DNA from: Eubacteriales bacterium
GTDB taxonomy: Bacteria > Bacillota > Clostridia > Oscillospirales > CAG-272
Direction of reading: 5' to 3'
Assembly: GCA_045126815.1 (NCBI GenBank)
Contig: JBGVPD010000075.1
Location: 1-63,786 of the forward strand
DNA length: 63,786 bases
Under the pieces are notes generated by a model. The model had not been told where the DNA came from. It saw nothing but the letters and a program-made list of their open reading frames with translations, and searched no databases. The position numbers and the translations under genes were made by a program. Below are positions 1 to 63,786 of the stretch, piece by piece (position 1 is the stretch's first letter; every line of letters starts with the position of its first letter).

Positions 1-839
1 CAAACGGACATACGTCATCAAGAAATACTACTGCAAATATTGATATCGTTACAAAAAAAGAACAGAACGGCATTGATATCCACATAAAATCAGGCACAAA
101 GAACGAAAGTGTTCACATACCCGTTGTTATAAGCGAGACAGGTATTGACGAGACGGTTTATAACGATTTTTATATAGGTGATGACTGTGACGTTGTTATA
201 GTTGCAGGTTGCGGTATTCACAACAGCGGCGAATACGATTCAAAACATAACGGTATTCACAGATTTTTTGTAGGTAAAAATTCAAAAATTAAATACGTAG
301 AAAAACATTACGGCGAGGGTGACGGTAACGGAAAGCGCATTATGAATCCCGGAACTGAAGTTTATCAAGAAGAAAACAGTACTGTTGAAATGGAAATGGT
401 ACAGATCAAGGGTGTCGACTCAACCGTTAGAAAGACTACGGCGACACTTAAGGCCGGTGCGAAGTTACTTGTAAGAGAAAGACTTATGACACATGGTAAC
501 CAGACGGCTGTAAGTGATTATATTACAGAGCTTAACGGTGACGATTCGGGTGTTGATATAGTTTCACGTTCTGTTGCAAAGGACAGTTCTTATCAAAAAT
601 TCGACTCAAAGATCATAGGAAACTGCGCTTGTAACGGTCATACCGAGTGCGATGCGATCATTATGGATAATGCAAAGGTCGTTGCAGTTCCTGCTCTTGA
701 AGCGAACTCGATAGATGCTATGCTCGTTCATGAAGCTGCGATCGGTAAAATTGCAGGAGAACAACTTATAAAGCTTATGTCATTAGGTTTATCCGAAGCT
801 GAAGCAGAAGAACAGATCATAGGCGGATTTCTTAAATAA
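1..839 (+). CDS. SufB/SufD-family Fe-S cluster assembly protein, C-terminal part (5' end lies outside the window)
   Basis: Frame 3 is open from base 3 to the TAA at 837-839. The tail LVHEAAIGKIAGEQLIKLMSLGLSEAEAEEQIIGGFLK matches the conserved SufB/SufD C-terminus. Confidence 0.75.
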   Translation, partial: NGHTSSRNTTANIDIVTKKEQNGIDIHIKSGTKNESVHIPVVISETGIDETVYNDFYIGDDCDVVIVAGCGIHNSGEYDSKHNGIHRFFVGKNSKIKYVEKHYGEGDGNGKRIMNPGTEVYQEENSTVEMEMVQIKGVDSTVRKTTATLKAGAKLLVRERLMTHGNQTAVSDYITELNGDDSGVDIVSRSVAKDSSYQKFDSKIIGNCACNGHTECDAIIMDNAKVVAVPALEANSIDAMLVHEAAIGKIAGEQLIKLMSLGLSEAEAEEQIIGGFLK

Positions 840-847
840 TAATACTT

Positions 848-892
848 AATAATCTGTTGTAAAGTCTTTTTACAACAGATTATTGTATTTTT
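848..892 (+). terminator. Rho-independent terminator after the suf gene
   Basis: 16-bp stem AATAATCTGTTGTAAA / TTTACAACAGATTATT with a short loop, followed by GTATTTTTC. Confidence 0.8.
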
Positions 893-933
893 CTTCACTT
901 TTTTGTTAATGATAAATACAGAGAGGTGATAAA

Positions 934-1020
934 ATGTTAGAATCAATAGCAGGTATGTTTTTTGGCGGTTTGGTAGGTGTTGTAACGATGTGTATTTTTC
1001 AGATAAACAATCACAGGTGA
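934..1020 (+). CDS. Small hydrophobic peptide, 28 aa (MLESIAGMFFGGLVGVVTMCIFQINNHR), DUF3789-like; too short for the ORF track
   Basis: Strong RBS GAGAGGTGA lies 5 nt before the ATG at 934. It has a single TM-like segment with a GxxxG-type motif and the VVTMC signature I associate with DUF3789 peptides. Confidence 0.45.
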   Translation: MLESIAGMFFGGLVGVVTMCIFQINNHR

Positions 1021-1038
1021 TTTATAAAAATACTTTTA

Positions 1039-1067
1039 TTGACTTAATATAAAAAACATACTATAAT
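1039..1067 (+). promoter_or_regulatory. Sigma-A promoter for cca
   Basis: TTGACT (1039-1044), 17-nt spacer, TATAAT (1062-1067). Confidence 0.6.
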
Positions 1068-1103
1068 ATCTATGTAAAAGTATTTTTTGGAGTGTGCGTT
1101 GTT

Positions 1104-2270
1104 TTGTTTAAGATTTCTAAAGAGGCGGAAACTGTTTTAAATTTGCTTGAGGAAAATGATTTTGAAGCATATCTTGTAGGTGGATGTGTCAGAGATTTTA
1201 TTTTAGACCGTCCTTGTAATGATTACGATATAACCACAAGTGCATTTCCTGAAGAAATAAAAGAGGTTTTTAAAGAGTATAAGACCGTTGATACCGGTAT
1301 TTCTCACGGAACTGTAACAGTTATTGTAAACAGGCAGCCGTTTGAGGTTACGACTTATAGAATTGACGGAGAATATATAGACAACAGACACCCCGAAAAA
1401 GTTTTATTTTCACGTAATTTAGAGGATGATTTAAAACGGCGAGACTTTACAGTTAATGCTATGGCATACAATAAGCAGTTGGTTGATTTATACGGTGGCA
1501 TTAACGACCTAAAAAATAAAGTTATAAGATGCGTTGGGGATGCTGATACTCGTTTTAAAGAAGACGGTTTAAGAATTATAAGAGCTTTGAGGTTTTCATC
1601 TGTGTTAGGATTTGAAATAGAAGAAAGTACATCAGATGCGATTATTAGAAACCGAGATTTATTAAATAACATTTCACCCGAACGAATTTTTGACGAACTG
1701 AAAAAGTTGTTGTGCGGTAAGAATGTTAAAAGTGTAATTCAAAAATATAATGCTGTTTTTGAGACGATTTTTACGGGTAAAGAATTTAATAAAAGAGCCG
1801 AATATATTGAAAAATGTACAAGTGATCACGATATAAGGTTTGCATCGCTGTTTTTATATAATCCCCATTATAAAACAGATTATAAATTTTTAAGACCGGA
1901 TAATCAATCGTATAAAAGAGTTATATCGTTAATTGAAAATTTTGATATTGATATTTATCCAAATAAGGTAGACCTTAAAAAGAAAATTTCTAAATACGGT
2001 GTTGATTTTATAAGTGATATTATTGAGCTGAAAGGCGCAGAAGGACATTCAGTTGCTGATATTAAAGAGACTTTTCATAGTATCATAAACGGAAATGAAT
2101 GTTATACACTAAAATCACTTAACGTAAACGGTGACGATATAAAAAGTCTGGGGTTAAGCGGTAACGAAATAGGGCTTTACCTAAATGATTGTTTGGAAAA
2201 AGTGATTGAAGAAAAAATAAAAAACAATAAAGAAAATTTATTAGATTATGTTAAGGAGAAAATAAAATGA
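1104..2270 (+). CDS. cca: CCA-adding tRNA nucleotidyltransferase
   Basis: Poly(A) polymerase head-domain motif LVGGCVRDFILDRPCNDYDITT plus RRDFTVNAM. The track starts at GTG 1092, which lies inside the GGAG RBS; TTG 1104 (MFKISKEAE...) has better spacing. Confidence 0.85.
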   Translation: MFKISKEAETVLNLLEENDFEAYLVGGCVRDFILDRPCNDYDITTSAFPEEIKEVFKEYKTVDTGISHGTVTVIVNRQPFEVTTYRIDGEYIDNRHPEKVLFSRNLEDDLKRRDFTVNAMAYNKQLVDLYGGINDLKNKVIRCVGDADTRFKEDGLRIIRALRFSSVLGFEIEESTSDAIIRNRDLLNNISPERIFDELKKLLCGKNVKSVIQKYNAVFETIFTGKEFNKRAEYIEKCTSDHDIRFASLFLYNPHYKTDYKFLRPDNQSYKRVISLIENFDIDIYPNKVDLKKKISKYGVDFISDIIELKGAEGHSVADIKETFHSIINGNECYTLKSLNVNGDDIKSLGLSGNEIGLYLNDCLEKVIEEKIKNNKENLLDYVKEKIK

Positions 2271-3025
2271 ATATTGCTGTAATAACCGGCGCATCGTCGG
2301 GACTCGGAATCGAATATTTGAAAACTATTTGCGAAAGATATAGCGATATACAACAGTATTGGATCGTTGCAAGACGAAAAGAGAGACTTTTGGAGATCGT
2401 AAATACATATCCCGATAAGAATATTGTGCCTATCTGTCTTGATCTACAGGAGTATGATTCTTATAGAGAGTTTGAGGATTTATTGAAGAAAGCTAATGCT
2501 AACATCAAGATACTTGTTAATAACGCAGGATACGGCGTTTTAGGCGACGTTTATGACGCTGACTATATCAAACAGTCCGGAATGGTAGATTTGAATTGCA
2601 GAGGCCTTACAGCTCTTACAACGATAGCTTTAAAATATATGACCGAAGGAAGCTTTATTGTTAACGTGTGCTCGATAGCTTCATTTTGTCCTAATGCACG
2701 TATGACTGTTTACAGTTCAACTAAAGCTTATGTAAACAGTTTTTCAAGGGGCGTTCGTTTTGAGAACAAAAAAAGAGGTATTAACGTGTTAGCTGTATGT
2801 CCAGGCCCTATGGATACAGAATTTTTGTGTGTTGCGGGAATTAACGGTAATTCAAAAACTTTTGACACTTTACCGTATTGTAAACCCGAAAAGGTTGCTC
2901 GTAAATCAATTATATATGCAGAAAAGGGAAGAGCTATCTACACTCCTACAGCTTTCTATAAGTTTTATCGTGTGCTTTCAAAAATTCTTCCAAAAAGTTT
3001 GCTTATGTATTTAACAAGAACATAA
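2267..3025 (+). CDS. SDR-family NAD(P)-dependent oxidoreductase
   Basis: TGASSGLG cofactor motif and YSSTKAY catalytic motif. ATGA overlap with the cca stop; RBS AGGAG. Confidence 0.85.
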   Translation: MNIAVITGASSGLGIEYLKTICERYSDIQQYWIVARRKERLLEIVNTYPDKNIVPICLDLQEYDSYREFEDLLKKANANIKILVNNAGYGVLGDVYDADYIKQSGMVDLNCRGLTALTTIALKYMTEGSFIVNVCSIASFCPNARMTVYSSTKAYVNSFSRGVRFENKKRGINVLAVCPGPMDTEFLCVAGINGNSKTFDTLPYCKPEKVARKSIIYAEKGRAIYTPTAFYKFYRVLSKILPKSLLMYLTRT

Positions 3026-3027
3026 AT

Positions 3028-3064
3028 AAAAACTCCCTAGTTTTTTTAAACGAGGGAGTTTTTT
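3028..3064. terminator. Bidirectional terminator between the SDR gene and the P-type ATPase gene
   Basis: AACTCCCT / AGGGAGTT stem flanked by an A-run and a T-run. Confidence 0.8.
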
Positions 3065-3066
3065 AA

Positions 3067-5709
3067 TTACTTATTTTTGTTTTTTGCGATTGAACGCTGT
3101 ACGAACTTTACAATTTCAACGATGGGAATGATTGAGAACGCAAGGCCGAGAGCTATAAGATATTCAGTCATACCTATTGTTTCAAACTTAAATGCAGTTG
3201 CGAGGAAGGGAATTTCGATAACGCACGTTGTGAGTACAAGAGCTATTATCATAGCGCCCCAGAGGAAGAAGTTGTGGGTATTCATTTTGAATATTGAGCC
3301 ACGCTGTGAACGCATATTCATTGAGTGGAAGATCTCTGCCATACTCATAGCTAAAAACGACATTGTTACACCGTGTGAGCTCGGGTTTGTTCCCCATATA
3401 CCAAACTGGATCTTGTGACCAATCAAGTAAGCTGATAAAGTTATTAATGAAACCAGGATACCTTGATAGAGAAGGTCAAGTCCAAGTCCGCCTGCAAAAA
3501 TGCCATCTTTTGAATCTCTTGGCTTTCTGCTCATCAAATCTTTTTCGCCTTTTTCCATACCGAGAGCAAGTGCGGGAAGACTGTCGGTGATGAGGTTTAT
3601 CCAGAGAATGTGTATAGGTTCGAGTATTGTGAAACCTAATACGGTAGCCGCAAATACTGAGAATACTTCACTCAAGTTAGAAGAGAGAAGGAACTGAATA
3701 GCTTTACGTATATTGTCGTATATTCTTCTGCCTTCTTCTACTGCTGATACGATCGTTGCAAAGTTATCGTCTGCAAGAATCATATCTGCAACGTTTTTGG
3801 TTACGTCGGTGCCTGTGATACCCATACCGATACCGATATCTGCACTCTTAATTGAGGGGGCGTCGTTAACGCCGTCGCCTGTCATGGCAGTAACCATGCC
3901 TCTTTCTTTCCAAGCCTTAACAATTCTTGTTTTATGTTCGGGTTGAACTCTTGCGTATACAGAGTAGTTTTGAATTGTGTTATATAATTCCTCGTCGCTT
4001 ATCTTGTTAAGTTCAGCGCCTGTGATAGCCTGTGATGCATCTGAAATTATATTGAGTTCTTTTGCTATTGCTACGGCAGTATCTTTGTGGTCGCCGGTGA
4101 TCATTATAGGTCTTATAGATGCTTTTTTACATTGTTCAATAGCAACTTTTACTTCGGGACGGACAGGGTCGATCATTCCGACCAATCCAATGAAAGTAAG
4201 GTCTTTTTCGAGATCTGAAGGTTCAAACGAAGAGGGAACAGAGTCGTATGTTTTATAAGATGCAGCAAGTACACGTAAAGCTCTGTCTGCTTTTGCTTTA
4301 TTTTCTGCCATTATCTTTGAACGAACGTCATCGGTTAACGGGAGAACCGTTCCACCGGAAATATACGTTGTACAAGCTTTCAAAATTTCGTCGGGAGCGC
4401 CCTTTGTGTACTGAATGATCTTTCCGTTTTCGTTGTGAACGGTAGACATCATTTTTCTTCCTGAATCAAAAGGAGCTTCACCTATACGGGGACTGTTTTT
4501 CTTAAGATCGTTTTTATTAAGAGCGCATTGGTATGCGAAATCAACAAGCGCACATTCCGTAGGCTCACCAATTGCTTTGTTGTCTGTATCAAGTTCAGCG
4601 TCAGAACAAAGAGCCATAGCAGTTGCGAGTAAAATTTTATCTTCCGAAAAATGTTCGGTAACGGTCATTTTGTTCTGTGTCAACGTACCTGTTTTGTCTG
4701 AACAGATTATCTGTGTACAACCCAAAGTCTCAACTGCTGTTAATTTGCGTATAACAGCATTTCTTTTGCTCATTTTTGTAACGCCGATTGAAAGAACGAT
4801 AGTTACAACCGTAGCGAGACCTTCAGGGATAGCTGCAACAGCAAGACTAATTGCAACCATAAATGTGTCAAGCATACCGTCAAGGGTATACGCTTTATTT
4901 ACAATAACCTGGAAAGCAAATATAAATACACAAATAGCTATTACAACGTATGTTAATACTTTACTTAACTGTGAAAGCTTGATCTGCAAGGGTGTCTGTT
5001 CATTTTGAGCTTGTGCAAGAGCATCGGCAATCTTGCCCATTTCCGTATCCATACCTGTAGCTACAACGATAGCAGTGCCTCTTCCGTAGACTATGGTAGA
5101 ACCCATATAAACCATATTCTTTCTGTCACCGAGAGGAACGTCGTCGTTGTTTCCGTTATCAAGTACGTCAATATTCTTGTTAACGGGAACAGATTCACCT
5201 GTCAATGCAGCTTCTTCTGCCTTGATTGATGCGCATTCAATAAGACGGGCATCTGCAGGAACAGCATCGCCTGCTTCGAGAACGATTATATCACCGACAA
5301 CAAGCTCTTCGCTCTTAACGTGAACGAGCTGTCCGTCTCTTATAACCTTTGATGTTGCGGCTGTCATTTCTTTTAGTGCATCAATGGCTTTTTCTGCTTT
5401 GCTTTCTTGCACAACACCGAGAACCGAGTTAAGAATAACAACAAAAAGAATAATAAAAACATCGGTAGGCGGTTCATGTTCAAGAACAGCAACTACTGCT
5501 GAAATTGCGGCTGCGACCAAAAGAATAATTATCATAGGGTCAGCCAACTGTTTAAGAAAACGTTGAATAATCGTTTCTTTTTTTGCTTCAACCAATTTGT
5601 TTTTTCCATACTTTTCAATTCTTTTTTGCGCTTCGGAGGCGGATAGACCTTTTTCCGAAGAAGCAAAATGTTCGAAAACTGCGGAAATAGGGTTTAAATA
5701 AGCTTTCAT
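3067..5709 (-). CDS. Cation-translocating P-type ATPase (Ca2+/Mn2+ type, P2A-like), catalytically intact
   Basis: 880 aa carrying all signatures: TGES, PEGL, ICSDKTGTLT, KGAPD, TGD, TGDGVNDAP. About 10 TM segments. Confidence 0.95.
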   Translation of the reverse strand: MKAYLNPISAVFEHFASSEKGLSASEAQKRIEKYGKNKLVEAKKETIIQRFLKQLADPMIIILLVAAAISAVVAVLEHEPPTDVFIILFVVILNSVLGVVQESKAEKAIDALKEMTAATSKVIRDGQLVHVKSEELVVGDIIVLEAGDAVPADARLIECASIKAEEAALTGESVPVNKNIDVLDNGNNDDVPLGDRKNMVYMGSTIVYGRGTAIVVATGMDTEMGKIADALAQAQNEQTPLQIKLSQLSKVLTYVVIAICVFIFAFQVIVNKAYTLDGMLDTFMVAISLAVAAIPEGLATVVTIVLSIGVTKMSKRNAVIRKLTAVETLGCTQIICSDKTGTLTQNKMTVTEHFSEDKILLATAMALCSDAELDTDNKAIGEPTECALVDFAYQCALNKNDLKKNSPRIGEAPFDSGRKMMSTVHNENGKIIQYTKGAPDEILKACTTYISGGTVLPLTDDVRSKIMAENKAKADRALRVLAASYKTYDSVPSSFEPSDLEKDLTFIGLVGMIDPVRPEVKVAIEQCKKASIRPIMITGDHKDTAVAIAKELNIISDASQAITGAELNKISDEELYNTIQNYSVYARVQPEHKTRIVKAWKERGMVTAMTGDGVNDAPSIKSADIGIGMGITGTDVTKNVADMILADDNFATIVSAVEEGRRIYDNIRKAIQFLLSSNLSEVFSVFAATVLGFTILEPIHILWINLITDSLPALALGMEKGEKDLMSRKPRDSKDGIFAGGLGLDLLYQGILVSLITLSAYLIGHKIQFGIWGTNPSSHGVTMSFLAMSMAEIFHSMNMRSQRGSIFKMNTHNFFLWGAMIIALVLTTCVIEIPFLATAFKFETIGMTEYLIALGLAFSIIPIVEIVKFVQRSIAKNKNK

Positions 5710-5744
5710 TTTCTTCTCCTTATAAAAATGTAAAATTATTTTGT

Positions 5745-5884
5745 ATTAAAAAAAGACTTAATACAGCAAAGTTAGCCGTAAAAGTCTTGCAAGATACGAA
5801 AGTATAAACTGACCGAATCCATAAAATGAATCGTCTTGACGACCAGTTAACGCATATTGTTATGCATTTGCTACTCCCTTTTAC
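5745..5884 (-). promoter_or_regulatory. yybP-ykoY (Mn2+) riboswitch with terminator expression platform
   Basis: The minus strand reads GUAAAAGGGAGUAGC...GGUCGUCAA...UAUACUUUCGUAUCUUGCAAGACUUUUAC. This matches the conserved GGGGAGUAG, GUCGUCAA and AGCAAGACC blocks, and P1 is GUAAAAG/CUUUUAC. The 3' P1 strand overlaps the terminator AAGACUU...AAGUCUU + U7, giving ON-switch logic. Confidence 0.8.
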
Positions 5885-5890
5885 AACCTT

Positions 5891-5919
5891 ATTTTATCAC
5901 GATTGGAATTTACTGTCAA
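5891..5919 (-). promoter_or_regulatory. Sigma-A promoter driving the riboswitch and ATPase
   Basis: Minus strand: TTGACA, 17-nt spacer, TAAAAT with an extended TG. Confidence 0.7.
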
Positions 5920-5971
5920 GATATTTTGTATAAATAAATACATATTATTATTTGTTGTAAATTATCAATTC

Positions 5972-6000
5972 TTGACAATCAATTCCGTCGGATGTATAAT
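5972..6000 (+). promoter_or_regulatory. Consensus sigma-A promoter for the THUMP methyltransferase/topB/dut block
   Basis: TTGACA (5972-5977), 17-nt spacer, TATAAT (5995-6000). Confidence 0.75.
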
Positions 6001-6029
6001 TTGTATATCACAAGTGTTTGGAGAAACTT

Positions 6030-7160
6030 ATGGATAATATGTTTGAATTTGTCGCCACTTGTTTGTTTGGTCTTGAAAAACTTTTAGGCGAACAAATAGA
6101 TGAATTGGGATATAAAAGAATAGAAACTATCGACGGCAGAGTGACCTTCAAGGGTGATTTTACTGTCTTTTCAAGATGTAATATAAATTTTAGATATGCC
6201 GAAAGATTGTATTTGAAGTTGGGAAGTTTCACTTCAACGACTTTTACTGAACTTTTTGACAGTGTTAAATTATTGCCATGGGAAGATTGGATCGGTAAAG
6301 CTGATGAATTTCCGGTAAAAGGACATTCCATAAAATCAAAACTATTTTCGGTTCCTGATTGCCAGAAAATAATAAAAAAAGCAGTTGTTGAACGTCTTAA
6401 AGATAAATATAATATTAATTGGTTTGATGAAACCGGTATAAAAAAGCAAATAGAGTTTTTTATATTTAACGATATTGCAACTTTGATGATCGATATTTCA
6501 GGTGTTCCGTTGCACAAAAGAGGTTATAGAGCCTTGTCGGGCGGCGCTCCTTTGAGAGAAACTTTAGCTGCAGCTATGGCTAAAATCTCTAGACCGCGAG
6601 AAGACGTTTTGTTTTGGGATCCTTTTTGCGGATCTGCAACAATACCGATCGAAGCGGCTCTCATTATGACGAATACAGCACCAAATATCAATAATAGATT
6701 TATATCCGAAGAGTTTGAAAATGTACCTAAGGATATTTGGATAAATGCACGTGAAGAGGCTTTGTCAAATATAAAACACGATACTTCATTTAAAGTTTAT
6801 GCAAGTGATATTGATCCTACGGTGCTCAAAATTGCCGAGGGAAATATAAAAAAATCGGGAATGGATAAATATATAAAATGTTTTGAGATGAATGCTCTTG
6901 ATATAAAAACTGACGGGATGAAGGGAACTGTTGTTTGCAATCCCCCGTACGGAGAACGTTTATCTGATGCTGATAGTGTATTTAAGCTTTATTCTGAAAT
7001 GGGGAAAGCATTTCGAAATCTTGACAGATGGCAGATATATATTTTGACCAACGATGAAGAGTTTGAGAGAAAATACGGAAGAAGAGCAGATAAGATAAGA
7101 AGATTGTACAACGGTATGATACGTTGTAATTATTATCAATTTTTTAAAACAAAATTCTGA
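6030..7160 (+). CDS. THUMP-domain class I SAM-dependent RNA methyltransferase (RlmL/YpsC-like, COG0116)
   Basis: NPPYGERL catalytic motif and DPFCGSATI SAM motif. ATG 6030 is preceded by GGAG; the track start at 6018 is a TTG. Confidence 0.85.
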   Translation: MDNMFEFVATCLFGLEKLLGEQIDELGYKRIETIDGRVTFKGDFTVFSRCNINFRYAERLYLKLGSFTSTTFTELFDSVKLLPWEDWIGKADEFPVKGHSIKSKLFSVPDCQKIIKKAVVERLKDKYNINWFDETGIKKQIEFFIFNDIATLMIDISGVPLHKRGYRALSGGAPLRETLAAAMAKISRPREDVLFWDPFCGSATIPIEAALIMTNTAPNINNRFISEEFENVPKDIWINAREEALSNIKHDTSFKVYASDIDPTVLKIAEGNIKKSGMDKYIKCFEMNALDIKTDGMKGTVVCNPPYGERLSDADSVFKLYSEMGKAFRNLDRWQIYILTNDEEFERKYGRRADKIRRLYNGMIRCNYYQFFKTKF

Positions 7161-7173
7161 CAGAGGTATAAAA

Positions 7174-9267
7174 TTGAAACTAATTATAGCCGAAAAACCA
7201 AGTCTTGGCAGAAATATAGCCTCGGCGATCGGTTCAATGAAAAACAAAAACGGTTACTATGAGGGAGACGAATATATAGTTACTTGGGCATTTGGACATT
7301 TGTTTTCACTCGCTGATATAGAAGACTATACCCCTCTTCCTGAAGGGCAAAAACATTGGAGTTTGGATAATATCCCTTGTTTCCCTGAAGAGTTTCGTTT
7401 TGTTTTAAAAAGAGGCGCTGACAAGACAGTTGATGCAGGTGTTGAAAAACAGTTTAATACAATTAAATATTTATGCAACAGACCTGACGTTGATACCATA
7501 ATTAATGCAGGAGACTCGGACAGAGAGGGAGAAATTATTATTAGAACGTGTATCAATAAAGCTCTTGAGTCCAAAAAAACACTCCAAAGGCTTTGGATGC
7601 CCGATCAGACGCATCAGACTATAATGGAAGGTCTTATTATCCCTAAAGACGAATCTGAGTATGATAATTTGGCAAAAGAGGGATTTGCTAGAACGTATAT
7701 AGACTGGCTATACGGTGTAAATTTAACCAGATACGCAACGTTAAAAAGCGGTACGCTTCTTCGGGTCGGCAGGGTAATCGTCCCTATCGTAAAAGCTATA
7801 TATGACAGAGATATGGCAATAAGAAATTTCGTTCCCGAAAAGTATTATTCTATTCAAAGTTGTGAAGTTACAAATGGAGAAGAAGTCGAGCTTATCAGTA
7901 AAGAAAAATTTTCTAAAGATAAGTTTTTATCAGCAGAAGAGTTGTGTAGGAAATATAATTCTTCTGAAGCTACCGTCCTCTCGGTAAAAAAGAAACTTGA
8001 AACAGTTTCTCCCGGTAAACTTTTTTCTCTGACAAAACTTCAAAATTTTCTTGGCAAAAAATACAAAATGCCAATGGAAACAAGTTTAGCTATCTTGCAA
8101 AAACTGTACGAAGAGGGATACGTTACGTACCCGAGAACGAACTCGGAGTATCTTGCGTCTGCTGAAAAAGACAAGGTAAGAAATTTGCTTGAAGTAGTTT
8201 CTAAAATGGGATACCCCGTTACTTTTAAAGATAAGAAAACTATATTTGACGATAAAAAGATCGAGTCGCATTCAGCTCTTACTCCCACTTATAAAATTCC
8301 TGATAAAAACAGACTTACCGAAAGTGAGATGCAGGTCTATTCAGCTGTATTTAGAAGGTTTGTTGCTGTTTTTTGTTCCGAAGAATGTTTGGTAAACAGA
8401 TCAGAAATAAAAATTTCAGTAGGAGGATACGAAGAATTTACACTTAAAGGTGTAAGTATGCTTGAAAAAGGCTGGACGAAGTATGATGATTATACTAAAA
8501 AAGATAAAATGCTTCCTCCCTTAAAGACGGGGGACATTGTAAATATTGATTTTAAACCTGTTGAAAAAGAATCGTCTCCTCCAAAACATTATACGATAGA
8601 AACTTTGAATAATTATTTAAAAAATCCTTTTAAGGATGATAAGAATAATGCAGAGAATGAGAGTGATGAAGAAGAGTATAGAGCTATTTTTGAAGGACTT
8701 GAGCTTGGTACTGAGGCGACAAGAACGGGAATTATAGATAACGCAAGAAAAAGCGAGTATATACAGCTAAAAAAAGACGTATATACTATCTTACCGGGCG
8801 GAGAGTATTTGATCGAATCTCTTTCGATGATGGGAATAAGTATGGATAAGTACAAAACTTCCGAACTCGGAAAAGCGCTGAAAAAGGTGTTCAGAAGCGA
8901 GATGACAGTTGAAGAAAGCGTTGAACTTGCAAAGAATGAGATTGCCGAAGTTTTTTCAAAAAAAGAATACGCATTACAAGATGATATTGATTACGGTTAC
9001 TTCGGTGATTACGTTGGCAAATGTCCCTTATGCGGTTCAGACGTTGTTAGAACTCGTTTCGGATACGGATGCAAAGGATATAAGACAAACGATTGCAAGT
9101 TCTCTATAGGATTAAAGATATGTTCACGTGTAATCTCACTTGAAAATGCGCGAAAACTTTTAAGCGACGGCGAAACTCATAAAATTAACGGATTTGTATC
9201 AAAAAACAATAAGAATTTTGATGCTATCCTTTATTTAGAAGACGGAAAAGTAAAATTTAAATTTTAA
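7174..9267 (+). CDS. topB: DNA topoisomerase III
   Basis: Toprim start KLIIAEKPS and DSDREGE, active-site region EGYVTYPRTNS, C-terminal Cys4 zinc ribbons. TTG start with RBS AGAGGT. Confidence 0.9.
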   Translation: MKLIIAEKPSLGRNIASAIGSMKNKNGYYEGDEYIVTWAFGHLFSLADIEDYTPLPEGQKHWSLDNIPCFPEEFRFVLKRGADKTVDAGVEKQFNTIKYLCNRPDVDTIINAGDSDREGEIIIRTCINKALESKKTLQRLWMPDQTHQTIMEGLIIPKDESEYDNLAKEGFARTYIDWLYGVNLTRYATLKSGTLLRVGRVIVPIVKAIYDRDMAIRNFVPEKYYSIQSCEVTNGEEVELISKEKFSKDKFLSAEELCRKYNSSEATVLSVKKKLETVSPGKLFSLTKLQNFLGKKYKMPMETSLAILQKLYEEGYVTYPRTNSEYLASAEKDKVRNLLEVVSKMGYPVTFKDKKTIFDDKKIESHSALTPTYKIPDKNRLTESEMQVYSAVFRRFVAVFCSEECLVNRSEIKISVGGYEEFTLKGVSMLEKGWTKYDDYTKKDKMLPPLKTGDIVNIDFKPVEKESSPPKHYTIETLNNYLKNPFKDDKNNAENESDEEEYRAIFEGLELGTEATRTGIIDNARKSEYIQLKKDVYTILPGGEYLIESLSMMGISMDKYKTSELGKALKKVFRSEMTVEESVELAKNEIAEVFSKKEYALQDDIDYGYFGDYVGKCPLCGSDVVRTRFGYGCKGYKTNDCKFSIGLKICSRVISLENARKLLSDGETHKINGFVSKNNKNFDAILYLEDGKVKFKF

Positions 9268-9293
9268 GAAAACGTTATTGAAAGGATGATATT

Positions 9294-9731
9294 ATGAAAG
9301 TAAATATTAAAAAACTTGACGAGAGAGCTGTTATACCTACATACGGAACTGAATTTTCTGCAGGTGCAGATCTATACGCGTTGTGCGAAAGCGATATAAC
9401 TATAAATTCAGGAGAGACAGTTTTGGTTCATACGGGTATTTCCGTTGAAGTTCCCGAAGGTTATGCGGGATTGATCTATGCCAGAAGCGGTCTGGCAAGC
9501 AAAAAAGGACTTGCCCCCGCCAACAAAGTAGGTGTTGTTGACTCTGATTACAGGGGAGAGGTAATGGTTGCGCTTCATAATCACGGCAGTCAGCCTCAAG
9601 TAATTTCAAACGGCGAGAGAATAGCGCAGTTTGTTATAGCTCCGTTTTTGAAAGCAGAGTTTGTTTTATCTGATACTCTTACTGAAACTGTACGAGGTCA
9701 GGGTGGATTCGGTTCAACAGGAACTAAATAA
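9294..9731 (+). CDS. dut: dUTP diphosphatase
   Basis: 145 aa with GVVDSDYRGE and GGFGSTG motifs. Confidence 0.95.
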   Translation: MKVNIKKLDERAVIPTYGTEFSAGADLYALCESDITINSGETVLVHTGISVEVPEGYAGLIYARSGLASKKGLAPANKVGVVDSDYRGEVMVALHNHGSQPQVISNGERIAQFVIAPFLKAEFVLSDTLTETVRGQGGFGSTGTK

Positions 9732-9733
9732 TA

Positions 9734-9767
9734 AGAGAGTCGGCAGTAAGTTGTCCACCAACTCTCT
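9734..9767 (+). repeat. Palindromic-arm intergenic repeat, copy 1 of 3 (AGAGAGT-N20-ACTCTCT)
   Basis: AGAGAGTcggcagtaagttgtccaccAACTCTCT begins 3 nt after the dut stop. Arms and loop ends match copies at 37857 and 57761. Confidence 0.6.
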
Positions 9768-9788
9768 ATTGTCTTTAAAATAACAATG

Positions 9789-9816
9789 AGCTGTGTATGG
9801 TTTAGAATACACAGCT
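9789..9816 (-). terminator. Terminator hairpin for feoB (overlaps its last codons)
   Basis: AGCTGTGTAT / ATACACAGCT stem, followed on the minus strand by the T-rich CATTGTTATTTT. Confidence 0.6.
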
Positions 9817-11856
9817 TATTATTTTATATAACCCATTGATCAAGATGCACATCAAAATTCCGCAAATTGTAGGAATTATTATTGAAATCATCGTCCATTT
9901 TATTGATTTTGTTTCTGATTTTATAGTGAGACATGTAGTTGAACACGGCCAATGCATTAGCATAAATATTATAGTGTTTAAGGCTGTTATATAGGTCCAT
10001 CCGTTTGATATAAGTAATTCTTTAAGCGAATATAAGTCTCCCGTTTCGCTCAAAGTTCCGCTTGACATATACATCATAACTATCAAGGGTAACACTATCT
10101 CGTTCGCAGGAAAGCCTATAATAAATGCCGTAAGAATTATACCGTCAAGTCCCATCAAGTTGGCAAACGGCTCAAGAAACAAAGCTATATGGGACAAAAT
10201 TGATATACTGTTTATTTCAATATTGGATATTAACCATATAAAAAGACCTGCCGGTGCAGCGACAACAACAGCTCTTCCCAATACGAACAAAGTTCTGTCG
10301 AAGACCGAACGTATTATCAGTTTGCTTATTTGAGGTTTTCTATAAGGCGGCAGTTCCAGTGTAAAAGAAGAGGGAACTCCTTTTAAAAGCATTTTTGACA
10401 GCAAACGAGAAACTAACAAGGATGCTATGATAGTTAGAATGATAAAAGCAGTTAGAATCAATGCAGAATATGCGTTTGAAAAGAATGATTTGTTTTTGCC
10501 GACAAAAAACATAGTAATAACAGCGATTAAAGCGGGAAATCTGCCGTTGCATGGAATAAAGCTGTTTGTGATTATTGCCAACAGTCTTTCTCTGGGGGAG
10601 TCTATTATTCTGCAACCGACAACACCTGCCGCGTTACACCCGAACCCCATACACATGGTAAGTGCCTGTTTTCCGCAAGCAGAACATTTTTTAAAACATT
10701 TATCCAAATTGAAAGCTATACGAGGCAGATAACCTATATCTTCCAAAAGAGTAAAAAGAGGGAAGAATATAGCCATAGGAGGAAGCATCACCGAGATTAT
10801 CCAAGTTAATATGTGATAGACACCGTATACGGTCATATCGCACAGAGCAATTGGAATTTTTGATCTAATAAGAAAATCGTACAAAGGTTTCTCGAAAGAT
10901 AAAAACAGATCACTTAAAAAACTTGACGGGTAATTTGAAACTGATATAGTTAACCAAAAAACAAGAACAAGAAGACAAAACATTGATAGAAAGCCCCAGA
11001 ATTTTCCTGTCAAAAATTTATCAATTTTATATTCTTTTGTTGATGTATAGTCGATGTTGTTTTTTACGCATTTTTCGGCGATTTTTTCTGCAGTATATGA
11101 TATTGTATAAGAGATATCATTTTTTATTTCCGTAGGAGTTTTTTCGCATATAATTAAATTTGTTTTTTCCAAAGATTTAATTGCCGATAATCTGTTTTTC
11201 TTTGGTGTATCATTGTATTCTTCTGATAAATGAGAGATGATCTCTTCTATGTAATCGGGATATTTTACTATACATGGAGAATTATTACAAATATTATCAA
11301 TAGAATAATTGGATATTGTATCAAGAACCTTTTTTACACTGCTTTTTTTGTGGGCGACACAACCGATTACCTTTATTCCGAGTTCATCGGAAAGGGCTTT
11401 TAGATCAATATCTATATGTTTTTTTCTAGCCTCGTCCATTAAATTGACACACAAAATAATATTGTCGGTAATTTCAGTAATTTGCAGAGTTAAATTTAAA
11501 TTTCTTTCAAGTGAAGTGGCGTCACATACGATAACTGTAATATCAGCTAAATCTGAAGTGATAAAGTCTCGTGCGATCTCCTCCTCAGGCGAGTTTGATT
11601 TAAGAGAATAGCATCCGGGAAGATCAACAAATATATATTCTTTTTTGTCTATTCTACATGATCCTACAGCACTCATTACAGTCTTTCCGGGCCAGTTGCC
11701 CGTATGTTGTTTCATGCCTGTGATCTGATTAAAAAGGGAACTCTTTCCTACATTTGGATTTCCAACAAGAGCAATTATTTTGTTATTGTTATTTTTTCTG
11801 TACTCGGTTAGATTGTTTAACAAATTTGTTCCTACCGATTTTCTTGTCAATCCCAT
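9802..11856 (-). CDS. feoB: Ferrous iron transporter FeoB
   Basis: 684 aa. N-terminal G-domain GNPNVGKSS, DLPG and NLMD motifs, followed by a polytopic membrane domain. Confidence 0.95.
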   Translation of the reverse strand: MGLTRKSVGTNLLNNLTEYRKNNNNKIIALVGNPNVGKSSLFNQITGMKQHTGNWPGKTVMSAVGSCRIDKKEYIFVDLPGCYSLKSNSPEEEIARDFITSDLADITVIVCDATSLERNLNLTLQITEITDNIILCVNLMDEARKKHIDIDLKALSDELGIKVIGCVAHKKSSVKKVLDTISNYSIDNICNNSPCIVKYPDYIEEIISHLSEEYNDTPKKNRLSAIKSLEKTNLIICEKTPTEIKNDISYTISYTAEKIAEKCVKNNIDYTSTKEYKIDKFLTGKFWGFLSMFCLLVLVFWLTISVSNYPSSFLSDLFLSFEKPLYDFLIRSKIPIALCDMTVYGVYHILTWIISVMLPPMAIFFPLFTLLEDIGYLPRIAFNLDKCFKKCSACGKQALTMCMGFGCNAAGVVGCRIIDSPRERLLAIITNSFIPCNGRFPALIAVITMFFVGKNKSFFSNAYSALILTAFIILTIIASLLVSRLLSKMLLKGVPSSFTLELPPYRKPQISKLIIRSVFDRTLFVLGRAVVVAAPAGLFIWLISNIEINSISILSHIALFLEPFANLMGLDGIILTAFIIGFPANEIVLPLIVMMYMSSGTLSETGDLYSLKELLISNGWTYITALNTIIFMLMHWPCSTTCLTIKSETKSIKWTMISIIIPTICGILMCILINGLYKIISCVF

Positions 11857-11871
11857 AATATATCCTCTCTC

Positions 11872-12102
11872 TTATATCTGAATTATTATCTTATTTGACT
11901 GTTCTTCTCGTAAAGCTATAGTCGTACCTTTTATTCTATATGCCGTCGGTTCACCGAAAGGACTTTTAAAAGCACACAGAACATCAGTTCCTTTGATAAA
12001 ACCTATATCTTGCAGACGTCTTTTTGTTTTTTCGTCTGCCGTTATATCAACGATACTACCGATTTGACCGATCTTTAATTCATACAGCGTTTTGTTATTC
12101 AT
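11872..12102 (-). CDS. feoA: FeoA-family iron transport protein
   Basis: 76-aa SH3-like protein directly upstream of feoB; RBS AAGAGG. Confidence 0.9.
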   Translation of the reverse strand: MNNKTLYELKIGQIGSIVDITADEKTKRRLQDIGFIKGTDVLCAFKSPFGEPTAYRIKGTTIALREEQSNKIIIQI

Positions 12103-12405
12103 TTTTTAGAAACCTCTTTTATATAATTGAATGTACATCCTTTATAACAAAATATGCATTTTGATTATATTTTGCAACAAATTTTAAAGGGAAGAGAGGG
12201 GGGATTTTCAAACAAAAATGAATAATTGGGTGTGTTTTATGCATAAAAAGTATTGTGCAAAATGCAGAAAATGAAAAGTCGGATATGCAAAATAACAGAG
12301 TAGTAAAAACATAATACAATGCTTTTTTGACTTTTATGCATTGTTTTTTGGTATAAATGTTAATATTAACATATACCTTTGTTAACTTACAGAATATGGA
12401 AAAAG

Positions 12406-12434
12406 TTGACAAAAGTGGCTTGTTATGCTATAAT
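12406..12434 (+). promoter_or_regulatory. Consensus sigma-A promoter for the yabE-like gene
   Basis: TTGACA (12406-12411), 17-nt spacer, TATAAT (12429-12434). Confidence 0.7.
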
Positions 12435-12502
12435 TTTAATGTTTCCCGCCGGTATATGCCGTCTTAAACTGATCGGCAAATATGCAATTAAAGGAGGATA
12501 GT

Positions 12503-13507
12503 ATGCAAGTTCAAAATGAATTAAATAACTACGAACTGTATTCGACTTCTGCACCGAGCGCAACAAAATTATCAAAACTAATGAATAAAAAGAGTAAAAA
12601 AACGATATATAAATTAACTGTTGTCGTTTTGATTATATCGGTTGTGTGTTCATTGTTTTTGGGAGCAAATTATATCTTTGACAGATGTGTTTTTTCCAAT
12701 ACTCCCAACTATTCAATGAGATCTCCCGAGTACTCTGCAAGAAACAATGTTTTTGCTAACGTAACTGAGAAAGTAACATTCTCACTGTTTGTTAGGGGAG
12801 GTAACGAGTTGATAATATCTTCTGAAGCTTTAAAACTTTCAGAGGTTTTAGCAAATGAAGATATTGAAATTGACGATACGTGTGTATTAAGTCACCCTCT
12901 TGATACGGTAGTTTACGAGGGTATGGAAGTTGTAATTGATTCTATTACATACGAAAATGTTGACGTTACTACACCAATAGCCTATGACGTGACCACTGTT
13001 GAAGTTCAAACCATCCCCAAAGGAACTAAAAATGTTTTAACAAAAGGTCAGGACGGTTCTCTTATTACAACTTACCGCAAGAAATATATTAACGGTAAAT
13101 ATGACAGCGAAGAAGCAATTGGTGAAAAGATAGCTTTAGAACCTGTAACTGAAGTTGTTGAGCTTGGTATAGGCGGTCAGTATGTCGGCAAAGATGGAGT
13201 AACTTATAATTATTCGTATTATCTTGACGTTGTCGCCACCTGCTACGGTCCTTCAGACGGTACGACAGGAACGATAACAGCAACAGGTACAAAAGCAAGA
13301 GAAGGTATAATAGCTGTTGATCCCAAAACTATTCCTCTCGGTTCAAAAGTATACGTAACCAGCAGTTACAGAGACCTTGGCGTCCTTACAGCCGAAGATA
13401 CAGGTGGATTTATAAAAGGCAATCGAATTGACGTCTATCTTGAAGGAACTCTTCAGGAACTCTTACAGTTCGGAAGAAGAAATATGAGAGTATATATTAT
13501 CGAATAA
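12503..13507 (+). CDS. yabE: DUF348/G5/3D-domain cell-wall protein (YabE/RpfB-like)
   Basis: N-terminal TM, a G5-like segment (TKGQDGSLITTYRKKYINGK), and a C-terminal 3D domain (ATGTKAREGIIAVDPKTIPLGSKVYV...GNRIDVY). ATG 12503 follows AAAGGAGG. Confidence 0.85.
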   Translation: MQVQNELNNYELYSTSAPSATKLSKLMNKKSKKTIYKLTVVVLIISVVCSLFLGANYIFDRCVFSNTPNYSMRSPEYSARNNVFANVTEKVTFSLFVRGGNELIISSEALKLSEVLANEDIEIDDTCVLSHPLDTVVYEGMEVVIDSITYENVDVTTPIAYDVTTVEVQTIPKGTKNVLTKGQDGSLITTYRKKYINGKYDSEEAIGEKIALEPVTEVVELGIGGQYVGKDGVTYNYSYYLDVVATCYGPSDGTTGTITATGTKAREGIIAVDPKTIPLGSKVYVTSSYRDLGVLTAEDTGGFIKGNRIDVYLEGTLQELLQFGRRNMRVYIIE

Positions 13508-13587
13508 ATTTAAAACTTAACCCCTCTGCAATAGTGGAGCCGGTTTATGCGGGCGGTGCAAATGTTTGTACCGCCTATCTTTGTAGC

Positions 13588-13626
13588 AAAAAAACAGACG
13601 CGATATTTTATCGCGTCTGTTTTTTA
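13588..13626. terminator. Bidirectional terminator shared by yabE-like and spoIIIAH
   Basis: CAGACGCGAT / ATCGCGTCTG 10-bp stem flanked by A7 and T7. Confidence 0.85.
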
Positions 13627-13633
13627 TAATTAA

Positions 13634-14242
13634 TTAGTTTTTTTCAATGATCTTTATATCAAGTGGATTAATTGCCGCTTGTTCGTAAACGATTTCTTTG
13701 ATTTGAGATATTTCGTTTGCTTGTAAACCGTCACTTTTTACTATGACGTTACATTTTCCTTCGCTGATAACTGCAACACATTCTTCAAATCCTTTTGAAG
13801 TGATGAGAGATTCTATGTTTGATTCTTTCTGCATATCATCGGCTATCTGCGACATTTGTTTTAATGCAGAATCTTTTGACTCAGCAAGAGCTTCTTCGTT
13901 TCCAACGACAATTTCAAGAACCTCCAAAGCTTCGTCTCTGGCTTTTTGTCTGTCTATTACAGCTTGAGCAAAATAATCGTTTTCCTCTAATGATGTGTTT
14001 ATTACGTTTGTCAGATCTTCACCGTTGTTTGTACCTGCATTTAAAGAAGCATCATCAAGAAAGAAAATGTAATTTAAATATACGGCAGCGCCGATCAAAA
14101 GAACCGAACATCCTATCATTACTTTCTTTTTATCAAGCTTCCAAAACTCCTTTTTTTTGATTTTTTCTTTAGTTTCCTTAAACTTCGTAGTTAACTGATT
14201 TCCAATATGTTTTGGACTGATGCAAAGTGATTTTATTTCCAT
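13634..14242 (-). CDS. spoIIIAH: Stage III sporulation protein AH
   Basis: Last gene of the spoIIIA operon. N-terminal TM, then DYFAQAVIDRQKARDEALE and a C-terminal KGFEECVAVISEGKCNVIVKSDGL ring-forming domain. Confidence 0.85.
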   Translation of the reverse strand: MEIKSLCISPKHIGNQLTTKFKETKEKIKKKEFWKLDKKKVMIGCSVLLIGAAVYLNYIFFLDDASLNAGTNNGEDLTNVINTSLEENDYFAQAVIDRQKARDEALEVLEIVVGNEEALAESKDSALKQMSQIADDMQKESNIESLITSKGFEECVAVISEGKCNVIVKSDGLQANEISQIKEIVYEQAAINPLDIKIIEKN

Positions 14243-14316
14243 TTTATGTTCCTCCCGGATTATTAAGTTTTGTTAAATTATATGATGAATGCTTGTATAT
14301 TATTACAATAAACATT

Positions 14317-14778
14317 TTATTCAGTTACATATACATGCGAACTGTATATACCTAGTACTGAGCATATAAGTTCGGTTATTTTTGATTTTATGTTTGGGTT
14401 GTTTCCTCCTTTACAGACAATTGCAACACCTTCTATTTGCGGAAGGTATTCTTTTATATATACAAGGCTGTCGTCAACAATTACATGTTTTTCATTTACT
14501 TCGTTACCGTCAGATGCATAAACAAATTCGGTACCGCTTTTAAGTGTTATCATAACTTTTGGCGCTGATACTCCGTCTATCTCTTCTATGAGATCTGCAA
14601 GTTTATTTTCGGTTTTAGAAGTGTAGTTTTCAATAAAATCTGTATAATCCGATGTATTTTTGTTGGTAGGCTTTTCTTCTTGTTTATCAGAAAAAACAAG
14701 AATAAGACCTAAAACCAGGCAAAATAACAGTATTAAAATCGCTTTTTTCTTTCTTATGTATTCACTTAACTTGATTAT
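14317..14778 (-). CDS. spoIIIAG: Stage III sporulation protein AG (start codon non-canonical or uncertain)
   Basis: The frame is open from 14778 and encodes a TM anchor (AILILLFCLVLGLILVF) and the motif EEIDGVSAPKVMITL. The only ATG/GTG/TTG in frame is internal, at 14553. GGAG sits 8 nt upstream of the ATA at 14778. Confidence 0.7.
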   Translation of the reverse strand: MIKLSEYIRKKKAILILLFCLVLGLILVFSDKQEEKPTNKNTSDYTDFIENYTSKTENKLADLIEEIDGVSAPKVMITLKSGTEFVYASDGNEVNEKHVIVDDSLVYIKEYLPQIEGVAIVCKGGNNPNIKSKITELICSVLGIYSSHVYVTE

Positions 14779-14783
14779 TTATA

Positions 14784-15254
14784 TCACTCCCGTATGTTTT
14801 GTGTTACTTCTATTTCAGCACCAAATTCAGAATTAAGATATGCGTTTATCCTCTCTGCATAACCGTTGTAACTTTTGTCTTTTATGCTAACTTTTATTTT
14901 ATTTATAATAATTTCTTCATCATCTTCTTGTATGTCGATTGCTAAAGAAATACTTTCTTGCGGAATATTAAATCGTTTTAGCAAATTGTCTTTAAGTGAT
15001 GTTTCAACTGTGTTTTTTATATACATATTTTGATCAATGTTTTGCTCTGTGTGGTTTAGTGTTAATGAATTAAAATTTAGCAGTTGTTTAATATCAGAAA
15101 CATTAAAAGTAGAAAAAATAGAGTATATCACAATAAGTGATACAATATATTTAACGTATTTTTGCAATTTCCCGTTTTGAAAAAAAGTATTTAGAGCCCC
15201 CATACATACCGATAAGGTTATCAGCATATACAGCCCCGTTTTAATGTTCGTCAT
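14784..15254 (-). CDS. spoIIIAF: Stage III sporulation protein AF
   Basis: Position in the operon; two N-terminal TM segments plus a soluble C-terminal domain; 156 aa. Confidence 0.75.
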   Translation of the reverse strand: MTNIKTGLYMLITLSVCMGALNTFFQNGKLQKYVKYIVSLIVIYSIFSTFNVSDIKQLLNFNSLTLNHTEQNIDQNMYIKNTVETSLKDNLLKRFNIPQESISLAIDIQEDDEEIIINKIKVSIKDKSYNGYAERINAYLNSEFGAEIEVTQNIRE

Positions 15255-15256
15255 AA

Positions 15257-16393
15257 TTACACCCCCAATGCAGGAGATATTGAAACAAATACCGTTAATT
15301 CAATGATAAACAAAACGGTTATACACACAATGATCGCTAATGCAAAATTAAATATAGAGCTGAATTCTTTCAGAAGATTACCCTCAGCATCGCAATCAAG
15401 TATATAGCAAATCGTACCGGTTATATCAATACAAAATTTGTTTAATATTATCTTTAAAATAACGGGTAGTGAAATGACAGATATGATCAATATACCTACG
15501 ATTCCGACAGAGTTTTTTATAACACTTAAAGCTGACATAACACTCCTTACAGATTCGCCGAGAGCTCCGCCGACAACAGGTATAAAACTTCCTGCAAATT
15601 TTACCGTTCGCGCCGCAGCACTGTCTGTGGCGAGTGATAAATTAGTTTTGAATATCAAAAATACTGAAAAAAGTGTCATAGTTCCTGCAAGGAAAAACGT
15701 CATAATATTTTTTATTACTTTGGTTAAATGAAAAAGACCTTTAATTTCCCCTGCAACAGAACTGAGAGTGAGAGCAAAACAGATTTTTAGCATAGGAAAA
15801 AGACCGCTGTTCATTAACATATTGATTAAATTTAATATAAAAGTTATACCAATTGAGTTTACGACGGCTGTTGATACGTTGCCGCCTGACGTATATAAAA
15901 CCGTCATTATAGGCACAAGGGAAGAGATGAAGACGTTTATACTTTTTATGTAAATTTGAACCGATGCCCATACCCCCGATAAAAGCTCGTAAAATATCAC
16001 CGATAAAACTATTTGGGAAACGTATTTTACTGCTTTTGAAAAAGTAGGTTTGCCTATACTCGTATTTATTGTATTTATGAGAGAAATAATTATAACTGTA
16101 CATATTAACGATGATAACGTTTTTAACGTAGGCGCGATCAGGGGATTAAAAATGTTTAGAAAAAGACGCCAAATAAACGAAATATTAAAACTGTTAGCTG
16201 TATTTAATAGATCCTGCTCGTTTGTTGAAGTGTCAGGAAAATAGTCTAACTGTTCTTCCGACAAAGTGTTATATAAACTTTGCAAATCCAATTCCTGTTT
16301 TATATACGAGTCGTTGAAAGCTGCGACATCTAGAGGTATTGCCAGTAAAAATAATACACAACATACACTTAATAATTTTATTTTTTTAAACAA
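15257..16393 (-). CDS. spoIIIAE: Stage III sporulation protein AE
   Basis: 378-aa polytopic membrane protein with a signal peptide, at the operon position between AD and AF. Confidence 0.85.
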   Translation of the reverse strand: MFKKIKLLSVCCVLFLLAIPLDVAAFNDSYIKQELDLQSLYNTLSEEQLDYFPDTSTNEQDLLNTANSFNISFIWRLFLNIFNPLIAPTLKTLSSLICTVIIISLINTINTSIGKPTFSKAVKYVSQIVLSVIFYELLSGVWASVQIYIKSINVFISSLVPIMTVLYTSGGNVSTAVVNSIGITFILNLINMLMNSGLFPMLKICFALTLSSVAGEIKGLFHLTKVIKNIMTFFLAGTMTLFSVFLIFKTNLSLATDSAAARTVKFAGSFIPVVGGALGESVRSVMSALSVIKNSVGIVGILIISVISLPVILKIILNKFCIDITGTICYILDCDAEGNLLKEFSSIFNFALAIIVCITVLFIIELTVFVSISPALGV

Positions 16394-16407
16394 TTTATTT
16401 AAACCTC

Positions 16408-16791
16408 TTAAAGCATAATTTCCTTCGTGATGGTCAGTATCTTTTCTATTAACGGTAAACTGATTACAAGTATTTCGATTTTAGCAATAAATTCAATTTT
16501 AGATGCAATTGACGATTCTCCGATATCACGGCATATATCGGAAGTTGTTTCGGCAACCAAGGTTATGCCGAATGTTTTCAGCAAAACATTCCCCCATTCT
16601 CCAAGGTATGTGTTTTCAAAAAACAAGGAATAAAGCTTCATATTTTGCCAAACGGTATTAAAGGCGTGTTTTAATAAAAGTATCCCAAAAAGTATACTTA
16701 AAAATATTGTATATTCACTTTTTAATTGGCGAAGCAGACTTAGAAGTGCTATAGCTATCAGGGTATATCCGGACAAAATAAAAATATTCAT
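16408..16791 (-). CDS. spoIIIAD: Stage III sporulation protein AD
   Basis: 127-aa four-TM protein; 1-nt overlap with the spoIIIAC stop. Confidence 0.85.
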   Translation of the reverse strand: MNIFILSGYTLIAIALLSLLRQLKSEYTIFLSILFGILLLKHAFNTVWQNMKLYSLFFENTYLGEWGNVLLKTFGITLVAETTSDICRDIGESSIASKIEFIAKIEILVISLPLIEKILTITKEIML

Positions 16792-16985
16792 CAGATACCG
16801 AATACGCTTTTTATAGTGTTTATAAGGTTTGAAATTTCTTGAACTAAAAGCATCAGAACGATAATTATGCCGGCGATCGAAACAAGCATAGCTTGTTCAT
16901 CGCGTCCGCTTTTGCCGAGTATCTGACACACGACACTAACAAGAAGTCCTGCCCCCGCAACCTTTAAAATAAGACTTATATCCAT
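16791..16985 (-). CDS. spoIIIAC: Stage III sporulation protein AC
   Basis: 64-aa two-TM protein (MDISLILKVAGAGLLVSVV...), typical of SpoIIIAC. Confidence 0.85.
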   Translation of the reverse strand: MDISLILKVAGAGLLVSVVCQILGKSGRDEQAMLVSIAGIIIVLMLLVQEISNLINTIKSVFGI

Positions 16986-17001
16986 ATGTTTACCTCTAAA
17001 T

Positions 17002-17478
17002 TCATATAAATAAAATTATTAACATTAGTCCCGAATAAATCGATAAAGCCATTGACAGTTTTATCTTATCGGGAGTTGTCAAAACCATTTCTTTATACTT
17101 TTCTTCAAGCATTTGCGTGTAATGGATGCTGTGTTTTAATTGCTCTTGTTTATTGGTCTTACCTAAATTTTCACCGTACTCCAACAATAAATCTCGTATA
17201 CTGTCGGGTAAATGATTACAGTTTGTCTCAAGAGATGATGCCCAACCGTTTTTTGAGATATTTTCAATAAGTTCTCTTATCTCGCATTCGTTTTTTTCTG
17301 CATATTTTTTATAAATTGCATCAAGAGGTGTATTAAAACATTCAATTTGCGTTTTTGTATAATACATAAAATTCAAAATATTTTTTATAAGAAAGAGTAT
17401 TCTTTTGGTTTTGTAAGAAGAGAATACCCCAAAGAAAATTACAGAACCAGCTAAAATTATAAGCCCTAAAGTTTTCAA
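17002..17478 (-). CDS. spoIIIAB: Stage III sporulation protein AB
   Basis: 158 aa with TM segments at both ends and the central motif GENLGKTNKQEQ. 4-nt overlap with spoIIIAA. Confidence 0.8.
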   Translation of the reverse strand: MKTLGLIILAGSVIFFGVFSSYKTKRILFLIKNILNFMYYTKTQIECFNTPLDAIYKKYAEKNECEIRELIENISKNGWASSLETNCNHLPDSIRDLLLEYGENLGKTNKQEQLKHSIHYTQMLEEKYKEMVLTTPDKIKLSMALSIYSGLMLIILFI

Positions 17479-18329
17479 AATGATATTTCCTTTCTTTTCT
17501 TATATTCAAATTGTCTCTCATTATTTTTTGAATATATACCGACGTAACTTTCAAAAACATTTAACTCGTGCATTTTTCGTATGTTTTTTCTTTGTAACAG
17601 ATCATCAATATTTTTTGCATGAGCTGTACATATGAGAGATATTCCACAATTTTTACATTCAATAAGTTCTTCAACATCATCATCTATTCCGATCTCGTCA
17701 CAGATTATAATTTCGGGCGACATATTTCGAACGGCTATATCGATCCCATTCTTTTTTGGGTATGAGAAAAAGAAATCAACAGGACACCCTTTATGTAGAC
17801 TATCTACGTATAACTCATTTTTACAATCGATAACAGATATTCTGTGGTTATACGGAGGAGTTGATAAAATCTTTATTATCATCTTTAGAAGAGTTGTTTT
17901 TCCGTAGTTTGGAGGAGAGTAAATAATACAGCTTTTATCATTAGCTATTTTCTTTAACAGGTACGGCGGTAGATCAAATTTTTGTCCGGGCACTCTTATA
18001 TTAATGCCGGTTATAGATGACAAATTCGTTATTATACCGTTTTCGGTAACGGCATTTCCGCACACACCGATCCTGTAACCGTTTTCAAAAGGAATATATC
18101 CGTTTTTTATGCAGTCGAAATATGTATAAACGGAATTTTTACAAAATTTATTTACTGAATATTCGATATCGTTTTTTGTTACTAAGTAGTCTGTAACAAG
18201 ATTTTGAGTTCCCGATGTTATACACAGGGGACATGATTGTCTTAATCTTATTTCGTTTACTAAAGAATATTCTTTTATCTTGTTTTTTACGTCTTCCGTC
18301 AGACATTCAAGTACAGAATTATCAATCAT
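17475..18329 (-). CDS. spoIIIAA: Stage III sporulation protein AA (secretion-type ATPase)
   Basis: Walker A PPNYGKTTLL and Walker B IIICDEIG. The track start GTG 18347 lies in or near the RBS AAAGGA; ATG 18329 (MIDNSV...) is preferred, and 18338 is also possible. Confidence 0.85.
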   Translation of the reverse strand: MIDNSVLECLTEDVKNKIKEYSLVNEIRLRQSCPLCITSGTQNLVTDYLVTKNDIEYSVNKFCKNSVYTYFDCIKNGYIPFENGYRIGVCGNAVTENGIITNLSSITGINIRVPGQKFDLPPYLLKKIANDKSCIIYSPPNYGKTTLLKMIIKILSTPPYNHRISVIDCKNELYVDSLHKGCPVDFFFSYPKKNGIDIAVRNMSPEIIICDEIGIDDDVEELIECKNCGISLICTAHAKNIDDLLQRKNIRKMHELNVFESYVGIYSKNNERQFEYKKRKEISF

Positions 18330-18351
18330 TTTTATCATTCCTTTCACAACA

Positions 18352-18380
18352 ATTATATGTCGGACAATCCTTTATATTAC
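18352..18380 (-). promoter_or_regulatory. Candidate sigma-E-type promoter of the spoIIIA operon
   Basis: Minus strand: GTAATATA, 13 nt, CATATAAT (consensus kmATATT-14-CATACAnT). Caveat: CATATAAT also contains a sigma-A TATAAT, but no good TTGACA sits at 17 nt. Confidence 0.35.
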
Positions 18381-18416
18381 AAAGGCGCAAAAAATAAAAA
18401 TAAAAGGGAAAATCCC

Positions 18417-18445
18417 TTTACATATAGTGAAAAAAATGTTATAAT
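18417..18445 (+). promoter_or_regulatory. Extended -10 promoter for ruvCAB
   Basis: TGTTATAAT (18437-18445) with a weak -35 TTACCA at 17 nt. Confidence 0.5.
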
Positions 18446-18475
18446 ATAATGATTTTAAATATAGTGGGAGTTTGT

Positions 18476-18967
18476 ATGATTATATTGGGTATTGACCCCG
18501 GATATGCTATTGTCGGGTACGGTGTAATTGAATATAAAAACATGAAATTTAAGACCTTGGCATACGGCGCTATCACTACTCCTGCGCATACAGATCCGGA
18601 GGCGCGTTTTAAGGTTATTTACGATGAACTTGACACGCTGATAAATATGTATCATCCCGATTGTATGGCTATTGAAGAGTTATTCTTTAACACCAACCAA
18701 AAAACCGCTATCTTGGTTGCAGAAGCAAGAGGTGTAATGCTTTTGTGCGCTGTACATAGAGGGGTAAAGATTTACGAATATACACCGTTACAGGTTAAAC
18801 AGGCGATAGTAGGTTACGGAAGAGCAGAGAAAAAACAAGTAATTGCTATGGTGGTCAATTTCCTTAACCTTGAGAAGAAACCGAAGCTTGACGATACTGC
18901 CGATGCTCTGGCTATTGCCGTTTGTCATGCTCACACTAACGGTTCTTTATTATCTAAATTCCAATAA
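18476..18967 (+). CDS. ruvC: Crossover junction endodeoxyribonuclease RuvC
   Basis: MIILGIDPGYAIVGYGVI, followed by AIEELFF and DDTADALAIAVCH catalytic motifs. ATG 18476 follows GTGGGAG. Confidence 0.95.
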   Translation: MIILGIDPGYAIVGYGVIEYKNMKFKTLAYGAITTPAHTDPEARFKVIYDELDTLINMYHPDCMAIEELFFNTNQKTAILVAEARGVMLLCAVHRGVKIYEYTPLQVKQAIVGYGRAEKKQVIAMVVNFLNLEKKPKLDDTADALAIAVCHAHTNGSLLSKFQ

Positions 18968-18979
18968 AGGAGAGTAAAA

Positions 18980-19585
18980 ATGTTTTATCATATTTCAGGT
19001 GAACTTGTTACCGTTGAATCAAATATGGCTGTTATTGATTGTAACGGCGTAGGGTATTGTCTTACCGTAAGTCTTAACACCCAAAGACATCTTACATCTC
19101 CGGGGCAAAAGATAAAACTTTATACTCATTTTTGTGTAAGAGAAGACGGTGTTGAGCTGTTTGGTTTTTACGATTTAGAAGAAAGAGATTGTTTTAAGCT
19201 TCTTATCACGGTTTCGGGGGTTGGTCCTAAGGCTGCGATAAACGTTATGTCGGCTATGACACCCGCAAGTTTTGCTTCAGCGGTTATAAACGGCGATACA
19301 AAATTAATTTCCAAAGCTCAAAACGTCGGAGCTAAGACGGCGGCAAGAATCGTACTTGAATTAAAAGACAAGATTTCAAAGACAGTTTCGGCAGATAGTG
19401 ATGATAATTCTTTTGATGGTATTCCCGTAAATAATAATTCAGAAAAATTATCAGAAGCACAGAATGCGCTTATGGTTTTAGGATATAAACAATCTGAGGC
19501 TTTGTCGGCGTTAAAGGGTATAAACGTTGATGCTTACGAGCTGGAAGATCTAATAAGAGAAGCTTTAAAAAGGCTTATGAGATAA
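18980..19585 (+). CDS. ruvA: Holliday junction DNA helicase RuvA
   Basis: 201 aa with OB fold, HhH motifs ([15 protein letters not shown]) and C-terminal domain III. Confidence 0.95.
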
Positions 19586-19598
19586 ATCAGGAGGTAAT

Positions 19599-20663
19599 AT
19601 GTTTAACGAAGAATTTGATACAGAATTTGAAAACCGTATTATGTCTACCTCCTATACAGAAGAAGACTCATCTACGGAAGTCAGCCTCAGACCTACAAGT
19701 CTTTCTGAATATGTCGGACAGATTAAAGTTAAAGAAAACCTTAAGGTTTATATTGAAGCTGCAAAACAAAGAGGAGACGTACTTGACCACGTTTTACTTT
19801 ACGGACCTCCCGGACTCGGAAAAACTACTTTGGCTTCAATTATTGCAAACGAGATGGGGGTTAATATCAGAATAACCTCCGGACCTGCTATCGAAAAGCA
19901 GGGGGATTTAGCAGCACTCCTTACCAACCTTGGTGAAAATGATATTTTGTTTATTGACGAAATACATAGACTAAACAGATCGGTTGAAGAAATATTATAT
20001 CCTGCGCTTGAAGATTATGCGTTAGATATTATTATCGGAAAAGGACCTGCAGCGAGAAGTATAAGACTCCCTCTCCCAAAGTTTACGCTTATCGGCGCTA
20101 CAACGAGAGCAGGTCAGCTTTCCACGCCTTTAAGAGATAGATTTGGAGTTATATCAAAACTCGAGATGTATACTCCGGATGAGTTAGCGCAGATCGTCAC
20201 AAGAAGCGCGGGCTTGCTCGGTGTTGATATTGACGAAGACGGTGCTTATGAAATAGCCTCCCGTTCAAGAGGAACTCCTCGTATTGCAAACAGACTTTTG
20301 AAGAGAGTTCGCGATTTCGCTCAAGTTAAAGGCGATGGTAAGATCACCCTTGATATTGCACAGTATGCTTTAAACATGCTCGAGATAGACGAACTCGGAC
20401 TTGATAACGTAGACAGACGAATGATGGAAACCATTATTAATATTTATAACGGCGGACCTGTTGGTCTTGAGACGCTTTCTGCAACCATCGGCGAAGAAGC
20501 GGTAACCATTGAAGATGTTTATGAGCCCTATTTGATGCAGATAGGTTTTATAAGCCGTACGCTTCGCGGCAGATGTGTAACAAAGCTTGGTTATGACCAT
20601 TTAGGTATACCTTATAAGCAAAGTACCGATAACGTACAGTTATCTATTGATGATGTTGAATAA
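19599..20663 (+). CDS. ruvB: Holliday junction DNA helicase RuvB
   Basis: [12 protein letters not shown], Walker [10 protein letters not shown], Walker B FIDEIHRL, and [11 protein letters not shown]. Confidence 0.97.
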
Positions 20664-20683
20664 AACGGATACGAGGGATATAA

Positions 20684-21553
20684 ATGCGTAATACGAATAA
20701 TTGGACTGAATATGAATTGCTTGATACAAGTGATGGAGAACGCCTTGAAAGATGGGGGAAATACATTCTTGTCAGACCTGATCCTCAGGTAATTTGGAAA
20801 GGCATGAAAAAACACCCAAAATGGAAAACTCCACACGCAGTTTATTCCAGATCTAAGTCGGGCGGAGGAGCATGGAACAATAATAAACTTCCTGAAATGT
20901 GGAGTATTAGCTACGAGAAGCTCGGACTTAAATTTATGATTAAGCCTATGGGATTTAAGCATACCGGACTTTTTCCCGAACAGGCTGTTAACTGGGAAAA
21001 AATGTACGATCTTATTAAAAATGCAGGACGTCCCATTAAGGTTTTGAATTTATTTGCGTATACAGGCGGAGCTACAGTTGCCTGCGCTAAGGCAGGAGCT
21101 TCTGTTGTTCACGTTGATGCATCAAAGGGAATGACAATACAAGCAAAAGAAAATGCAAAGTTGTCGGGACTTGAAAATGCTCCTATCAGATATATCGTTG
21201 ACGACTGTCAAAAATTTGTTGAAAGAGAAATACGCAGGGGAAATAAGTATGATGCCATTATAATGGATCCTCCTTCATACGGCAGAGGCCCCGGTGGAGA
21301 AGTATGGAAGCTTGAAGATTGTATCGGCGATTTTATAAATAAAGCTTCGTGTATATTAAGCGACAGACCGCTTTTTATGTTGGTTAACTCATATACAACA
21401 GGACTTTCTCCGGCGGCAGTCGGATATATATTAAACACGACATTGAAATCAAGATTTGGAGGAAGAACCGAACTTGACGAGATCGGACTGAAGGTAACAC
21501 AAACAGGAGAAGTTCTCCCTTGCGGAGCGTCATCTTTCTATATTGGAGAGTAA
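20684..21553 (+). CDS. Class I SAM-dependent methyltransferase (RlmI-like catalytic domain, COG1092-type)
   Basis: LNLFAYTGGATVACA SAM motif and IIMDPPSYGRG catalytic motif. Confidence 0.8.
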   Translation: MRNTNNWTEYELLDTSDGERLERWGKYILVRPDPQVIWKGMKKHPKWKTPHAVYSRSKSGGGAWNNNKLPEMWSISYEKLGLKFMIKPMGFKHTGLFPEQAVNWEKMYDLIKNAGRPIKVLNLFAYTGGATVACAKAGASVVHVDASKGMTIQAKENAKLSGLENAPIRYIVDDCQKFVEREIRRGNKYDAIIMDPPSYGRGPGGEVWKLEDCIGDFINKASCILSDRPLFMLVNSYTTGLSPAAVGYILNTTLKSRFGGRTELDEIGLKVTQTGEVLPCGASSFYIGE

Positions 21554-21556
21554 TAA

Positions 21557-22414
21557 ATGGGAAATCCTTTCATAAAAGTTGAAAACGTATGTTTCAGCTA
21601 TAAAAATGAATTTGATAATGATGTCAATGTTCTCAATAACATTTCTTTTGAAGTAAAAAAAGGAGAGTTTGTTGCAATTCTCGGTCATAACGGTTCGGGA
21701 AAATCTACCTTAGCTAAACTCCTTAATCTTATTCTGACGCCTAACAGCGGAAAGATATATATTGACAACAAGGACATTACTTCGGAAAATATAACCGAAG
21801 ATGAAATATACGATGTAAGACAGCGTATAGGTATGGTTTTTCAAAATCCGGATAACCAGCTTGTATCATCTGTAGTCGAAGAAGATGTTGCTTTTGGGCC
21901 TGAAAACTTAGGCGTATCTCCCGAAGAAATAAGAAGAAGAGTAGATAACGCTCTACAAGAAGTTGGCATGTCAGATTTTTCAAAGCATGCGCCGTCACAG
22001 TTATCGGGAGGACAAAAACAGAGAATTGCAATCGCGGGGATTATTGCTATGATGCCCGACTGTATCGTGTTTGATGAAGCAACTTCTATGCTTGATCCAT
22101 CGGGTCGCAAAGAGGTTATGTACTCCATCGAGAAATTAAACAAAGAAAAGGGAATTACTATTCTCCATATCACTCACAATATGACTGAAGCCATTAACGC
22201 TGACAGAGTTATCGTTATAAACGACGGACGCGTTTGCATGGATGATGTACCTAAAAAAGTGTTTTCAAACGTTGCAAAACTTCATGAGATAGGACTTGAT
22301 GTACCTCAGGTTACCGAGTTGATTTACGAACTGAAAACAAACGGGATCGAACTTCCCGATGATATTATCGATTTAGACGAAGGGGCGGAAGCTATAGCTT
22401 CTATGTTCAGATAA
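21557..22414 (+). CDS. ecfA1: Energy-coupling factor transporter ATPase EcfA1
   Basis: GHNGSGKST, LSGGQKQR, IVFDEATSMLD. First gene of the conserved ecfA-ecfA'-ecfT-truA block. Confidence 0.9.
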   Translation: MGNPFIKVENVCFSYKNEFDNDVNVLNNISFEVKKGEFVAILGHNGSGKSTLAKLLNLILTPNSGKIYIDNKDITSENITEDEIYDVRQRIGMVFQNPDNQLVSSVVEEDVAFGPENLGVSPEEIRRRVDNALQEVGMSDFSKHAPSQLSGGQKQRIAIAGIIAMMPDCIVFDEATSMLDPSGRKEVMYSIEKLNKEKGITILHITHNMTEAINADRVIVINDGRVCMDDVPKKVFSNVAKLHEIGLDVPQVTELIYELKTNGIELPDDIIDLDEGAEAIASMFR

Positions 22415-23278
22415 ATGGCTAGTTTAAGTTTATCAAATGTTTCATATATTTACAGTCCTAACACCCCTTTTGAAAAAAAGGCTTTAGACGATGTTTCTCT
22501 TTCTTTTAAAGAGGGTGTTATAACGGGATTGATCGGACATACGGGCTCCGGCAAATCAACCCTGGTACAGCTTTTAAACGGACTGAATAAGCCAACAAGC
22601 GGAACTGTTTTTTTAGACGGTGTTGACATTTGGGAAAACCCAAAAGATATTACGTCTGTAAGATATAAAGTCGGACTTGTTATGCAGTATCCCGAATATC
22701 AGCTTTTCGAGGAAACCGTAAAGAAAGATATTGAATACGGTCCAAGAAATATGCATCTTTCTGAAGATGAAATAGAAAAACGTGTGAAAGAAGCAGCGTT
22801 TTTCTGCGGTATTACGGAAGACCTGTTTGAAAAATCTCCATTTGATCTTTCGGGGGGACAAAAAAGACGTGTGGCTATCGCCGGAGTTATGGCGATGAAT
22901 CCTCAAATTCTGATACTTGACGAACCGGCTGCAGGCCTTGATCCTATAGGCAGGGAAGAGATCTTGGGAGGTATTCGTACATTCCAAAAAGAAACGAACA
23001 CAACTGTAATAATCGTTAGTCACAGTATGGAGGATATGGCTGTTTACTGCGACGAAATAATTGTTATGAATAAATCAAAAGTATATATGTCGGGTAAAAC
23101 GAGGGATATATTTGCTGAAGCAGACAAGCTTATATCCGTAGGACTCGATGTTCCTCAAATCACCCACTTAATCAAAAAAATACGCAAAATGGGCATTGAT
23201 ATTCCCGAAAACATTTTCACCGTTGATGAGGCGAGAAAATCTATTCTGTCTCTTTTTGAGAGGACGGTGAAGAAATGA
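22415..23278 (+). CDS. ecfA2: Energy-coupling factor transporter ATPase EcfA2
   Basis: GHTGSGKST, LSGGQKRR, LILDEPAAGLD. Confidence 0.9.
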   Translation: MASLSLSNVSYIYSPNTPFEKKALDDVSLSFKEGVITGLIGHTGSGKSTLVQLLNGLNKPTSGTVFLDGVDIWENPKDITSVRYKVGLVMQYPEYQLFEETVKKDIEYGPRNMHLSEDEIEKRVKEAAFFCGITEDLFEKSPFDLSGGQKRRVAIAGVMAMNPQILILDEPAAGLDPIGREEILGGIRTFQKETNTTVIIVSHSMEDMAVYCDEIIVMNKSKVYMSGKTRDIFAEADKLISVGLDVPQITHLIKKIRKMGIDIPENIFTVDEARKSILSLFERTVKK

Positions 23279-24096
23279 TCAAGGATATTACTTTAGGTCA
23301 ATATTTTCCCGGTAATTCTATATTGCATAAACTCGATCCAAGAATGAAGATTATTTTAACGTTATTTTATATCGTATTGATCTTCCTAGCAAAATCGCTT
23401 ATTTCGTATATATTGTTGATTGGATTCGTTGTATTTCTTTTTGCTATCAGCCAATTGCCCGTAAAACCGGTTTTAAAAGGGATAAAACCTGTTTTATTTG
23501 TTATAACGTTTACAGCAATCATAAACATATTCTGGACAAAAGGCGATAACTTGCTTGTTGATTGGGGTTTTATCAAGATTTATTTTGAAGGTATCTTATT
23601 TGCTCTTTATATGTTAATAAGAATTGTTACTCTTATAACGGGTACGAGTATTTTGTTGACCTATACGACGTCACCGATTGATATAACGGATGGTATTGAG
23701 CAGCTTCTTTCTCCCTTGAAAAAGATAAATCTGCCCGTCCATGAGTTTTCAATGATGATGTCAATAGCTTTAAGATTTATACCCACACTTATTGAAGAAA
23801 CCGATAAAATCATGAATGCGCAAAAAGCGAGAGGCGCTGACTTTTCGTCAAGTAAATTACTCGAAAGAGCAAAATCGTTAATTCCGGTTCTTATCCCTCT
23901 TTTTGTTTCTTCAATAAGAAGAGCCGATGACTTAGCGACTGCTATGGAGTGTCGTTGCTACAGAGGCGGAAGCGGCAGAACAAGAATGAAATCATTGAAA
24001 TACAGCAGATACGATTTTATAATGCTTGCCGTTCTTTCATTATTTGCTGTCGTGATCATTTTGGTGAATATTTATATACCGATGTTTGTGCTGTAA
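23275..24096 (+). CDS. ecfT: Energy-coupling factor transporter transmembrane protein EcfT
   Basis: 273-aa polytopic protein with the conserved ARG (AQKARGAD) coupling motifs. 4-nt overlap with ecfA2. Confidence 0.9.
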   Translation: MIKDITLGQYFPGNSILHKLDPRMKIILTLFYIVLIFLAKSLISYILLIGFVVFLFAISQLPVKPVLKGIKPVLFVITFTAIINIFWTKGDNLLVDWGFIKIYFEGILFALYMLIRIVTLITGTSILLTYTTSPIDITDGIEQLLSPLKKINLPVHEFSMMMSIALRFIPTLIEETDKIMNAQKARGADFSSSKLLERAKSLIPVLIPLFVSSIRRADDLATAMECRCYRGGSGRTRMKSLKYSRYDFIMLAVLSLFAVVIILVNIYIPMFVL

Positions 24097-24114
24097 ATTA
24101 TAGGAGAAATTAAT

Positions 24115-24852
24115 GTGAAGATCGTGCTGAGATTAGCATACAACGGGAAAAGATATTCCGGTTGGCAGGTGCAAAATAACGCTGTTACAATACAAGAAAC
24201 TTTGCAGGATGCTATATTAGCTGTATTTGGTGAGCGTTATCCGGTTACCGGATGCAGCAGAACAGACAGCGGCGTTCATGCAAATGATTTTTGTTGCTCC
24301 GTTAATTTACCTATTGAAACCAACATTCCCGAAGATAAGATACCGATAGCGTTAAATCATCATTTACCAAATGATATTTCTGTTTTATCCGCAAGATATA
24401 CCGATGATAATTTCCATGCTCGATACGATGTTAAATACAAGGAATATGAATATCTTATCTGGAACAGCCCGATAAGAAACCCATTTAATGATAATCTTGT
24501 GTACGAATACCCTAAAAAACTTGATGAGAACGTTATGAAAAATGCTGCGAAGTTATTTATTGGCAAACACGATTTTGCTTCATTTATGTCCTCAGGATCA
24601 AGTGTTGAAAATACAGTCAGAGATATAAAATATTTTAACGTCATCCGAGAAAACGACATCATTAAGATCAATGTTGCAGCTGACGGCTTCTTATATAATA
24701 TGGTCAGAATACTTGTTGGTACGTTGATAGAGGTGTCCGAAGGAAAAATCTCAGAAAAAGATATACCCGAAATTATTAATTCAAAAGATAGAAAAAAAGC
24801 AGGGTTTACAGCCCCGCCGCAAGGTTTGTATTTAAACAAAGTAGTTTATTAA
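24115..24852 (+). CDS. truA: tRNA pseudouridine(38-40) synthase TruA
   Basis: GCSRTDSGVHA catalytic Asp motif and FLYNMVR. GTG start with AGGAG 8 nt upstream. Confidence 0.95.
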   Translation: MKIVLRLAYNGKRYSGWQVQNNAVTIQETLQDAILAVFGERYPVTGCSRTDSGVHANDFCCSVNLPIETNIPEDKIPIALNHHLPNDISVLSARYTDDNFHARYDVKYKEYEYLIWNSPIRNPFNDNLVYEYPKKLDENVMKNAAKLFIGKHDFASFMSSGSSVENTVRDIKYFNVIRENDIIKINVAADGFLYNMVRILVGTLIEVSEGKISEKDIPEIINSKDRKKAGFTAPPQGLYLNKVVY

Positions 24853-24862
24853 GGAGATAAAT

Positions 24863-26071
24863 ATGCTTCCTGTTCGTCAAAAAGACAATCAAATAAAGGT
24901 TCAGGATAAGAAGAGTGTAAATCCGTATTATCTTGTAATGTCAGGCAGATTTAAGACCGCTAAATATATAACACTTTGCGTTCTTGTTTTGTTTTTGCTG
25001 ACGTCTGTTATTTTGTTCAGAAGCGAGATCACACTCGAGAATTTACGCTATCTTTTTAAGGATTTTGAGTTTGGAGATAACGTAAACGTAGGCGCGAACG
25101 ATACTATTACGTTCGACTCTGACGTACAAGTAAATTTCGATATGTTTAAAGGCGATCTTGTTATAGCCGGAAGTTCAAACTTTTATCTTACCGATTTGCA
25201 GGGAAACAAAAGACTTAACGAAAAAAGTATGTATTCAAATCCCGTTATAGTCAGTGGAGAAAAGTACTTACTTGTTTATGGGTTAAGTGAATACAGTTAC
25301 TCAATATATAACACGTTCTCGATGCTTCATACGGAAACTTTTGATTATCCGATTTCAGCTGCAGCTGTTAGCGACAAGGGAATGTATGCTATAGTTACAA
25401 GATCTGCAAAATATCGATCAGTAGTTCATTTATACAATGAAAACTTTGAATGTATAGGCGTTGTATCAAAGGATAAATACGTCATAGACGTTCAATTTAA
25501 CCAAAACAGTACCGAATTGCTTATTACATCCGTATTTTCAAAAGACGGAAAGTTCTGTACGGAGTTAGTAAATTATGCCCCGTATTCAGATAAGCACAAG
25601 TCGCTCGTTGAGGTTGAAAACTCTATGCCTTTAAAAACGGGTTATAACAGACACAACGGATATTCCATCGTGTTTGATAATAAAATAGAATTTTATAACA
25701 ATACCGCAAATTTAGTCAACACATTTGATTTTTCATCAGATATAATCCCCTTGGTTGTAGAGATATGCCAAGATTACACGATCATCGTATACAATAAAAA
25801 TATTGTAGGTGATGATATAGAAATTATGGTTTTTGACACAGATGGAAATCTGGTAAAAAGTACCGACGCAAACGGTCAGCCGAAAAAGATAAAACACTAT
25901 AAAGAAAGTATATATGTTTTGCTTGACGGCAATATTTGCAGATTTAATTTATCAGATAAATCAATACAGTATTTCAAAACAGAAAAAAATCCGTGTGATT
26001 TACATATAATAGATGAGAACACGGCTCTCGTATGTTTTTTAAATCACACCACGAAAGTAAATTTAGATTGA
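24863..26071 (+). CDS. Membrane-anchored hypothetical protein (possibly DUF5711-like repeat/beta-propeller ectodomain)
   Basis: 402 aa, a single N-terminal TM (ITLCVLVLFLLTSVILF), then beta-rich repeats. No catalytic motif recognised. Confidence 0.6.
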   Translation: MLPVRQKDNQIKVQDKKSVNPYYLVMSGRFKTAKYITLCVLVLFLLTSVILFRSEITLENLRYLFKDFEFGDNVNVGANDTITFDSDVQVNFDMFKGDLVIAGSSNFYLTDLQGNKRLNEKSMYSNPVIVSGEKYLLVYGLSEYSYSIYNTFSMLHTETFDYPISAAAVSDKGMYAIVTRSAKYRSVVHLYNENFECIGVVSKDKYVIDVQFNQNSTELLITSVFSKDGKFCTELVNYAPYSDKHKSLVEVENSMPLKTGYNRHNGYSIVFDNKIEFYNNTANLVNTFDFSSDIIPLVVEICQDYTIIVYNKNIVGDDIEIMVFDTDGNLVKSTDANGQPKKIKHYKESIYVLLDGNICRFNLSDKSIQYFKTEKNPCDLHIIDENTALVCFLNHTTKVNLD

Positions 26072-26089
26072 TTTGCGAAAGGATATTAT

Positions 26090-26767
26090 ATGGCTATTGC
26101 TCTTGATATAATTGTTCTTCTGATTGTATTGGCAACTTTTGTTTCTGTTGTTAAAAAGGGGTTTGTAAGAACGGTTCTTGACCTTGCTTCATTCATATGT
26201 GCATGGTTGGCTGCAAAATTCTTTTCTCCTTCGCTGTCAGGATTTTTCTACGACGGACTTTCAAAAAATATATCCGACAGTATAAACAGAGTTATTTCCG
26301 AACAGATCGAAAAAAACAGTTTACCTGAACCTTTATATGAAAATAATTTGTCAAACCTTCTTGATAGATATAACATAGACATTAATCTTGACTCTGTTAA
26401 CAATGCGGTTGACGGAGTAGTAGAAAACACGGTGCATACTATATCTAATTATTTAATATCGATTCTATCTTATGTACTTGCGTTTATAGTGATTTTTGTT
26501 TTGGTTTTGATTGCTTTCAAAATCGCATCAGTGTTATTGGGCGGTATCTTTAAGTTGCCCATACTTAACACGTTAAATAAAACGTTAGCTATTATACTTG
26601 CCATAATTATGTCAGTTGTATATTTGCTTTTGTTTATAGCTTTGATGCAGATAATTATGCCTTTTCTTATGTCTGTATATCCACAATCGTTTAATGATAC
26701 GGTTATTGGTAATACTGTGATATTTGAATATTTATATAACTTCGAATGGCTTAAATTTTTTTGTTAA
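26090..26767 (+). CDS. cvpA: CvpA-family membrane protein
   Basis: N-terminus DIIVLLIVLATFVSVVKKGFVRTVLDLASFI is typical of CvpA. Four TM segments. Confidence 0.8.
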   Translation: MAIALDIIVLLIVLATFVSVVKKGFVRTVLDLASFICAWLAAKFFSPSLSGFFYDGLSKNISDSINRVISEQIEKNSLPEPLYENNLSNLLDRYNIDINLDSVNNAVDGVVENTVHTISNYLISILSYVLAFIVIFVLVLIAFKIASVLLGGIFKLPILNTLNKTLAIILAIIMSVVYLLLFIALMQIIMPFLMSVYPQSFNDTVIGNTVIFEYLYNFEWLKFFC

Positions 26768-26785
26768 ATTATTATAGGTGATATT

Positions 26786-29101
26786 ATGGAATTGTGTGCA
26801 AGATGCAAAAAAAGAGTAGCGGTTGTTTTTGTATCAAGAATAGAAAACGGAGAAACGATAAACGAGGGAATTTGCCTTAAATGTGCAAGAGAACTTGGAA
26901 TCAAACCCGTTAATGATATAATCGAAAAAATGGGATTAACCGACGATGATTTAGATCAAATGGATTCTGAAATGGAAAGTATATTTTCATCTGCCGAAGA
27001 AGAGGGATTTGATGAAAATGATACCGATGAAAATCAAGAAGGAAGAGCCCCCGCTTTTGATCTGAGAAAAATGTTCGGTGCATTTCCGGTAAGCAACTCT
27101 CGTCCCGATAATAACGGTGAGAGCGATAATGCAAAAAATACAAAAAAAGACAAGAAAGACAAAAAGAAAAGCGGAAAATTTATACCACAGTATTGTCTGG
27201 ATTTAAATGAACGGGCAAAAAACGGTAAGATAGACAGAGTTATAGGCAGGGAAGACGAACTTGCGCGAGTAACGCAGATACTTTGCAGAAGACAAAAAAA
27301 TAACCCTTGCTTAATAGGTGAACCTGGAGTAGGTAAAACGGCAATTGCTGAGGCTTTGGCTCTTAAGATCGTTTCAGGCGACGTTCCTTTTAAACTTAAA
27401 AACAAAGAACTACAGTTGCTTGATTTGACAGCACTTGTAGCAGGTACTCAATTCAGAGGTCAATTTGAACAACGCATGAAAGGTCTCATCGAAGAAGTCA
27501 AGGCAAAAGGAAATGTTATCCTTGTTATTGACGAGGTGCACAGTATTGCAGGTGCAGGAGATGCGGAAGGCAGTATGAACGCTGCTAATATACTTAAACC
27601 CGCACTTTCAAGAGGAGAAATTCAGGTTATCGGCGCTACAACCTTAAAAGAATACAGGAAATATATAGAAAAAGATTCTGCGCTCGAAAGAAGGTTTCAG
27701 CCTGTAGTCGTTGAAGAATCATCTGTTGAAGACTCAATTGAAATTTTGAAGGGAATTAAATCATATTACGAGGAATTTCACGGCATAAAAATCCCCAATG
27801 AAGTTCTAAAACAAACAGTTGTTCTTTCAGAAAGATATATAACTGATAGATTTTTACCCGATAAGGCAATAGATCTTCTTGATGAAGCCGCATCGTATCT
27901 TGTTCTGAATACACCTATTATAGATGAATTATCATTACTGAAACAAAGACTCGATAATTTAGCTATTGAGAGGGAAGAGTTAGAAGCATTAGAACCCCAA
28001 AATGAAGAAGAAACTGCAGATAAATACAAAAAATTAGCTGATATAAAAGTAGACGAGATGAATACGCGTCCCAAGATAGAAGAACTTGAGGAGAAGTGCG
28101 ACAAAATCAAGCTTTCCTTGGGGGATTTGGCGTGTGTTATCGAAAGATGGACAGGAGTTCCTGCAAGTAAAATTACATCAGTTGAATTCGAAAGACTAAA
28201 CGGACTTGAAGAAAGACTTAAAAGAAGAATTGTCGGTCAAGATAAAGCTGTTGAGGCGATAGTACGCGCAATCAAGAGAAACAGGGCAGGGGTTTCTTAT
28301 AAAAAGAAACCTGTATCCTTTATCTTTGCCGGACCTACGGGCGTTGGAAAAACAGAGCTTGTAAAAACATTGGCTATGGATATGTTTGACACACCCGAAT
28401 CAATAATCAGACTTGATATGTCCGAGTTTATGGAAAAGCATTCAGTTTCAAGGATCATCGGAGCTCCCCCCGGATATGTCGGTTATGATGAAGCCGGACA
28501 GCTTACAGAAAAAATCAGACGTAAGCCTTATTCGGTTGTCCTTTTTGATGAGATAGAAAAAGCTCATCCTGATGTTTTGAATATTATGCTTCAAATCCTT
28601 GATGATGGTATTGTGACAGATGCACAGGGAAGAAAAGTTAATTTTGAAAACACTATTATAGTTATGACAACAAACGCGGGTTCTGATATAAGCTTGAATT
28701 CAGCCGGATTTTCTATGTCTTCACAGTCACAATCCGAAGACAGAACACAAAAGGCACTTCTAAGCTTCTTACGCCCCGAATTTATAAACCGTGTTGATGA
28801 GATCATCGTATTCAGACAGCTTGATGAACATGATTTTGAAAAAATAGCTGTTATTATGCTTAAAGATCTTGTTTCAGTTATCGAAGATAAAGGAATTACC
28901 CTTAAATACAATGATGACTTGATTTCTTATATAGCAAAAGAATCTTTTAGCGTTAAATTCGGCGCAAGAAATATGCGAAGATTTATCCAAAAACATATTG
29001 AAGACGAGATTGCAGAATGTATTATAAGAAATTATTCACAAAATATATCTGAGATAGAAGTCGAAGTTATCGGTGATAAGATCGATGTAAAAATTATTTA
29101 A
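26786..29101 (+). CDS. ClpE-like AAA+ Clp ATPase with N-terminal zinc ribbon (two AAA modules)
   Basis: CARCKK...CLKCAR zinc ribbon replaces the Clp_N repeats. D1 has GEPGVGKT, D2 has GPTGVGKTE, a short coiled-coil lies between them, and there is an AGF ClpP-docking-like loop. Confidence 0.9.
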   Translation: MELCARCKKRVAVVFVSRIENGETINEGICLKCARELGIKPVNDIIEKMGLTDDDLDQMDSEMESIFSSAEEEGFDENDTDENQEGRAPAFDLRKMFGAFPVSNSRPDNNGESDNAKNTKKDKKDKKKSGKFIPQYCLDLNERAKNGKIDRVIGREDELARVTQILCRRQKNNPCLIGEPGVGKTAIAEALALKIVSGDVPFKLKNKELQLLDLTALVAGTQFRGQFEQRMKGLIEEVKAKGNVILVIDEVHSIAGAGDAEGSMNAANILKPALSRGEIQVIGATTLKEYRKYIEKDSALERRFQPVVVEESSVEDSIEILKGIKSYYEEFHGIKIPNEVLKQTVVLSERYITDRFLPDKAIDLLDEAASYLVLNTPIIDELSLLKQRLDNLAIEREELEALEPQNEEETADKYKKLADIKVDEMNTRPKIEELEEKCDKIKLSLGDLACVIERWTGVPASKITSVEFERLNGLEERLKRRIVGQDKAVEAIVRAIKRNRAGVSYKKKPVSFIFAGPTGVGKTELVKTLAMDMFDTPESIIRLDMSEFMEKHSVSRIIGAPPGYVGYDEAGQLTEKIRRKPYSVVLFDEIEKAHPDVLNIMLQILDDGIVTDAQGRKVNFENTIIVMTTNAGSDISLNSAGFSMSSQSQSEDRTQKALLSFLRPEFINRVDEIIVFRQLDEHDFEKIAVIMLKDLVSVIEDKGITLKYNDDLISYIAKESFSVKFGARNMRRFIQKHIEDEIAECIIRNYSQNISEIEVEVIGDKIDVKII

Positions 29102-29117
29102 AGAGAGAATTTAAACA

Positions 29118-31904
29118 ATGAACGAAAGATGGTACGACAAAACTGTCGCTCAAATTGAAGAAATATTAAATACAAATTCAAATACCGGTCTTTCGTCGAC
29201 TGTTATTAAAACCAGATTAAAGACCGATGAACCTAACGTAGTTTATCCTATAAAGCACCACTCGCTTGAAGCTTGTTTTAAGAAAATCATCTCTGAACCT
29301 GCTACTGCCTTGCTGTTTATAATTGCAATTATAGCAGCTTGGCTTAATCAGAGCATGATTGCGCTTGTAATCGTATCCTTGTTGGCGTTTAATATGATAG
29401 TCTCCGTTATAATGTACAACAAGGCATACCGCATTATTGAAGATATGAGTAAGCTCTCATTACCTACCAGCAAGGTTATGAGAAATGGCAAAATGTATCT
29501 TGTAAAAAGCGAACAACTGCTTCAAGGTGATGTTATATATCTGTCTGTTGGCGATATCGTTCCTGCTGACGCTAGAATAATCGAATGTGACAGTTTACAG
29601 GTTCTTGAAGTTAACGTAACAGGTGAAATAAAACCTACCGAAAAAGACCAATATTTCCTCAGATACACCCATGACGTTCCTCCGGCACAACAAGCTAATA
29701 TGCTTTTTGCATCATCTATTGTGATAAAAGGAACTGCAAAAGCGATATGTTGCTGTATGGGCGAAGATACTCTTGTAACCAAATTGAGAAAGAATAAGTA
29801 TTTGGCAAACTACGACGATTTAAAAGCTCTTTCAACTGTAAAAAAATACAGCAAATGGTGGTATTTAGCTTCAATCGCTTTAGTATTTCTTATTGTAGTC
29901 CTTGAGATAGCATTCTCCTCATCAACCAGAGCTTTTGTTGATATCTTTATTACGGCTTTGTCGTTTGCTGCAGCAACAGTAAGTGAGTTTTTAATACTTT
30001 CATCCTACGTTATTGTAGGTAACGGTTTGTTTTCTGCAGTAAAACAGAACAAAAATATAAACTCGGGCGCTCTGATAAAAAACATATCAAAAATTGAGAA
30101 TTTAAAAGACATTTCTTGTCTCATAGTACACAAAGAGGGCGCTTTTTCGGTTCGTGATGCAAAGGTTGAAAAAGTGTATGTAAATAACACCTTGTATACG
30201 GATGGGGAAGTGCACTTCACTGAAAACGCCTCGAGAGTACTCAGATTTGCACTTATTTCTACCGGTCTATACGGCGCAGGGAAACTTATAAAAAACAATT
30301 TAAACAATGAAAATATTTATACCGCCGAAGAAGATGCAATTATATCTATTGCTCAAAAATCGAAGGTGTATAATATCAAGTTAGACCAATCATATCCGAT
30401 CCTTGAACACGTTGGCATAGGCGAGACAAGCAGATTTGAAACGACGTTAGTTAATTCAAAACACGGGTATACAGTCGCTTGCAGAGGTAATTTAGATAAA
30501 ATATTATCTTGTTGTTCTTCGTATTGTGAAAACGGCAAGAACTATCCTCTTGATGCTGATAAAAAGACCGAAATATATTCAGAAGCTATTAATTTATGCA
30601 GAAAATCTTATAGAATTATTGCTATCGCTTCAAAACAGACACATTATAACACTTTAAAAAGGATCATTTCTTGCCAATCTGAAATGACATTTGAAGGTTT
30701 TATTGCTATCCGTGAGCGTATGCTGCCGGGAGCTGCCAAGAATATATCTGACTGTCTGGCTGCAGGTATTAAAATAATTATGCTTACAGAGGACGTAGGT
30801 GAACATAACAAATCCCTTGCCGAATCTTTGGGGATAATTAAGGATAAATCAGAGATCATAACCGGAAACAGTCTTTCTTATATGAGAGATGATATGTTCC
30901 ACACAAACACGTCTATTTATAGGCTTTATCAAGGTCTCAACATTTTTCAAAAGCGTAAACTTGTTGAATATCTACATGATGAAGGTGAAATTGTTGGTGT
31001 TTTGGCTCGCGAACTTGATGAGATAATACTCCTAAAAGAAGCTGACGTCGGCTTTGTTCAAAGCACTATTTTATCGGGTAAATTAGACAGGAGAGGATTA
31101 GATATTACATTGGCAAAACACACGAACTCTCCCATGCTGATCAAAAACTCTAAGGATAGCAAGAAGACGGGCACAGAAGCTCTGAAATTCATTTCCGATG
31201 TAATTATATCCGATGCAGATAAACGCGGAAATGGTGGTTTTAATGCTATGTTAAATGCAGTAAAATCATCAAAAATTATATATAAAAATATAGTCAGATT
31301 CATAAAATATATCCTTACAACCAATGTTGCGCGCTTATTTTTGATCTTATTTACAATTTTTACCAAATCGGATTTGTTTACACCTGTTCAAATTTTGTTC
31401 ACAGGTTTAGTGATCGATTATATAGCTATGGTCATTATAGCGTTTGAAAATGCAAGTAATAAAGAAACGTTAAAAAAAGAGAACAACGAAGATTTGTCTA
31501 CAATACAGGCAAAATTACCTCTATGTATTGTCTGGGGGCTTGTGTGTGGATTAACGTTGGCATCTACGCCGTATTTACTTAATCTAATGGGCTTTACGTC
31601 AACGCACATTAAAAGCACGGTAATTTTCCTAGGATTTATTTTTACACAAATTGCTGTATTAAATGAAGTTATAAAAGATGATAGTATGTTTAAACCTTTG
31701 GTAAGATACAACCGAGCACATCTTATATTAATAATTTTATTAGTCGGATTTTTACCGATAATAAATTTTGTACCAACGGTTGCTAAATTATTTGGCACAA
31801 CACAGATTGGAGTTATTCCGTATATAGTATCTTTAATACCTTCGATAATAATAATTATAGTATTTGAGATCCATAAATGGTTTACCAACTCAAGCAAGGA
31901 TTAG
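29118..31904 (+). CDS. P-type ATPase homolog with degenerate catalytic motifs (probable pseudo-ATPase)
   Basis: 928 aa, collinear with the ATPase at 3067-5709. Motif changes: DKTGT to HKEGA (30129-30143), TGES to TGEI, PEGL to SEFL, TGD to TED, GDGVNDAP to ARELDEII. The ORF is intact with an RBS 16 nt after the clpE-like stop. Confidence 0.85.
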   Translation: MNERWYDKTVAQIEEILNTNSNTGLSSTVIKTRLKTDEPNVVYPIKHHSLEACFKKIISEPATALLFIIAIIAAWLNQSMIALVIVSLLAFNMIVSVIMYNKAYRIIEDMSKLSLPTSKVMRNGKMYLVKSEQLLQGDVIYLSVGDIVPADARIIECDSLQVLEVNVTGEIKPTEKDQYFLRYTHDVPPAQQANMLFASSIVIKGTAKAICCCMGEDTLVTKLRKNKYLANYDDLKALSTVKKYSKWWYLASIALVFLIVVLEIAFSSSTRAFVDIFITALSFAAATVSEFLILSSYVIVGNGLFSAVKQNKNINSGALIKNISKIENLKDISCLIVHKEGAFSVRDAKVEKVYVNNTLYTDGEVHFTENASRVLRFALISTGLYGAGKLIKNNLNNENIYTAEEDAIISIAQKSKVYNIKLDQSYPILEHVGIGETSRFETTLVNSKHGYTVACRGNLDKILSCCSSYCENGKNYPLDADKKTEIYSEAINLCRKSYRIIAIASKQTHYNTLKRIISCQSEMTFEGFIAIRERMLPGAAKNISDCLAAGIKIIMLTEDVGEHNKSLAESLGIIKDKSEIITGNSLSYMRDDMFHTNTSIYRLYQGLNIFQKRKLVEYLHDEGEIVGVLARELDEIILLKEADVGFVQSTILSGKLDRRGLDITLAKHTNSPMLIKNSKDSKKTGTEALKFISDVIISDADKRGNGGFNAMLNAVKSSKIIYKNIVRFIKYILTTNVARLFLILFTIFTKSDLFTPVQILFTGLVIDYIAMVIIAFENASNKETLKKENNEDLSTIQAKLPLCIVWGLVCGLTLASTPYLLNLMGFTSTHIKSTVIFLGFIFTQIAVLNEVIKDDSMFKPLVRYNRAHLILIILLVGFLPIINFVPTVAKLFGTTQIGVIPYIVSLIPSIIIIIVFEIHKWFTNSSKD

Positions 31905-31926
31905 TTTTAAAGCTAACCCTTGCTTG
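31891..31926 (+). other. Hairpin overlapping the stop codon of the pseudo-ATPase gene (no U-tract)
   Basis: CAAGCAAGGATTAG / CTAACCCTTGCTTG, 14-bp stem with one mismatch. Confidence 0.5.
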
Positions 31927-32054
31927 TTAGATTGGTTCCCTTTATTATATAAAATTTTTATTTTGTATAATCATACATATTAGATAATAGAATTATTGTT
32001 GGATATATTTTATATCTGCCCTTTTATTTTATCTCTAAAAAATTATAAAAAGTA

Positions 32055-32083
32055 TTGTATTTTATAAATAGATATGATATAAT
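32055..32083 (+). promoter_or_regulatory. Promoter of tRNA-Val
   Basis: TTGTAT, 17-nt spacer, TATAAT with extended TG (TGATATAAT). Confidence 0.55.
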
Positions 32084-32094
32084 AGCAAACGTTC

Positions 32095-32171
32095 GGGGGC
32101 ATAGCTCAGCTGGTTAGAGTGTATGCTTGACATGCATAAGGTCATTGGTTCGATTCCAATTGTCCCCACCA
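32095..32171 (+). tRNA. tRNA-Val (anticodon GAC), CCA encoded
   Basis: Full cloverleaf: acceptor GGGGGCA/TGTCCCC, D-arm GCTC..GAGT, anticodon stem TATGC/GCATA with loop TTGACAT, T-arm ATTGG-TTCGATT-CCAAT, then ACCA. Confidence 0.95.
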
Positions 32172-32179
32172 ATAAAAAA

Positions 32180-32205
32180 ACAGGCTTTATCAGCCTGTTT
32201 TTTTA
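32180..32205. terminator. Bidirectional terminator (tRNA-Val and the DUF1015 gene)
   Basis: ACAGGCT / AGCCTGT stem flanked by A7 and T7. Confidence 0.85.
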
Positions 32206-33423
32206 TTTTATTTTTCTGCATTCAAGATAATACCTTTTATCTCTCGCTTCACCCATTGAAAAAGTTTTTCTCGGAAGCGCTCCCGTGTTTTTTACTGTTT
32301 CGAATAAAGTATCTTTTGTTATTCCGTCGTACAAGAAACCGATCGTATTTTTTTCTTTAGATAATTTCTTTACATCGCTTATACCGTGGATATAATCCAC
32401 TTTGCATTTAGGGTTATTTGAGATATAATCGTCAATAAATTCCTGAATAATACCGGTAGATATCTTATCAGACGGTATATTTATACCAACACTTCCCTCT
32501 ATGTCTCCATAGACATATTTTATAGTTGAGTTTGGTAATTCTTTATTAAAGAAACCGTGCATTTTTTCTATTACGTCAGTTGGATCAACATTAAACAACA
32601 CTCTATATATAGGCTCAAAATCAAGTGCTTCTGAGTGTATATTGCCAACTTCTGCCAATGCGTATCTTGCAGGATGTTCTAAAACTTTGTCGATATTCTG
32701 TTTTTTTAGCTGTTCATAACACTCTTTAGCGGTTGCCAACGAATGATTACCGTCACCTACTGCAAATAGTAACGGGTTATTTTCTGCATTGTATAATTCA
32801 GCGAGACCGTTAATAATATTTTCTTGCTCTTCTTTGTTTAATAGATAACCGGTAATATGTCCGCCACCCATAATTAAATCAAAGTCGTACAATTTTGTCA
32901 TATTATCTTTTTTGTTTTTTAGAGGCTCAATAATCTTTTTGTTTACGTCATCAATAAGCAACATTATGTGAGGAAGTTCCAAAGGAGCGTTTTTTCTGAT
33001 CTTTACTCTTGGAGGAATTCTTTCAAGAACAGTTCCCTCCGTCGCTCTGATAGGTGTGTCAGCACACTTGCTGTAATCATAAGCTTCAAGATCAACAGCT
33101 CCTATAATTCCCTGCCTTAAACGACCGTCGGCTTGAATTCTTTCTATATAAATGATTGCATCTTCATAAGAATTAAATACCGAGTCTTCTAGATAACGTT
33201 TCATTTCGCTATTTATAATATCAATTCGATTTGAAACATCATCATCTTCAAGATATATTTCAGGGAGAGTTATTTTTAACGTAGAAAAATTATCTCCTAC
33301 AATTTTTTTGGTTTCTTCCCAGTATTCTTTATCGCTTGTAAATTGGTCGCATGCAATTACAGCCCATTTCTCGAAGTTATTCTTTGGTAAAAGAATGTTG
33401 GTAGATTTAAATGGGATCGACAT
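32203..33423 (-). CDS. DUF1015-family protein (function unknown)
   Basis: 406 aa. The pattern GRLRQGIIGAVDLEAYDY...RATEGTVLERI...LELPHIMLLIDD and GDGNHSLATAK resembles the DUF1015 HExT / (A)DGHHR signature. Confidence 0.65.
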   Translation of the reverse strand: MSIPFKSTNILLPKNNFEKWAVIACDQFTSDKEYWEETKKIVGDNFSTLKITLPEIYLEDDDVSNRIDIINSEMKRYLEDSVFNSYEDAIIYIERIQADGRLRQGIIGAVDLEAYDYSKCADTPIRATEGTVLERIPPRVKIRKNAPLELPHIMLLIDDVNKKIIEPLKNKKDNMTKLYDFDLIMGGGHITGYLLNKEEQENIINGLAELYNAENNPLLFAVGDGNHSLATAKECYEQLKKQNIDKVLEHPARYALAEVGNIHSEALDFEPIYRVLFNVDPTDVIEKMHGFFNKELPNSTIKYVYGDIEGSVGINIPSDKISTGIIQEFIDDYISNNPKCKVDYIHGISDVKKLSKEKNTIGFLYDGITKDTLFETVKNTGALPRKTFSMGEARDKRYYLECRKIK

Positions 33424-33426
33424 TTT

Positions 33427-35340
33427 TTATTTTTCCTCCGTATCCTTGGTTATATAGCGTTTAGCTTGTGTTGTAAATAATGAATGATAGTGACCATGCA
33501 TATCCATTAAGTCGTTATGTGTTCCGCATTCAACAACTTCCCCTTCGGATAAAACAATGATCTTTGTAGCTGTTGTTGCACTTGACAATCTATGCGAAAC
33601 AAAAAGTGTCAGTTTATCTTTTCTCAATTCATCAAACTGGCTGAATATTTCCTGCTCTGCAATAGCATCAAGAGAAGCTGTCGGTTCGTCGAGAATAAGT
33701 ATATCCGAGTCTGAGTAAAAAGCTCGAGCGATTGAAAGTTTCTGCCATTGTCCAATTGAAAGTTCTCTTCCGTTTTCCTCAAAGTATCTCATAAGCGGAG
33801 TGTCAAATTTGTTGGGCAAGTTTTCAATAAACCCTATCGAATTACTTTCAATTGCTGCGCGTCTTATGTTTTTTTCATCAATTTGTTTATCTATTTGACC
33901 AAATGCTATATTTTCTTTGACCGATACTGCATATTTCCCAAAATCTTGAAAAATAATTCCAAAAAGGTCGTATAATGCTTCAACTTTATACTCCCTTATG
34001 TCATGTCCGTCAAGGTATATAACACCTTCTGTCGGATCATATAATCTGGTAAAAAGTTTGAGTAACGTTGTCTTTCCGGCCCCGTTTAAACCCACGAGAA
34101 CAGCTGTGTCTCCGGCATTTAAAGTTAAATTAATGTTTTTTAATACATATTTATCTGTTTGTGGATATTTAAAAGATACATTTTTGAATTCAAGGGTATG
34201 CCCTGTATGTTTTTTGGGGATCAAAGGTTCTGATACAATAGGGGTTATAGTCTTTTTCTCTTTCATAAAGAAAATCATATTCTCAATAAAGAGAGTTCCC
34301 TCGAATATCATCGCTGTTGATGCAATAATGGAATGTACACCATTCGATATCGAACTGAGAGCGCCTGTATACATCGAATAGTCTCCGATCTGAAGCCTTC
34401 CTTGTGTTACCATATATGCAACATATAAAAACAGCGAACAGTTTATAACCGTAGTTAAAACTGATATTGAAATATTCCAAATATTCTCTTTAATAATAAG
34501 TCGTTTTAATCCTGTAAAATATTTATCAAAAACTTGTTTGAAGCGATCAATAAATGTATCGGATAAACCGAACAATCTAACTTCTTTTGCCAGATCCTTG
34601 TTTGTTATAACACCTGAATAATAATCCATCTGTCTTCTGTCTTTAGATCTGTAACGGATATATTCGACGTTTTTACGTCTGAATATAAAGTTGACTATAG
34701 CTGTCGGAACTCCAAGCATAGCTATCAGAAACGGTACCCAAAGCCCTATCTTAGAAAGAATAATCACGAAACCTGTAATTGTGATGAGATTACTTATGGT
34801 GTTAAAAGTCGAATTTAGTATGTTTATTGGGCGTATTCCAGCTTCTCTGTTCGCATTTTCAAGCTTTTCATAAAACTCGGGAATATCATATTTACCTATA
34901 TCGATTTCTTTTGCTTTATTTAAAATTTTAACTTTAATGTGATTAGTAACAAGTTCGCCTGAAATTCTTGTTGTTAGTATATCCAAATAATTTACGATTT
35001 TGCTTATAAACAAATAAACGAACTGCAAAACAAGCCAAAAGATTATCAATTCAAAACCAACTTCTCCAAGATAAGCTTTGGCTAAATTATTTAAAAGGTT
35101 TGCCGAAATATATGCACTTACTATCGGAAGAACACCTGTTAATATACAAATCGCGAGCAGAGCGAAAAATATCCACTTTTTTGTCTCCCAAACAAGTTTA
35201 AAAATATAAAAAAGTCTGCCAAAAAAACCGCCTATCAATTCTTTTAGATACGCGGGTACTTGCTTTATGTTATTTGGTTTTTGGGGTTTAAGGTTGTTGT
35301 TATTGTGCCTAAGCGGCGGAGGCATTACTCCGGGTCCCAT
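33427..35340 (-). CDS. ABC exporter, fused permease/ATPase (type I exporter half-transporter)
   Basis: Six-TM domain plus NBD with GLNGAGKTT, LSIGQWQK, ILILDEPTASLD. ATG 35340 follows GGGGAGGG; the track start at 35382 lies inside the rpmF terminator. Confidence 0.9.
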   Translation of the reverse strand: MGPGVMPPPLRHNNNNLKPQKPNNIKQVPAYLKELIGGFFGRLFYIFKLVWETKKWIFFALLAICILTGVLPIVSAYISANLLNNLAKAYLGEVGFELIIFWLVLQFVYLFISKIVNYLDILTTRISGELVTNHIKVKILNKAKEIDIGKYDIPEFYEKLENANREAGIRPINILNSTFNTISNLITITGFVIILSKIGLWVPFLIAMLGVPTAIVNFIFRRKNVEYIRYRSKDRRQMDYYSGVITNKDLAKEVRLFGLSDTFIDRFKQVFDKYFTGLKRLIIKENIWNISISVLTTVINCSLFLYVAYMVTQGRLQIGDYSMYTGALSSISNGVHSIIASTAMIFEGTLFIENMIFFMKEKKTITPIVSEPLIPKKHTGHTLEFKNVSFKYPQTDKYVLKNINLTLNAGDTAVLVGLNGAGKTTLLKLFTRLYDPTEGVIYLDGHDIREYKVEALYDLFGIIFQDFGKYAVSVKENIAFGQIDKQIDEKNIRRAAIESNSIGFIENLPNKFDTPLMRYFEENGRELSIGQWQKLSIARAFYSDSDILILDEPTASLDAIAEQEIFSQFDELRKDKLTLFVSHRLSSATTATKIIVLSEGEVVECGTHNDLMDMHGHYHSLFTTQAKRYITKDTEEK

Positions 35341-35361
35341 AAGCTTCCCTCCCCTTTTTTT

Positions 35362-35414
35362 AAAATCAAAATATGCCGACACTGAAAATCGCTTATACGA
35401 TATCGTGTCGGCAT
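35362..35414 (-). terminator. Terminator after rpmF
   Basis: Minus strand: ATGCCGACAC...GTGTCGGCAT followed by ATTTTGATTTT. Confidence 0.7.
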
Positions 35415-35442
35415 AACTGCAATCCGGCGTGATAAATAGTTA

Positions 35443-35625
35443 TTAGTCTTCTACTTCAATAACCTGTTTGCCATCATATGTTCCGCATGCAGGGCATACT
35501 CTGTGTGTAAGAACATACTCACCGCATTTAGGACACTTTGCCATTTCGGGAGCTTCGAGCTTCCAAGTGCTTGAGCGTCTCTTATCGCGTCTTGCTTTTG
35601 ATACTTTTCTCTTTGGTACTGCCAT
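35443..35625 (-). CDS. rpmF: 50S ribosomal protein L32
   Basis: [18 protein letters not shown] and a CxxC...CxxC zinc ribbon; 60 aa. Confidence 0.97.
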
Positions 35626-35679
35626 GGATTTTGCACCTCCTCATTGACTGTTCATCTATGATGAAATATGTGTATATTT

Positions 35680-36189
35680 TTAATCTTTTTTATTTTCAAG
35701 AAGTTTTCTCAACACGTCAAACCTAGGATCCGGTTCGTGTGTATCGCAGTTACATTCATTCAAATTAAGATCAGTTCCGCATTTAGGACAAAGCCCTTTG
35801 CAATCTTCTTTACACAGATGTCTCAACGGTAATTCAAGCATGATTTGTTCAATAAGCGTTTCGTCAACATCTATATATCCGTCTTTTGAATAAATATAAT
35901 CATCATTGTCTTCGTTTTGAACTTCCATATCTTCAGAAACAACTGTTTTGGTAAACACAATCTCTTTTGTTTTGGAAATAGGAGTCAAACATCTCGCGCA
36001 AGATGTTTCATAAAAAACATCTGCTATGAGATTTAAGGTAATGTACCCTGCCATATCCTTTACGTTGCCTTTTACCGAAAAACCTTTAGGAAAAACAACG
36101 TCGGATAACTCTTCATTTATCGTGAGCAAATACTCAATATCGATCTCTGTTTTTTCGCCTTTGAGAATAGGGTTTATATCAATTATCAT
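35680..36189 (-). CDS. yceD: YceD/DUF177 family protein
   Basis: Conserved position upstream of rpmF; C-terminal CKEDCKGLCPKCGTDLN motif. ATG 36189 follows GGAGGA. Confidence 0.9.
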   Translation of the reverse strand: MIIDINPILKGEKTEIDIEYLLTINEELSDVVFPKGFSVKGNVKDMAGYITLNLIADVFYETSCARCLTPISKTKEIVFTKTVVSEDMEVQNEDNDDYIYSKDGYIDVDETLIEQIMLELPLRHLCKEDCKGLCPKCGTDLNLNECNCDTHEPDPRFDVLRKLLENKKD

Positions 36190-36360
36190 AAACTTATCCT
36201 CCTGCAAACATAACAACCATTATTATATACAAAAATAATTCTTTTGTCAATACAAATTGCACAAAATATTGTAAATTTATATATAATATTTCCTGTTTTA
36301 CGAATTAAAGGTAATGATTTTCTCTATATATTATTGTACAACAAAATCAGGAGGAAATCA

Positions 36361-37866
36361 ATGCTTAGATTAAAAAAATTTATTGCAAACGGCCTTGTTT
36401 TAACATTGACTTCGTTGTTACTGCGTTGGATAAGTGTTCTTTTTAATACATACATTTCAAATAATTTAGGCAGCGAAGGTATGGGGGTATACACGCTTGT
36501 GCAAAACGTATTTAGTTTTGCTGTTACTTTTGCTTGTTCCGGAATAAACTTAGGCGCAACACGCATCATATCCGAAAATATCGCAAACAACGATTACATC
36601 GGAATAAAAAAATCTTTAAAAGTATGTGTATTTTATTCCCTATTCTTCTCTTTTACTGCGCTTATTGCAACCTATTCTCTTTCCGAATATCTAGGAAATG
36701 TAATTTTAGGTGATGTGCGTACTGTAAAATCAATAAAAGTTCTTGCGCTTTCGCTGCCTTTTATTTCGCTGTCATCTGTGTTTAACGGGTATTTTTCGGC
36801 TGTCAGAAAAGTCTATAAAAGTGCCGGCGGTATGATCTTTGAAAAATGTATTCAAATTGGAATAACCGTAAAAATAATGTCTCTGTTTTCAATCAAAGGA
36901 ATAGAATTTGCTTGTGTTGCCGTTGCAATCGGTACCTTGTTATCTGAAACACTCTCTCTTCTTTATAACGTTGCAACTTATATTTTTGATTTTAGGAAAC
37001 TTCCGTTATCAAAAGAACAAATCAACGGTAATTCAGGAAAAAAACTATTAAAAATATCACTCCCCTTGGCAATTAGTGCGTATGCCAGGTCAGGATTAGT
37101 AACCTTGGAACATTTGCTTATTCCTATAGGACTCAGGAGAAACGGTAAATCCTATACAGCATCAATGTCGCTGTACGGATTGGTTCAAGGAATGGTATTT
37201 CCGATAATTATGTTTCCATCGTGTATTATATACTCATTTTCCGGATTACTTGTTCCTGAACTTGCTGAGTATAATGAACTTGGAAATAAAAAACAAATAA
37301 ACAAGACTGTTTCTACCGTATTGAAGTATACTCTGATATTCTCTTTGGGTGTATCAGGAATTCTCATGTGCTATTCGTATGAATTAAGTATGGTCTTCTA
37401 TAGATCTGCTGAAGCCTTTGAATATATAAAACTGTTCTCTCCTTTGGTTGTTGTAATGTATCTGGATGGAGCTGTAGATGCTATCTTAAAAGGATTAAAC
37501 GAACAGCTTCACTCTATGAAAATAAATATTGCAGATGCGCTTTTGAGTGTGTTTTTTGTATATACACTCGTACCGCTTTGGGGGATCAAAGGATATATCA
37601 CGGCAATATTTATATGTGAGATATTCAACTGTTCAATGTCTCTTATCAGATTAGTTAAAATATGTACTCCTCAATTTTCTCTACTAGAAATCTTATTTAA
37701 ACCTCTTTGTTATATAATCGTGTCAACAATCGCAAACGTCTTTGTTTTTGATTTGCTTAATATAACTAGGTTTGCACAGCCAACAAATCTTGCGATCAGA
37801 ATTACATTTACAGCCATTTTATACATGTATTTATGCAAAAAGCCTTCTAAAAAACAAGAGAGTTGA
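36361..37866 (+). CDS. spoVB: Stage V sporulation protein B-like MOP-family flippase
   Basis: About 14 TM segments. The N-terminus LTLTSLLLRWISVLFNTYISNNLGSEGMGVY is typical of SpoVB/MurJ-like proteins. ATG 36361 follows AGGAGG. Confidence 0.75.
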   Translation: MLRLKKFIANGLVLTLTSLLLRWISVLFNTYISNNLGSEGMGVYTLVQNVFSFAVTFACSGINLGATRIISENIANNDYIGIKKSLKVCVFYSLFFSFTALIATYSLSEYLGNVILGDVRTVKSIKVLALSLPFISLSSVFNGYFSAVRKVYKSAGGMIFEKCIQIGITVKIMSLFSIKGIEFACVAVAIGTLLSETLSLLYNVATYIFDFRKLPLSKEQINGNSGKKLLKISLPLAISAYARSGLVTLEHLLIPIGLRRNGKSYTASMSLYGLVQGMVFPIIMFPSCIIYSFSGLLVPELAEYNELGNKKQINKTVSTVLKYTLIFSLGVSGILMCYSYELSMVFYRSAEAFEYIKLFSPLVVVMYLDGAVDAILKGLNEQLHSMKINIADALLSVFFVYTLVPLWGIKGYITAIFICEIFNCSMSLIRLVKICTPQFSLLEILFKPLCYIIVSTIANVFVFDLLNITRFAQPTNLAIRITFTAILYMYLCKKPSKKQES

Positions 37867-37889
37867 CGGGAGAATCTCACCAACTCTCT
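37857..37889 (+). repeat. Palindromic-arm intergenic repeat, copy 2 of 3 (AGAGAGTTG-N15-CAACTCTCT)
   Basis: AGAGAGTTGacgggagaatctcacCAACTCTCT. It contains the spoVB-like TGA stop and is followed by GTTGTATTTTT. Confidence 0.65.
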
Positions 37890-37910
37890 GTTGTATTTTT
37901 CAAAAAAACA

Positions 37911-37936
37911 AGTGGTGCAGTTTAAACTGCACCACT
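37911..37936. terminator. Bidirectional terminator between the spoVB-like and P-loop genes
   Basis: AGTGGTGCAG-TTTAAA-CTGCACCACT flanked by A-run and T-run. Confidence 0.8.
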
Positions 37937-37954
37937 TTTTCTGATTTTTTAAAA

Positions 37955-38365
37955 TTAACCAATATACGCTTTAAGCTCTGCGGGAACTTCTTCAACAGGG
38001 ATCGAAGATGTCATTACAAGCTCAATGTTGTGATCAGCGCACATCTTGTCAGCTTTTTCAACAAATTTAATAAATTCAGCCATGTCATCGCCACAGATCT
38101 TAAGAGCCGAATCAATAAAAATGTTAGCTACGTCATAGTTGCTCGCGTATGTACCGGATACAAATCCGTAAAGCATATGAGCATCATTGATTCCGTATTC
38201 TTCTGTGTTTACAAGTCTTGCTTTATTTTTTATTTCGTGGGTAAGTTTACTTCCCTTTTCGATAACAACAACGCAACCACTTACAGAATCGAGCGCTGTG
38301 TTAGCCAAGTTAATAAGAGTTTTGGTCTTACCTGTTCCTTTAACGCCTACAATTAATTTCAACAT
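37955..38365 (-). CDS. Orphan minimal P-loop NTPase, 136 aa (function unknown)
   Basis: N-terminal Walker A MLKLIVGVKGTGKTKT and a Walker-B-like NIFIDSA. ATG 38365 follows GGAG. Confidence 0.7.
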   Translation of the reverse strand: MLKLIVGVKGTGKTKTLINLANTALDSVSGCVVVIEKGSKLTHEIKNKARLVNTEEYGINDAHMLYGFVSGTYASNYDVANIFIDSALKICGDDMAEFIKFVEKADKMCADHNIELVMTSSIPVEEVPAELKAYIG

Positions 38366-38476
38366 ATTTACTCCGTTTTCCCGGTGACAGATGTATTTCT
38401 TTGTGGGTAAACGGGAAGTCACCGATTCCCGAAAACCATATTATTAAGGAGTATATAATTTAGTTAAATATTTCCT
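38366..38476 (-). promoter_or_regulatory. Structured 5' leader (candidate cis-regulatory RNA) of the P-loop gene
   Basis: Hairpins TTAAGGA..TCCTTAA and CGGGAA-TCGGTGAC-TTCCCG. The loop GGTGAC is complementary to a downstream GTCACC. A second CGGGAA adjoins the SD. Confidence 0.35.
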
Positions 38477-38482
38477 TAACCT

Positions 38483-38511
38483 ATTATACAATAAAATTGA
38501 TGTTTTGGCAA
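38483..38511 (-). promoter_or_regulatory. Sigma-A promoter of the P-loop gene leader
   Basis: Minus strand: TTGCCA, 17-nt spacer, TATAAT. Confidence 0.7.
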
Positions 38512-38529
38512 GTAGTTACGAAAATATTT

Positions 38530-39870
38530 TTAACCAATTCTTGACTTTAATTCTTCGCGTCTCTTATCGTGTTCTTTACCGGGTTTACCTAACAATGCAT
38601 ACATATTGTTTTTGTAACCCTCAACACCGGGCTGATCAAAGGGATTAACACCCAAAATATATCCTGAAAGACCACAAGCCTTTTCGAAGAAATATACAAG
38701 ATATCCAAAGTTATATTCGTCTCTCTTATCAATTTCAAGAACGATATTGGGGACTCCGCCATCGTTATGCGCAAGAGCTGTTGCAATATATGCTGTATGG
38801 TTAACAAACTCCATAGATTTGCCGCTTATGAAGTTAAGACCGTCAAGATCTCTCGGGTCATCAGGAATAGTTACCGAATGCTGTGATTCCTTAACGTCAA
38901 CAATAGTTCCAAAAAGGGTACGTTCGCCCTCTTGAATGATCTGTCCCAACGAATGAAGATCTGTAGAGAATGTAACAGATGCCGGGAAAATACCCTTATT
39001 GTCTTTACCTTCACTTTCGCCGTAAAGTTGTTTCCACCACTCAGATGTCATCTGGAGCGCACTTTCGTAAGTTTCAAAAACTTCGATCTTCTTACCCTTG
39101 CGGTAAAGAATATTTCTGATTGCAGCGTATTTATAGCAATCATTTTTTTCAATATCAGTATCTGTAAATGCTTTTCTTGCATCTGCAGCGCCCTGCATCA
39201 TTTTCCCTATATCCGCACCTGATACAGCAATAGGTAAAAGACCTACAGCGGTAAGAACTGAGTATCTGCCGCCGATGTCATCAGGAACTACGAAAGTTTC
39301 ATAACCTTTCTCAATAGAAAGTTCTTTCAATGTTCCCTTTTCTTTGTCGGTCGTAACAAATATTCTGTCTTTTGCTCCCTCTTCGCCGTATTTATCTTCA
39401 AGAAGTTTTCTGAATATTCTGAAAGCAATAGCGGGTTCGGTTGTCTTTCCGGATTTAGATATAACGTTTATGCATATATCTTTGCCCTCACAGATCTGTA
39501 GAAGTTCAGCCATAGCTGATGAGCTGATGCTGTTCCCAGCAAAATAAATATCGGGAGTATCCTTTTTTAATGTATTGTAAAGTGGGCTTTTTACAAATTC
39601 AATAGCCGCTCTTGCCCCCAAATAAGAGCCGCCGATGCCGATCACAACTAAAATATCGCATGATTTTTTAATTTTTTCTGCAGCAGCTATAATACGAGCA
39701 AATTCATCTGTATCATAATTTACGGGAAGATCAATCCATCCGAGAAAATCGCTTCCTGCGCCCTTTCTGTTCATAAGAATATCATCGGCTTTTGTAACTT
39801 CAGGCTGAATAGCTTTTAGCTCTTCTTTTGTTACAAATCCGTCAAGGTATTTTTCGTTTAACTTAAGCAT
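38530..39870 (-). CDS. pgi: Glucose-6-phosphate isomerase
   Basis: 446 aa of the Firmicute-type PGI: [32 protein letters not shown]. Confidence 0.97.
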
Positions 39871-39946
39871 TTGTCTTCCTCCGTTGTTTTATTGATTATA
39901 TGATACTATGATTATTAATTTTTTTCAATAGATATTTCTAAAAAAA

Positions 39947-41107
39947 TTAAAGCAAGAGCATTTTTTTGGCAATTTTTAACACTAAATCAACATAAGAAAG
40001 TCTTTCTACCGATTCGCCTGCAAAAATATTTACTCTTCCTACTTCGTTACCGTTTAACGTGTAAATTATTTCCCCTAACCTATCACCTGCATTTATAGGT
40101 GCTTGTATCTTATCTTGAAGAGTTACGTTGGATTGTATATTCTTGCCTTCACCCTTACCTGTCAATATCGATAATTTGGGATAATAAGTATTTATCTCTT
40201 CTTTTTTACCACCCAGTACTTTTACTGTACCCGCACTTCCCTCTTCATATTCATTTACGGAGTAATTTGCAAACCCGTAATCAAGTAATTTTTTGGCACA
40301 CTCGTTTCTGATATCTCTGGTTGGAGAACCCATAATGACTGCAATAAGCTGCATTCCGTCGCGTTTAGCTGTTGCGGATATACAGAATTTTGCTTTTGAT
40401 GTTGAGCCCGTTTTTAGTCCGTTTGCACCCTTATAAAATCTTATAAGTCTATTCGTATTTGTAAGACCGAACGCCCCGTTTCTGATCGTATCCATCCAAA
40501 TATTTGTATAATTGAGTATGGTTTTATGTTTAAGTAGTTCGCGGGACATAATTGCTATATCCATAGCGCTTGTTACATGATTAACAGTATTGTCATCAAG
40601 CCCGGTCGGGTTTTCAAAATTGGTATTGTTCATACCCAGTTCTTTTGCTCTTTCGTTCATTTTTGCAACAAACGCATCTACACTTCCCGCAATATTTTCA
40701 GCTAATACTACTGCCGCATCATTTGCTGATGCAACAACGACTGATTTCAACAGGTCTTCTACAGTCATTTCCTCGTTAGGCTCAATAAATACTTGAGAGC
40801 CCCCCATAGACGATGCATATTCACTAGCATGTAAAGTGTCACTTAGCTTAATATTTCCGATATCAATAGCTTCCATAACCAACAATAAAGTCATTATTTT
40901 TGTTACCGAAGCAGGAGGGAGTGCGGCAGAAGCGTTCATTTCATAAAGAATATTTCCGGTTGACGCTTCCATTAATACAGCTCCCTGACAATCAAGCTCA
41001 AGTTTAGGTACATCATTTGCGTTTGTTGTTATTATCAATGAGAATAACGTGACGATAATCAGCAACAAAGAAGTTATTTTTTTTGCTGTGTTTTTTATAG
41101 TAACCAC
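39947..41107 (-). CDS. D-alanyl-D-alanine carboxypeptidase (PBP5/DacB/DacF family)
   Basis: Signal peptide, SVTK (SxxK), SAND (SxN), KTGST (KTG), and a C-terminal PBP5 beta domain. Confidence 0.9.
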   Translation of the reverse strand: MVTIKNTAKKITSLLLIIVTLFSLIITTNANDVPKLELDCQGAVLMEASTGNILYEMNASAALPPASVTKIMTLLLVMEAIDIGNIKLSDTLHASEYASSMGGSQVFIEPNEEMTVEDLLKSVVVASANDAAVVLAENIAGSVDAFVAKMNERAKELGMNNTNFENPTGLDDNTVNHVTSAMDIAIMSRELLKHKTILNYTNIWMDTIRNGAFGLTNTNRLIRFYKGANGLKTGSTSKAKFCISATAKRDGMQLIAVIMGSPTRDIRNECAKKLLDYGFANYSVNEYEEGSAGTVKVLGGKKEEINTYYPKLSILTGKGEGKNIQSNVTLQDKIQAPINAGDRLGEIIYTLNGNEVGRVNIFAGESVERLSYVDLVLKIAKKMLLL

Positions 41108-41165
41108 CCCGTTTTTTTAATATTATTATAAACTATGCCCATATACGTTTCTTTATTCATTAAAC

Positions 41166-41192
41166 AGAAAAAAGCCCGAAAATTATCGGGCA
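41166..41192 (-). terminator. Terminator after the deacetylase gene (overlaps its stop)
   Basis: Minus strand: GCCCGA-TAATTT-TCGGGC followed by T6. Confidence 0.7.
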
Positions 41193-41875
41193 TTTGTTCT
41201 TTGTTCATTTGAGATAAGTTCGGAAACACATACAAAACTAAAACCTTTTTCCTTTAACAAAGGAATAATTTTATCAAGCGCCTCAGGTGTAGGGCTGTTT
41301 CTTGAAATATAATCGTGAAATAATATGATGGAACCGTTTTTTACGTTATCAGATATATTATTCACTATTTCGTTCACCCCTCTGTGCGCCCAGTCACGTG
41401 TGTCGATATCCCAAAGAACTATCTTATAATTCAATTCTTTGGCAGTTTCGATTATCTCACTGTTTATAACTCCACCGGGCGGTCGAAACAAACGGGTGTT
41501 ATAATGGCACAGTTCATAAATGAAATCCTCACTTTTTATTATTTCATTTCTGATATCTCTGTTTTTACTTTTTTTCATATCCAAGTGCGAAAAAGTATGG
41601 TTTCCTATTTCGTGACCTTCATCTGCTATTAAGCGCAACACGTCGGGATAATAAGTTGCATTTTGTGCAATTACAAAAAAAGTTGCTTTCACTCCATACT
41701 TATCCAATACGGAAAGTATTTCTTTCGTCTGTCGTGGGTGTGGCCCGTCATCAAAAGTCAATGCAATTTTGTTTTCCTCTGTGTTAGCACACTTATATAT
41801 GAGTTTATCTTCTCGTGCAGATATATTACACGAAAATAAAAAAATTATAATAAGCAGTATTACAACTTTTTTCAC
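41183..41875 (-). CDS. Polysaccharide deacetylase (NodB family, PdaB-like)
   Basis: LTFDDGPHP, GHEIGNHTFSH, LFRPPGG motifs; signal peptide. Confidence 0.85.
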   Translation of the reverse strand: MKKVVILLIIIFLFSCNISAREDKLIYKCANTEENKIALTFDDGPHPRQTKEILSVLDKYGVKATFFVIAQNATYYPDVLRLIADEGHEIGNHTFSHLDMKKSKNRDIRNEIIKSEDFIYELCHYNTRLFRPPGGVINSEIIETAKELNYKIVLWDIDTRDWAHRGVNEIVNNISDNVKNGSIILFHDYISRNSPTPEALDKIIPLLKEKGFSFVCVSELISNEQRTNAR

Positions 41876-42646
41876 TTACTTCCCCTTTGTCAATTCGTCG
41901 ACACTTCCGAACCTGTATCCGTTTTCTTCCCACATAGTCATTACTCTGTCAAGAATATCAGCGTTTGTTTTAGAAGTCGGATGAAGTAAAACCACCATAC
42001 CGTTGTGTGTGTTATCCATTATTTTTTTAACAGCATATTCTTCGCTTGGTTGTTTGTTGTTGTCCCAATCAGCGTATGCAAAACTCCAGAATACCGTCTT
42101 ATATCCCAATTCGTTTGCAAATTGTAAATTACTCTTATTAAATTTCCCCTCAGGTGGACGGTAGTATTTTGCCATATCGTATCCGGTATATTCTTTATAG
42201 ATCTGCTCAAGTGATTTCAACTCAGCTTCAAAATCATTAATATTATCAACTTTAGTCATATCTTTGTGCTTTGCGGTATGGTTGCATACAATATGCCCTT
42301 CTTCAGCCATTCTTTTTACAAGATCAGTATTCCTTATTATAAGGTTTTCAAGAATAAAAAACGAGCCTTTTGCTTGATGTTTTTTCATAGTGTCAAGAAT
42401 TTTTTCGATATTTCCGTTTTCATATCCTGCATCAAAAGTTAAATATATAACTTTATCATCTTCTTTTGCATTCTTATCAACGTAATAAGCACCGTATTGT
42501 TCAACATAATCAAGTCCTTTGTCACTTTCAGGTTGCAAGTGATTTTTATTGCGTATTATACTCCAGTTTTCAGCTAATACTGTTAACGGAGCACATAACA
42601 ACGTCAGTGATAAAAGTAAAATTAAACTTTTTTTATAAATCAACAT
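41876..42646 (-). CDS. pdaA: Delta-lactam-biosynthetic de-N-acetylase PdaA-like
   Basis: YLTFDAGYENGN is characteristic of PdaA; also GHIVCNHT and YYRPPEG. Signal peptide. Confidence 0.8.
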   Translation of the reverse strand: MLIYKKSLILLLSLTLLCAPLTVLAENWSIIRNKNHLQPESDKGLDYVEQYGAYYVDKNAKEDDKVIYLTFDAGYENGNIEKILDTMKKHQAKGSFFILENLIIRNTDLVKRMAEEGHIVCNHTAKHKDMTKVDNINDFEAELKSLEQIYKEYTGYDMAKYYRPPEGKFNKSNLQFANELGYKTVFWSFAYADWDNNKQPSEEYAVKKIMDNTHNGMVVLLHPTSKTNADILDRVMTMWEENGYRFGSVDELTKGK

Positions 42647-42753
42647 ATATTCCCTCCAATCTTTTGGTTATATATAATAGTTTGATGCTATAACGGCTTA
42701 TACATACTTAGATACAGGTGTCTTTTTTATTGCATTTATGTAAAAAAATGAAA

Positions 42754-42792
42754 AAGACCGTTTTGTTTGTAATCATACAAACAAGCGGTCTT
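42754..42792 (-). terminator. Terminator after the TetR gene
   Basis: Minus strand: AAGACCGCTTGTTTGTA..TACAAACAAAACGGTCTT followed by TTTCATTTTTTT. Confidence 0.75.
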
Positions 42793-42798
42793 GAAAGA

Positions 42799-43305
42799 TT
42801 AGTGTTTGACTGTTGTGCTTAAAATCGACGACAATTCTTCTGGAGTTTCAAAAAAATCACGTTTTACCCATTCATCAACAATGCCGTATACACCGTATGA
42901 TAAAAATCTACTCTTATAATATTCCGTAGGTGTGTGTCTGTGTTGTTTTAGAATAACTTGGTAAAAAGCATCGTATATCGTTGATTGCAACCCTGATTTA
43001 TATATCAATCTATATAAATCTTTATATTTAAAACTGAAATTAAAAAAGTCAATGGCATTGTCAATAGTGTACTGTTGGTCTTTGATTATATTGTGTTCGT
43101 CACACCAATTGTACCATAAGCCAATTATCTTATACGTTAATGCTTCCGGTTTAGACGAAAAGTTTCTGAACCACGATGCGCGCCCTACTCCTGCTCTTTC
43201 TGTTATTTCTGAAACCGAAATCTTGTCTAAAGATTTCTCTTTTAATAATTCTATTATTGCGTCTGACATGCAGTTTTTTAAAAATTCGGTATTGCTTTTT
43301 CTCAT
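42799..43305 (-). CDS. TetR/AcrR-family transcriptional regulator
   Basis: N-terminal HTH ISVSEITERAGVGRASWFRNF; 168 aa; divergent from the acyl-CoA ligase gene. Confidence 0.85.
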   Translation of the reverse strand: MRKSNTEFLKNCMSDAIIELLKEKSLDKISVSEITERAGVGRASWFRNFSSKPEALTYKIIGLWYNWCDEHNIIKDQQYTIDNAIDFFNFSFKYKDLYRLIYKSGLQSTIYDAFYQVILKQHRHTPTEYYKSRFLSYGVYGIVDEWVKRDFFETPEELSSILSTTVKH

Positions 43306-43331
43306 ATTTACTCCATTTAATCTCGGTTATA

Positions 43332-43357
43332 TGATACTTTTTGAGGTAATAGTATCA
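43332..43357. promoter_or_regulatory. Inverted repeat TGATACT-N12-AGTATCA (candidate TetR operator 1)
   Basis: Seen directly in the tetR/acyl-CoA ligase intergenic region. Confidence 0.3.
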
Positions 43358-43372
43358 AAATAACAACATAAC

Positions 43373-43401
43373 TTGACAATGATTTAAAAAAATATTATAC
43401 T
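43373..43401 (+). promoter_or_regulatory. Sigma-A promoter of the acyl-CoA ligase gene
   Basis: TTGACA, 17-nt spacer, TATACT. Confidence 0.7.
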
Positions 43402-43408
43402 GTTTATG

Positions 43409-43424
43409 TGATACGAAAGTATCA
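43409..43424. promoter_or_regulatory. Palindrome TGATAC-GAAA-GTATCA (candidate TetR operator 2, at the transcription start)
   Basis: Perfect 6-4-6 palindrome 8 nt downstream of the -10. It shares the GATAC half-site with operator 1. Confidence 0.45.
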
Positions 43425-43481
43425 TTTTGATGATTGATTATATCACGAAACCTAAAAAATTTCAAGCAGGAGAATAATTTG

Positions 43482-45173
43482 ATGAAAAATACTAAACTCA
43501 GAGAAAAAGTTGAGTTTTCAACTGTTAAAGACCTTGTTGAAAAAGTATGCGAAACGTATAAAGGAGACTGTGTTTACTCTTTTAGAAACGCGCCAAGAGA
43601 CAAAGAGATTATAAAAGTTACTTACGAAGAATTTAGAAATGACGTCAGAGCGCTTTCTACAGAATTTATTGCAAGAGGGTATAAAGATAAACATATTACG
43701 ATAATAGGCAAATTAACATATTCGTGGATCTGTGTATACTGGGCAGCACTTTCGACCGGATGCGTTCTTGTTCCCCTTGATCCCGAGTGGACGGCAGACG
43801 ACCTTGCTGATACTGCACTAAAGGCGCATACCCATACTTTGTTTATAAGCAAAGATATTACAGCTAAAGCTGATACTATCAAAGAAAAAGCGCAAATTGA
43901 AGATTTGTTTATCATTGAAGGTGAAGAAGAAAACACCGTAAGAGGTTTGATAGAATCAGGAAAGAAAAGAATGGCTGATGGAGATAACTCTTACTTCGAA
44001 AACGAACCCGATGCTGAAAAAATGGCGCTTCTCGTGTTCACCTCAGGTACAACAGGTAAAGGTAAAGGCGTTATGCTGTCACAAAAGGCGATTCTTTCTG
44101 ATCTGGCTGACGTTATCCCCTACGTATCTTTCCGTAAAAAAACAATAGCTCTCCTTCCCCCTCACCATACATACGGTTCAAGTGTTGCTATACTTGGTCA
44201 AACATCAATCGGTTGTGAGATCTATATTTCTGCGGGTATAAAATACATTCAAAAAGAACTCAAAGAACAGAAACCCGGTCACATAGTACTCGTTCCTCTT
44301 TATCTCGAAACATTCTACAGAAAAATACAAGCAAACATCAAAGAACAAGGAAAAGAAGCCCTTGTCAATAAGATGATGAAATTAAGCGGCAGATTGCTTA
44401 AAGTCGGTGTTGACATAAGAAGGAAGCTTTTCAAAAATATTCTTGACGTATTCGGCGGAGAAACTACAATGGTTATATCCGGCGGAGCTCCTATCAGCCA
44501 AGAAGTAATGGATTTCTTCAACGGTATCGGCATCAGCGTTCTTAACGGTTACGGCATAACCGAATGCGCTCCTATCATAGCAGTAAACCACAGTAAGTTT
44601 CCCGTTAAAGGCAGTGTTGGATTTCCTCTTACGATCGATGACGTAAAAATTGACTCTCCGAACGAAGACGGAGAGGGTGAAATATGCGTAAAAGGACCTA
44701 ACGTAATGCTTGGTTATTACGAGGACGAACAAACAACTGCCGAAGCATTCGATGAAGAGGGATACTTTAAGACAGGTGACTACGGTAAATTCGATAAATA
44801 CGGCGCATTACACATTACCGGCAGACTTAAAAACTTGATCATTCTTTCCAACGGAAAGAACGTTTATCCCGAAGAGATCGAAAGTGAATTAGCATCCGTT
44901 CCCGGAGTTCTTGATATTATCGTATATGAAGGACAAAGCAAACGCGGAATTGAGCACAATCAAATCGTAGCGGAAATATTCCCCGATAAAGAATATATTG
45001 AGAAAAACAACATTACAGACGTTCAGGCATATTTACAGGAATATGTAAACAACTACAACAGAAACGCTGTTCCCTATAAAAAGATCGGTATTCTTAAAGT
45101 AAGAGACGAGGACTTCCCCAAAAACACGCTCCGCAAAATCATGAGATTTAAACTTGATATGTCAATTGATTAA
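43482..45173 (+). CDS. AMP-binding long-chain fatty-acid--CoA ligase
   Basis: LVFTSGTTGKGKGVMLS (A3 motif), YGITE, TGDYG, and KNLIILSNGKNVYPEEIE. ATG 43482 follows AGGAG. Confidence 0.9.
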   Translation: MKNTKLREKVEFSTVKDLVEKVCETYKGDCVYSFRNAPRDKEIIKVTYEEFRNDVRALSTEFIARGYKDKHITIIGKLTYSWICVYWAALSTGCVLVPLDPEWTADDLADTALKAHTHTLFISKDITAKADTIKEKAQIEDLFIIEGEEENTVRGLIESGKKRMADGDNSYFENEPDAEKMALLVFTSGTTGKGKGVMLSQKAILSDLADVIPYVSFRKKTIALLPPHHTYGSSVAILGQTSIGCEIYISAGIKYIQKELKEQKPGHIVLVPLYLETFYRKIQANIKEQGKEALVNKMMKLSGRLLKVGVDIRRKLFKNILDVFGGETTMVISGGAPISQEVMDFFNGIGISVLNGYGITECAPIIAVNHSKFPVKGSVGFPLTIDDVKIDSPNEDGEGEICVKGPNVMLGYYEDEQTTAEAFDEEGYFKTGDYGKFDKYGALHITGRLKNLIILSNGKNVYPEEIESELASVPGVLDIIVYEGQSKRGIEHNQIVAEIFPDKEYIEKNNITDVQAYLQEYVNNYNRNAVPYKKIGILKVRDEDFPKNTLRKIMRFKLDMSID

Positions 45174-45191
45174 AAATTTATAGATAAAAAA

Positions 45192-45217
45192 ATAACCTCT
45201 GAATATTCAGGGGTTAT
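45192..45217. terminator. Bidirectional terminator (acyl-CoA ligase and vanZ-like genes)
   Basis: ATAACCTCTGAA / TTCAGGGGTTAT stem (one G-U pair) flanked by A7 and T5. Confidence 0.8.
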
Positions 45218-45665
45218 TTTTGTTTGTTTTGTGTCTGATTGTATATACCAAATAAAATGTGTAAATTGCCAACGTTGCAGAAAAGAAATCAAGCCAAACA
45301 TCTAACAACATAGAGCCTCTGTTCGAAAAATGTTGAATAGTTTCGTCTGTCATAGCCACAATACACGAGGCAAATACCGTATAAAAAGTATTGTTAAGCG
45401 AAACAACTTTATCAATCAACAAATAACCGAACAACGATGCACCGAGAACAAAAAACTCTGTAAAATGCGCGAGTTTTCTGACTACGACGTGCTTAATCAT
45501 AAACGGAGAATTAACTTTCTCCAAAAAGTTATTAATAGATTCTACAATAGCTCCGCTTTGGTTAGCGGAATCTTCCCTCGATGCAATTGAATTACCGAAT
45601 ATAAACGAAAGAAGCAACAATAAATATACAAAATAAAGTATTTTTTTAACAATTTTATTATTCAT
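45207..45665 (-). CDS. VanZ-family membrane protein
   Basis: VRKLAHFTEFFVLG motif; four TM segments; 8-nt overlap with deoB. Confidence 0.8.
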   Translation of the reverse strand: MNNKIVKKILYFVYLLLLLSFIFGNSIASREDSANQSGAIVESINNFLEKVNSPFMIKHVVVRKLAHFTEFFVLGASLFGYLLIDKVVSLNNTFYTVFASCIVAMTDETIQHFSNRGSMLLDVWLDFFSATLAIYTFYLVYTIRHKTNKNNP

Positions 45666-46845
45666 CTGATCTATCCTTTTTTATTTCATGAGCAAACGAT
45701 CTTCCGTAAATATCGTTTTTTATATCAAACAACTCTAGTATCGTTTTGCCGATATCCGCAAAAGATTCTCTTGTTCCTAAATTAATACAACCTACTTTTT
45801 CACCGAAGATGACCATCGGCGTATATTCTCTGGAATGGTCGGTGCTCTCTGTCGAAGGATCGCAACCGTGATCGGCTGTGATGATCAGTATATCTTCTTC
45901 TTTTAAGTTGTTTTTAAAATCGTTCAGCCAACTGTCAAACAAGTTCAGAGCTTCAGTATACCCTAAAATGTTGTTTCTGTGACCATAAACAGAATCAAAA
46001 TCCACAAGGTTTATAAAACACAAGCCGTTAAAACTTTTATCCAAAAGGTTAAATGTTTTCTCCATACCGTCCATGTTTGATTTTGTTGGGTGTGATTCAG
46101 TGATTCCTCTGCCGGCAAAAATATCTCTTATTTTACCAACCGAAATCACGTCATAACCATTTGATTTAAGCAAATCAAGCGCAGTATTTTTAGGAGGCTC
46201 AACAGAGTAATCGTGACGGTTTGAGGTTCTGGTGTAGTTTGGATAATCCCCCGTAAAAGGTCTGGCTATTACTCTGCCAACATTATGTTCACCCTTAAGC
46301 ATATCTCTTGCGATCTCACAATACTTGTACAGTTCTTCAATAGGGACAACCTCTTCTTTTGCCGCAATTTGAAATACGCTGTCGGAGGAAGTATAAACTA
46401 TCAAATCTCCGCTGTTCTCGTGTTGTTTTCCGTAATCAAGAATTACTTGAGTGCCCGAATACGGCTTATTACATATAACTTTTTTTGAAGTCCTTCTCTC
46501 GAATTCAGCTATTAAATCATCGGGGAATCCTTCAGGATATACGGGAAAACCTTTTTCGGATACTACGCCCATTATTTCCCAATGTCCAACAGTTGTATCT
46601 TTGCCGCAAGATTTTTCAACCATACGAGCATAAGATGCTGTTGGCTCTGTGCGTTTGTCACCAAAATCAACGCCGTCTATATTAAACAAGCCCATTGATG
46701 ACAAACAAGGGATATTTAATTTACCGGAATTATACAATGACTTTAGTGTATTACTTCCCTTATCATTATAAACATCGGCATCCGGCATTTCGCCTATTCC
46801 TAAGCTATCAAGGACGATAAGAAATACACGCTTAATAAAAACCAC
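45658..46845 (-). CDS. deoB: Phosphopentomutase
   Basis: VFLIVLDSLGIG, ITADHGCDP. The true start may be ATT at 46836-46834 (IKRVFLIVLDS aligns with the usual MKRVFLIVLDS), 5 nt after GAGGTGG. Confidence 0.95.
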   Translation of the reverse strand: MVFIKRVFLIVLDSLGIGEMPDADVYNDKGSNTLKSLYNSGKLNIPCLSSMGLFNIDGVDFGDKRTEPTASYARMVEKSCGKDTTVGHWEIMGVVSEKGFPVYPEGFPDDLIAEFERRTSKKVICNKPYSGTQVILDYGKQHENSGDLIVYTSSDSVFQIAAKEEVVPIEELYKYCEIARDMLKGEHNVGRVIARPFTGDYPNYTRTSNRHDYSVEPPKNTALDLLKSNGYDVISVGKIRDIFAGRGITESHPTKSNMDGMEKTFNLLDKSFNGLCFINLVDFDSVYGHRNNILGYTEALNLFDSWLNDFKNNLKEEDILIITADHGCDPSTESTDHSREYTPMVIFGEKVGCINLGTRESFADIGKTILELFDIKNDIYGRSFAHEIKKDRSDE

Positions 46846-46853
46846 CTCGAATT

Positions 46854-47786
46854 TTAATAATCAAATAATTCTGTTGAAAGATACCTGTCTCCCGAATCAG
46901 TTAACAAAACAACAATTTTTTTCTCTTTGTACTGTTCTTTTTTTGCGATCGATTCAGCAGCTTTTAGTGCAGCTCCCGAAGAAATGCCGACTAAAATCCC
47001 TTCAGATTTTGCCATCAATCTGCTCATAGAAAAAGCATCTTCATCACTTACCGTTATAATTTCATCAATTATATCTCTGTTAAGCACCTCGGGAATGAAA
47101 TTAGCTCCTATTCCCTGTATTTTATGAGCTCCTGCAACTCCTTTAGATAACAACGGAGAATTTTCCGGTTCTACTGCAATTATTTTTACATCAGGATTTA
47201 CGCTTTTTAAATATTCTCCAACGCCGGTAAGCGTACCGCCCGTTCCGACCGTAGCAATAAATACATCAACGTCATTATCCATATCTCTCCATATTTCAGG
47301 ACCGGTAGATGTTTTGTGAGCTTTGGGATTTGACATATTATCAAATTGACCGGGAATGAAAGAATTATCATATTTTTTTGCAATTTTTTGAGCTTCGGCA
47401 ATAGCGCCGGACATTCCAAGTTCGCCCTTTGTGAGTACGGTTTCTGCACCATACGCTTTTAGAAGTCTTATTCTCTCCGATGACATCGTATCCGGCATAG
47501 TAAGTATAACTCGGTAACCTCTTGACGTTGCAACTGCTGCTAAACCTATACCTGTGTTTCCGCTTGTAGGTTCAACTATAACAGCGCCTTTTTTTATTAA
47601 TCCTCTCTCTTCGGCATCAACGATCATTGATAGTGCCACTCTGTCTTTAGCGCTTCCTGCCGGATTAAACCCTTCAAGTTTTGCATATATTTTGTTTTCA
47701 ATATTAACTGCTTTACAAAAACCGTTTAATTCAATTATAGGAGTGTTCCCTATCAATTCGGTAATGTTTTTCTTTACGTTTAACAC
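46854..47786 (-). CDS. cysK: Cysteine synthase A (O-acetylserine sulfhydrylase)
   Basis: ITELIGNTPIIELN, PLP lysine context NPAGSAKDR, and GTGGT. GTG 47786 follows AGGAG at 9 nt; the track start TTG 47804 overlaps the RBS. Confidence 0.95.
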   Translation of the reverse strand: MLNVKKNITELIGNTPIIELNGFCKAVNIENKIYAKLEGFNPAGSAKDRVALSMIVDAEERGLIKKGAVIVEPTSGNTGIGLAAVATSRGYRVILTMPDTMSSERIRLLKAYGAETVLTKGELGMSGAIAEAQKIAKKYDNSFIPGQFDNMSNPKAHKTSTGPEIWRDMDNDVDVFIATVGTGGTLTGVGEYLKSVNPDVKIIAVEPENSPLLSKGVAGAHKIQGIGANFIPEVLNRDIIDEIITVSDEDAFSMSRLMAKSEGILVGISSGAALKAAESIAKKEQYKEKKIVVLLTDSGDRYLSTELFDY

Positions 47787-47822
47787 AAGAAAAATCTCCT
47801 TCAAATGATTTTCATTTTTTAT

Positions 47823-47851
47823 ATAATATCATTATTTTTGCTATTTTTCAA
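47823..47851 (-). promoter_or_regulatory. Sigma-A promoter of cysK-deoB-vanZ
   Basis: Minus strand: TTGAAA, 17-nt spacer, TATTAT. Confidence 0.55.
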
Positions 47852-47957
47852 TAGAAGTTTTGAACAATTCCTTCCGTATAACGTTGGATATAAAATTATT
47901 GTATGTATTGTTCAAATTATTTTAATGGAGAACTGTGTAATTTAGTTGAAAAATATC

Positions 47958-47986
47958 TTGCAATTAAATGATTTTTGTTGTATAAT
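47958..47986 (+). promoter_or_regulatory. Sigma-A promoter of the membrane protein/LtaS-like genes
   Basis: TTGCAA, 17-nt spacer, TATAAT. Confidence 0.7.
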
Positions 47987-48027
47987 ATAATGTATTATTT
48001 TAACAATTTATACATAACGGAGGATTT

Positions 48028-48393
48028 ATGATCAATATTATTTGTTTGGTCTTCCCTGCACTCTTTTCTGTTTTTGCGTTGGAAAGACTTTTATCAAAAA
48101 AATTATATCTTCGAAATTTCCTTTTTGTGTTTGTAACTAATACAATTTTTATTAACTTATCGACCTTTATCTGTATTTATTGTTTTACAGATTACAGAAC
48201 CGTTATTTTAGCTGAAAACGGCGGAGTAAGAATTTCCCACAGCTTTGCATTTTTATTAATTTCTGTAGTAGTCTCATTACTTTTGGTTACTTTCGAGTCG
48301 CTTTACTATAACAGACTCAGAATAGCCTTTGGTGACAACAAAAAAGACGTCTTGGACGAGCATACGAAAAATACCGATAAAAATAAGAGGTAA
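48028..48393 (+). CDS. Small polytopic membrane protein (hypothetical)
   Basis: 121 aa, 3-4 TM segments, hydrophilic tail; RBS GGAGGA. Confidence 0.6.
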   Translation: MINIICLVFPALFSVFALERLLSKKLYLRNFLFVFVTNTIFINLSTFICIYCFTDYRTVILAENGGVRISHSFAFLLISVVVSLLLVTFESLYYNRLRIAFGDNKKDVLDEHTKNTDKNKR

Positions 48394-48399
48394 TCAGTA

Positions 48400-49917
48400 A
48401 TGAAAAAACGTAAAACACTGTTGGCAATAATAGTGGGAACATTATTATTCATATCGGTTTTGGCTTTTTTATCTGCACTGTGGTATAAAAACTTGTATGG
48501 AGACGTAGGTTTTTCTGCTATAATTTTTACACTTACGGCTGAAAACGGCGGCGCTGTTGAAAAAAACCTCTTGTTAAGTTTCTTCCTTAGGGGATTATTA
48601 CCCTCCATAATCTTGACGGTTTTGTTTATGCTTTTCCTTTGGGGAAACCCTAAAAAAGGTTTGCAGATCAAAAGTATAAAAAAGAATAAAACTTATCAGA
48701 TCACACCTTTTTCAACCAAAGTTTCGTTAATCACCTCAGTATGTTTGACTTTGTTTTTAACTATTATAGCTTCGGATATAGTCTCACTTCCCCAATATAT
48801 CGCATCTTCTCTTGAGAAAACAACGATTTACGAAAAAGAATACAGAGATCCCGAAAGCGTAAAGATCACTTTCCCTGAAGAAAAGAGAAATTTGATCATA
48901 ATTCATCTTGAGTCTATGGAGACCTCGTTTTTTTCACAAGCACAAGGCGGCGCTTTACCCTATAACGTCATACCTGAACTGTACGATTTAGCTAAAAAGA
49001 ATATCAACTTTTCTCATAATCAGGATATCGGTGGATGGCCTGTTGTTACAAATACGACATGGACGGTAGCATCACTCGTTTCTCAAACTTCAGGTGTTCC
49101 GTTAACTATTCCCGTAAAAAGAAATACATACGGCAAAAAAAGTGCTTTTCTTCCCGGAATAACGAATATGCAAGACGTGCTCAAGAAAAATGGGTACTAT
49201 CAGACAGTTATGTTTGGTTCTGAAGGAAACTATGCCGGTCGTGACCAGTATTATTATCAGCACGGTGCAGATTTTGTATACGATTGGGATACAGCTCAAA
49301 AAGACGGTATCATTGAAAAGGGATATCAAGTTTGGTGGGGTATGGAAGACGAGTATCTTTACAAATACGCCAAACAAGAACTTCTTGAAATATCAAAAAA
49401 CGATCAACCGTTTGCTTTTTCGATGCTTACAGTTGATACCCACCACGTCGGCGGATATAAATGCAGTTTGTGCACAACCCAATATGAAGAACAGTACGAA
49501 AACGTATACTCGTGCGCCAGTAAACAATTATACAGCTTCATTTGTTGGTTGGAAATGCAAGATTTTTATGATGACACAACGATTATAATATGCGGTGACC
49601 ACGCAAGTATGGACGCGGCTTACTTTGAAAGAAACGTTGACAGAGATTATTCAAGGCATATGTATAATTGTATTATAAATTCTGTTGTTGAGACAAAAAA
49701 CACAAAGGACAGAGAATTTACTCCCATGGATATGTTCCCTACTGTTTTAGCAGCTATTGGGTGTGAAATAGAAGGCAACAGACTAGGACTCGGAACAAAT
49801 TTATTTTCTGACAGACCAACTCTTGCCGAAGAATATACGATTGATTTTCTGAACGATGAACTCGGTAAATCATCAAGTTACTATACAAACAATTTTGTAA
49901 AATATAAACATAAATAA
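48400..49917 (+). CDS. LTA synthase/sulfatase-family membrane enzyme (LtaS-like phosphoglycerol transferase)
   Basis: N-terminal TM segments plus an extracellular sulfatase fold: [29 protein letters not shown]. Confidence 0.85.
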
Positions 49918-49933
49918 AAGCGGAGGATTTATT

Positions 49934-50914
49934 ATGCAAAACAACAAAAGACCCGAAAATATGGCTCGTATTACCACACAGGAACTGGCTAACAAGTTTA
50001 TTGATGAGCAAGTTGCGGAGATAAGAAAACAAGTTGGAGATAAAAAAGTACTTCTCGCACTTTCCGGAGGGGTTGACTCTTCAGTAGTTGCAGCTCTACT
50101 TATTAAAGCTATCGGAAAACAACTTGTATGCGTACACGTTAACCACGGCTTAATGCGTAAAGGTGAAAGTGAACAAGTTATCGAAGTATTCGGAAAAGAA
50201 CTTGATGCAAACCTTATTTACGTAAATGCAACTGATAGATTCCTTGATCTTCTTAAAGGCGAAGCTGATCCTGAAAAGAAACGTAAGATCATTGGTAATG
50301 AATTTATAAAAGTTTTTGATGAAGAAGCGTCAAAACTTGAAGGCATATCATTCCTCGCGCAAGGAACAATATATCCTGACATTATCGAGTCTAAAGGCGT
50401 TAAGGCTCACCACAACGTAGGGGGACTTCCTGAAGATATGCAGTTTGAACTTGTTGAACCCGTACGTCTTCTTTATAAAGACGAAGTAAGAGTTGTCGGA
50501 GATGCGCTCGGACTTCCTCACAATATGGTTTACCGTCAGCCGTTCCCCGGCCCGGGTCTTGGTGTTAGATGTCTCGGTGCAATCACGAGAGACAGACTTG
50601 AAGCTCTCAGAGAAGCAGATGCTATCTTACGTGAAGAATTTGACAACTACGGTCTTGCAGGTAAAGTATGGCAGTATTTTATTTCAGTACCCGATATGAA
50701 GAGTGTTGGTGTTAGAAACGATTTAAGATATGAAGGTTGGCCTGCAATTATCCGCGCCGTAAATACAAGCGACGCTATGACTGCAACTATCGAAGAAATT
50801 CCTTATGAACTCCTTCATAAGATCACAGCACGAATCACAAGCGAAGTTGAGGGCATTAACCGTGTTCTTTACGACCTTACTCCCAAACCCACAGGTACTA
50901 TCGAGTGGGAATGA
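49934..50914 (+). CDS. guaA: GMP synthase ATP-pyrophosphatase/dimerisation domains only (no GATase domain)
   Basis: PP-loop [11 protein letters not shown], then [10 protein letters not shown] and the C-terminal [10 protein letters not shown]. 326 aa, versus about 510-525 aa for the fused bacterial enzyme. Confidence 0.9.
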
Positions 50915-50947
50915 TATAGTAAATAAATCTTAAGGAGAATTATATCA

Positions 50948-52480
50948 ATGCAATTAACAGCCTTTATTCTTTACTTTGTTCTTATTCTAGGCGTTGGTTT
51001 GTACTTTTTCTTTGCATCTAAAAATGACGGCGAGAAGGAATATTTTCTTGGCGGACGTTCAATGGGCCCTTGGGTAACCGCTATGAGCGCACAGGCATCA
51101 GATATGTCCGGTTGGCTTTTAATGGGATTCCCCGGCAGTATTTTAGCTTTTGGTATGGGCAAAGTGTGGATAGGTATCGGACTTGCTCTCGGTACCGCGG
51201 CAAACTGGATCTTCGTTGCAAAACGTTTGCGCCGTTTTTCCCGTGCATCAGGTGATTCTATCACACTTCCCCAGTATCTTACAAACAGATTCGCATCACA
51301 AAACCCTTTGCTAAAAATTGTATGTGCAGTAATATTTTTGATTAGCTTTACAGTATACGTTTCATCGGCGTTTGTTGCAGGAAAAAGCGTAATGGTAGCG
51401 GTTATTCCTTGGTTTGCCGATAAGGCTCTGTTGGCTATGGGATTGTTTGCTGTTCTTATTCTGATATACACGTTCCTCGGTGGATATAAAGCAGTATGCT
51501 GGACAGACTTTTTTCAAGGTCTTATGATGCTTATAGCTTTACTTGCTGTACCGATCGTTATGGCTCTCGGCAAGTTTGACACATCTTTCTTAGGCAGTTT
51601 TGCAGAAGGCGTTTCGGCATTTGAATCTAACCCCTTTACAGCTGACTGGAGAGATATTGTAACGGGTCTTTCTTGGGGGCTTGGTTATTTCGGTATGCCT
51701 CATATTATAGTTCGTTTTATGGGAATTAAAAAACCCTCTCAAGTTAATAAAGCTTCAACTGTTGCGATTATATGGGTTATTCTTTCTCTTGGTAGTGCAA
51801 TTGCCATTTCCGTAATTGGAAGAACTTTCTTGTTAACAGACGGAACTTCATTGGCTGAAAAACTTTTGTTAACAAACAGTCAGGAAAAAATATTTATTAC
51901 ACTTGCTCAGGATATATTCCCCCCTGTAATCGCAGGACTGTTATTGGCTGCAATCGTTGCTGCCGCTATGTCAACGGCTGACTCACAGCTCCTCGTTGCA
52001 TCTTCATCCTTTACAAGCGACCTTTATAAACCCCTTCTCCGTAAAAACAAAGCTACCGAAAAGGAAATTCTTTGGGTGGGCAGAATTGTTGTTTTGATAG
52101 TAAGTGTAGTTGCATTTTTTATAGCATCAAGTAATTCAAGCTGGTCAAACAGTATTATGAGCATGGTTGAAAATGCATGGGGACTCTTTGGTGCCGCTTT
52201 CGGACCTGTTGTTATTCTCTCGCTCTTCTGGCGCAGACTCAACTATCCCGGTGCGTGTGCAGGTATAATAATCGGAGCTATTGTTGATATTGCATGGTTG
52301 TTATGCTTTACAAACACAATAACAACAGCCATTATTTATCCGACAGGAATATATGAAATTCTTCCCGGATTTGTAGCAGGATTAATTGCTGCAGTTGTAG
52401 TTTCTCTCTGTACAAAGCAACCTTCGGCTGAAGTTAATGCAATATTTGATTCGGCAACAGATGTATCAATCGACGATTAA
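50948..52480 (+). CDS. putP: Sodium:proline symporter (SSF family)
   Basis: 510 aa, about 13 TM segments. EYFLGGRSMGPWVTAMSAQASDMSGWLLMGFPG is typical of PutP. Confidence 0.9.
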   Translation: MQLTAFILYFVLILGVGLYFFFASKNDGEKEYFLGGRSMGPWVTAMSAQASDMSGWLLMGFPGSILAFGMGKVWIGIGLALGTAANWIFVAKRLRRFSRASGDSITLPQYLTNRFASQNPLLKIVCAVIFLISFTVYVSSAFVAGKSVMVAVIPWFADKALLAMGLFAVLILIYTFLGGYKAVCWTDFFQGLMMLIALLAVPIVMALGKFDTSFLGSFAEGVSAFESNPFTADWRDIVTGLSWGLGYFGMPHIIVRFMGIKKPSQVNKASTVAIIWVILSLGSAIAISVIGRTFLLTDGTSLAEKLLLTNSQEKIFITLAQDIFPPVIAGLLLAAIVAAAMSTADSQLLVASSSFTSDLYKPLLRKNKATEKEILWVGRIVVLIVSVVAFFIASSNSSWSNSIMSMVENAWGLFGAAFGPVVILSLFWRRLNYPGACAGIIIGAIVDIAWLLCFTNTITTAIIYPTGIYEILPGFVAGLIAAVVVSLCTKQPSAEVNAIFDSATDVSIDD

Positions 52481-52500
52481 ATTTAAAAAACAAATAATAT

Positions 52501-52537
52501 GGCTTAAGATAGACAATATCTTAAGCCTTTTATTTTT
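52501..52537 (+). terminator. Terminator after putP
   Basis: GGCTTAAGATA / TATCTTAAGCC stem followed by TTTTATTTTT. Confidence 0.85.
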
Positions 52538-52604
52538 AGGAATATTACACCGTCGATTGTATAATAAGTAGAAAGCATTAACAAAAAAAGAAAGGTGAAG
52601 AATT

Positions 52605-53654
52605 ATGAAAAAGAAAAAAACAATAATTATCTTATCTGTAATATTGCTTATACTTATAATACCAATACCTGTAGGCGCTCTTAAAGACGGCGGAACTAGA
52701 GTGTATTCTGCGCTATCGTACAAAATCGTATGTTGGAATAAAATGACCGACGACGGTATATATAAGAAAACAAAAATATACCCCTTCCCTTTAAATCTTC
52801 TTCCGCTCACTTCTCTGTTTAACCTTGAAAACGTAGACAACACGAGATCTTCATATTCCACTGACAAGACACCAAAACAAACAGATCCTGCCGAAACAAA
52901 CGACCAGGATATAGGAATTAAATACGAAGAACCGTCTGTTGAAAACATAAATTTTTCGGCTTATTATGTAAGAACCGATGGTCATATTGAAAATACAAAA
53001 TACCCAAAAATAACAATTATCAGATCTGTAAAAGATTTAGAAGATTATTATAAAGCTAACAGTAATAGTTATAGCCTCGGATATGATTATCACGATGATG
53101 TCCATTCCGAAAGAAATATAGAGTTTCTTGATATTTGTAAAAAGTACGACGAAGAATATTTTAAAAAGCAAATTTTAATTCTTGTTTTGCTTGAAGAAGG
53201 CAGTGGTTCTGTCAGACACAAAGTAGAACGAATGGAACTTATTACAGAAGATAATATAAAAAAGGTTGTAATAAATATAAACAGACTAATACCTGAAGCC
53301 GGTACCGACGATATGGCTTATTGGCACGTTTTTATTGAACCCGAAAAGAATTTAGAGATTGACAGCAAAGATCAGATTGAAATATACTTTGGAAAAAAAG
53401 ATGCAACTGAAAATGATAGAATTATTACAAGAGAAGAAGCTATGATGCTCGCTGATATCGTTCGAGCGATCGATATCCCGCCGATAAACGCAGTATTTGA
53501 TTCAAAAAACAAAGTATGGTACGTATACTGTCACAAAGAAGGCGAACCTGACGGTATGGCTGACGAGGGACATCAAACGATTATGATTTCCGGAGATGGA
53601 AGTAGTTTTCTTATCAATCCCGTATTTAATGAATGGACATATGAAAATGAATAA
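52605..53654 (+). CDS. Secreted or membrane-anchored hypothetical protein, 349 aa (paralog module A)
   Basis: N-terminal anchor plus the module IPIPVGALKDGGTRVYSALSYKIVCWNKMTDDGIYKKTKIY, shared with the next ORF. RBS AAAGGTGA. Confidence 0.7.
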   Translation: MKKKKTIIILSVILLILIIPIPVGALKDGGTRVYSALSYKIVCWNKMTDDGIYKKTKIYPFPLNLLPLTSLFNLENVDNTRSSYSTDKTPKQTDPAETNDQDIGIKYEEPSVENINFSAYYVRTDGHIENTKYPKITIIRSVKDLEDYYKANSNSYSLGYDYHDDVHSERNIEFLDICKKYDEEYFKKQILILVLLEEGSGSVRHKVERMELITEDNIKKVVININRLIPEAGTDDMAYWHVFIEPEKNLEIDSKDQIEIYFGKKDATENDRIITREEAMMLADIVRAIDIPPINAVFDSKNKVWYVYCHKEGEPDGMADEGHQTIMISGDGSSFLINPVFNEWTYENE

Positions 53655-53895
53655 GAAATATATAATTGTGTGCTTATTATTAATTGCCGTGTTGTTTATT
53701 CCAATACCGCGTGGAACATACGACGACGGCGGATCAAAAGAGTATGTCGCATTTACGTACAAAATAATAAAATGGAATAGATTAACTTCAGACGGAATTT
53801 ACAAAAAAACAAGAATATATTTTTTCAAAGATAAATACAAAACGATAGATGAATTAGCGGAAATCGAATTTGACAATATAAAAAAGGTGGGCTGA
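53647..53895 (+). CDS. Secreted or membrane-anchored hypothetical protein, about 82 aa (paralog module B, module-only)
   Basis: MNKKYIIVCLLLIAVLFIPIPRGTYDDGGSKEYVAFTYKIIKWNRLTSDGIYKKTRIY. It overlaps the stop of the upstream gene; ATG 53641 is an alternative start. Confidence 0.65.
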   Translation: MNKKYIIVCLLLIAVLFIPIPRGTYDDGGSKEYVAFTYKIIKWNRLTSDGIYKKTRIYFFKDKYKTIDELAEIEFDNIKKVG

Positions 53896-53911
53896 ACAAG
53901 CTCACCTTTTT
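53884..53911. terminator. Bidirectional terminator at a convergent junction
   Basis: GGTGGGC / GCTCACC stem (one G-U pair) flanked by A5 and T5. It overlaps the TGA of the 82-aa ORF. Confidence 0.7.
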
Positions 53912-53917
53912 CAATAT

Positions 53918-54067
53918 TTATAAATCGTCTGCATCTTGAATAGGTTGGTCATATTTATCTAGCGGTATTCCTGTATAGCTTCCATTAGGATCCGTCTTAA
54001 AACTTCCGTTGTCATTAAATAGATCTATAACTTTGTCAGTTATATTTTGCTTTTTGCACTTTTTCAT
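53918..54067 (-). CDS. Small protein, 49 aa (MKKCKKQNITDKVIDLFNDNGSFKTDPNGSYTGIPLDKYDQPIQDADDL), absent from the supplied ORF track
   Basis: RBS GGGGTGA lies 5 nt before the ATG at 54067. It is below the track's length cut-off. The C-terminal GSYTG...P(I/V)QDADDL resembles small Clostridial proteins I recall but cannot name. Confidence 0.5.
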   Translation of the reverse strand: MKKCKKQNITDKVIDLFNDNGSFKTDPNGSYTGIPLDKYDQPIQDADDL

Positions 54068-54127
54068 ATAATCACCCCTTTGTATTATTATAATAATTTG
54101 TTAGGGGGATATGTGCTGTAATTTCAG

Positions 54128-54709
54128 TTACTTAATATCAATTAATTCCAATAATTCTTTTAACTGTCCTTCAGTAAGTTTTGTTATTACCGTATCTGTA
54201 TGTTTGTTATAAACAGTATTACCGACTAATTTATACTCTATTATAGTTCCGTCATTAAATGATAAAGAAATATCGTAATCTTTGAGAACTGCAGAGGAGT
54301 CGGACGTTACATTTTCAACCTTTATGAAGTCATCTTCATTTTCAACAACAAAATCATTACTGCTTACATCGTCTTTATTTCCGTCATCTGTATTCTTTTG
54401 GAGTAACAGGTTAGTAAATTGTTTTATTGTATTTTCGTTATCGTAATTTTTAAAAAAGCTATCACCGGAAGAAACACTTATGGACACAACAAAAATATCA
54501 TTTTCTATAAAATCCAAACTACTATCTTCATTAGGAGCTAGATCCTCACTGTTTTTTTGTTGCGCAATTGAAATAAAATACGGTAAACATAGTATTAAAA
54601 CAAAACATGGAATTGATGTATAAATTATCCTATTTCTTTTCTTGATCTTTTTGATTTTTTCTTCGCTTCGTTTAAAAATTTCTGTCTTTCTTTCTTCAAA
54701 ACTTCTCAT
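54128..54709 (-). CDS. Single-pass membrane protein translationally coupled to the sigma factor (putative anti-sigma factor, non-ZAS)
   Basis: ATGA overlap with the sigma gene. Short basic cytoplasmic N-terminus, one TM (IIYTSIPCFVLILCLPYFI), then an extracellular domain. Confidence 0.6.
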   Translation of the reverse strand: MRSFEERKTEIFKRSEEKIKKIKKRNRIIYTSIPCFVLILCLPYFISIAQQKNSEDLAPNEDSSLDFIENDIFVVSISVSSGDSFFKNYDNENTIKQFTNLLLQKNTDDGNKDDVSSNDFVVENEDDFIKVENVTSDSSAVLKDYDISLSFNDGTIIEYKLVGNTVYNKHTDTVITKLTEGQLKELLELIDIK

Positions 54710-55254
54710 AAAAGGTTAGTTCCCTCCTCTCCTAATATAGACCTTAGTTCTGTCTTTGCACGATAAAGTAAATTATCTATTTGTTTCCTGGTTTTGTTCA
54801 TAACTATAGAAGCGTCTTTATACGACATATCTTCAAAATAAATAAGATGAATGACAGTCTGCATTTCCGAATTTAACTTTTGAATTGCAGCATAAATCGC
54901 TCTTTTTTTCTCGTTAGAAAGAATTAAGTTTTCAATAGTCTCAACATCGGCTTTGTTTTCTGCTTCGTTAAGCGGAACAAAATTAATTATTTTCCTGCGT
55001 TTTATATGATTTAATGCGCGTGACTTACCTATCATAAAAAGATATGTTTTTAACGAAACCTTAAAATTATACCGATTTTTATGTACTATAAGCTCAGAAA
55101 AAGCGTCAATTGCTATATCTTCTGCTACATGAACGTCGTTAACATATCTATTTACAAAGAACACAAGACTATCAAAGTAATCGTTCATTATGTCGTCAAA
55201 CGCACTTTCATCTCCATCAAGAAAACGGCGGTAGCTACAAGCACCGTTATCCAT
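54706..55254 (-). CDS. ECF-type sigma-70 family RNA polymerase sigma factor
   Basis: Region 2 (VAEDIAIDAFSELI) and region 4 HTH (MSYKDASIVMNKTRKQIDNLLYRAK); 182 aa. Confidence 0.9.
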   Translation of the reverse strand: MDNGACSYRRFLDGDESAFDDIMNDYFDSLVFFVNRYVNDVHVAEDIAIDAFSELIVHKNRYNFKVSLKTYLFMIGKSRALNHIKRRKIINFVPLNEAENKADVETIENLILSNEKKRAIYAAIQKLNSEMQTVIHLIYFEDMSYKDASIVMNKTRKQIDNLLYRAKTELRSILGEEGTNLL

Positions 55255-55347
55255 AAGACTCCTCCTTTTTTACGCGCTCGCTTATTATACAATTAAATGC
55301 AACATATTCCTTTTTTATTTTATCATATTTTTTGGGCATTGTCTATA

Positions 55348-55376
55348 TTGCCAAGTGTCGTTTAATATGTTATAAT
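55348..55376 (+). promoter_or_regulatory. Sigma-A promoter of the TSCPD gene
   Basis: TTGCCA, 17-nt spacer, TATAAT. Confidence 0.7.
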
Positions 55377-55403
55377 CTTAAAAAATGACGGACGGGTGAT
55401 TTT

Positions 55404-55667
55404 ATGAAATTTAGTTACAAAACAAAAAACGTATGCTCAATGGAAATCAGTTTTGATATAAATGATAATGTAATTACTAACGTTTCTTTTTTGGGTGGCT
55501 GTAACGGTAATTTAAAGGCGATATCAAAGCTTGTCGACGGAATGACAGTTGAACAGATCGAAGAAAAATTAAAGGGCAATACGTGCGGTTTTAGACCAAC
55601 TTCATGCGCAGACCAACTTGCAATTGCTGTTAGATTGGGATATGAAAAATCAAAAGAAGAAAAATAG
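55404..55667 (+). CDS. TSCPD-domain protein (TIGR03905-like)
   Basis: 87 aa; GGCNGNLKAIS...CGFRPTSCADQL matches the stand-alone TSCPD family. Confidence 0.8.
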   Translation: MKFSYKTKNVCSMEISFDINDNVITNVSFLGGCNGNLKAISKLVDGMTVEQIEEKLKGNTCGFRPTSCADQLAIAVRLGYEKSKEEK

Positions 55668-55751
55668 AATTAATTATTGGTTTTTAGTATTGATTTTTTT
55701 AATATTTTAATGTATCATAATATATGTTAAAAATTGACGGAGGATTAAAAA

Positions 55752-56351
55752 ATGAATATTGTATGTTTAGATATGGAAGGCGTTCTTGTTCCTGAAATTT
55801 GGATTGCTTTTGCTGAAGCATCGGGCATCCCCGAACTCAAGAAAACAACAAGAGACGAGCCTGATTATGACAAGCTTATGAAATACAGACTTGACATACT
55901 CAAAAAACACAATCTTGGCTTAAAAGAAATACAGGAAACGATCGAAAAAATCGATCCCATGGAAGGTGCAAAAGAGTTTCTTGACGAACTTCGTTCGCTT
56001 ACACAGGTTATTATTCTCAGTGATACGTTTACACAGTTCGGTATGCCTCTTATGAAAAAACTCGGTATGCCTACCCTTTTCTGCAACGAACTCGTAGTCG
56101 CTGAAAACGGTGAGATTACAGACTACAAAATGAGAGTTGAAAAATCAAAGTATTCAACCGTAAAAGCTCTTCAATCAGTCGGTTTTGAGACTATTGCAGC
56201 CGGTGACAGCCACAACGACCTCGGAATGATCAAAGCAAGTAAAGCGGGTTTCCTTTTTAAGAGCACTGAACAGATCAAAAAAGATAATCCCGATATTCAG
56301 GCATTTGAAGAATACAGCGAACTCCTTGAAGCAATAAAAAAAGTATTATAA
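55752..56351 (+). CDS. thrH: Phosphoserine phosphatase/homoserine phosphotransferase ThrH (HAD family)
   Basis: MNIVCLDMEGVLVPEIWIAFAE...VIILSDTF...AAGDSHND is near-collinear with Pseudomonas ThrH. Confidence 0.9.
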   Translation: MNIVCLDMEGVLVPEIWIAFAEASGIPELKKTTRDEPDYDKLMKYRLDILKKHNLGLKEIQETIEKIDPMEGAKEFLDELRSLTQVIILSDTFTQFGMPLMKKLGMPTLFCNELVVAENGEITDYKMRVEKSKYSTVKALQSVGFETIAAGDSHNDLGMIKASKAGFLFKSTEQIKKDNPDIQAFEEYSELLEAIKKVL

Positions 56352-56357
56352 TAGTTT

Positions 56358-56393
56358 ATGCACCCATTAACCGCTATGGGTGCATATTTTTTT
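56358..56393 (+). terminator. Terminator after thrH
   Basis: ATGCACCCAT / ATGGGTGCAT 10-bp stem followed by ATTTTTTT. Confidence 0.85.
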
Positions 56394-56424
56394 ATAAAAA
56401 ATTGTAAAAAGATGAAAAAAGTAC

Positions 56425-56453
56425 TTGAAATATTGTAAAAAAAGAAGTATAAT
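56425..56453 (+). promoter_or_regulatory. Sigma-A promoter of the CofE-like gene
   Basis: TTGAAA, 17-nt spacer, TATAAT. Confidence 0.7.
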
Positions 56454-56553
56454 AATGGGTGGTTTTTAGATAAGAATTATTTCTGCATAAATCATAGAGT
56501 TTAAATCAAAATTAATTTGTCACTTTAACTCTATTTTAGAAAGGATTTTCAGT

Positions 56554-57753
56554 ATGGAACAGAAAGAACGCAGAGTCGGAACAGTATCAAGAGGTATCCG
56601 TTGCCCTATTATAAGAGAAGGCGATGACCTTGCTTCTATCGTAACAAACAGTGTTATTGAAGCAGCAGAGTATGAAGGTTTTTCTCTTAATGACCGCGAT
56701 GTTGTTAGTATGACGGAATCTATCGTTGCAAGAGCTCAAGGAAACTATGCAAATGTGAAAGATATAGCTGCTGACGTTAAAGCAAAGATCGGTTCAGATA
56801 CAGTTGGTGTAATATTCCCTATTCTTTCAAGAAACAGATTTGCAATTTGCCTTCGCGGAATTGCTATGGGCGTTAAAAAAATCGTTCTTATGTTGAGCTA
56901 CCCTTCAGACGAAGTAGGAAACCAACTTGTTAGTTTGGATAAAGTTGATGAAGCAGGAGTTAATCCCTACTCCGATGTACTCACACTCGAAAAATACCGC
57001 GAACTTTTTGGAGAGAACAAGCACGAGTTTACAGGCGTAGATTACGTTGAATACTACAGTGATCTTATTCGTTCGTGCGGAGCTGAAGCAGAGATTATAT
57101 TTGCAAATCAGCCTAAAGCTATTCTCGACTATACTGATTGTGTTATAAACTGTGATATTCATACACGTGCACGTACAAAGAGAATTCTTAAAGCTGCAGG
57201 CGCAAAAGTTGTATGCAGCCTTGACGACATTCTTACATCTTCCGTAAACGGTAGCGGATATAACGAAAAATACGGTCTTCTCGGTTCAAATAAATCAACC
57301 GAAGATACAATAAAACTCTTCCCTCGCGAATGCAAAGACCTCGTTCTTGATATTCAAAAGAGACTTTATGACAGAACCGGAAAACACATCGAAGTTATGG
57401 TTTACGGTGATGGTGCATTTAAAGATCCTCAGGGTAAGATTTGGGAACTTGCAGATCCCGTTGTTTCTCCTGCATTCACTGACGGTCTCGTTGGTACACC
57501 TAACGAACTTAAACTTAAATACCTCGCTGATAATGAATTCAAAGATCTTTCCGGTGATGAACTTAAAAAGGCTATCTCAGAAAGCATTAAAAGCAAAAAG
57601 GATAACCTTGTCGGTAATATGGCATCTCAGGGAACGACTCCCCGTCAGCTTACAGACCTCATCGGTTCTCTCTGTGACTTGACAAGTGGTTCAGGAGACA
57701 AAGGTACTCCTGTAGTTCTCGTTCAGGGATATTTTGACAACTACACAAACTAA
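56554..57753 (+). CDS. CofE-like (F420-0:gamma-glutamyl ligase family) protein, long form
   Basis: 399 aa. The N-terminus GIRCPIIREGDDLASIV...VSMTESIVARAQGN resembles the CofE fold; the assignment is by motif memory only. Confidence 0.65.
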   Translation: MEQKERRVGTVSRGIRCPIIREGDDLASIVTNSVIEAAEYEGFSLNDRDVVSMTESIVARAQGNYANVKDIAADVKAKIGSDTVGVIFPILSRNRFAICLRGIAMGVKKIVLMLSYPSDEVGNQLVSLDKVDEAGVNPYSDVLTLEKYRELFGENKHEFTGVDYVEYYSDLIRSCGAEAEIIFANQPKAILDYTDCVINCDIHTRARTKRILKAAGAKVVCSLDDILTSSVNGSGYNEKYGLLGSNKSTEDTIKLFPRECKDLVLDIQKRLYDRTGKHIEVMVYGDGAFKDPQGKIWELADPVVSPAFTDGLVGTPNELKLKYLADNEFKDLSGDELKKAISESIKSKKDNLVGNMASQGTTPRQLTDLIGSLCDLTSGSGDKGTPVVLVQGYFDNYTN

Positions 57754-57760
57754 TAAAATT

Positions 57761-57793
57761 AGAGAGTTGGTGAGCTTCGCCCGTCAACTCTCT
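57761..57793 (-). repeat. Palindromic-arm intergenic repeat, copy 3 of 3 (inverted relative to copy 2)
   Basis: AGAGAGTTGgtgagcttcgcccgtCAACTCTCT. Its reverse complement differs from copy 2 at 2 of 33 positions. Confidence 0.65.
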
Positions 57794-57811
57794 ATTATTT
57801 TTAAGATAAAA

Positions 57812-57840
57812 AATGTATGTGAAAAACACATACATTTTTA
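57812..57840. terminator. Bidirectional terminator (CofE-like and recombinase genes)
   Basis: AATGTATGTG-AAAAA-CACATACATT flanked by A-run and T-run. Confidence 0.8.
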
Positions 57841-58821
57841 TTTTTTTATTGAATTAAGCGGATTTTCGCTCATAGCTTTTTCCATACTCGCATCGCTTAC
57901 ATGGGTATATATTTGTGTTGTGTTCAACTGTTCGTGTCCGAGTATATCCTTAAGAACTCGCACGTCAACTTTACCCGTCTGATACATAAGCGTTGCTGCA
58001 GTATGCCTTAGTTTATGTGTGGAAAAATGTTTATATTCAAGTCCGGCTAACTTGAGATACTTATATACTATGTGCTGAACAGTTTTATTGCTTATACGTT
58101 GATGTCTCAAAGACAAAAACAGTGCATTTTTATCTTTAATTTCAATTTGATTATCTGTAGCTCTTACTTTTAGATAATCAGCTAATGCGCTTTTACATGA
58201 ATCATTTAGATAGACAACTCGCTCTTTGCTGCCTTTACCTAAAACACGAATTGAACGTAATTCTCTGTCGATATCATTTAATGATATACCGACCAACTCC
58301 GACAAACGCATACCGCAATTTAAAAACAAAGTAATAATTGCATAATCTCTGGCTCTTGTTTTTGATTCAGGATCATTTTTTACTGCGTCCAAAAGCGCAA
58401 TACTTTCATCAAGCGAAAGATATTTAGGGAGCGACTTATTTCCGATAGAGGGAGATTCTATTGTAACAGCGGGATTTTCATCAATCATTTTTCTGTTTGT
58501 AAGATATTTAAAAAATGATTTTATAGCAGATAGTTTTCTTGCTCTTGCTTTTGCTTTATTCTTTCTGTATTCAACCGTATAGTTAAAAAATTCGTATATT
58601 TCATCTGTTGAAATACTTTTAACAAAGTCTAAGTCAACATCTTTGATTGAAATACTGTCAAATTTTTCACTCTCAAGTTCTATATTTTCCCTTGATGCTA
58701 TTAAGTATCTAAAAAATAATTCAAGATCAAGCAGATATTCATCAACTGTTTTCAGGGAACGGTTTTGTATAGTTAATTTATATGACTTAAAATTTTTCAA
58801 TATTTCCGGATATTCTTTCAA
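57838..58821 (-). CDS. Tyrosine recombinase, XerC/XerD family
   Basis: RLSEL (catalytic Arg), HKLRHTAAT, LGHEQLNTTQIYTH with the catalytic Tyr. TTG start after GGAGG. Confidence 0.9.
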   Translation of the reverse strand: MKEYPEILKNFKSYKLTIQNRSLKTVDEYLLDLELFFRYLIASRENIELESEKFDSISIKDVDLDFVKSISTDEIYEFFNYTVEYRKNKAKARARKLSAIKSFFKYLTNRKMIDENPAVTIESPSIGNKSLPKYLSLDESIALLDAVKNDPESKTRARDYAIITLFLNCGMRLSELVGISLNDIDRELRSIRVLGKGSKERVVYLNDSCKSALADYLKVRATDNQIEIKDKNALFLSLRHQRISNKTVQHIVYKYLKLAGLEYKHFSTHKLRHTAATLMYQTGKVDVRVLKDILGHEQLNTTQIYTHVSDASMEKAMSENPLNSIKK

Positions 58822-58968
58822 AATAACAACCTCCCCTTCTCTTTTTATTTATTATAACATATTATAAAAAAATTTCAACAATTCAATTGTTTTTTTATAA
58901 TTTGTCTTGTAATGTTAATAAATATAATATAAAATAAATGTAATGATATTTTTTAGGCGGTTTAAAAT

Positions 58969-59559
58969 ATGAAAAGATTTTTCGAAGACTGTTTTGATTT
59001 GATATTCAGGATGGTTATAACCCAAATTGGCTTGACGATGTTTGGCACGATGTTGGCGTTGGTTTCTCGTAAATTACCGGGAGCTGAAGAAAAAGTAAAA
59101 GATCCTATGCTGATAGTAGTAAGTCTTGTTGCTATCGGTTTATATCTGTTTTTACTCTACGTTCACACCTGGGAAAAAGGCGCAAGAGATAAAATCAAAG
59201 TCGACGGCGGTAGAATGAAGAAGTCTAAATACAAAGGTTTATTTGCTTCTCTTGTGGCTAACTCAATCAACATAATATTAGGGCTTGTTATGTGTATATC
59301 ATATCCTTTTTGTGACTTTGATATAGCTCCGTATTCAACCCCTTGTCAAGTTTTCGGATCAGCTAATTTGATCGCAAGATTTATTCAAGGAATGTATCTC
59401 GGTTTAATACGCTATTTCTTCCCCGACGCATTAAACACACCGCCAATTATTTTTATACTGATCGTACTTCCTGCTGTTTTGATATCTTTTGCAGGATATT
59501 ATATGGGATCGGAAAACAAAGGCAAACTTAAAATTTTTGACACGACTCCATCTAAATAA
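58969..59559 (+). CDS. Polytopic membrane protein (hypothetical)
   Basis: 196 aa, 4-5 TM segments, no recognised motif. Confidence 0.6.
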   Translation: MKRFFEDCFDLIFRMVITQIGLTMFGTMLALVSRKLPGAEEKVKDPMLIVVSLVAIGLYLFLLYVHTWEKGARDKIKVDGGRMKKSKYKGLFASLVANSINIILGLVMCISYPFCDFDIAPYSTPCQVFGSANLIARFIQGMYLGLIRYFFPDALNTPPIIFILIVLPAVLISFAGYYMGSENKGKLKIFDTTPSK

Positions 59560-59570
59560 ATGTAATTTTT

Positions 59571-59620
59571 TCACCCGTTTTAAACATATAATTTATTAAA
59601 AATATGTTTAAGACGGGTGA
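59571..59620 (+). promoter_or_regulatory. 19-bp inverted repeat whose right arm contains the cwlD RBS
   Basis: TCACCCGTTTTAAACATAT, 12 nt, ATATGTTTAAGACGGGTGA (19 pairs, one G-U). GGGTGA is the SD, 5 nt before the ATG at 59626. Confidence 0.6.
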
Positions 59621-59625
59621 TTATT

Positions 59626-60351
59626 ATGCAAAAAAACACAATGGACAGAACAAGTGTCGTTATTATCAAAATTTGTATATTCTCAATCGTATTGTCTCTT
59701 ACTGCACTGCTTCTGTGCACGTTATTCTATTATTGGACGGGCAAGGACGCTGACACATGGACAATTAAAAACAGTCCAACTGTAATTATAGATGCAGGAC
59801 ACGGAGGTATGGACAGCGGAGCATCATGCGAAGGAGTATATGAGAAAGAATTAAATTTGTCATTAGCATTAATGTTAGGCGATATGCTTAAATCGAGCGG
59901 ATACGAGGTAATACAAACGCGAAGTGACGACATAATGCTTGGAAACGGCGCTAAAGGTTCTGTAAAAATGGCAGATCTAAAAGAACGCGTTAATTTAGCT
60001 AACTCATACGATAACGCTGTATTTGTCAGCATACATATGAATAAATTTTCGCAAGAAAAATATTCCGGTTTACAAGTATTCTATTCTAAAAACAATAAGT
60101 CGAGTGCCAGTCTCGCAGAAAAAATCCAATCTAACGTTAAAACGATGCTTCAATCCGGCAACAATAGAGAAATAAAACAAGCAGGAAGCAATATTTTTCT
60201 GTTAGACAATATAGATACACCCGCAGTTCTGGTAGAATGCGGTTTTCTGTCTAATCCGGATGAAAGAAAGAAACTTTCTACAGATGAATACAGAAAAGAG
60301 TTAGCCTCTGTTATTTATTCATCTGTTGTTGAATTTTTAGAAGATGTATGA
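59626..60351 (+). CDS. cwlD: N-acetylmuramoyl-L-alanine amidase CwlD-like (Amidase_3)
   Basis: N-terminal TM, then VIIDAGHGGMDSGA, FVSIHMN and ECGFLSN zinc-ligand motifs. Size is typical of CwlD. Confidence 0.85.
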   Translation: MQKNTMDRTSVVIIKICIFSIVLSLTALLLCTLFYYWTGKDADTWTIKNSPTVIIDAGHGGMDSGASCEGVYEKELNLSLALMLGDMLKSSGYEVIQTRSDDIMLGNGAKGSVKMADLKERVNLANSYDNAVFVSIHMNKFSQEKYSGLQVFYSKNNKSSASLAEKIQSNVKTMLQSGNNREIKQAGSNIFLLDNIDTPAVLVECGFLSNPDERKKLSTDEYRKELASVIYSSVVEFLEDV

Positions 60352-60397
60352 TATAATATATACACATTTGTAATTAACAAAAAAGGATATAAAAGTT

Positions 60398-61759
60398 ATG
60401 GCTGATAAAAGCGTATTCATCTGCACTGAATGCGGCCACAAAGCATCAAAATGGACCGGTCAGTGCCCCTTGTGTAAAGCTTGGAATACAATGGAAGAAC
60501 AAGATATGATCCCGGAAGTAAAAGCTTCATCAAGACTTATCTTGAACGAATATAACAATTCTGCGGAAAAAGTAAATGAGCTTGAATTGCCCAACTATAT
60601 GAGAAGCGATACCGGCATGACTGAACTTGATAGAGTTCTCGGCGGAGGACTGGTTCACGGCTCGGTCGTACTCCTTTCGGGTGAACCCGGAATTGGTAAA
60701 TCAACGCTTTTGCTTCAGATCTCTTCTTCACTTGGACAAAACAAAAAAGTTCTTTATATATCAGGAGAAGAATCAAGAGGACAGATCAAACTCAGAGCTC
60801 AAAGACTAGATATACACTCGGATAACCTCTTCATTTTAACAGAAACGGACATTGATAAGATCCTTTCAGAATGTAAAAGAATTGCCCCTGACGTTATAAT
60901 TGTTGATTCTATACAAACCGTTTACGACAGGCGTTTCCCTGCCGCTCCCGGAAGTATTACTCAGGTAAGAGAAAGTGCTATGCGTTTTATTTCCGTTGCT
61001 AAAAACGAAGGAATATCTGTATTTCTTGTTGGTCACGTCAACAAAGAAGGCGGTATCGCGGGTCCGAAAGTTTTGGAACATATAGTTGACACAGTATTGT
61101 ACTTCGAGGGTGAAAGAAGACAAATATACAGAATTATAAGAGCTGTAAAAAACCGTTTCGGCTCAACTGACGAAATAGGTATGTTTGAAATGACAGGAGA
61201 GGGCCTGAGAGAGGTTTATAACCCCTCAGAATCGCTTCTTGCGGGTAGACCCCAGAATGTATCAGGCAACTGCGCTGTGTGCGTTATGGAAGGCTCACGC
61301 CCTCTTATAACCGAAATACAAGCGTTGGTTTCAAGAACATCGTTCCCGTCCCCTAAAAGAACAGCAAACGGTTTTGATTATAACCGTATATATCTTTTAC
61401 TTGCAGTTCTTGAAAAGAGGTTAGGTCTTAAATTTTCTCAAAACGACGTATATTTAAACGTTATCGGAGGTATAAGACTGGTAGAGCCTTCAGCGGATCT
61501 GGGAGCGGCTTTATCTCTTATATCAAGTATAAAAGATATTCCCTTACCTGATGATTTTATCGCTTTCGGCGAAATAGGACTTGCAGGTGAATGCAGAGCT
61601 ATTCCATCTATTGAACAAAGAATAAACGAAGCTTCAAGAATAGGTTTCACCAAAATAATGATTCCCTACCGCAACACCTTGAACAAAAAACTTAAGGTAA
61701 ATGATGCAGAAATTATTCCCGTAAAGAGCATTTTTGATGCCCTTAAAATCTTGAATTAA
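60398..61759 (+). CDS. radA: DNA repair protein RadA/Sms
   Basis: CxxC..CxxC zinc finger, Walker A GEPGIGKST, KNRFG motif, Lon-like C-terminal domain. Confidence 0.97.
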   Translation: MADKSVFICTECGHKASKWTGQCPLCKAWNTMEEQDMIPEVKASSRLILNEYNNSAEKVNELELPNYMRSDTGMTELDRVLGGGLVHGSVVLLSGEPGIGKSTLLLQISSSLGQNKKVLYISGEESRGQIKLRAQRLDIHSDNLFILTETDIDKILSECKRIAPDVIIVDSIQTVYDRRFPAAPGSITQVRESAMRFISVAKNEGISVFLVGHVNKEGGIAGPKVLEHIVDTVLYFEGERRQIYRIIRAVKNRFGSTDEIGMFEMTGEGLREVYNPSESLLAGRPQNVSGNCAVCVMEGSRPLITEIQALVSRTSFPSPKRTANGFDYNRIYLLLAVLEKRLGLKFSQNDVYLNVIGGIRLVEPSADLGAALSLISSIKDIPLPDDFIAFGEIGLAGECRAIPSIEQRINEASRIGFTKIMIPYRNTLNKKLKVNDAEIIPVKSIFDALKILN

Positions 61760-61769
61760 ATATTAAATT

Positions 61770-61810
61770 CAGCATATATATGTTTTTATGTATATATGCT
61801 GTTATTTTTA
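61770..61810 (+). terminator. Terminator after radA
   Basis: CAGCATATATA / TATATATGCTG stem followed by TTATTTTT. Confidence 0.8.
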
Positions 61811-61842
61811 TGTTAATAATTGGTTCAGATAGGAAAATTCAC

Positions 61843-61870
61843 TTGATTTTTAGGTATATTATAGTATAAT
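61843..61870 (+). promoter_or_regulatory. Promoter of secA
   Basis: TTGATT, 16-nt spacer, TATAAT. Confidence 0.5.
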
Positions 61871-61911
61871 ATAATAGTATTGTTATATATTTATGAGACG
61901 AGGATATTGTT

Positions 61912-63786
61912 ATGAGTTTTATTAATAAAATAATTGGAACATATAGCGACAGACAACTGAAAAAAATCAGTTCTACGGTTGATAAAATAGAGGCACTTGC
62001 AGAAAAATACTCTTCTATGACCGACGAAGAACTTAAAGAGTGCACAAATGTGTTGAAATCTCGTTTGGCAAACGGAGAAACGCTTGACGATATTCTTGTC
62101 GATGCTTTCGCGCTTGTAAGAGAAGCTGACGACAGAGTGTTAGGTAAAAGACCATTCCGTGTACAGCTTATGGGCGGTATTATACTCCATCAAGGCAGAA
62201 TTGCCGAGATGAAAACAGGTGAAGGAAAAACTTTGGTAGCTACCCTTCCCGCCTATTTAAACGCGCTTTCGGGTAACGGCGTCCACATTGTTACAGTTAA
62301 CGAATATCTCGCAAGACTCGGCGCTGAAGAAATGGGCAGAGTTTATGGATTTCTCGGGCTTACAACAGGACTTATATGCCACGACCAAACAAAAGCTGAT
62401 AAACAAAAAGCTTATGAAGCAGACATAACCTACGGAACTAATAACGAATTCGGATTTGACTATCTTCGTGACAACATGGTTGTATATAAGCACAATATGA
62501 CACAAAGAGGTCACGCTTTTGCTATCGTTGACGAAGTTGACTCCATTCTTATAGATGAAGCACGTACTCCCCTTATCATTTCGGGAGAGGGCGAAAAATC
62601 AACCGATATGTATGACCGCGCCGATAAACTTGTAAAAGGTATGCGCGAATACAGAATAAAAGAGATTGACCAGAAAGAAAGTACTGACGATGTAGATGCA
62701 GACTATATCGTAGACGAAAAAGCTCGTTCAACTATTCTTACAGCGCAAGGTGTTGAAAAATCAGAAAAATTCTTTGGAATTGAAAACCTTTCAGATCCGG
62801 AAAACTCCGAACTCGCACATTATATTAATCAGGCAATAAAAGCACACGGTATAATGAAAAAAGACGTTGACTACGTAATGAAAGACGGAGAGGTTATAAT
62901 CGTAGACTCATTTACGGGACGACTTATGTTCGGCAGACGATATTCCGACGGTTTGCACCAAGCCATTGAAGCTAAAGAACACGTACAGATACAGAAAGAA
63001 AACAAGACTTTAGCAACAATTACTTTCCAAAACTACTTCAGACTTTACAGTAAACTTTCGGGTATGACAGGTACTGCACAAACCGAAGAAGCTGAATTCA
63101 GAGAAATTTACAATCTCGACGTTGTGGTTATTCCAACCAACAAACCGATGATAAGAATTGACCATAACGACGTTGTATATAAAAACACCAAAGGCAAATA
63201 CGACGCAATTGTTGAACAGGTGATCAAATGCCACGAAAAAGGACAACCTGTTCTTGTAGGTACTGTTTCCGTTGATAAATCCGAAGAATTATCAAGACGC
63301 CTCAAAAAAGAAGGTATTGAACATACGGTTCTTAATGCTAAATTTCACGAAAAGGAAGCTGAAATCGTAGCTGATGCAGGTAAGATCGGTAAAGTAACCA
63401 TTTCAACAAATATGGCGGGACGTGGTACAGATATTATGTTGGGCGGTAACCCTGAATTTATGGCTAAACAGGAAATGTCCAGACTGGGATATGAAGACAA
63501 CGTTATAGGTCTTGCTGTAGGTTCATCTATGTCCGTTTCCGAAGAAGTCCTTGAAGCTAGAAAAATATATAAAGATCTGTTTAACAAATATAAAGAAGAA
63601 ATCGCCCCGTTGGCACAAAAAGTACGCGAAGCAGGTGGTCTTTTTATAATCGGTACCGAACGTCATGAAAGCAGACGTATCGACAACCAGCTCAGAGGTC
63701 GTTCGGGACGTCAGGGTGACCCGGGTTCTTCTATATTCTATGTGTCTCTTGAGGATAAGCTGATGCGACTCTTCGGTGGTGAGAAG
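61912..63786 (+). CDS. secA: Preprotein translocase ATPase SecA (3' end outside the window)
   Basis: Open frame from ATG 61912 (RBS GAGGA) to the window end, 625 codons. MSFINKIIG..., [43 protein letters not shown]. Not in the track because no stop is reached. Confidence 0.97.

Follow-up and report, generated by a model that had tools for sequence, protein, structure and literature searches.

Organization of the locus

The window, by which we mean the whole 63,786-nucleotide stretch of DNA analyzed, encodes two P-type ATPase homologs: a genuine P2A pump and, on the opposite strand, a protein in which the catalytic motifs of these enzymes are replaced (referred to here as the pseudo-ATPase). 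The pseudo-ATPase gene lies at the end of a conserved block, ecfA-ecfA′-ecfT-truA-DUF5711-(cvpA)-clp-pseudoATPase. Coordinates are listed in Table 1.

Table 1. Genes and sequence features of the window discussed in the text
Feature	Residues	Nucleotide positions	Strand	Remarks
Genuine P2A (SERCA/LMCA1/YloB-like) Ca2+-ATPase paralog, comparator		3067-5709	-	880 aa; all catalytic motifs
DUF5711		24863-26071	+	Part of conserved block
CvpA-family membrane protein		26090-26767	+	Part of conserved block
ClpE-like AAA+ unfoldase		26786-29101	+	771 aa; directly 5′ of pseudo-ATPase, same orientation
AGAGAGA purine-rich run		29102-29108	+	Weak Shine-Dalgarno-like; 10 nt 5′ of pseudo-ATPase ATG
Pseudo-P-type ATPase ORF	1-928	29118-31904	+	ATG to TAG; 928 aa; 10 TM helices plus A, P, and N domains
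A-domain TGEI	168-171	29619-29630	+	For dephosphorylation motif TGES
M4 SEFL	289-292	29982-29993	+	For PEGL; Pro and Gly lost; Glu290 at SERCA Glu309 position
Former phosphorylation site CLIVHKEGAFS	334-344	30117-30149	+	For ICSDKTGTLT; His338 (CAC, 30129-30131) at phospho-Asp position
N-domain RGNLD	456-460	30483-30497	+	For KGAPD; SERCA Lys515 to Arg
P-domain LTEDV	556-560	30783-30797	+	For ITGDH (TGD hinge)
P-domain ARELDEII	630-637	31005-31028	+	For GDGVNDAP (Mg2+ site)
Family-specific P-domain insertion	648-705	31059-31232	+	Low-confidence basic loop at residues 660-680
M5 TTNVAR		31317-31334	+	Arg739 at SERCA Glu771 (Ca2+ site I) position
M6 GLVID		31404-31418	+	Gly763 replaces Asn796; Asp767 at Asp800 position

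The pseudo-ATPase reading frame starts 16 nt past the clp stop codon (positions 29099 to 29101). An earlier note on this DNA had credited the gene with its own ribosome-binding site; a Shine-Dalgarno-like sequence does exist, but it is merely the AGAGAGA run within the 16-nt gap. In relatives of the gene, either the GGAG site is clearer or the start codon overlaps the clp stop. No terminator was found in the 16-nt gap, and the pseudo-ATPase is most likely cotranscribed with clp rather than expressed as an independent unit. The GC content of the gene equals that of its surroundings, and both GC and GC3 match those of neighboring genes; we therefore rejected horizontal transfer. PADLOC defense-system models gave no match for the pseudo-ATPase, DUF5711, or CvpA proteins and only generic AAA+ matches for Clp, and a role as an anti-phage system was rejected for lack of a pseudo-ATPase match. 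CtsR control of the clp operon was likewise discarded, since a search of the window for CtsR boxes came up empty. Neighboring spoIIIA genes had made a link to sporulation a candidate, but the flanks compared at the other loci ended short of that region.

The pseudo-ATPase keeps the fold of a P2A pump but not its catalytic motifs

BLASTP aligned the pseudo-ATPase with its genuine paralog end to end at 23% identity (E = 6e-63), consistent with the collinearity described in the earlier note, from which a quoted 40-mer corresponds to residues 118 to 157. In Pfam scans the protein matched E1-E2_ATPase (2.8e-24), Cation_ATPase_C (8e-18), and Cation_ATPase_N (9e-7), with no match to the HAD hydrolase model (PF00702) and an N-domain match below its cutoff. 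Against the NCBIfam P-type ATPase model TIGR01494, it scored 57.0, below the cutoff of 62.3, whereas the paralog scored 310; scores against the Ca-ATPase equivalogs were 168 to 192, versus cutoffs of 703 to 798. Ten hydrophobic segments were counted in the sequence, with transmembrane helices at approximately residues 57 to 75, 80 to 98, 250 to 268, 276 to 294, 731 to 749, 757 to 775, 800 to 818, 834 to 852, 867 to 885, and 897 to 915. An AlphaFold (AF2) model predicted the P-type fold with confidence (pLDDT, 86.2; pTM, 0.83) and kept the M4 helix break, at residues 287 and 288. The model is E1-like: Foldseek TM-scores were 0.76 to 0.78 to E1 states (8iwp, 3w5b, and 4kyt) and approximately 0.50 to 0.54 to E2 states, a preference that may reflect a bias of AlphaFold. 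The nearest folds were SPCA1, SERCA, and LMCA1, with E values of ~1e-44 to SPCA1, SERCA, and Na,K-ATPase. Thus, the domain matches, model, fold comparison, and hydrophobic segments all describe a 10-TM (type II) bundle with cytoplasmic A, P, and N domains.

The closest known systems are the P2A Ca2+-ATPases (LMCA1 [Listeria lmo0841], SPCA1, SERCA, and the Bacillus subtilis YloB type), both by sequence (family HMM, 3e-102 against LMCA1 and 2e-93 against SPCA1) and by fold (TM-score, 0.73 to 0.79). Common to these pumps and the pseudo-ATPase are the 10-TM bundle, the A/P/N domain order, the A-domain core GDxxxxxxGDxVPADxR, the M4 Glu, and the M6 Asp. Unlike the pumps, the pseudo-ATPase has a P-domain insertion of 50 to 60 residues, followed directly by an inserted Gly-Gly (residues 706 and 707) that is present in 86 to 92% of its clade (see below) and absent from genuine pumps.

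The paralog carries ICSDKTGTLT, TGES, PEGL, KGAPD, TGDH, and GDGVNDAP, all of which are gone from the pseudo-ATPase. Each replacement quoted in the earlier note, including the His codon at the position of the phosphorylated Asp, was verified by coordinates. His338 stands opposite the phospho-Asp in the BLASTP alignment, in a MAFFT alignment of 120 homologs, and in an alignment of the family HMM with LMCA1, where the family consensus is Pro. No Asp of the pseudo-ATPase was in register with the phospho-Asp in these three independent alignments; since BLASTP, MAFFT, and HMMER agree, we rejected the idea that another register hides an Asp. The features that mark a functional P-type ATPase, namely the DKTGT Asp, TGES, and the HAD site formed by TGD and GDGxNDxP, are thus all absent. 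Because the phospho-Asp, TGES, the Mg2+ and hinge motifs, and PEGL are lost, the E1P/E2P cycle and ion pumping are predicted to be impossible, and the protein is very probably a non-pumping pseudoenzyme, the dead descendant of a P2A (LMCA1/SPCA/SERCA-type) Ca2+ pump. This subfamily retains several residues of the N and P domains (Arg for Lys515, Arg560, Glu442, Lys352, Asp627, and Lys684), and with these the pseudo-ATPase may bind nucleotide without hydrolyzing it.

Motif loss is shared by a clade under purifying selection

Among the best 150 representatives of clusters at 50% identity, 143 were full-length sequences, and 116 of these lacked the motifs. All 116 come from uncultured Clostridia, and a neighbor-joining tree set them clearly apart from the 27 genuine pumps; the close family alone comprises 96 clusters at 90% identity. 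The pseudo-pump family is far larger and older than a single paralog. DKTGT was absent from every relative of the pseudo-ATPase down to 23% identity. At the phospho-Asp column, clade members have Pro (50 sequences), Cys (12), Ser (8), His (6), or other residues, including Arg and Leu, with Asp in ~3%; even close relatives have Pro or Asn. The TGES Glu is retained in 8 of 116 sequences, in a highly variable column, and the former catalytic site as a whole shows no conservation across the clade. As to whether HKEGA-type loss is conserved, then, the loss of DKTGT is common to all relatives down to 23% identity, but the HKEGA-type motif is not kept, and constraint is found instead at the membrane ion site.

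For the pair formed by the pseudo-ATPase and its relative L001, dN/dS was 0.057 (0.040 for the neighboring clp gene), and values of 0.152 and 0.052 were obtained in two other independent lineages. The reading frame was uninterrupted in 26 of 27 sequences examined. By domain, dN/dS was 0.03 for A, 0.03 for N, 0.02 to 0.05 for most of P (rising to 0.085 over the final 30 residues), and 0.15 for M5 to M10; constraint is thus tightest on the cytoplasmic headpiece rather than on the C-terminal helices. Catalytic residues have thus been lost from a protein that is nonetheless conserved and under purifying selection, as in a pseudoenzyme. The suggestions that the gene is maintained rather than decaying and that it encodes a transport-dead derivative of a cation pump are both borne out by the clade-wide loss of DKTGT and the other motifs, dN/dS values of 0.05 to 0.15 in three independent pairs, intact reading frames, and a confident P-type fold. 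Proteins of this kind, very probably catalytically dead and with a presumably new membrane role, are present in many uncultured gut and rumen Clostridia.

A basic residue and an Asp mark the former Ca2+ site

A P2A Ca2+ site is built from Glu309, Asn768, Glu771, Asn796, Thr799, and Asp800 (SERCA numbering). Only the equivalents of Glu309 and Asp800 remain in the pseudo-ATPase; the other positions have Arg, Gly, or hydrophobic residues (hydrophobic at Thr799), with Gln in most of the clade. The Glu771 position is basic (Arg or Lys) in 113 of 116 clade members, whereas it is Glu in 26 of the 27 nearest genuine pumps. Gly occupies the Asn796 position in 114 of 116 clade members, Asp is kept at Asp800 in 113, and Glu is kept at Glu309 in 95. 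The three sequences that lack the basic M5 residue also lack the M6 Asp.

A built-in Arg-Asp pair has probably replaced the Ca2+ site, a contact deduced from the homologous Glu771 and Asp800 positions of SERCA and from covariation in only three sequences. Arg739 of M5 would pair with the retained Asp767 of M6, and probably also with Glu290 of M4, so that an internal cation fills the former Ca2+ site. We infer that this intramembrane salt bridge is the real signature of the clade. It would fix the transmembrane bundle in a single conformation, which the model shows as E1-like, or at most leave a proton-titratable switch.

Built-in cations occur in active P-type pumps, for example, Arg655-Asp684 of the plant H+-ATPase AHA2, Arg795 of LMCA1, Lys791 of the gastric H,K-ATPase, and Lys693-Asp714 of ZntA. 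The proposed likeness lies in the ion cavity, where the M5 region contributes a basic side chain beside an M6 Asp. In those pumps, however, the pair serves an ATP-driven cycle; the pseudo-ATPase has lost that cycle, and what its clade mainly conserves is the pair itself. The clade would offer a clear-cut case of a Ca2+ site supplanted by a built-in Arg.

Association with a ClpE-like gene

The protein encoded upstream resembles ClpE, the zinc finger Hsp100/Clp protein of Bacillota, in having an invariant N-terminal CxxC...CxxC zinc ribbon in place of Clp_N, two AAA+ modules, and a conserved xGF loop. It differs in the first residue of this loop: at the ClpP-docking position, the ClpE-like proteins read AGF, VGF, or PGF, whereas the canonical ClpP-binding loop is [LIV]-G-[FL]. 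None of the curated NCBIfam models reached its cutoff on this protein. We know of no membrane partner of ClpE.

A clp gene lay directly 5′ of the pseudo-ATPase gene at 22 of 24 loci (18/20, plus 4/4 distant loci) and 5′ of a genuine pump gene at 0 of 68. The intergenic gap was 16 to 127 nt, and the two genes overlapped at two loci (L091 and L092). At least 24 metagenomic loci had the zinc ribbon clp gene and the same upstream block (MTase-ecfAAT-truA-DUF5711) with no pseudo-ATPase downstream. Hence, Clp does not need the pseudo-ATPase, and obligate pairing was rejected from the Clp side. Since the upstream block contains unrelated housekeeping genes, adjacency to clp may simply be inherited gene order. 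Pairwise distances of Clp and pseudo-ATPase proteins were weakly correlated (Spearman, 0.25), so that this test of vertical coinheritance was not decisive. A linker motif in Clp (APAxD versus TATFPF) tracks the presence or absence of the pseudo-ATPase, a pattern confounded by phylogeny. We regard a functional link between the two proteins as tentative, and the Clp partnership as a lead, not a result.

Proposed function of the pseudo-ATPase

The best reading of the pseudo-ATPase is as a noncatalytic membrane scaffold or regulator. The earlier note had proposed a scaffold, sensor, or receptor; of these, a receptor is unlikely because the protein has no ectodomain. The headpiece would act through protein-protein contacts or through a conformational switch of the cytosolic domains, anchored in the membrane. 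The weakest step is the proposal that the ClpE-like unfoldase is the most probable partner or client, for example, by being tethered or gated at the membrane; it is suggested by the position of the pseudo-ATPase as the last gene of a tight operon-like block, immediately after clp and sometimes translationally coupled to it. Taken whole, the reading of a dead P2A pump with a built-in Arg-Asp site that serves as a membrane scaffold or regulator, with Clp as its most probable partner, stands for us in even balance. A more specific version is rather unlikely: protons, ions, or voltage would act on an intramembrane Arg-Asp(-Glu) switch, which would move the headpiece and thereby dock, release, or gate the cotranslated ClpE-type unfoldase. 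Contact could be made, for example, through the N-terminal Clp linker motif, which takes one form where the genome carries the pseudo-pump and another where it does not. If this is true, a dead ion pump would for the first time have given rise to a membrane adaptor or sensor of a Clp machine.

An alternative that we consider unlikely is a passive or gated ion pathway, most plausibly for protons, or an ion, pH, or voltage sensor, independent of Clp. Here the Glu of M4, the Arg of M5, and the Asp of M6 would together be titratable, much like the Asp-Arg site of P3A proton pumps, and the headpiece would be a plug or transducer. An M5 Arg and an M6 Asp form the proton acceptor/donor arrangement of plant and fungal H+-ATPases, and LMCA1 has an Arg in site I. 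The only polar residues conserved throughout the clade lie in the ion site (Glu/Arg/Asp in 86 of 116 sequences and Glu/Lys/Asp in 8), the M4 helix break is preserved, and the occurrence of Clp without the pseudo-ATPase means that its function need not involve Clp. However, the strongest constraint falls on the cytosolic domains rather than on M5 to M10, and with the Pro and Gly of PEGL, Asn768, Asn796, and Thr799 replaced, most liganding groups are gone.

It is improbable that the pseudo-ATPase pairs with a genuine P2A pump, such as its paralog in the window, in a regulatory or structural role resembling that of a dead subunit in a dimeric pump. Bacterial P-type pumps can dimerize, and MgtA dimer structures were among the fold matches, but 23 kb separates the two genes, which lie on opposite strands and have no common operon, and no genuine pump was found in the 6- to 10-kb flanks of 24 pseudo-ATPase loci. 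Far less probable still is an ATPase or transporter that remains active by noncanonical chemistry, with His338 as phosphoacceptor: His could accept a phosphoryl group, and the motif still has its Lys339 and Gly341 in this subfamily, but the variable His338 column led us to reject it as an alternative nucleophile, none of TGES, TGD, and GDGxND survives and their positions vary, and there is no HAD match. That the gene is simply a pseudogene in decay, or an artifact of annotation or assembly, is scarcely credible and effectively refuted, since the loss of every catalytic motif, an evolutionary rate ~3-fold that of clp, and absence of the gene from many related lineages are outweighed by intact 2.8-kb frames here and in relatives, low dN/dS, conserved family-specific motifs, a confident fold, and native GC content.

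Relation to other degenerate P-type ATPases

Few membrane enzymes have been studied as thoroughly as the P-type ATPases. Our literature searches, the scope of which excluded TCDB and the FUPA families of Chan et al. (2010), found no published bacterial pseudo-P-type ATPase, and a search on DUF5711 found nothing relevant. A keyword scan of a 2023 field-wide review of P-type ATPases found no mention of catalytically dead members (PMC10654040). Within the reach of these searches and that scan, the remark that no characterized bacterial family of this kind was known agrees with what we found.

Two eukaryotic systems come near. Human TMEM94/ERMA has a P-type-like 10-TM, three-domain architecture; in one cryo-electron microscopy study, TGES was missing and neither ATPase activity nor Mg2+ binding was found (PMC12134183), whereas another group reported an active endoplasmic reticulum Mg2+ ATPase (PMC13322241), so that its catalytic competence is disputed. 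Unlike the pseudo-ATPase, TMEM94 is much larger and still has its proposed phospho-Asp, D417. It was not among the top Foldseek matches of our model, and no specific relationship was seen. Plasmodium guanylate cyclase GCbeta contains a degenerate P4-ATPase-like domain, which is fused to a cyclase and of P4 flippase descent, whereas the pseudo-ATPase is stand-alone, bacterial, and of P2A descent.

A dead-pump family of this size, stand-alone and kept by selection, would be a natural experiment on what the E1/E2 scaffold can do without phosphorylation, and the conserved pairing with a ClpE-like gene yields a directly testable hypothesis of membrane-linked proteolysis in Oscillospiraceae-like bacteria. 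Annotation pipelines label the pseudo-pumps "cation-transporting P-type ATPase"; cation pumps are therefore overcounted when transport and metabolism are reconstructed for Clostridia of the gut and rumen.

A P-type ATPase homolog without catalytic motifs

The pseudo-ATPase aligns from end to end with the genuine P-type ATPase encoded in the same window (BLASTP; 23% identity, E = 6e-63), as the earlier note had described. The motifs ICSDKTGTLT, TGES, PEGL, KGAPD, TGDH, and GDGVNDAP are all present in the paralog; every replacement that the note had reported for them in the pseudo-ATPase, and the uninterrupted 2.8-kb frame, were verified by coordinates. Pfam matches were obtained to E1-E2_ATPase (2.8e-24), Cation_ATPase_C (8e-18), and Cation_ATPase_N (9e-7); there was no Pfam match to HAD hydrolase, and the N-domain model scored under its cutoff. 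The general P-type model of NCBIfam, TIGR01494, gave a score of 57.0 for the pseudo-ATPase (cutoff, 62.3) versus 310 for the paralog. Ten hydrophobic segments lie at the positions expected for M1 to M10. GC and GC3 contents equal those of the neighboring genes and hence give no hint of a recent transfer. The ribosome binding site that the note had assigned to the gene amounts to no more than a purine run. The start codon lies 16 nt past the stop codon of the ClpE-like gene, and no terminator was found between the two genes.

Positions of features in the window and in related loci
Feature	Position	Strand	Remarks
Pseudo-ATPase ORF	29118-31904	+	Uninterrupted, 928 codons
A-domain stretch quoted in the earlier note	aa 118-157 of pseudo-ATPase		40 residues
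TGEI	aa 168-171 of pseudo-ATPase
SEFL	aa 289-292 of pseudo-ATPase
CLIVHKEGAFS	aa 334-344 of pseudo-ATPase
His338	30129-30131		Codon CAC
RGNLD	aa 456-460 of pseudo-ATPase
LTEDV	aa 556-560 of pseudo-ATPase
ARELDEII	aa 630-637 of pseudo-ATPase
Genuine P-type ATPase	3067-5709	-	880 codons
AGAGAGA	29102-29108		Purine run
ClpE-like gene	26786-29101	+	Directly 5' of pseudo-ATPase
DUF5711 and CvpA-family genes	24863-26767	+
tRNA-Val (GAC)	32095-32171	+	3' of pseudo-ATPase
Bidirectional terminator	32171-32207		16-bp stem, directly after tRNA-Val; shared with convergent DUF1015 gene
DUF1015 gene	32203-33423	-
spoIIIA operon	13634-18347	-	Divergent from ruvC; small ORFs between named genes
SpoIIIAA	17475-18347	-
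SpoIIIAE	15257-16393	-
SpoIIIAH	13634-14242	-
PF01996 protein	56554-57753	+	399 aa
Clp gene, locus L003	5626-7931		Split into 516-aa and 218-aa ORFs
Clp gene, locus L004	5637-7931		Intact, 764 aa
PRC-barrel gene, locus L090	10744-11037		97 aa
PRC-barrel gene, locus L091	10373-10666		97 aa
P0241 gene, locus L173	679-3315

A family of degenerate homologs

Among 5.8 billion proteins searched, 96 clusters belonged to the family, with identities between 99% and 29% and scores between 2006 and 406 bits; beyond these, scores fell sharply to those of genuine pumps (~25% identity, ~220 bits). In a MAFFT alignment, DKTGT was present in none of the 96 clusters but in all genuine hits. We also searched 1.84 billion representatives, clustered at 50% identity, exhaustively with an HMM and took the best 150 hits. 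A total of 143 were full length; 116 of these lacked both DKTGT and GDGxND, and the other 27 were canonical pumps. We concluded that the pseudo-ATPase is a member of a family and not an accident. In a neighbor-joining tree, a single branch separated the 27 genuine pumps from all 116 degenerate proteins, and the degenerate proteins had a root-to-tip length ~3.5 times that of the pumps (1.98 versus 0.57), although this simple distance tree has an assumed root and may be subject to long-branch effects. Among the matches listed, all named sources were metagenome-assembled genomes recovered from the gut, the rumen, or digesters and labeled Clostridia, Oscillospiraceae, Ruminococcus, Eubacteriales, or Lachnospiraceae, with no cultured carrier among them. 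Family proteins carry the public names [quoted passage not shown] and “cation-transporting P-type ATPase,” the latter of which is misleading.

The earliest-branching degenerate protein, P0241, also has the shortest branch. It keeps an Asp in CVDAEG, along with IPKGL, VGAPE, and GVDD, and already has the M5 Lys and M6 Gly described below. Its gene lies on a contig of 50% GC and has no Clp gene beside it. P0241 is either a transitional form or a case of independent partial degeneration.

The former catalytic site varies, and the ion site is remodeled

Loss of DKTGT extends through the family, whereas the HKEGA-type motif highlighted in the earlier note is conserved solely in the window's subfamily (xVPKEGAFS, where P, H, or N stands in for the former Asp). 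Distant subfamilies have VFCGSSFFK, LINSTTVLK, or IICGNSALQ, among others. Across the 116 degenerate proteins, the phospho-Asp column contains mainly P (50), C (12), S (8), H (6), R (6), and L (6), the Glu of TGES is retained in 8, and the Asp703 column (SERCA numbering) has S in 35 and R in 27. The pseudo-ATPase lacks catalytic, phosphatase, and Mg2+ site residues and, judging from these residues, is very unlikely to form a phosphoenzyme or pump ions.

The membrane ion site, in contrast, carries a sharp clade signature. At the M5 Glu771 position, 102 of the 116 degenerate proteins have Arg and 11 have Lys, versus Glu in 26/27 of the nearest genuine pumps. The M6 Asn796 position is Gly in 114/116 (Asn in 27/27 genuine pumps), and M5 Asn768 is replaced by Gln in 84/116 (Asn in 26/27 genuine pumps). 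Asp is kept at the M6 Asp800 position (113/116 versus 27/27), as is Glu at the M4 Glu309 position (95/116 versus 27/27); the M6 Thr799 position is hydrophobic in the degenerate clade and Thr in 24/27 genuine pumps. The M6 Asp is missing from exactly those three sequences that have no basic M5 residue. These three (P0268, P0275, and P0278) are placed close to the base of the clade and may represent a different type of dead pump.

In SERCA, Glu771 and Asp800 jointly ligate the site I Ca2+, and Glu309 caps site II. Hence, an Arg at position 771 would reach Asp800. We infer that a built-in cation neutralizes the former Ca2+ site; in the window protein, Arg739 and Asp767 (with Glu290) probably form an intramembrane salt bridge in its place. 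Comparable basic residues are known from active pumps (Arg655, with Asp684, in AHA2; Arg795 in LMCA1; Lys791 in H,K-ATPase).

Other clade-specific features are an inserted Gly-Gly at amino acids 706 to 707 (in 86 to 92% of members) and a basic insertion of 50 to 60 amino acids in the P domain. Some members of 970 to 1319 amino acids (within P0039 to P0096) have C-terminal cytosolic tails of 45 to 400 amino acids that are acidic, basic, and of low complexity; the window protein lacks one. A short motif recurs in the tails (e.g., LFADFDLESFI, LFESFDLDEFI, or LFRDFDLAAVF). It loosely resembles APAFDLRKMF in the Clp linker, possibly by chance.

Predicted structure and selection

An AlphaFold2 model built from a 71-sequence family alignment had a mean pLDDT of 86.2 and a pTM of 0.83, with low confidence limited to the loop at amino acids 660 to 680 and two short linkers. 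Foldseek matched it to SPCA1, LMCA1, SERCA, Na,K-ATPase, and MgtA in the PDB (E of ~1e-44). TM-scores were 0.76 to 0.78 for E1-state structures (SPCA1 CaE1 [8iwp], SERCA E1.Mg2+ [3w5b], and SERCA-phospholamban [4kyt]) and ~0.50 to 0.54 for E2 and E2P states. In sequence, the family HMM was nearest to LMCA1 (3e-102) and SPCA1 (2e-93). Together, these matches indicate a P2A Ca2+-pump descendant with a complete fold. The model is E1-like, which is weak evidence for the state of the protein since AlphaFold may prefer one state.

The pseudo-ATPase is under strong purifying selection. Between the window gene and its relative at locus L001 (87% amino acid identity), dS was 1.3 and dN/dS was 0.057; the neighboring Clp genes gave 92% identity, a dS of 1.2, and a dN/dS of 0.040. 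Two further pairs of pseudo-ATPases gave dN/dS values of 0.152 (L006 and L014; 82% identity, dS of 0.66) and 0.052 (L013 and L099; 94% identity, dS of 0.65). An intact ORF of at least 896 amino acids was found in 26/27 sequences examined, in line with the earlier note's view that the gene is maintained rather than decaying. By domain, dN/dS for the window gene and L001 was 0.028 for A, 0.030 for N, 0.02 to 0.05 for most of P (0.085 for its last 30 residues), and 0.148 for M5 to M10; column conservation across the family ranked the domains in the same order. Thus, the cytoplasmic headpiece is the most constrained part of the protein despite having no catalytic residues.

Association with a ClpE-like gene

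The pseudo-ATPase is the last gene of a tightly spaced, same-strand array (ruvC, ruvA, ruvB, SAM methyltransferase, ecfA, ecfA', ecfT, truA, DUF5711, cvpA, Clp/Hsp100, and pseudo-ATPase). The 771-amino-acid Clp protein is ClpE-like. Its N terminus carries an invariant CxxC...CxxC zinc ribbon where Clp_N would be, and it also has two AAA+ modules and an [AVP]GF loop that is conserved. A Clp gene lies directly upstream in 18/20 pseudo-ATPase loci and in 4/4 very distant members (23 to 26% identity to the window protein), versus 0/68 genuine-pump loci. The gaps are 16 to 127 nt, except at L091 and L092, where the stop codon of Clp and the start codon of the pseudo-ATPase overlap; genes on the 3' side vary between loci. 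We concluded that the pseudo-ATPase follows a ClpE-like gene in an operon-like arrangement.

We sampled from the Clp side by scanning metagenomes with the zinc-ribbon region as the query. The pseudo-ATPase was downstream at 7 loci and missing from at least 24 loci, each with at least 1.5 kb of downstream sequence, many of the 24 coming from a single abundant species and being nearly identical. Most of the loci without the pseudo-ATPase still have the methyltransferase-ecf-truA-DUF5711 block upstream. Hence, the Clp gene is not dependent on the pseudo-ATPase, which is an accessory gene in one large set of lineages, and the conserved adjacency may in part reflect an inherited order of genes. The N-terminal linker of Clp reads G[RK][AT]P[AP]xD (longer form, G[RK][AT]P[AP]xD-x[KR]xF) in 23/23 genomes with the pseudo-ATPase and [KR]TATFPF (longer form, [KR]TATFPFLN[KR]LF) in 11/13 genomes without it; L123 has the former motif yet no pseudo-ATPase within 8 kb. 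This difference may reflect phylogeny, since the group without the gene looks like one sister clade, or co-adaptation. The pseudo-ATPase evolves ~3 times faster than Clp, and their pairwise distances are weakly correlated.

The Clp gene is split at L003 and intact at the near-identical L004, probably through an assembly frameshift; the pseudo-ATPase is intact at both. The DUF5711 and CvpA-family genes lie 5' of Clp in most related loci, with or without the pseudo-ATPase; CvpA is absent from some (e.g., L007 and L008), and at L091 a CDP-alcohol phosphatidyltransferase gene is inserted before Clp. No NCBIfam model names either protein of the window, and a literature search on DUF5711 found nothing relevant. 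Directly 3' of the pseudo-ATPase, two distant lineages (L090 and L091) encode a PRC-barrel protein of the sporulation-associated YlmC/YmxH-like family, and L089 and L092 instead encode a ParA/Mrp-like ATPase.

Possible functions and precedents

We regard the pseudo-ATPase as a non-catalytic membrane protein that is predicted to be co-expressed with a ClpE-like unfoldase. It would serve as a membrane-anchored scaffold, a regulator, or a conformational sensor, acting by way of the conserved headpiece. The earlier note's overall interpretation is supported; of the roles it proposed, that of a receptor is unlikely to be an extracellular one, since there is no ectodomain and the extracellular loops are short. 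That the unfoldase is a partner or client is a tentative suggestion, given the adjacency and the Clp loci without the pseudo-ATPase. Somewhat less likely is that the protein uses the Glu/Arg/Asp site to conduct protons or ions, or to act as a sensor, independently of Clp. A role as the dead partner of a genuine pump, one of which is encoded elsewhere in the window, is improbable. Non-canonical catalysis is very improbable with the former active-site columns so varied, and a pseudogene, given the low dN/dS values and intact frames, is the least credible reading.

By descent and fold, the pseudo-ATPase belongs to the P2A branch of the P-type ATPase superfamily; on every functional criterion of membership it falls outside. 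Conceptual precedents come from eukaryotes. TMEM94, which has a P-type-like architecture, lacked TGES, ATPase activity, and Mg2+ binding in one cryo-EM study (PMC12134183), although its inactivity is disputed by another group (PMC13322241), and Plasmodium GCbeta has a degenerate P4-ATPase-like domain (PMC6592433). No bacterial dead P-type ATPase was described in the literature searched or turned up when a field-wide review from 2023 was scanned by keyword, which agrees with the earlier note's knowing of no such characterized family; the clade may be listed as an uncharacterized “FUPA” family. The clade is best described as one of stand-alone bacterial pseudo-pumps with a predicted built-in Arg-Asp site.

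Other features of the window

The spoIIIA operon indicates that the organism is an endospore former. In this Clostridia genome, the window also encodes a match to F420-0:gamma-glutamyl ligase (PF01996, 6e-58) that contains a large insertion, residues 14 to 392 of the protein aligning to a 218-position profile.
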